A stretch of 33,218 nt of DNA, from positions 1 to 33,218 of the forward strand of contig CAOPQH010000001.1 of NCBI GenBank assembly GCA_948505485.1, given 5' to 3'. How positions within the stretch are numbered: the stretch's first letter is position 1; the number at the start of each line of letters is the position of its first letter. Origin of the DNA: an uncultured Clostridia bacterium. GTDB lineage: Bacteria > Bacillota > Clostridia > TANB77 > CAG-508. The notes beneath the pieces were generated by a model. That model worked only from the letters and a program-made list of their open reading frames with translations. It ran no database searches and was not told where the DNA came from. The position numbers and the translations under genes were made by a program. This document shows, piece after piece, positions 1-33,218 of this stretch.

Positions 1-92
1 TGTTCATTATCAGTAAATAATTGTTCTGGAAACTTGTTAAGTCCCAACTCGTTTATTTTTTTCATGCTCTCTAATTTACTACTTATCATCAT
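1..92 (-). CDS. hypothetical protein, N-terminal fragment only (gene runs off the left edge)
   Basis: ATG at 92 on the minus strand with AGGAGG (complement of 101-106) 8 nt upstream. The frame stays open to position 1 (MMISSKLESMKKINELGLNKFPEQLFTDNE...). Too short to assign a function. Confidence 0.4.
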   Translation of the reverse strand, partial: MMISSKLESMKKINELGLNKFPEQLFTDNE

Positions 93-251
93 ATACTAGT
101 CCTCCTAAAATGTTTAGTTTGGATTATTAAGCAATCTGACCATTGCTATTTTATTTGCACATTATTAATTATTATTTTAGCACATTTTTACTAGAAAAAC
201 AATGAAATTAGTTCATTATACATATTTCTCAAGTATTTTTTGTAAAAAATT

Positions 252-752
252 TCATACTCCAGTTTTTTCTGTTAGTCCATCATAATTATTTGCAATTCTT
301 TCTAATACTTCACCTTTTGAAAAATATCTTACTTCTGAAACTTCTTCTTGTTGCACTATTATTTCAGATATATCAATGTTTTTAGTAATTAAATAACATT
401 CATTATAATGCTTGTTTATAATATTTCCTTGATTATTTATTGATGTAGAGCCAACCAAATATTTAATATCATCATCGTTAATTTCAATTCCTAACTCTTC
501 TTTAGTTTCTCTAATTAATGCCTGCCTTCCAAATTCGCCACTATCTACATGACCACCTACTGTAACATCCCACATATTAGGCCATAATTTTTTATTTGCA
601 CTTCTTTTTTGCAATAAAATGTTTTCATTATCATCTATAATAAATGCATATACTGCTCTGTGCCATAATCCTTTCGTATGACATTCTTCTCTTGTTGCAA
701 TTTTTCCTGTAAATTCTCCTAGTTCATTAAGTACATCAAATTTTTCTTCCAT
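252..752 (-). CDS. NUDIX-family hydrolase
   Basis: 166-aa ORF containing a Nudix box (GGHVDSGEFGRQALIRETKEELGI, i.e. GX5EX7REUXEEXGU). GGAGG lies upstream of the ATG. Confidence 0.85.
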   Translation of the reverse strand: MEEKFDVLNELGEFTGKIATREECHTKGLWHRAVYAFIIDDNENILLQKRSANKKLWPNMWDVTVGGHVDSGEFGRQALIRETKEELGIEINDDDIKYLVGSTSINNQGNIINKHYNECYLITKNIDISEIIVQQEEVSEVRYFSKGEVLERIANNYDGLTEKTGV

Positions 753-811
753 GATTTTTCCTCCTTAAATTTTTCTTAATCGATTTATTGATCAATTTTT
801 TTACCAAAGAA

Positions 812-2164
812 TTATCTTGCAATATATTTTTGATTTCTATTCTTTGGTTGATCTGGTATTGTCAACTGTAAAGTACCTTTCTCTAATAAAGGATTTATAT
901 AATTTTTCTTAAATGTTGCTATATCTTTAAATCCAAAGTAGGTTGTAATTTCTTTTAGAGTTTTTGCATCTTTACAGAAGTCCAAAACATCCTTTTCCTG
1001 TGGTTTTACTTTAATTTTCTTAGTGGTTTTCTTGTCGGTTTTCTTAGTAGTTTTCTTGTCGGTTTTTTCATCATATTCAAATGGATTTTCTTTGTATTTA
1101 AAAGAAACTCTTAAAAAGTGAGCCATAAATTTAAAACAACTTTTATCATAAGCATCTAAAATTCTTAAAACTCCAGAACCTATATTTTCAATTAAATCTA
1201 CATCTTTAAATACTCTAATAAGCTCTTTGTTTCTTGGAGCAGTAACACCTTCTAAAAATTCCTCTTTTGATAATTCTTGAGGAAGTCCACCTGCAGACGT
1301 TATTTCAACTCTGTCCGAATATAATTCTATAATGGGGCTATTACCATAAGAATAATCATTATGAACGATAGCATTTATAACAGCTTCTTTTAATGCTTTG
1401 CTATCAATTTTTTCTTGTTCTTTTCTTCCAAAATATTCTATTTTAGCATATGTAGTATTTTCAACATCAAGCCTATCTAATATTTTTTGCGTAGCTGTAA
1501 TTAAACAACGATTACCATATTCTAAATTTTCTAAAAGTTCAAGTTTATTATTACCTAAATATCTTACAAGTTTTATAGAAACTGTATTTTCATCTGCTAA
1601 TAAGAAAGCATTATAATTGTATTTGCCTTCACTTGTTAGTAAATCAAGATTTTGCAAAAAATTATCATTTAATTTTAATCCGTGTTCTTCATAATAAATT
1701 TTTAGTTGATTAAATGTTAACTCTTGTCTAGGGGAGTCAATTTCTTTTAATGTATTCTTAATTCTTCTAGCATACATATCATCTATCATTCTTTCTGTCA
1801 TTCGTTCCTTACTACTACCAACTCTAATATAGCATCCTTCTGGAGTTCTTCCTTTTTTTCTTAAATAATAAGGCTTTTCAGTTCCACTTGATATTATAAC
1901 TTTTATTACTTCTTTATTTTCTATTGTTTCCACAGTTACATCAAATAATCCTAAAGTAGATGGTTGTATATTATTTTTTATTCTATCTTTTATTTGTAGT
2001 TGTGTTAAATCAGTATTTTCCACACCAACAACTTGTCCGTTTTTATTTATTCCAACATAAATTATTCCACCTTCTTTGTAATTAAGAAAGGCAATAACTT
2101 CTTGCTCAAAATCTTCATTCAGTTGCTCTTTGTTTTCAGTTCTGTTTGTTTCAGTATTTGCCAT
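812..2164 (-). CDS. Schlafen/AlbA_2-type ATP-binding domain protein with a RecG-C-terminal-like HATPase_c_4 region and a C-terminal wHTH-like tail (putative regulator or effector)
   Basis: The N-terminus (EQEVIAFLNYKEGGIIYVGINKNGQVVGV) looks like an AlbA_2 divergent AAA domain. The central AVINAIVHNDYSYGNSPIIELYSDRVEITSAGGLP is typical of HATPase_c_4. A lysine-rich linker is encoded by a 24-bp tandem duplication. The start lies 4 nt after the stop of the upstream ORF. Confidence 0.7.
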   Translation of the reverse strand: MANTETNRTENKEQLNEDFEQEVIAFLNYKEGGIIYVGINKNGQVVGVENTDLTQLQIKDRIKNNIQPSTLGLFDVTVETIENKEVIKVIISSGTEKPYYLRKKGRTPEGCYIRVGSSKERMTERMIDDMYARRIKNTLKEIDSPRQELTFNQLKIYYEEHGLKLNDNFLQNLDLLTSEGKYNYNAFLLADENTVSIKLVRYLGNNKLELLENLEYGNRCLITATQKILDRLDVENTTYAKIEYFGRKEQEKIDSKALKEAVINAIVHNDYSYGNSPIIELYSDRVEITSAGGLPQELSKEEFLEGVTAPRNKELIRVFKDVDLIENIGSGVLRILDAYDKSCFKFMAHFLRVSFKYKENPFEYDEKTDKKTTKKTDKKTTKKIKVKPQEKDVLDFCKDAKTLKEITTYFGFKDIATFKKNYINPLLEKGTLQLTIPDQPKNRNQKYIAR

Positions 2165-2168
2165 AAAA

Positions 2169-3365
2169 TCACACTCCTTTTTTCCAATTAATATTTTCTT
2201 CTATTTCCTTTATGCACTTTTGTAGATTATCAATTTCTATTGCTTGATTAATATCTTTTAGCATAAATACTCTAAATAATAATTTTATTTTTAATAACAT
2301 ATATAAATTGCTATCTCCATAAAATCGTTTCTTCTTTTTATCCAAATGTGCAAAATAATTTCTATGATTAGTAAGTTTAGTGTATATTTTCAAGGATTGT
2401 CTATCTTTACTTGAAAATATAATTTTTCCTTCATTAGAATTAAGATATTCTGTCATTATTTCTTTAAATTCTTTATCTACTTTTTTAGAATTCCCTTTTT
2501 TGTCTATAATAATCTTTTTCAAAGTAGGTTTATGTATGCATTTATAATATCCTTCCATACAATTTGTAATTGTACTTAATGCTATTTCAATAAAGTATTT
2601 CACAGAAAATACATTCATATATATGTCATAAATGTTATGAGTAGTTTTCCTTAATTTTAACCAATTTTTATAAGTTTGTTTTATATCTGTTTTATTTAAT
2701 TTTCCTAATACACAACTATAACTATTATAATTATTACATCCTTCATATTTGCTAGAAAATGGATAATAATATTCAAAATTCTTTTCTGCATCATATAATT
2801 TGATTTTTTTAATTTCTAAATAATATCCCAAATTCAGTATAAGGAATTCATAAAATTGTAAAAAGCTATGTATAAATTTTTCTGTTTCCAATTCTTGGCT
2901 ATTTTCCAATGTAATTTTATAATATCTTTCTCCAAATATAAGCTCTATACAATAGTTCATATTACCTATAGAGAATTTTAGAAATTTTCCTATACTTTCT
3001 TCAATTTGAACTATATCAAAATTTCTATACTCTAATCTAATTTCTATTTTATTAATTTTATAATTTCTAATATCATTAATTTGAAAATCAGTTATATATG
3101 CATTAAATTTTATTATAGTATCTATTTTATTATTTTCCATATAGTGTTTTCCAACATAACATTTATAAAAAGTATAAATATTATCATTATCATCTTTAAC
3201 ATAAACTAGTTCATCAATATATTTTTCTAATAGAATCTGTCTAAATAAAAAACTATATGTTTTAGATGAAATATCATTTTCTATAATATGAATTTCATTA
3301 TTATTAAAATCTATTGATAAATCTTTTACGTATATCGTTTCTCCATTAATAGTTATTGTACTCAT
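2169..3365 (-). CDS. HEPN-motif protein (possible ApeA-like HEPN RNase), function unknown
   Basis: 398-aa ORF with a C-terminal LTNHRNYFAHLDKKKK segment that contains the R-N-x-x-x-H (Rx4H) HEPN catalytic signature. The long N-terminal domain has no motif I recognise. It is translationally coupled to both neighbours (gaps of 12 and 4 nt). Confidence 0.55.
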   Translation of the reverse strand: MSTITINGETIYVKDLSIDFNNNEIHIIENDISSKTYSFLFRQILLEKYIDELVYVKDDNDNIYTFYKCYVGKHYMENNKIDTIIKFNAYITDFQINDIRNYKINKIEIRLEYRNFDIVQIEESIGKFLKFSIGNMNYCIELIFGERYYKITLENSQELETEKFIHSFLQFYEFLILNLGYYLEIKKIKLYDAEKNFEYYYPFSSKYEGCNNYNSYSCVLGKLNKTDIKQTYKNWLKLRKTTHNIYDIYMNVFSVKYFIEIALSTITNCMEGYYKCIHKPTLKKIIIDKKGNSKKVDKEFKEIMTEYLNSNEGKIIFSSKDRQSLKIYTKLTNHRNYFAHLDKKKKRFYGDSNLYMLLKIKLLFRVFMLKDINQAIEIDNLQKCIKEIEENINWKKGV

Positions 3366-3377
3366 TTTTATACTCCA

Positions 3378-4487
3378 TTATTTATTATTTACTAACCACT
3401 CATAAACTTCATCTTCTGTTAAAACTCCATGTTTTAATTTATTAACTTTATCTTTAGCATCCTTTTTCCATTTATCAAAATTCTTTTTCATTTGTTTATT
3501 ATCCTTGTTTCTACCAACTGCCATTGATTTTAATTGATATAATCTTCTATATTCTGCTAATGCCTTATTTTGCTTTAATCTTTCGTTATAGGCTTGTACT
3601 GCACCTTGTTCTCTACAAATTTTACCTTTTTCTTTTGGGTAATCACAATAAATTTCATCAAGTCTTGAAGAAGGTATAAAGTACATTCCACAGTTTTGAC
3701 ATTTCTTAATTGGATTATTAGTTGTTTTTACTAATTCTTCTAATACTGCATAACATATTGCAGATAGGTCATTGCTTTGATGGGTATCTATCATAGAAAC
3801 AAGCATTGTATTATTCTTAAAACTATCTAATAACTGCTTATCATTCAAATGTGATAATTCTAAATTTTTATTTGAATAACTATCTTGGATAATATTATCA
3901 TTTCTATTATAAGTATATGCTTGCCCTTTATGCTTAATTAAATATACTGCAAATCTTTGACTAGGCATGTATTCTTTTAATTCTTCTTGTTCATCAAGGT
4001 TAAATACATAGTTTACAAATGCTTTCATTTCTTCCTGTATTTCTTGTATTTTATATTGTAAGTCATTGTATATTTTTTCCATCTCTTTTAAATATACTTC
4101 ATCATTTTCATACTTTCCTTTTAATTCAAACTTATAATCTTCATCTATATCTTTTAATATTTCAAATCCATAGGCAAAGAAAAATGTTTCATAAGCTGAT
4201 TCATATGTTTCTAAATTAGCGTTTAAAAATCTTAATAAAAACATTCCAAATTTTTCTACATAAGGAAAGTACATATTGCCTGGATATTTCAAACCTTGTT
4301 CTTCCTTAGTTCTTCCTTTAACTTCATTTTTATCAAAATGTAATGTTAATAATCTATTTTCAAAATCATCTTTTCTATTTACACTATAAAGATATAAAGG
4401 TGTTGAATAATATTCTTCTCTTTTTTCTTTATTAAACCAAATATAAAAACTATCGAAAAAATTTTTTTCTGGTAAATTTGCTTTCAT
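3378..4487 (-). CDS. zinc-ribbon protein of unknown function (resembles DUF6076-type proteins of Firmicute mobile elements)
   Basis: 369-aa ORF with GGAGG upstream. It has a C-terminal Cys cluster (KKCQNCGMYFIPSSRLDEIYCDYPKEKGKICREQGA) followed by a basic helical tail. It is the first gene of a three-gene operon. Confidence 0.55.
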   Translation of the reverse strand: MKANLPEKNFFDSFYIWFNKEKREEYYSTPLYLYSVNRKDDFENRLLTLHFDKNEVKGRTKEEQGLKYPGNMYFPYVEKFGMFLLRFLNANLETYESAYETFFFAYGFEILKDIDEDYKFELKGKYENDEVYLKEMEKIYNDLQYKIQEIQEEMKAFVNYVFNLDEQEELKEYMPSQRFAVYLIKHKGQAYTYNRNDNIIQDSYSNKNLELSHLNDKQLLDSFKNNTMLVSMIDTHQSNDLSAICYAVLEELVKTTNNPIKKCQNCGMYFIPSSRLDEIYCDYPKEKGKICREQGAVQAYNERLKQNKALAEYRRLYQLKSMAVGRNKDNKQMKKNFDKWKKDAKDKVNKLKHGVLTEDEVYEWLVNNK

Positions 4488-4543
4488 TTCAATATTTCCT
4501 CCAAATTTATAGTTAACAATTTATATTTTTTTACATTTTGTTG

Positions 4544-4572
4544 TTGACATTCTATAATTATTATACTATAAT
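4544..4572 (+). promoter_or_regulatory. consensus sigma-A-type promoter facing xis/int
   Basis: TTGACA (4544-4549), exact 17-nt spacer, TATAAT (4567-4572). It would give a leader of about 280 nt before the xis ATG at 4859. Confidence 0.6.
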
Positions 4573-4588
4573 GCTATCATAATTACAA
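4560..4588 (-). promoter_or_regulatory. near-consensus promoter facing the three-gene operon, overlapping the plus-strand promoter
   Basis: On the minus strand: TTGTAA (complement of 4583-4588), 17-nt spacer, TATAAT (complement of 4560-4565). Its -10 element sits directly beside the -10 of the divergent promoter. Confidence 0.5.
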
Positions 4589-4858
4589 TAGTTTTGCAAC
4601 GAAAAATTGTAAAGCTATAAAAGTACATTGACAAATACACTTTTAATTAGTGTCATAAACCAATATTATAGAACACTATAATGATACTTCGGCTTGGCTT
4701 AATATGATGTTGAGGAGTCGCTCGGTTGGTAACGGAGAGGTGAAATTCCTATGAAAGTAAGACTAACTATAATATTCCCTATAAGTAGATGGGACAGGTA
4801 AATATAATCTACTAAACTTATGAATATGTAAATTTGATTTACAAGACAGGAGATTACA

Positions 4859-5065
4859 ATGACAAAAAATAATACGAATGAAATGTTTGCAAATTTCCCA
4901 GATGTTGTTGATGTATCAGGACTACGCACAATGCTTGGTGGAATTGGTGAACAAAAAGCATACGAATTAGTACGAAAAGGTACTATTAAAGCAATAAAAA
5001 TTGGTAAACTATATAGAATACCAAAAATAAATGTTATTGCTTTTTTAACACAAAATACTGTTTAA
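4859..5065 (+). CDS. xis: excisionase-type helix-turn-helix DNA-binding protein
   Basis: 68 aa. The segment LRTMLGGIGEQKAYELVRKGTIKAIKIGKLYRIPKINVIAFL matches the excisionase/MerR-like HTH_17 pattern. AGGAG lies upstream, and the gene sits immediately upstream of the integrase. Confidence 0.75.
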   Translation: MTKNNTNEMFANFPDVVDVSGLRTMLGGIGEQKAYELVRKGTIKAIKIGKLYRIPKINVIAFLTQNTV

Positions 5066-5088
5066 ATTTAGAAAGGAGTATATTTACA

Positions 5089-6351
5089 ATGTATAACATT
5101 ACAGCATATTTAACAATTAAGAATAAGACTTTTTATACAGTATTAACTTACTATGTAGAAGGACAAAGAAAATTAAAATGGATTTCTACAGGAATTAAAG
5201 AAAACGAAAGTAAGAAAAAAGCTGAAAAGAAACTTATTCAAATTAGAGATGAATTTAAAGAAAAATTAGAAACAATTACAACTACAAAAACAGAAGATAA
5301 AAAAATACAAATAACTTTTGCGGATTTTATGATTAAATGGCTCGATATGATAAAACATCAAATTGAAGAATCTACATATACAGGTTATAAAAGACAAATT
5401 GAAGGAAGGCTAAAAACATATTTTACAGAGCATCCCATATTACTTGTAAATTTAAAACCTGTTCACATATTAGATTTTTACAATTGGTTATATTCAGAAG
5501 GGTTAAAAGGAACTACTGTTACTTTATATCATGCTAATATTAGAAAAGCATTAGATTATGCAGTACAAACGGATTTAATTGAAACAAATCCTGCTATTAA
5601 AGTTGGTAGACCTAAATCAGAACAATATATTGCATCTTATTATACAGAAGATGAACTAAATAAATTGTTTAAAATAATAAAAGATACACCAATAGAAGTT
5701 ATTGTTACTTTAACTGCTTTTTATGGATTACGAAGAAGTGAAGTTTTAGGTTTGAAATGGTCTGCAATAGATTTTGAAAATAAAACAATTACGATAAAGC
5801 ATAAGGTTATAACTGTTACTGATGAAAATGAAGATTCAAAAACTAAAACAAAAATGATTACGAAAGATAAAACAAAAAACAAATCAAGTTACAGGACATT
5901 ACCTTTAATATATGAGGTTGAACAATTATTGTTATATACAAAGAAAATGCAAGAATACTATATGTCTATTTTTAGAGATAGTTATGAGAGAAAATATAAG
6001 GAATACATTTGTGTTGATGAATTAGGAAATTTAAGAAAGCCAGACTATGTTAGTCATAAATTTAAAGAAACACTAAAAAAGAATGATTTAAGGCATATTA
6101 GATTTCACGATTTAAGACATAGTTGTGCTACATTACTTTTGAAAAAAGGAATATCTTTAAGAGAAATACAAGATTGGTTAGGACATTCAAGTTCCAAAAC
6201 AACAGAAAGATATGCACATTTAGATTCAAGTACAAAAATTAAATCTGCATCAGCTATTGAAAAAGCATTAAGTTTTAATAAAGACATAAAAAAAGATATA
6301 TTAGATCAGGACTCTAATACATCTACATTGGATAATTTTTTAAATTGTTAG
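5089..6351 (+). CDS. int: tyrosine site-specific recombinase (phage-type integrase)
   Basis: 420 aa with an N-terminal SAM-like domain. Catalytic signature present: LRRSEVLGL (Arg), HDLRHSCATLLL (His-x-x-Arg), TERYAHL (Tyr). Confidence 0.92.
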   Translation: MYNITAYLTIKNKTFYTVLTYYVEGQRKLKWISTGIKENESKKKAEKKLIQIRDEFKEKLETITTTKTEDKKIQITFADFMIKWLDMIKHQIEESTYTGYKRQIEGRLKTYFTEHPILLVNLKPVHILDFYNWLYSEGLKGTTVTLYHANIRKALDYAVQTDLIETNPAIKVGRPKSEQYIASYYTEDELNKLFKIIKDTPIEVIVTLTAFYGLRRSEVLGLKWSAIDFENKTITIKHKVITVTDENEDSKTKTKMITKDKTKNKSSYRTLPLIYEVEQLLLYTKKMQEYYMSIFRDSYERKYKEYICVDELGNLRKPDYVSHKFKETLKKNDLRHIRFHDLRHSCATLLLKKGISLREIQDWLGHSSSKTTERYAHLDSSTKIKSASAIEKALSFNKDIKKDILDQDSNTSTLDNFLNC

Positions 6352-6387
6352 AAATCTGTTAGAAAAATCTAGCAATTTTATTATAAA

Positions 6388-6423
6388 AGCATCAAGGTTA
6401 TATCTTACGAAAACCTTGATGCT
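6388..6423. terminator. bidirectional hairpin between int and the tRNA
   Basis: 12-bp stem agcatcaaggtt / aaccttgatgct with a 12-nt loop. On the minus strand it is followed by a T-rich run, so it could terminate the tRNA transcript. Confidence 0.5.
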
Positions 6424-6427
6424 CTTA

Positions 6428-6516
6428 TGGTGCAGATGGCCGGAATCGAACCGGCACGAGGTTTAACCCTCGCAGGATTTTAAGTCCTGTGCGTCTACCA
6501 GTTCCGCCACATCTGC
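6428..6516 (-). tRNA. tRNA-Leu (anticodon UAA)
   Basis: The reverse complement folds as a cloverleaf. Acceptor stem GCAGATG/CATCTGC plus ACCA, anticodon stem CAGGA/TCCTG with loop CTTAAAA, long variable arm CGAGGGTTAAACCTCGT, T-arm GGTTCGATTCC. Confidence 0.92.
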
Positions 6517-6555
6517 ATTTAATAAATAACTGGTAGTTGTCTTACGACAATAGCT

Positions 6556-6584
6556 ATTATATTATTTAAAATACTTTTTGTCAA
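6556..6584 (-). promoter_or_regulatory. consensus promoter for tRNA-Leu
   Basis: Minus strand: TTGACA (complement of 6579-6584), 17-nt spacer, TATAAT (complement of 6556-6561). It lies about 40 nt upstream of the mature tRNA 5' end. Confidence 0.6.
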
Positions 6585-6727
6585 TATCTATTTAATATTT
6601 TTTATAATTATTCAAAATTTTATTTATTAATCACTTATAACTAAATCTTTTTAAAGAACAAATCGGAAAGCCTTAATATTAAAATAACTTACACTTTTTT
6701 CTTTTGCTTTCCTAATATATACAATAA

Positions 6728-6761
6728 AAAGATTTAATTTTTTTATACAAATTAAATCTTT
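6728..6761 (-). terminator. intrinsic terminator after the CarD-family gene
   Basis: 13-bp stem aaagatttaattt / aaattaaatcttt with T-runs on both sides, starting 8 nt after the stop codon. Confidence 0.6.
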
Positions 6762-6768
6762 TTTTCAA

Positions 6769-7335
6769 TTATTCATTAGATGTTCCTGTTTCATCAAATG
6801 GAATAAATTTATTAACTACACTATTTGGTACAATTTCTTCTGCTCTAAATGTCATAAATGATGTATTTATTTTATTATCTACTAATTCTTCAACTTCATC
6901 TTGACTTGCATGTTCTGCTAAAACTAATTCACTTACTAATATTTGTTTTGCATTGTTTAGCATTTTCTTTTCTCCTGTAGAAAGACCTTTTTCTTTTTGT
7001 TTAAAACTTAAATTTCTTACTACATCTGCTATTTCATAGATGTCTCCACTTTTCATTTTATCCATATTATCTCTATATCTTTTATTCCAATTTTTTTCCA
7101 TCTCTGTTTCATCTTGTTCTAGAATACTAAATACTTTATCTGCTGCACCTTTATCTATTATATTTCTTACTCCAACTTCTTCTGCCTTTGCTGTAGGTAT
7201 CATAACTTTTACTTCTCCTGGCATTTTTAATATGTAATAAGATTGTTTCTCCCCTAATATATCTTTTTCTTCTATTGAATCAATTGTACCAGCCCCATGC
7301 ATCGGGTATACAATTTTGTCTCCTACATTAAACAT
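6769..7335 (-). CDS. CarD/CdnL-family RNA-polymerase-binding transcriptional regulator
   Basis: MFNVGDKIVYPMHGAGTIDSIEEKDILGEKQSYYILKMP is the CarD_CdnL_TRCF N-terminal domain. I placed the start at the ATG at 7335, which has GGAG 8 nt upstream. The longer ORF-track start at 7410 has no RBS. Confidence 0.85.
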   Translation of the reverse strand: MFNVGDKIVYPMHGAGTIDSIEEKDILGEKQSYYILKMPGEVKVMIPTAKAEEVGVRNIIDKGAADKVFSILEQDETEMEKNWNKRYRDNMDKMKSGDIYEIADVVRNLSFKQKEKGLSTGEKKMLNNAKQILVSELVLAEHASQDEVEELVDNKINTSFMTFRAEEIVPNSVVNKFIPFDETGTSNE

Positions 7336-7572
7336 GTAAGTCACTCCTTTCAGCATATTAAAATTTATATTAGCTGGTGGGAAAAAATATATAAAGTTAT
7401 CATTTGTCATGCTTGATAACTTTATTTCTCACATCAACTGTTATAATTATACTACAAAATTTGGTAAAAGTCAAAGCAATTTGCGAGATTTTTTTATAAA
7501 ATTTTATAGCAATCTCTAGAATTTAGGGCGATTCCATCAATCTAAAAATATTTTTAATTTTTTGTTAATTAA

Positions 7573-8034
7573 TTATTTATTTGTAGATCCAAATCCTCCT
7601 AATCTTTCTCCTCCTGCAATATCTTCATCTGTAATTAAATATTTTTGGAATACAGCTTGTCCTATGGCTTCACCTTTTTTTATTTCTATATCTTCTTCTT
7701 TTATATTGTAAAATGCAAACATAAAATGACCATCATTGTCTGGATTTCCATAGTAATCTTTATCTACTACACCTACACTGTTAGCCATTATTAGCCCTTT
7801 TTTCTTTGGATTAGAGCTTCTATTATATAAGAGCATTACCTCATCATCTTGCATATATGCTTTTAACCCTGTTTTTACAAGAGTAGGGTTCATTCCTTTT
7901 TTAAAACTTGGAATTACTACATCTTCTGCTGCTTCTATATCATAACCTGCTGAATATTTAGTTTTTCTTATTGGTAAATTTATTGCTTTGTTTTCAAATC
8001 CTTTTGCAATTTCAAATCCACGTGTTTTTTCCAT
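7573..8034 (-). CDS. dut: dUTP diphosphatase
   Basis: 153 aa with dUTPase motifs (SAGYDIEAAEDVVIP, NSVGVVDKDYYG, C-terminal GGFGSTNK). Confidence 0.9.
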   Translation of the reverse strand: MEKTRGFEIAKGFENKAINLPIRKTKYSAGYDIEAAEDVVIPSFKKGMNPTLVKTGLKAYMQDDEVMLLYNRSSNPKKKGLIMANSVGVVDKDYYGNPDNDGHFMFAFYNIKEEDIEIKKGEAIGQAVFQKYLITDEDIAGGERLGGFGSTNK

Positions 8035-8203
8035 TTTTATACTTCCTTTCCTTGTTTTATTTCAATTTATTTTTTCATATAAATGTGTAAAAGTCAAGTA
8101 ATTTCTATTCAGTAATCTTATTTTGAATTTCTAATATTATATAATTATTCAATTGGAATATTTTTCTACCTATTGTTAATACTATTTACGGGAGGTTGAT
8201 TTT

Positions 8204-8737
8204 ATGGAATTGAAAGGCTCAAAAACAGAGGCTAATTTAATGGCTGCATTTGCTGGAGAATCTCAAGCAAGATGCAAATACACATATTATGCTAGTGTTG
8301 CTAAAAAAGAAGGATATGAACAAATTGCTGCTATTTTTCAAGAAACAGCTGACAATGAAAATCAGCATGCTAAAATACATTATAAATTTCTAGATGGCAT
8401 TGGTGATACAAAATTAAATTTAGCAGATGCTGTCGCTGGTGAAAATTACGAATGGACTGACATGTATGCCACTTTTGCCATAGAAGCAGAAGAAGAAGGA
8501 TTTAAAGAAATTGCTAATAAATTTAAATTAATTGCAGATGTAGAAAAAAAACATGAAGAAAGATTTAGAAAATTGCTAGAAAACTTAGAAAATGGACAAG
8601 TCTTTAAAAAAGATAATGTTGTTATTTGGAAGTGTAGAAATTGTGGACATATTCATGTAGCTGTAAATGCTCCTGCAGTATGTCCTGTATGTGACCATGT
8701 TCAATCATTTTTTGAAATTAATTCTGAAAATTATTAA
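8204..8737 (+). CDS. rbr: rubrerythrin
   Basis: 177 aa. Ferritin-like di-iron domain ([34 protein letters not shown]) plus a C-terminal rubredoxin-like CRNCG...CPVCDH. Confidence 0.9.
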
Positions 8738-8760
8738 AAGGTAGTTCATAACTACCTTTT
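8737..8760. terminator. bidirectional hairpin between convergent genes
   Basis: aaaggtagtt / aactaccttt stem with a short loop. A-run on the left and T-run on the right. Confidence 0.55.
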
Positions 8761-10165
8761 ATAATTTGTGTTCTGGATAACTTCCCATTCCATATTCATT
8801 ATTTGCTTCTTCTTCCATATCATCAATTATTTCTTCAGGAGATGCATCTTTATATTTATCTTTGCTACACTCTTTATTATATAATTCTATTGTCCTTTCT
8901 AATCTTTCACTTCCTCTAATGCCTAATTTATCCGCTAATTTTCCCCATGTTATATTTGAATTTGGTATATAATCATTTTCATCAATATGAATGTGTGAAT
9001 CATTATTTGGATCATTGTCTACTAATGTTACATCTAAGTTTGGATCTTCCTTGTCTTCATGTTTTTCTGCTCTTTCTAAAGTTTCTGTTGCTTCTCTAAC
9101 ACCTTGATTTCTTGATTTTAAATATTGCCTTGTATCATCATTTACTAAATTATCTCTATTTGTTTTTAATTCTGTACTTACATATTCTCCTTTTTGTGAT
9201 GACCATTGTGAATATTTAATTTCTCTACCTGATATTTCATCATATCCTACCTTTAAATATTCATTTCCATTTCCATTTACTATTTTATAACTTGAAGTGT
9301 TAGTTTCTCTATCTACACTACCATCAGTATTAACTGTTAAATCACTTCTACTAGAATTATTACCAGATGTAGTGTCAGGCTCTAATATATCTTCTCCTAT
9401 AGGTACTGCTTCTCCATTACTTCTTATTATTACAAAAGAATCCTTCATATTACTTGTATTATCTATATATTGTCCTAAAGAAGATGTATCTACTCTAGCT
9501 AATTTTTCTCCATCCGTAAGTTTTTCTCCATTTGGTAATTCAATATTATTTACTCCTAATTTATTACCTAATGTCTCTCCTTTTATATTTTCACTTAAAT
9601 TAGTTGTTTCTCTTATATTTAATGAAGCTGTTTGCTCTTTTGTTAGCATTTGATTTTTTTCTTGTTCTTGTTCTTGTTCTTCTTCATCTTCTTCTATTTC
9701 TTGTTCTAAATCTATTTCTTCTATATATGTAATCGCTTCTGCTGATACCCCTAATGCTTTTGCTATTTTTTCAATCCTCTCAACCTTTGATTCTATCTCT
9801 AATAACGAAATTCCTTCTTTTGCTTTTTCTGATATTTTTTCTAAATATGTTTGGTCTTTTTCAGAAAATTCTGTTGATGGTACTAATGTTCCTAATGCAC
9901 TATCTTCCCCAGCTACTAGTTGTAAATCTTCATTATAATACCTATAAGTAATTTTACCATTCTCATCTTCTATTGACAAATACACATCTCTTTCTTTTAA
10001 TATATTTTGACCGTCTATTTCTTCTATAAACTCAATTTTCCCTAAATATCTTATATCATTTACAACTGCACTTATCGTTTGCCCATCATTCATTTTTTTA
10101 TTTAATTCTTGCTGTCTTAATTCTTTTAATTTCATCATATTTTCTAATATTTGTTTGTTGTACAT
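8759..10165 (-). CDS. acidic hypothetical protein
   Basis: 468-aa ORF with GGAGGG upstream. It has a glutamate-rich low-complexity centre (EEDEEEQEQEQE) and no motif I can assign. It is the last gene of the RNase G - rimO string. Confidence 0.6.
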   Translation of the reverse strand: MYNKQILENMMKLKELRQQELNKKMNDGQTISAVVNDIRYLGKIEFIEEIDGQNILKERDVYLSIEDENGKITYRYYNEDLQLVAGEDSALGTLVPSTEFSEKDQTYLEKISEKAKEGISLLEIESKVERIEKIAKALGVSAEAITYIEEIDLEQEIEEDEEEQEQEQEKNQMLTKEQTASLNIRETTNLSENIKGETLGNKLGVNNIELPNGEKLTDGEKLARVDTSSLGQYIDNTSNMKDSFVIIRSNGEAVPIGEDILEPDTTSGNNSSRSDLTVNTDGSVDRETNTSSYKIVNGNGNEYLKVGYDEISGREIKYSQWSSQKGEYVSTELKTNRDNLVNDDTRQYLKSRNQGVREATETLERAEKHEDKEDPNLDVTLVDNDPNNDSHIHIDENDYIPNSNITWGKLADKLGIRGSERLERTIELYNKECSKDKYKDASPEEIIDDMEEEANNEYGMGSYPEHKL

Positions 10166-10177
10166 TTTTTTACCCTC

Positions 10178-11545
10178 CTAACAAATTTCTGCAATTACAT
10201 CATAATTATTTATATTTATTATTTTGCATTTTACAATGTTGCTGAGTATATTTTTTTCTTTTAACTCATCTGTGTTTTTTATATAAACAAGCCCGTCCAT
10301 ATCTGGAACATCTTGTTTTGTTCTTCCTATAAAATATTTCTTATCAAAAGTCATATTTTCAATTAACACATCTGTTTTAGCACTAATTCGCTTTTCTAAA
10401 TTTTCTTTAGAAATTACTTGTTGCTTTTTCATTATTTTATTATATCTAGATTTTTTAGTCATATGATGAATTTGCTCTGTCATTTTCGCAGCTGGCGTTC
10501 CTTCTTCTTTTGAGTACATAAATACTCCTAACTTGTCAAATTTTGCTTCTGAAACAAATTTATATAATTTATCAAAATCCTCTTGAGTTTCTCCTGGAAA
10601 TCCCACAATCAAGCTTGTTCTTAGTACGACATCTGGTATTTTTGTTCTAATGTTTTTTATTAATTCTTTTATATTTTTTTCTGATGTCTTTCTATTCATT
10701 CTTCTTAAAATTTTATTTGATATATGTTGAATTGGTATATCAAAATAATTTGATATCTTCTTATTATTTTTAACTGTTTCTATTAACTCTTCTGTAATAC
10801 CTTCTGGATATGAATATAAAAATCTTATCCATTCAATATTTTTAATTTCACTTAATTTTTGCAATAATTCTGCCAACCTAGATTTACCATATAAATCAAT
10901 ACCATATTTAGTAGTATCTTGAGCTATAACTATTAATTCTTTTATTCCTTTATTTGCTAAATCTTTTGCTTCTGAAATTATATCTTCAAATTTTCTACTT
11001 ATAAACTTTCCTCTAATATATGGTATCGCACAATATGTACAGTTGTTGCTACATCCTTCTCCTATTTTTAAATAAGCATAATTATTTCCTGTTGTTACAA
11101 CTTTTTGTAAATAATCATTTTGATTAAACATAGGAAACTGTTGTAATTCAGACACTTTTGTTATTGACTTTTTATTAGATTTTTCTACTTTATCTAATTT
11201 TATTAAATCTTCTATTTTGTTCCATAAATTGTCATATTCATCTACTTTTATAAATAAATCTACTTCAGGAAGACTTTTTATTAAATCATTATAATATCTT
11301 TGTACTAAGCATCCTATAACTATTAAATATTTACATCTACCTTTTTTGTATTCTGCCATTTCTAATATAGTATTAATAGCTTCTTCTTTAGCCTCATCTA
11401 TAAATCCACATGTGTTTATAATTATAATATCAGCCTCTGAAGGATTATTTGTTATATTAAATTTTCTTTTTTTGAAATGCCCTATTACAATTTCTGTATC
11501 TATTAAATTTTTACTACATCCCAATGATACAAATCCTACATTCAT
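10178..11545 (-). CDS. rimO: ribosomal protein S12 methylthiotransferase RimO (radical SAM MTTase)
   Basis: RimO-type N-terminus MNVGFVSLGCSKNLIDTE, radical-SAM CSNNCTYC, and a C-terminal TRAM-like domain. Confidence 0.85.
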   Translation of the reverse strand: MNVGFVSLGCSKNLIDTEIVIGHFKKRKFNITNNPSEADIIIINTCGFIDEAKEEAINTILEMAEYKKGRCKYLIVIGCLVQRYYNDLIKSLPEVDLFIKVDEYDNLWNKIEDLIKLDKVEKSNKKSITKVSELQQFPMFNQNDYLQKVVTTGNNYAYLKIGEGCSNNCTYCAIPYIRGKFISRKFEDIISEAKDLANKGIKELIVIAQDTTKYGIDLYGKSRLAELLQKLSEIKNIEWIRFLYSYPEGITEELIETVKNNKKISNYFDIPIQHISNKILRRMNRKTSEKNIKELIKNIRTKIPDVVLRTSLIVGFPGETQEDFDKLYKFVSEAKFDKLGVFMYSKEEGTPAAKMTEQIHHMTKKSRYNKIMKKQQVISKENLEKRISAKTDVLIENMTFDKKYFIGRTKQDVPDMDGLVYIKNTDELKEKNILSNIVKCKIININNYDVIAEIC

Positions 11546-11556
11546 TATTTTCTCCT

Positions 11557-12744
11557 TTAATTTTGGTGACTACATATATGTTTTCTTGTTAATTCCATTA
11601 AATCTAATTTTGTAAATCCTTCTATTTGAGTTTTTGCTCTGTCCTTTTTCAAATTATCTTCTAATAGTTTTTCTATTTTCTCTTTGTCTTGCTCTTTTTT
11701 CATATCTATATAATCTATAATTATTATTCCACCAATATCCCTTAATCTCAACTGTTTTGCAATTTCTATTGTAGCTTCTCGATTAACTTTAAAAATTGTA
11801 TCTTCTAAATTCTTATTACCTGTATACTTTCCTGTATTTACATCAATAGCTGTTAGTGCCTCTGTTTTATCTATTGTAATAAAACCTCCACAATTTAACC
11901 AAACTTTTCTGTTTTCTATTTTTTCTATTTGTCTAGATAAATCATAAAATTCTATTAAATCTTTATCTTGTTTTATTTCTAATTCTATTTTTTGAAAATC
12001 TTCATTTTGATTTAATATACTTTTTATTATCTTTTCATCTTCTTTTTTATTTACTACTATTGTCTCTAAATTTTTATCAATCATATCAATTATTATTTTC
12101 TCTATTATATCTTCGCTTTTATATATTAATTTAGGTTTATTAGAATTGTAATCTTTATATGATGCATTAATGTCTTCCCATTTTTTTTCTATTACTTTTA
12201 TATCTTTTAAAATTTCATCTTCATTTTTTCCTTTTGCAGAAGTTCTAATTACTGCACCATTTCCCTTTGAAATACTTTTCTTTACTATTTCTAAAAGTCT
12301 TTCTCTTTCTTTTTTATCTTCTATTTTTTGTGAAATAGTTATTATATTAGTATTTGGCATTAATACTATATATCTACTTGGCAAACTAATATGTGTAGAA
12401 ACTCTTGCTCCTTTTTTATCATTACTGTCTTTTTTAACTTGAACTAATAGTTTGTCATTTTGTTTAATTATTTTTCTTATATCTTCTTTTATTTCTAATT
12501 TTTCATTCTTTTCATCCACTTTAGGCAAAATATCTTTTAGATGTATAAAACTATTTTTCTCTGTTCCAATATCTATAAAAGCTGATTGCATTCCACTTAA
12601 AATATCTTTTACTGTTCCTATATATATATTACCTTCATTTCTGTTAGTCTCTTGTGTTTCTTCATATCTTTCTAATAATTTTCCATTTTCTACTAACGCA
12701 ATTGTTTTTTTCTCTTTGTCCCTGTTAATAATTAATTCTAGCAT
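11557..12744 (-). CDS. rng: Rne/Rng-family ribonuclease (RNase G-like)
   Basis: S1 domain GNIYIGTVKDILSGMQSAFIDIGTEKNSFIHLKD and catalytic region TEALTAIDVNTGKYTG. Confidence 0.8.
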   Translation of the reverse strand: MLELIINRDKEKKTIALVENGKLLERYEETQETNRNEGNIYIGTVKDILSGMQSAFIDIGTEKNSFIHLKDILPKVDEKNEKLEIKEDIRKIIKQNDKLLVQVKKDSNDKKGARVSTHISLPSRYIVLMPNTNIITISQKIEDKKERERLLEIVKKSISKGNGAVIRTSAKGKNEDEILKDIKVIEKKWEDINASYKDYNSNKPKLIYKSEDIIEKIIIDMIDKNLETIVVNKKEDEKIIKSILNQNEDFQKIELEIKQDKDLIEFYDLSRQIEKIENRKVWLNCGGFITIDKTEALTAIDVNTGKYTGNKNLEDTIFKVNREATIEIAKQLRLRDIGGIIIIDYIDMKKEQDKEKIEKLLEDNLKKDRAKTQIEGFTKLDLMELTRKHICSHQN

Positions 12745-12758
12745 TTTGTTTTCCCTTC

Positions 12759-13319
12759 TTATACATTAATCTTATTCATTGCATTATCAATTCCACTTTT
12801 CAAAATTTCTAATACCGCATCTTTTGCAACAGTTGTAGCTTTATCTAATATCTCTTTGTCTTCATCTACAATATGTCCTAATACATAATTAATTAAATCG
12901 CCTTTATGTTCTGGCATGCCTATTCCCACTCTTACTCTTGGAAATTCAGTTGTATTAAGATTTTTTACTACCGACTTCATTCCATTGTGTGTACCTGGTC
13001 CACCTTTTTTTCTTATTTTAACAACACCAGGCTCTAAATCTATATCATCATGTATTATAATTGTTTTATTTATATCAATTTTATAAAAATCAACAAACTC
13101 TCTTATACAATCTCCACTAAGATTCATAAACGTTTGTGGTTTTACTAAAATTACCTTTTCATTATTTATTATTCCTTTTCCATACAAACCATTGAATTTC
13201 TTTTTGTTTACTTCTATATTACATTCATTTGAAATTTTATTAATAGTATCAAACCCCATATTATGCCTTGTGTTACTATAATCACTTTCGGGATTTCCTA
13301 ATCCTATTATTAAATACAT
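12759..13319 (-). CDS. pth: peptidyl-tRNA hydrolase
   Basis: MYLIIGLGNPESDYSNTRHNMGFD is the canonical Pth N-terminus. The start is moved to the ATG at 13319 (the ORF track extends to 13343). Confidence 0.9.
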   Translation of the reverse strand: MYLIIGLGNPESDYSNTRHNMGFDTINKISNECNIEVNKKKFNGLYGKGIINNEKVILVKPQTFMNLSGDCIREFVDFYKIDINKTIIIHDDIDLEPGVVKIRKKGGPGTHNGMKSVVKNLNTTEFPRVRVGIGMPEHKGDLINYVLGHIVDEDKEILDKATTVAKDAVLEILKSGIDNAMNKINV

Positions 13320-13500
13320 TTTTATCACCCTTTTAAAAAACATGTATATATTTTACCTTATTTTGCACCATTTTTCAAGTGTATGCATAAAAAACCAGAA
13401 TCAAGATTTTGTACGCAGTGCAAACTGCTACAAAATCTAACTTCTGCCATAATTATCTTCTACGGAAAGTTATCATACCATGATAACTTTCCTAGAATAT

Positions 13501-13523
13501 AAAAAAACACACCTTATGGTGTG
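13501..13523 (-). terminator. intrinsic terminator of spoVG
   Basis: Minus strand: cacacc-ataa-ggtgtg followed by TTTTTTT, beginning 8 nt after the spoVG stop. Confidence 0.7.
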
Positions 13524-13530
13524 TGATTTA

Positions 13531-13803
13531 TTATTCTGCTGATTCCTCTGTTTCTGGAGCTTCATAAGCTTCTAATATAGCTGTTTGAATTTTCTCTCTA
13601 GTTTCAGCATTGATTGGATGAGCTATATCTTTAAATTCTCCGTTTGGAGTTTTTCTACTAGGCATAGCTATAAATAATCCATTTTGACTTTCGATAACTT
13701 TGATATCGTGAATTACGAATTCATTATCGAATGTTACAGAAGCAACAGCTTTCATTCTGTTCTCTGAATTTACTTTTCTTAAACGTACATCTGTTATTTG
13801 CAT
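13531..13803 (-). CDS. spoVG: septation/sporulation regulator SpoVG
   Basis: [11 protein letters not shown]...[45 protein letters not shown] is the SpoVG signature. I prefer the ATG at 13803 over the GTG at 13812. Confidence 0.9.
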
Positions 13804-13989
13804 TTTGTGCACCGCCTTCCAATTGTTTATAATATTTTGTACATATTAGTTTAATCTTATGTACAATTATAATATTCTTCACAAAAAAACTTTTTCCCTC
13901 CTTTTTTTACAAAAATTTTTTAAAATATTTTTGTAACACTATTTTTTTTAAAAAATATATTATAAAAGAACATTTTATTATTAAAACTA

Positions 13990-14165
13990 TAGAGTAGTCA
14001 CGCGTGGTGATAGCACTTTTCGTTCGAGCCTGCGAAAACGAAAACGTCCTATCACCAGGTAGCTTGACGGTTACAAAATATTATAACCTAAAATATAGCA
14101 AAGCCGCTGGAGCTCGGGCGATTACTAATCGCCTCTACACTGCAATGATGCTATTTTGATATGAT
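13990..14165 (+). repeat. interspersed structured repeat, copy 1 (rearranged: B module then A module)
   Basis: B module tagagtagtcacgcgtg + long hairpin + caggtagcttgacggtta (13990-14073), a 17-18 nt spacer, then A module aatatagcaaagccgctggagctcgggcgattactaatcgcc... (from 14092). Confidence 0.85.
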
Positions 14166-14286
14166 ATTCTAGTAAAGTATATCTCTAAATAGTTACAAAC
14201 TTATATAATTATTTTTTAAAAAATATTGAAATTTACATTATATAAGTATATAATCTTACTGTTAAAACATAAAAGGAGTGTCTTTA

Positions 14287-15666
14287 ATGCCAAATATAGA
14301 AAAAATAAACAAATATAAAAATATACATATGATTGGAATCGGTGGAGTCAGTATGAGTGGAATTGCAGAAATTTTACACCATTGGGGATTTCATGTAACA
14401 GGATCAGATTGGTGCAAATCAGAAATTACTGATCTATTAGAAACAAGAGGAATAAAAGTAACTATAGGAAGCAATATAGAAGATTTGTCTAAATCTGACT
14501 TAGTTGTATATACAGCAGCAATACAATTTGACGATCCAGAATTACAAAAAGCTAAAAGATTAGGTATTCCAACTATAGAAAGAGCTGATTTCTTAGGAGA
14601 ACTAACAAGATGTTTCGAAGACACAATTGCAATATCAGGAACTCATGGAAAAACCACTACAACATCAATGATTTCTTTATGCTTTATTAAAGCATTAAAA
14701 GACCCAACAATTCAAGTTGGTGCAATATTAAACAAAATAAATGGAAATTACAAAATAGGAAATAGTGAACATTTTATAATAGAAGCCTGTGAATATGTTG
14801 AAAGCTTTTTAAAATTTAGTCCAAAAGCTGAAATAATTTTAAATATAGACAATGACCACTTAGATTACTTCAAAAACTTTGAAAACATAAAAAATGCTTT
14901 TATTAAATATGTAAAAATATTACCTAAAGATGGTATACTTGTTGTAAACGCTGATGACAACAACTGTTTAGACCTACATGAATATACAAAAGCAAAATTT
15001 ATAACATATGGAATTGAAAATGCAAATGCAGACTATATTGCTAAAAATATTAAATTCGATAATGACGGATTTTCAGAATTTGATGTCTATTCAAAAAATG
15101 AATTCTATGGAAAAATAAAATTATCAGTACCTGGAAAGCATAACATTTTAAACTCATTAGCTTGTATTGCTTTATGTACAGAATATGGAATTAAGTATGA
15201 AGATATAGCTAAAGCATTAAAAGATTTTACAGGTGCGCATAGAAGATTTGAATATAAAGGAAAAATCAATGGAGCCAGTATATATGACGATTATGGTCAT
15301 CATCCTACAGAAATATTAGCTACTGTAAATTCTTTAAAAAACAAAAAATACAATAAATCTTGGGTAGTTTTTCAACCCCACACTTACAGTAGAACTAAAA
15401 AACTATTAGATGATTTTGCAAATGCTCTTATAAACTTTGATAATATTATTTTGCTAGACATATATGCAGCAAGAGAAAAAAATACCTATGACATATCATC
15501 ACAAGACTTAGTAGAAAAAATCAATAATTTAGGCAAAAATGCAAAATACATTCCAAACTTTGATGAATGTGTATCTTACTTAAAAGAAAAAGTACAAGAA
15601 AATGATATAGTAATGACATTAGGAGCTGGAACAGTTACAGAAATTGGTCCCATGTTGTTACAATAA
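14287..15666 (+). CDS. murC: UDP-N-acetylmuramate--L-alanine ligase
   Basis: GIGGVSMSGIAEIL, GTHGKTTTTSM and DDYGHHPTE motifs. I prefer the ATG at 14287 (AGGAG 8 nt upstream) over the GTG at 14278. Confidence 0.9.
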   Translation: MPNIEKINKYKNIHMIGIGGVSMSGIAEILHHWGFHVTGSDWCKSEITDLLETRGIKVTIGSNIEDLSKSDLVVYTAAIQFDDPELQKAKRLGIPTIERADFLGELTRCFEDTIAISGTHGKTTTTSMISLCFIKALKDPTIQVGAILNKINGNYKIGNSEHFIIEACEYVESFLKFSPKAEIILNIDNDHLDYFKNFENIKNAFIKYVKILPKDGILVVNADDNNCLDLHEYTKAKFITYGIENANADYIAKNIKFDNDGFSEFDVYSKNEFYGKIKLSVPGKHNILNSLACIALCTEYGIKYEDIAKALKDFTGAHRRFEYKGKINGASIYDDYGHHPTEILATVNSLKNKKYNKSWVVFQPHTYSRTKKLLDDFANALINFDNIILLDIYAAREKNTYDISSQDLVEKINNLGKNAKYIPNFDECVSYLKEKVQENDIVMTLGAGTVTEIGPMLLQ

Positions 15667-15682
15667 AGTGTTTCGTAATTAA

Positions 15683-15845
15683 AATATAGTAAAGCCGTTG
15701 CAGCTCGGGCGATTGCTAATCGTCCCTACATTTCTCTACTATTCTAATTTATTGTTATGTTTTGTTGAAAATATATATTTATAACTGTAGAGTAGTCACG
15801 CGTGGCTACTCTATAATATTGAAAAACGCTATTGATACGTATGAA
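15683..15845 (+). repeat. interspersed structured repeat, copy 2 (B hairpin partly deleted)
   Basis: The A module and linker are close to copy 3. The B module starts normally (tagagtagtcacgcgtg at 15788), but its left arm and loop are replaced by gctactcta. Only a right-arm remnant (gaaaaacgctattgata) remains. Confidence 0.8.
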
Positions 15846-15856
15846 TACTTATAATA

Positions 15857-17101
15857 TTAATATTGCAAACTACTTGAATCTAAAAGAAAATCATATATAC
15901 TCATTATTATAATACCATTTTCATATCTTGATTTTTTTACATTATCACCTACAATAATAATTTTTTTAAAAAAATCATTTACATTTAGTAGAGATTTTTG
16001 TTCTTGTTCTACTTTTTCTTTTGTTCTCATTTCTAAAGCAGATTGGATATATATTTTGTTGTTACCCTTATTAGCTACAAAATCAATTTCTAATTGTTTC
16101 TTTTTATCTCCCTCTCTTATCTCAACAGAACCAACATCAACATTATATCCTCTTTTATTTAATTCTAAATATATAACATTTTCCATAATATGTGATATTT
16201 CTTCGCTTTGTCTAAAATCTAAAAATGAATTTCTTATTCCCATATCTGTAAAATAGTATTTTTGAGGCGTTTCTATAAATCTTTTTCCTCTGACATCAAA
16301 TCTTCTTGCTTTTTCTATCATAAAAGCATCTTGTAAATATCCTAAATAATTATATATTGTTTTATCAGTCATTGTTGAACTTCTATCTCGTTCTTTAAAT
16401 ACATTTGATAATTTTAATGGATTCGTTAGTGAACCTATATCAGATGCTATTATCTGTACTAACATTTCTAATTCTTCTTTATTTTGAACATTATTTCTTT
16501 CAACAATATCATTTATATAAACATTTTCTCTTTGAGATTTTAAATAATTAATTTTTGCATCGTCTGATTTAGCAAGTACAGTTAATGGTAATCCTCCATA
16601 AGTATAATATTCATTTAATGCTTTTTCTTCAGAGCCATCATATATAGAATAATATTCACTAAAAGAAAGAGGATATACTTTTATTTCAGAACCTCTACCT
16701 CTAAATTCTGTAATAATATCAGATGACAAAAATTTTGAATTACTTCCTGTAACATAAACTTCTACATTATTCATATGTAAAAATCCTATTAATACAGATT
16801 CAAATTCTTTTACCTCTTGAACCTCATCAAGAATAATATAATATTTATCTTTATCAACAATTTTGCCTTTTACATATTTGTTCAATTCATCTGGATTATG
16901 ATATATAAAATTATCCCTTTCATCTAGATCTAATTTTATAATATGATCTTTTTTTACTCCTTTTTCCACAAGATAATTTTTAAAAATTGGATCTAATAAA
17001 TACGACTTGCCACATCTTCTAATTCCTGTAACAATTTTTACAAGACCATTATCTAATCCCTCTATAAGTTCATTTAAATAAAAATCTCTTTTTATTTCCA
17101 T
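15857..17101 (-). CDS. AAA_14/DUF4143-type ATPase
   Basis: 414 aa. Walker A GIRRCGKSYLL, Walker B YIILDEVQ, and a C-terminal region typical of DUF4143 ATP-binding proteins. Confidence 0.8.
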   Translation of the reverse strand: MEIKRDFYLNELIEGLDNGLVKIVTGIRRCGKSYLLDPIFKNYLVEKGVKKDHIIKLDLDERDNFIYHNPDELNKYVKGKIVDKDKYYIILDEVQEVKEFESVLIGFLHMNNVEVYVTGSNSKFLSSDIITEFRGRGSEIKVYPLSFSEYYSIYDGSEEKALNEYYTYGGLPLTVLAKSDDAKINYLKSQRENVYINDIVERNNVQNKEELEMLVQIIASDIGSLTNPLKLSNVFKERDRSSTMTDKTIYNYLGYLQDAFMIEKARRFDVRGKRFIETPQKYYFTDMGIRNSFLDFRQSEEISHIMENVIYLELNKRGYNVDVGSVEIREGDKKKQLEIDFVANKGNNKIYIQSALEMRTKEKVEQEQKSLLNVNDFFKKIIIVGDNVKKSRYENGIIIMSIYDFLLDSSSLQY

Positions 17102-17221
17102 TTTAGCCTCCTATTACGAATTTTTTCCGTTTACGGAACTTTTTCGTAATATTATTATAACAAATAAATTTTATAAAGTCAATTATTTTTTTACAAGTTA
17201 CTCGTTACACAACCTTATCGT

Positions 17222-17410
17222 AATATAGCAAATCCGTTGCAGATCGGGCGATTGCTAATCGCCCTTACATTTCTCTACTATTCAATTTATCGTTATGTTT
17301 TGTTGAAAATGCATATTTATAACTGTAGAGTAGTCACGCGTGTCAATAGCGTTTTTCTTTTGAGCCTGCCGAAAAAGAAAATACCCTATTGACAGGTAGC
17401 TTGACGGCTA
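17222..17410 (+). repeat. interspersed structured repeat, copy 3 (complete A-linker-B unit)
   Basis: A hairpin gggcgatt-gct-aatcgccc, linker, then tagagtagtcacgcgtg, outer stem gtcaatag/ctattgac, inner stem ttttctttt/aaaagaaaa, conserved loop gagcctg, and tail caggtagcttgacggcta. Confidence 0.85.
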
Positions 17411-17424
17411 GAAAACAACGCATT

Positions 17425-18660
17425 TTAATTATTAGCACTTTTTAACTGCTTAATCATCATATCCGCAAAAACTCCATAACCTTCTTGAGGGTCACTAACA
17501 AGCACATGTGTAACAGCACCAATAAACTTTCCATTTTGAATTATTGGACTACCACTCATACCTTGAATAATTCCCCCTGTTTTTTCCAGCAATGCTTTAT
17601 CTGTTACCTTAATTAGCATACTTTTATTATTATAATTATTATTTAAATACACCTTTTCTATTTCAATTTCATACTTTTCAGGTACTCCATTACCTAAACT
17701 GCACAATATATATGCCTTTTCTTCTTTTATCTCTTCTCTATAAGCAACATCTAATTCATCTCCATTACTACTATTTAATGCACTCAAATTATTTACTTTT
17801 CCATATATTCCAAAATTAGTGTTTTTATAAATTTCTCCTATATTTAATTGATTATCAATTGTACCTTGTATCTTACCAGGAGTCCCTTTTGAACCCTTAG
17901 TTATAGCCAAAGACTTTGTTGTTATAAATTCTCCTTTTGCTATGTTTAATAATTCACCTGTATCTATATCAGTTATTCCATGTCCTAATGCTCCAAACAT
18001 TTTGCTAGAAGGTTCATAAAAGGTAACTGTTCCAACACCTGCTGCACTATCTCTAACCCATAGTCCTAGTTTATATTCGTTGTTACTTGTTTGTACTGGT
18101 TTTATACTACATTCTTCTGTTTTACCATCTCTTACATATTTAACATCTACAGCTATGCCTTTAGACTCATTTACAGTATTTACTAATTCATTTGTAGATG
18201 ATATATTTTTTTCATTTATAGATATTATCATATCGCCTTCTTCTATTCCTGAATTTTCATATGGTTTATATTTATTTTGGTCATTTCCTTCTATCTCTGA
18301 CATACCTACAACTAATACACCATTTGTATATAATTTAACACCTGCTAATGTTCCTAATGGCACTACCTTTGTTTTTGGAATTACATTTACATTTATGTCT
18401 TTTATATCAAAATTATCAAATAAATTTACACTTACCTTTTTGGTACCAACACTATTTGAAACATTGTTAGATATAGTACTAGAAGTTGTAGCTGTTTGAT
18501 AATCTTCTTTCGAATTTATAGAAATCCCAAATATTGTTTTTATATTTAAATTTTCACCTTCAAATACTACAATATCATTTGGAATGCAATCTATTGCTAT
18601 AAAATATGTGTATAAAAAAATAAGAATAATTACTAATAAAACTCGCCTTAATATTTTCAA
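17425..18660 (-). CDS. spoIVB: SpoIVB peptidase (S55 serine peptidase, sporulation signalling)
   Basis: N-terminal TM helix, a PDZ-like region (GIEEGDMIISINEKNISS), and an S55 catalytic region (GALGHGITD, IIQGMSGSPI). Confidence 0.88.
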   Translation of the reverse strand: MKILRRVLLVIILIFLYTYFIAIDCIPNDIVVFEGENLNIKTIFGISINSKEDYQTATTSSTISNNVSNSVGTKKVSVNLFDNFDIKDINVNVIPKTKVVPLGTLAGVKLYTNGVLVVGMSEIEGNDQNKYKPYENSGIEEGDMIISINEKNISSTNELVNTVNESKGIAVDVKYVRDGKTEECSIKPVQTSNNEYKLGLWVRDSAAGVGTVTFYEPSSKMFGALGHGITDIDTGELLNIAKGEFITTKSLAITKGSKGTPGKIQGTIDNQLNIGEIYKNTNFGIYGKVNNLSALNSSNGDELDVAYREEIKEEKAYILCSLGNGVPEKYEIEIEKVYLNNNYNNKSMLIKVTDKALLEKTGGIIQGMSGSPIIQNGKFIGAVTHVLVSDPQEGYGVFADMMIKQLKSANN

Positions 18661-18792
18661 TTAAATCGCTCCTTCTATTTTATTATTCCTATTTTTTTAT
18701 TTTTTATTTAATTAACATTTTTGTAATTGAATTTGTTTTTGAATTTTTCTTAGATTATAATTATTTAAATAACTTTAATTTGAATTAAATTT

Positions 18793-19002
18793 TTAAAAAT
18801 CTTTAGAATTTAAATTAAAAAATGTTTTTGCATATAATTCCTCCATTTCTTTGTCAAATTCTTCTAAAGTAATATATCTTCCGTTTCTTATATCATCCTC
18901 AGCTTCTGCTAATCCTGCAAAAAAATGTAAATCATATAGTAAGTTATAAATAGATTCATTATCCATTTTTGGATCTTTTAATAGTTCTTTTATTTTTTCC
19001 AT
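18793..19002 (-). CDS. small hypothetical protein
   Basis: 69 aa with GGAG upstream. The AEAEDDIRNGRYITLEEFDKEM segment resembles the C-terminal tail of some antitoxin-like small proteins, but that is not diagnostic. Confidence 0.5.
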   Translation of the reverse strand: MEKIKELLKDPKMDNESIYNLLYDLHFFAGLAEAEDDIRNGRYITLEEFDKEMEELYAKTFFNLNSKDF

Positions 19003-19015
19003 AAAATCTCCTTTC

Positions 19016-19201
19016 TTAAATACCTCTATAGCAATCAGGATATTTATTATATTCTTCTACAAATGGTTTTAATTCTTCGTCACCATATACTTCATAATAT
19101 TTTTTTGCTAGCTCCATTATTATTTTAGAACTGTCTTCTTTTTCTAGTTCTGGTGGCATTGAATCTACTATTTTTAGTAATCTTTTTTTGGTTTCTGTCA
19201 T
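19016..19201 (-). CDS. small hypothetical protein
   Basis: 61 aa starting from the ATG at 19201 (AGGAG 7 nt upstream). The ORF-track extension to 19324 has no RBS and would cover a consensus promoter on the other strand. Confidence 0.5.
   Translation of the reverse strand: MTETKKRLLKIVDSMPPELEKEDSSKIIMELAKKYYEVYGDEELKPFVEEYNKYPDCYRGI

Positions 19202-33218: not shown

Follow-up and report, generated by a model that had tools for sequence, protein, structure and literature searches.

A candidate ApeA-type HEPN defence gene in a variable cargo slot of a mobile element from gut Clostridia

A 33,218-nucleotide stretch of DNA from an uncultured Clostridia bacterium (contig CAOPQH010000001.1; hereafter the window) contains a gene, here called B, that in our judgement probably encodes an autonomous, single-gene ApeA-like HEPN RNase, triggered by infection, acting alone and carried as cargo in a defence hotspot that a second gene, A, anchors within an integrative mobilizable element (IME). 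This reading draws on the gene anatomy of the locus, the domain membership of its products, the invariance of the HEPN motif, the variability of the slot that B occupies and the independent distribution of A, B and a third gene, C.

B (2169–3365, minus strand, 398 aa) is the middle one of three open reading frames, preceded by A (3378–4487, minus strand, 369 aa) and followed by C (812–2164, minus strand, 450 aa). The gaps of 12 nt (A/B, 3366–3377) and 4 nt (B/C, 2165–2168) given by an earlier, sequence-only reading of this DNA were borne out, and so were its domain calls, with A matching Pfam DUF6076 and bearing an invariant Cys4 set, B falling 1.2 bits under the cut-off of HEPN_Apea, and C combining SLFN_AlbA_2, HATPase_c_4 and wHTH domains. 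The same reading placed the genes on an integrase island, and we indeed find an xis-like excisionase gene (4859–5065, plus strand; HTH_17, Pfam E 2.3e-8), which is kept beside int in related loci, a tyrosine integrase gene (int; 5089–6351, plus strand; Pfam Phage_integrase, E 2.1e-27) and, adjoining int, a tRNA-Leu(UAA) gene (6428–6516, minus strand) that is the likely integration site of the element. Past the tRNA gene lie CarD and dUTPase genes, the same chromosomal neighbours as in the related loci L001 and L018. On the other side, a NUDIX hydrolase gene recognized with Pfam (252–752, minus strand) represents additional cargo of the element that carries A, B and C, and beyond it the contig stops within the next cargo gene. 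Positions 1–786 of the window are 96% identical to locus L041, where next to the shared stretch come a 184-aa gene and then a 392-aa gene in the position taken by the Mob_Pre relaxase in related loci. These related loci carry both the Mob_Pre relaxase and RepA_N, and the contig of the window stops before that part; att repeats were sought and none was found. With int, xis and the tRNA gene seen here and the relaxase in related loci, the region is best read as the integrase-proximal end of an IME of gut Clostridia, small and of the MobV/RepA_N type, that resides beside tRNA-Leu(UAA).

Judged by its distribution, A belongs to the conserved backbone of the mobile element and anchors the hotspot on its left side. 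Its match to DUF6076 (PF19553; 40.7 bits, gathering cut-off 23.5) corresponds to the zinc-ribbon/helical C-terminal third, and the Cys4 zinc ribbon (C263, C266, C281 and C291) is invariant across 25 homologues of 38–91% identity; an AF2 model of the protein (pLDDT 71) yielded no fold match in the PDB. Homologues of A, of which 603–780 were found, occur in both tyrosine-integrase and serine-recombinase IMEs in the company of varied neighbours. Those with 54% identity stand as a lone gene in serine-recombinase IMEs, where the slot downstream is vacant and C is absent, and those with 40–43% identity are followed by PDC-S20, HEPN_Swt1 or an OLD-like gene, usually with C absent. Shorter matches to the DUF6076 region come from a C. 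difficile plasmid and a Ruminococcus phage. The term 'DUF6076' is absent from the searchable literature, and what is new for this family is its apparent role as an IME backbone gene that neighbours the recombination module and has cargo inserted behind it.

The position after A emerges from the comparison of related elements as a hotspot for defence genes inside the mobile element, with conserved flanks and a variable, defence-rich content. We surveyed 26 species-representative genomes whose A homologue reaches 73% identity or more; A is 73–96% and C 77–95% identical to the copies in the window. The slot after A holds one of nine gene families or nothing: a PDC-S20/KAP NTPase (6/26), an unknown family with SH3 and TM regions (4/26), the PDC-S02 YhcG nuclease, an unknown 579-aa protein and B itself (3/26 each), and, in a single genome each, an OLD/GajA-like protein, a Ser/Thr kinase (PD-T4-6/mad6-like), a TIR protein and a 283-aa TM protein; in the remaining three genomes it is empty, with C right after A, as in L025, L026 and L050. 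Five of the nine families (PDC-S20, PDC-S02, OLD-like, kinase and TIR) have PADLOC defence matches at E≤1.5e-11, as does PDC-S56, which fills the slot of the metagenome contigs L022–24 (E 1e-228). By this genomic test, B is one of at least ten alternative slot genes and has no conserved partner. Defence hotspots inside mobile elements include those of P2 and P4 and hotspot 5 of the SXT ICE, and they resemble the A–C slot in that conserved element genes surround a varying, defence-rich position. The slot differs from them in that usually one gene is spliced precisely into an operon, from the DUF6076 stop codon to the RBS of the Schlatpase gene C. Defence systems on ICEs and IMEs (PMC10201445) and the defence islands of E. 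coli (PMC10121019) have been described, and we found no account of a DUF6076/Schlatpase slot hotspot in the searchable literature on IMEs, defence and hotspots. The chief interest of this DUF6076-anchored hotspot is that it exposes candidate defence genes.

Both junctions are precise: elements that differ in their slot gene cease to be homologous at the stop codon of A and at the RBS of C. At the A/B junction (3366–3377, minus strand), the TAA stop of A is directly followed by TGGAGTATAAAA and then by the ATG of B. At the B/C junction (2165–2177, minus strand), the RBS of C (GGAG, 2177–2174) lies within the last codons of B (GGA GTG TGA), whose stop (2171–2169) is separated by 4 nt from the ATG of C (2164–2162). 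The sequence GGAGTGTGA(T/A)... is also present upstream of C behind unrelated slot genes in L028, L031, L037 and L051, several slot genes ending inside the conserved RBS of C.

Upstream of A, the sequence-only reading had proposed a near-consensus operon promoter divergent from xis/int. A perfect sigma-70 site (TTGACA-17-TATAAT, 12/12) does exist at 4544–4572, but it is on the plus strand and directed towards xis/int, whereas the best minus-strand sites of the operon itself match at 10/12 positions: TTGTAA-17-TATAAT at 4560–4588, a candidate by consensus match that lies ~70 nt upstream of the A ATG and back-to-back with the plus-strand promoter, and a second candidate at 4634→4606. The AT-rich region shows no enrichment of promoter-like sites (48 vs 40.5 ± 7.5 in shuffles). 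The xis/int leader further contains a pemK RNA motif (Rfam RF02913; 4678–4754, plus strand), which scores 57.9 bits (gathering score 34.8; E 8.8e-9).

On the evidence of its motif and its relatives, B is a HEPN protein of the ApeA type and a promising candidate for a defence or abortive-infection gene, in keeping with what the sequence-only reading had suggested. Its match to HEPN_Apea spans residues 282–372 (23.2 bits, cut-off 24.4, E 9.9e-5), and the same family is recognized by Pfam in 19 of 24 close relatives (best E 6.7e-7) and 28 of 43 distant ones (best 1.2e-11). The motif HRNYFAH, singled out in that reading as a HEPN signature, occupies residues 334–340. Among the 43 B relatives (16–55% identity), R335, H340 and R365 are the sole invariant columns and N336 is at least 90% conserved; the invariance of R335 and H340 means that the motif match is not fortuitous. 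ApeA_NTD1 was detected by Pfam in one of the 24 close relatives (E 0.002) and in four of the 43 distant ones (best 2.6e-5). The PADLOC check proposed for B matched zero models at E≤1, its close relatives likewise staying below the PDC-S58 and 'Cas13-ApeA' models, so we regard B as a divergent variant. The distant relatives match these two models and no others in PADLOC ('Cas13-ApeA' in 20/43, E down to 1e-11; PDC-S58 in 8/43, down to 1e-9), which places B with them in one broad assemblage of ApeA-like HEPN proteins. The AF2 model of B (pLDDT 83.8, pTM 0.81) predicts a beta-rich region at residues ~1–200 and a helical C-terminal domain (helices 228–251, 259–278, 351–371 and 378–391), in which the catalytic loop 339–349 is modelled at low confidence (motif loop pLDDT <50). 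With the whole model as query, Foldseek listed no HEPN structure among the top 50 and gave just weak Hcp/tail-tube-like matches for the N-terminal domain; a profile run against PDB sequences found 0 matches. The N-terminal half evolves faster, with a mean pairwise identity of 58% as compared with 75% in the C-terminal half.

The experimentally characterized ApeA proteins are single-gene HEPN defences whose cleavage targets are tRNA anticodon loops or phage RNA; their activation goes through a pocket away from the active site (bioRxiv 10.64898/2026.01.26.701840, 10.64898/2026.03.20.713152). B shares with Ec1ApeA and Ec2ApeA a C-terminal HEPN_Apea-type domain with an RxxxxH motif, whose Arg and His are essential in ApeA, and a large N-terminal region, and in both cases single genes reside on mobile islands; by analogy, an infection-activated RNase would be the expected mechanism for B. 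The characterized proteins are, however, ~580 aa long, as opposed to the 398 aa of B, and Ec2ApeA has three domains and is mostly helical, whereas the N-terminal domain of B is predicted to be beta-rich. ApeA-NTD1 has been described as beta-rich by Anantharaman et al. (PMC3710099), and the prediction for residues 1–200 of B is similar. Also, the PDC-S58 and 'Cas13-ApeA' HMMs match the distant relatives of B but neither B nor its close relatives at E≤1. We envisage that A, transcribed divergently from xis/int, is followed by a slot that takes up anti-phage cargo and that is closed on its far side, in most close relatives, by the Schlatpase-HTH gene C. B would be expressed as part of the A operon of the element, presumably by co-transcription from the A promoter; the N-terminal domain of B, beta-rich and evolving fast, may sense infection, upon which the HEPN domain (R335/H340) would be activated and cleave RNA, likely tRNA anticodon loops if ApeA is a guide, and phage growth would stop. 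Close homologues of B (at least 67% identity) were all found between A and C or between what is left of these two genes, and the case for the autonomy of B therefore rests on one 56% homologue (P0024), which follows an HTH_3 gene in a different Mob_Pre element that lacks both A and C, and on how the slot behaves.

The architecture of C, defined by its domains, is that of a "Schlatpase-HTH" protein, with a nuclease-like SLFN_AlbA_2 domain (Pfam E 2.4e-20), a GHKL ATPase domain (HATPase_c_4, 9.3e-16) and a Fic-like_C wHTH (2.1e-12). Its translation contains E5-TNRT-E10-N-K12, corresponding to the SLFN motif E(x)4ExK, a Schlafen-box-like AFLN and the GHKL motif E250-x3-N254, as judged by comparison with the motifs reported in bioRxiv 10.64898/2026.05.29.728809. 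Schlatpase proteins such as the SLFN-pAgo RzAgo likewise combine SLFN_AlbA_2 with GHKL (PF13749) and share E(x)4(D/E)xK, AFxN and E-x3-N, and an HTH tail like that of C is reported for >90% of them; unlike SLFN-pAgo, C is devoid of an Argonaute, NACHT or other sensor domain.

C could be the common partner of any slot gene, so that the functional unit would be the slot gene plus C, with C serving as an ATP-driven sensor or regulator or as a second, SLFN-type tRNase. We consider this unlikely, even though C, which bounds the slot on its right in most close relatives of the element, stands directly behind at least nine unrelated slot genes with junctions of 4–5 nt or overlapping, several of them ending inside its RBS. 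That B is so tightly coupled to C, with its stop inside the RBS of C, would also fit a functional pair, and the SLFN and GHKL motifs retained by C belong to a supradomain that in SLFN-pAgo acts as a tRNase effector switched by ATP (bioRxiv 10.64898/2026.05.29.728809). The same authors state, however, that most Schlatpase proteins are small and have no further domain or just a short C-terminal HTH. Furthermore, C is kept beside the empty slots of L025, L026 and L050, while some slot genes lack a neighbouring C: PDC-S02 in L027, L038 and L049, PDC-S20 and HEPN_Swt1 in the elements with a 40–43% A, and B in L010. The sequence of C is not associated with the type of slot gene (mean identity 0.860 in pairs of the same type and 0.860 in pairs of different types), and the closest relative of the C in the window (97.6%) lies behind the unrelated 579-aa gene. 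The PADLOC PDC-S models are, moreover, presumably single-gene candidates. A bolder version, to which we assign a slightly lower probability still, sees the slot as an organized platform for single-gene cassettes in Clostridial IMEs, swapped precisely from the stop codon of A to the RBS of C, perhaps via the ~21-nt palindrome that is present at empty slots, with C as a common ATP-switched tRNase or regulator that backs or licenses the slot effector.

Less probable again is that B acts as a HEPN toxin for stabilization or competition, penalizing the loss of the island or attacking competing elements. HEPN domains are common toxins of toxin–antitoxin modules (PMC3710099), the element has the pemK RNA motif, and B copies are pseudogenized or fragmented in L041, L120, L121 and L123, as expected of a costly gene. 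Against this, neither an antitoxin-like small gene nor an MNT partner is found beside B, the other slot occupants match phage-defence candidates rather than toxin–antitoxin pairs, and a large N-terminal domain joined to HEPN_Apea is the architecture of ApeA, which protects against phage.

A dedicated three-gene system, in which the zinc-ribbon and Schlafen/ATPase proteins control the HEPN effector, is highly improbable: the operon is tight (gaps of 12 and 4 nt) and the trio does recur in many contigs, including L006–9 and L084, but B is swapped for at least ten unrelated genes, or missing, in the space bounded by A and C; homologues of A turn up in other mobile elements that have no B or C, and B, too, is found apart from A and C. 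The expectation of the sequence-only reading that the trio occurs beyond this genome has thus been upheld within one mobile-element family, and its neighbourhood is conserved as far as A and C are concerned, the middle gene being variable; that reading had also named an AlbA_2 protein with unrelated neighbours as evidence against a common module, and this is what we see for C behind unrelated slot genes. All recurrences of the trio fall in that single family, so the synteny reflects descent. In favour of a joint unit, in the backbone of L006–9 and L084 A is 42% and int 48% identical to the window, yet B and C are 82–83% identical. Finally, the B–C pair without a full A in L001–5 is evidently a decayed copy of the same island, as a 28-aa remnant of the A C-terminus survives immediately ahead of B and the CarD/dUTPase site is the same.

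The three genes lie close together on the minus strand beside an excisionase and an integrase gene, as the sequence-only reading had it, and both the ORF coordinates and the Pfam domains agree with that description. Gene A (3378–4487, 369 aa) encodes a DUF6076 protein (40.7 bits in Pfam against a cut-off of 23.5), B (2169–3365, 398 aa) falls just short of the HEPN_Apea cut-off (23.2 bits against 24.4), and C (812–2164, 450 aa) combines the Pfam domains SLFN_AlbA_2 and HATPase_c_4 with a Fic-like_C winged helix; the gaps are 12 nt between A and B and 4 nt between B and C. To the right of A follow an HTH_17 excisionase gene (xis, 4859–5065), a tyrosine integrase gene (int, 5089–6351) and tRNA-Leu(UAA) (6428–6516). 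A search of positions 1–7000 for att sites as direct repeats gave none that was convincing. The near-consensus promoter proposed for the operon is the one detail that differs: promoter-like sites on the operon side have only 10 of 12 matches, and the perfect sigma-70 consensus (4544–4572) serves xis/int, on the plus strand. Between this plus-strand promoter and xis, within the 370-nt stretch that separates A from xis, there is also a strong match to the pemK RNA motif (Rfam RF02913; 4678–4754, plus strand; 57.9 bits where the gathering score is 34.8, E = 8.8e-9), which suggests a structured leader controlling xis/int. At the other end, window positions 1–786, which take in a NUDIX gene (252–752) and the first part of a 184-aa gene, match L041:13469–14253, part of a related island, at 96% identity, and the NUDIX gene is therefore further cargo of the element. 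Past that stretch, L041 carries a 392-aa minus-strand gene where related loci have a Mob_Pre relaxase, a placement by position only. The contig ends inside the island, and the far end of the element lies outside the window.

The trio recurs beyond this genome, in many contigs, though always in one kind of element, with int-xis, the divergent A, a middle gene, C and more cargo, followed by a Mob_Pre relaxase and RepA_N. Such a layout is probably that of an integrative mobilizable element (IME). Searching metagenomes with the alignment of close B sequences returned the same element only. PLSDB plasmids yielded no relatives of B, and neither did IMG/VR contigs, for which two distant relatives were among the queries. 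The components are also found apart. Homologues of A at 54% identity occur in IMEs of the serine-recombinase kind, where the slot (the position directly downstream of A) is empty; shorter matches to the DUF6076 region come from a 300-kb Clostridioides difficile plasmid and a Ruminococcus phage; and a homologue of B at 56% identity is found downstream of an HTH_3 gene in a further Mob_Pre element, which lacks A and C. Five loci (L001–L005) that might have represented an independent B+C pair in a Tn4451-like element were rejected as such, given a 28-aa C-terminal remnant of A upstream of B and the same CarD/dUTPase site; here the same island has decayed and lies close to another element, a Tn4451-like unit (large serine recombinase, Mob_Pre and TnpV, plus another integrase); in L001 the whole arrangement spans 7903–17000. 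In four loci with a divergent backbone (L006–L009; L006:11066–13836), the cargo after C includes a gene resembling ADP-ribosyltransferase exotoxins (PF03496, 484 aa) and, next to it, a 428-aa gene without annotation.

The slot itself is a hotspot of gene exchange. Scanning the A alignment against one genome per species (GTDB) yielded 80 loci, which were annotated with our own ORF and BLAST pipeline, PADLOC and Pfam being run on representatives; the census of the slot covers the 26 genomes with A at 73% identity or more. Directly downstream of A stands PDC-S20 (one of the PADLOC candidate defence models)/KAP NTPase in six genomes, a 301–316-aa SH3+TM protein without annotation in four, and PDC-S02/YhcG PD-(D/E)xK nuclease, a 579-aa protein without annotation, or B in three each, with one copy of B fragmented. 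An OLD/GajA-like gene, a Ser/Thr kinase (PD-T4-6/mad6-like), a TIR gene and a 283-aa TM protein occur once each, and in the remaining three genomes there is no such gene, C starting 56–57 nt after A. Five of these families match PADLOC defence models, and PDC-S56, found in the slot of metagenome contigs (L022–24; E = 1e-228), is a sixth. PADLOC returned no match for the 579-aa family (L032/L036/L039), the 301–316-aa SH3_3 + TM family (L028/L031/L033/L051/L087) or the 283-aa TM family (L029); since they share the slot with PADLOC-matching families, all three are, by position, strong candidate defence genes. The A-anchored slot offers a guilt-by-association filter for defence genes. P2/P4 and SXT are examples of defence hotspots in mobile elements. 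Because such hotspots are well known (PMC10201445, PMC10121019), the finding is unsurprising in kind; what gives it value is the divergent ApeA-like family, together with a hotspot that supplies candidate defence genes.

The junctions and the divergence of the flanking genes bear on how tightly the three genes belong together. Between elements with different middle genes, similarity ends at the stop codon of A and restarts at the ribosome-binding site of C; in the window the last codons of B, GGA GTG TGA, include the GGAG of C, and GGAGTGTGA precedes C behind unrelated slot genes too. How similar A, B and C are to their window copies is also uncoupled (for example 42%, 82% and 83% in L006, and 91%, 67% and 83% in L013), which indicates recombination between the flanks. 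If C were specific to B, it would be expected to cluster by slot type, and this was not seen: over the first 370 aa, pairs sharing an occupant (n = 34) and pairs whose occupants differ (n = 197) both have a mean identity of 0.860, and the window C is closest (97.6%) to a C behind the unrelated 579-aa gene. C closes the slot in most close relatives. Elements with A only 40–43% identical behave alike downstream of A (PDC-S20, HEPN_Swt1, OLD-like or B+C), and mostly lack C. That C serves as a general partner of slot genes we consider unlikely. Less probable still is that B is a stabilisation toxin rather than a defence gene. A true three-gene system of A, B and C, as had been envisaged, is the least credible reading and a very improbable one, the recurrence of the trio being set against a middle gene that is swapped or absent, A and B found alone and C not clustered by occupant; B as a candidate HEPN defence gene stands.

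B has about 30 close relatives at 56–100% identity, and among 1.84 billion cluster representatives, all of them scanned, there are 84 relatives at E ≤ 1e-3, mostly of 375–486 aa. In an alignment of 43 relatives (16–55% identical to B) only R335, H340 and R365 are invariant and N336 is nearly so, making RNxxxH the most conserved feature of the family. HEPN_Apea is matched by 19 of 24 close relatives (best E 6.7e-7) and 28 of 43 distant ones (best E 1.2e-11). Few relatives in either set match ApeA_NTD1. The PADLOC model ‘Cas13-ApeA’ matches 20 of the 43 distant relatives and PDC-S58 eight, and no PADLOC model matches B itself at E ≤ 1. Characterised ApeA proteins are single-gene defences of about 580 aa; once a ligand has bound in a pocket away from the active site, they cut phage RNA or the anticodon loops of tRNAs (bioRxiv 10.64898/2026.01.26.701840, 10.64898/2026.03.20.713152). 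As B, with its 398 aa, departs from them in size and architecture and also in the PADLOC comparison, we class it as a variant of the ApeA kind and not a plain member; the HEPN_Apea matches and motif conservation in its relatives identify it, at the level of sequence, as a short, divergent ApeA-type HEPN protein. The AF2 model (pLDDT 83.8, pTM 0.81) predicts a beta-rich N-terminal and a helical C-terminal half. Foldseek against PDB found no useful match for it, Hcp/tail-tube-like matches to the N-terminal domain being too weak (E of 4e-3 at best, query TM about 0.2) to indicate homology, and PDB sequences searched with a profile of the B family gave 0 matches. The N-terminal half evolves faster, with a mean pairwise identity of 58% versus 75% for the C-terminal half. 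With B, the ApeA-type HEPN defence family gains a short form whose N-terminus is predicted to be beta-rich, missed by PADLOC (the sole defence-annotation resource tried) and occurring in abundant human and animal gut Clostridia. Copies of B are fragmented or truncated in four loci (L041, L120, L121 and L123), as is C in L041 and L123, either because a costly gene has become a pseudogene or because of errors in MAG assembly.

The data show the gene anatomy, the family to which B belongs, the conservation of its motif, how the hotspot behaves and that the three genes are independent of each other; by analogy with ApeA, we infer the activity, target, trigger and phenotype of B. In the mechanism proposed, B would be autonomous cargo, its expression driven from the A operon; infection would be sensed by the variable N-terminal domain of B, and its HEPN domain (R335/H340) would cleave RNA, probably tRNA, halting phage growth.

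A is a backbone gene adjoining the recombination module, whose operon carries cargo. Its family has at least 780 members. The Cys4 ribbon of A is invariant, and neither fold nor sequence searches found relatives of known function: Foldseek of the model gave nothing (best E 2.6), PDB sequences likewise gave 0 matches to a profile of the A family, and a literature search found no paper mentioning DUF6076. C is a typical Schlatpase-HTH protein, Schlatpase being the name given in a 2026 preprint to the pair of SLFN_AlbA_2 and GHKL (PF13749) domains; that study counts 60,692 prokaryotic proteins, most of them small and of the kind of C and >90% with an HTH tail, and describes the SLFN domain of SLFN-pAgo as an ATP-switched tRNase (10.64898/2026.05.29.728809). 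Since C keeps E(x)4ExK (E5...E10-N-K12), the AFLN Schlafen box and the GHKL E250-x3-N254, it may itself be an active nuclease or regulator. The slot locus offers a natural setting for asking what stand-alone Schlatpase-HTH and DUF6076 proteins do. Residues 1–365 of C are 82–92% identical across the window and L001/L006/L013/L022, and the C-terminal winged helix is one of two unrelated types; the window (812–1070, residues ~366–450) and L018 have Fic-like_C as this tail, the other loci one of HTH_24/MarR-like type, so the DNA-binding tail has been swapped as a module. The linker that joins the GHKL domain to the winged helix contains a 24-nt tandem duplication (1015–1062, 96% identical), encoding the repeated peptide TDKKTTKK.

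An imperfect palindrome, TTTGCCAA-N5-TTGGCAAA, absent from the window, lies together with shared flanking sequence right after the A stop in empty-slot and PDC-S02 loci (L025/L026/L027/L035/L038/L049, e.g. L025:10118-10138), and could be a terminator, deletion scar or recombination site. Second copies (L027:10283, L038:3475, L049:10454) occur ~165–340 nt away inside the PDC-S02 gene, where they encode LPMALAK; both copies in L038 have the very same sequence, loop included.
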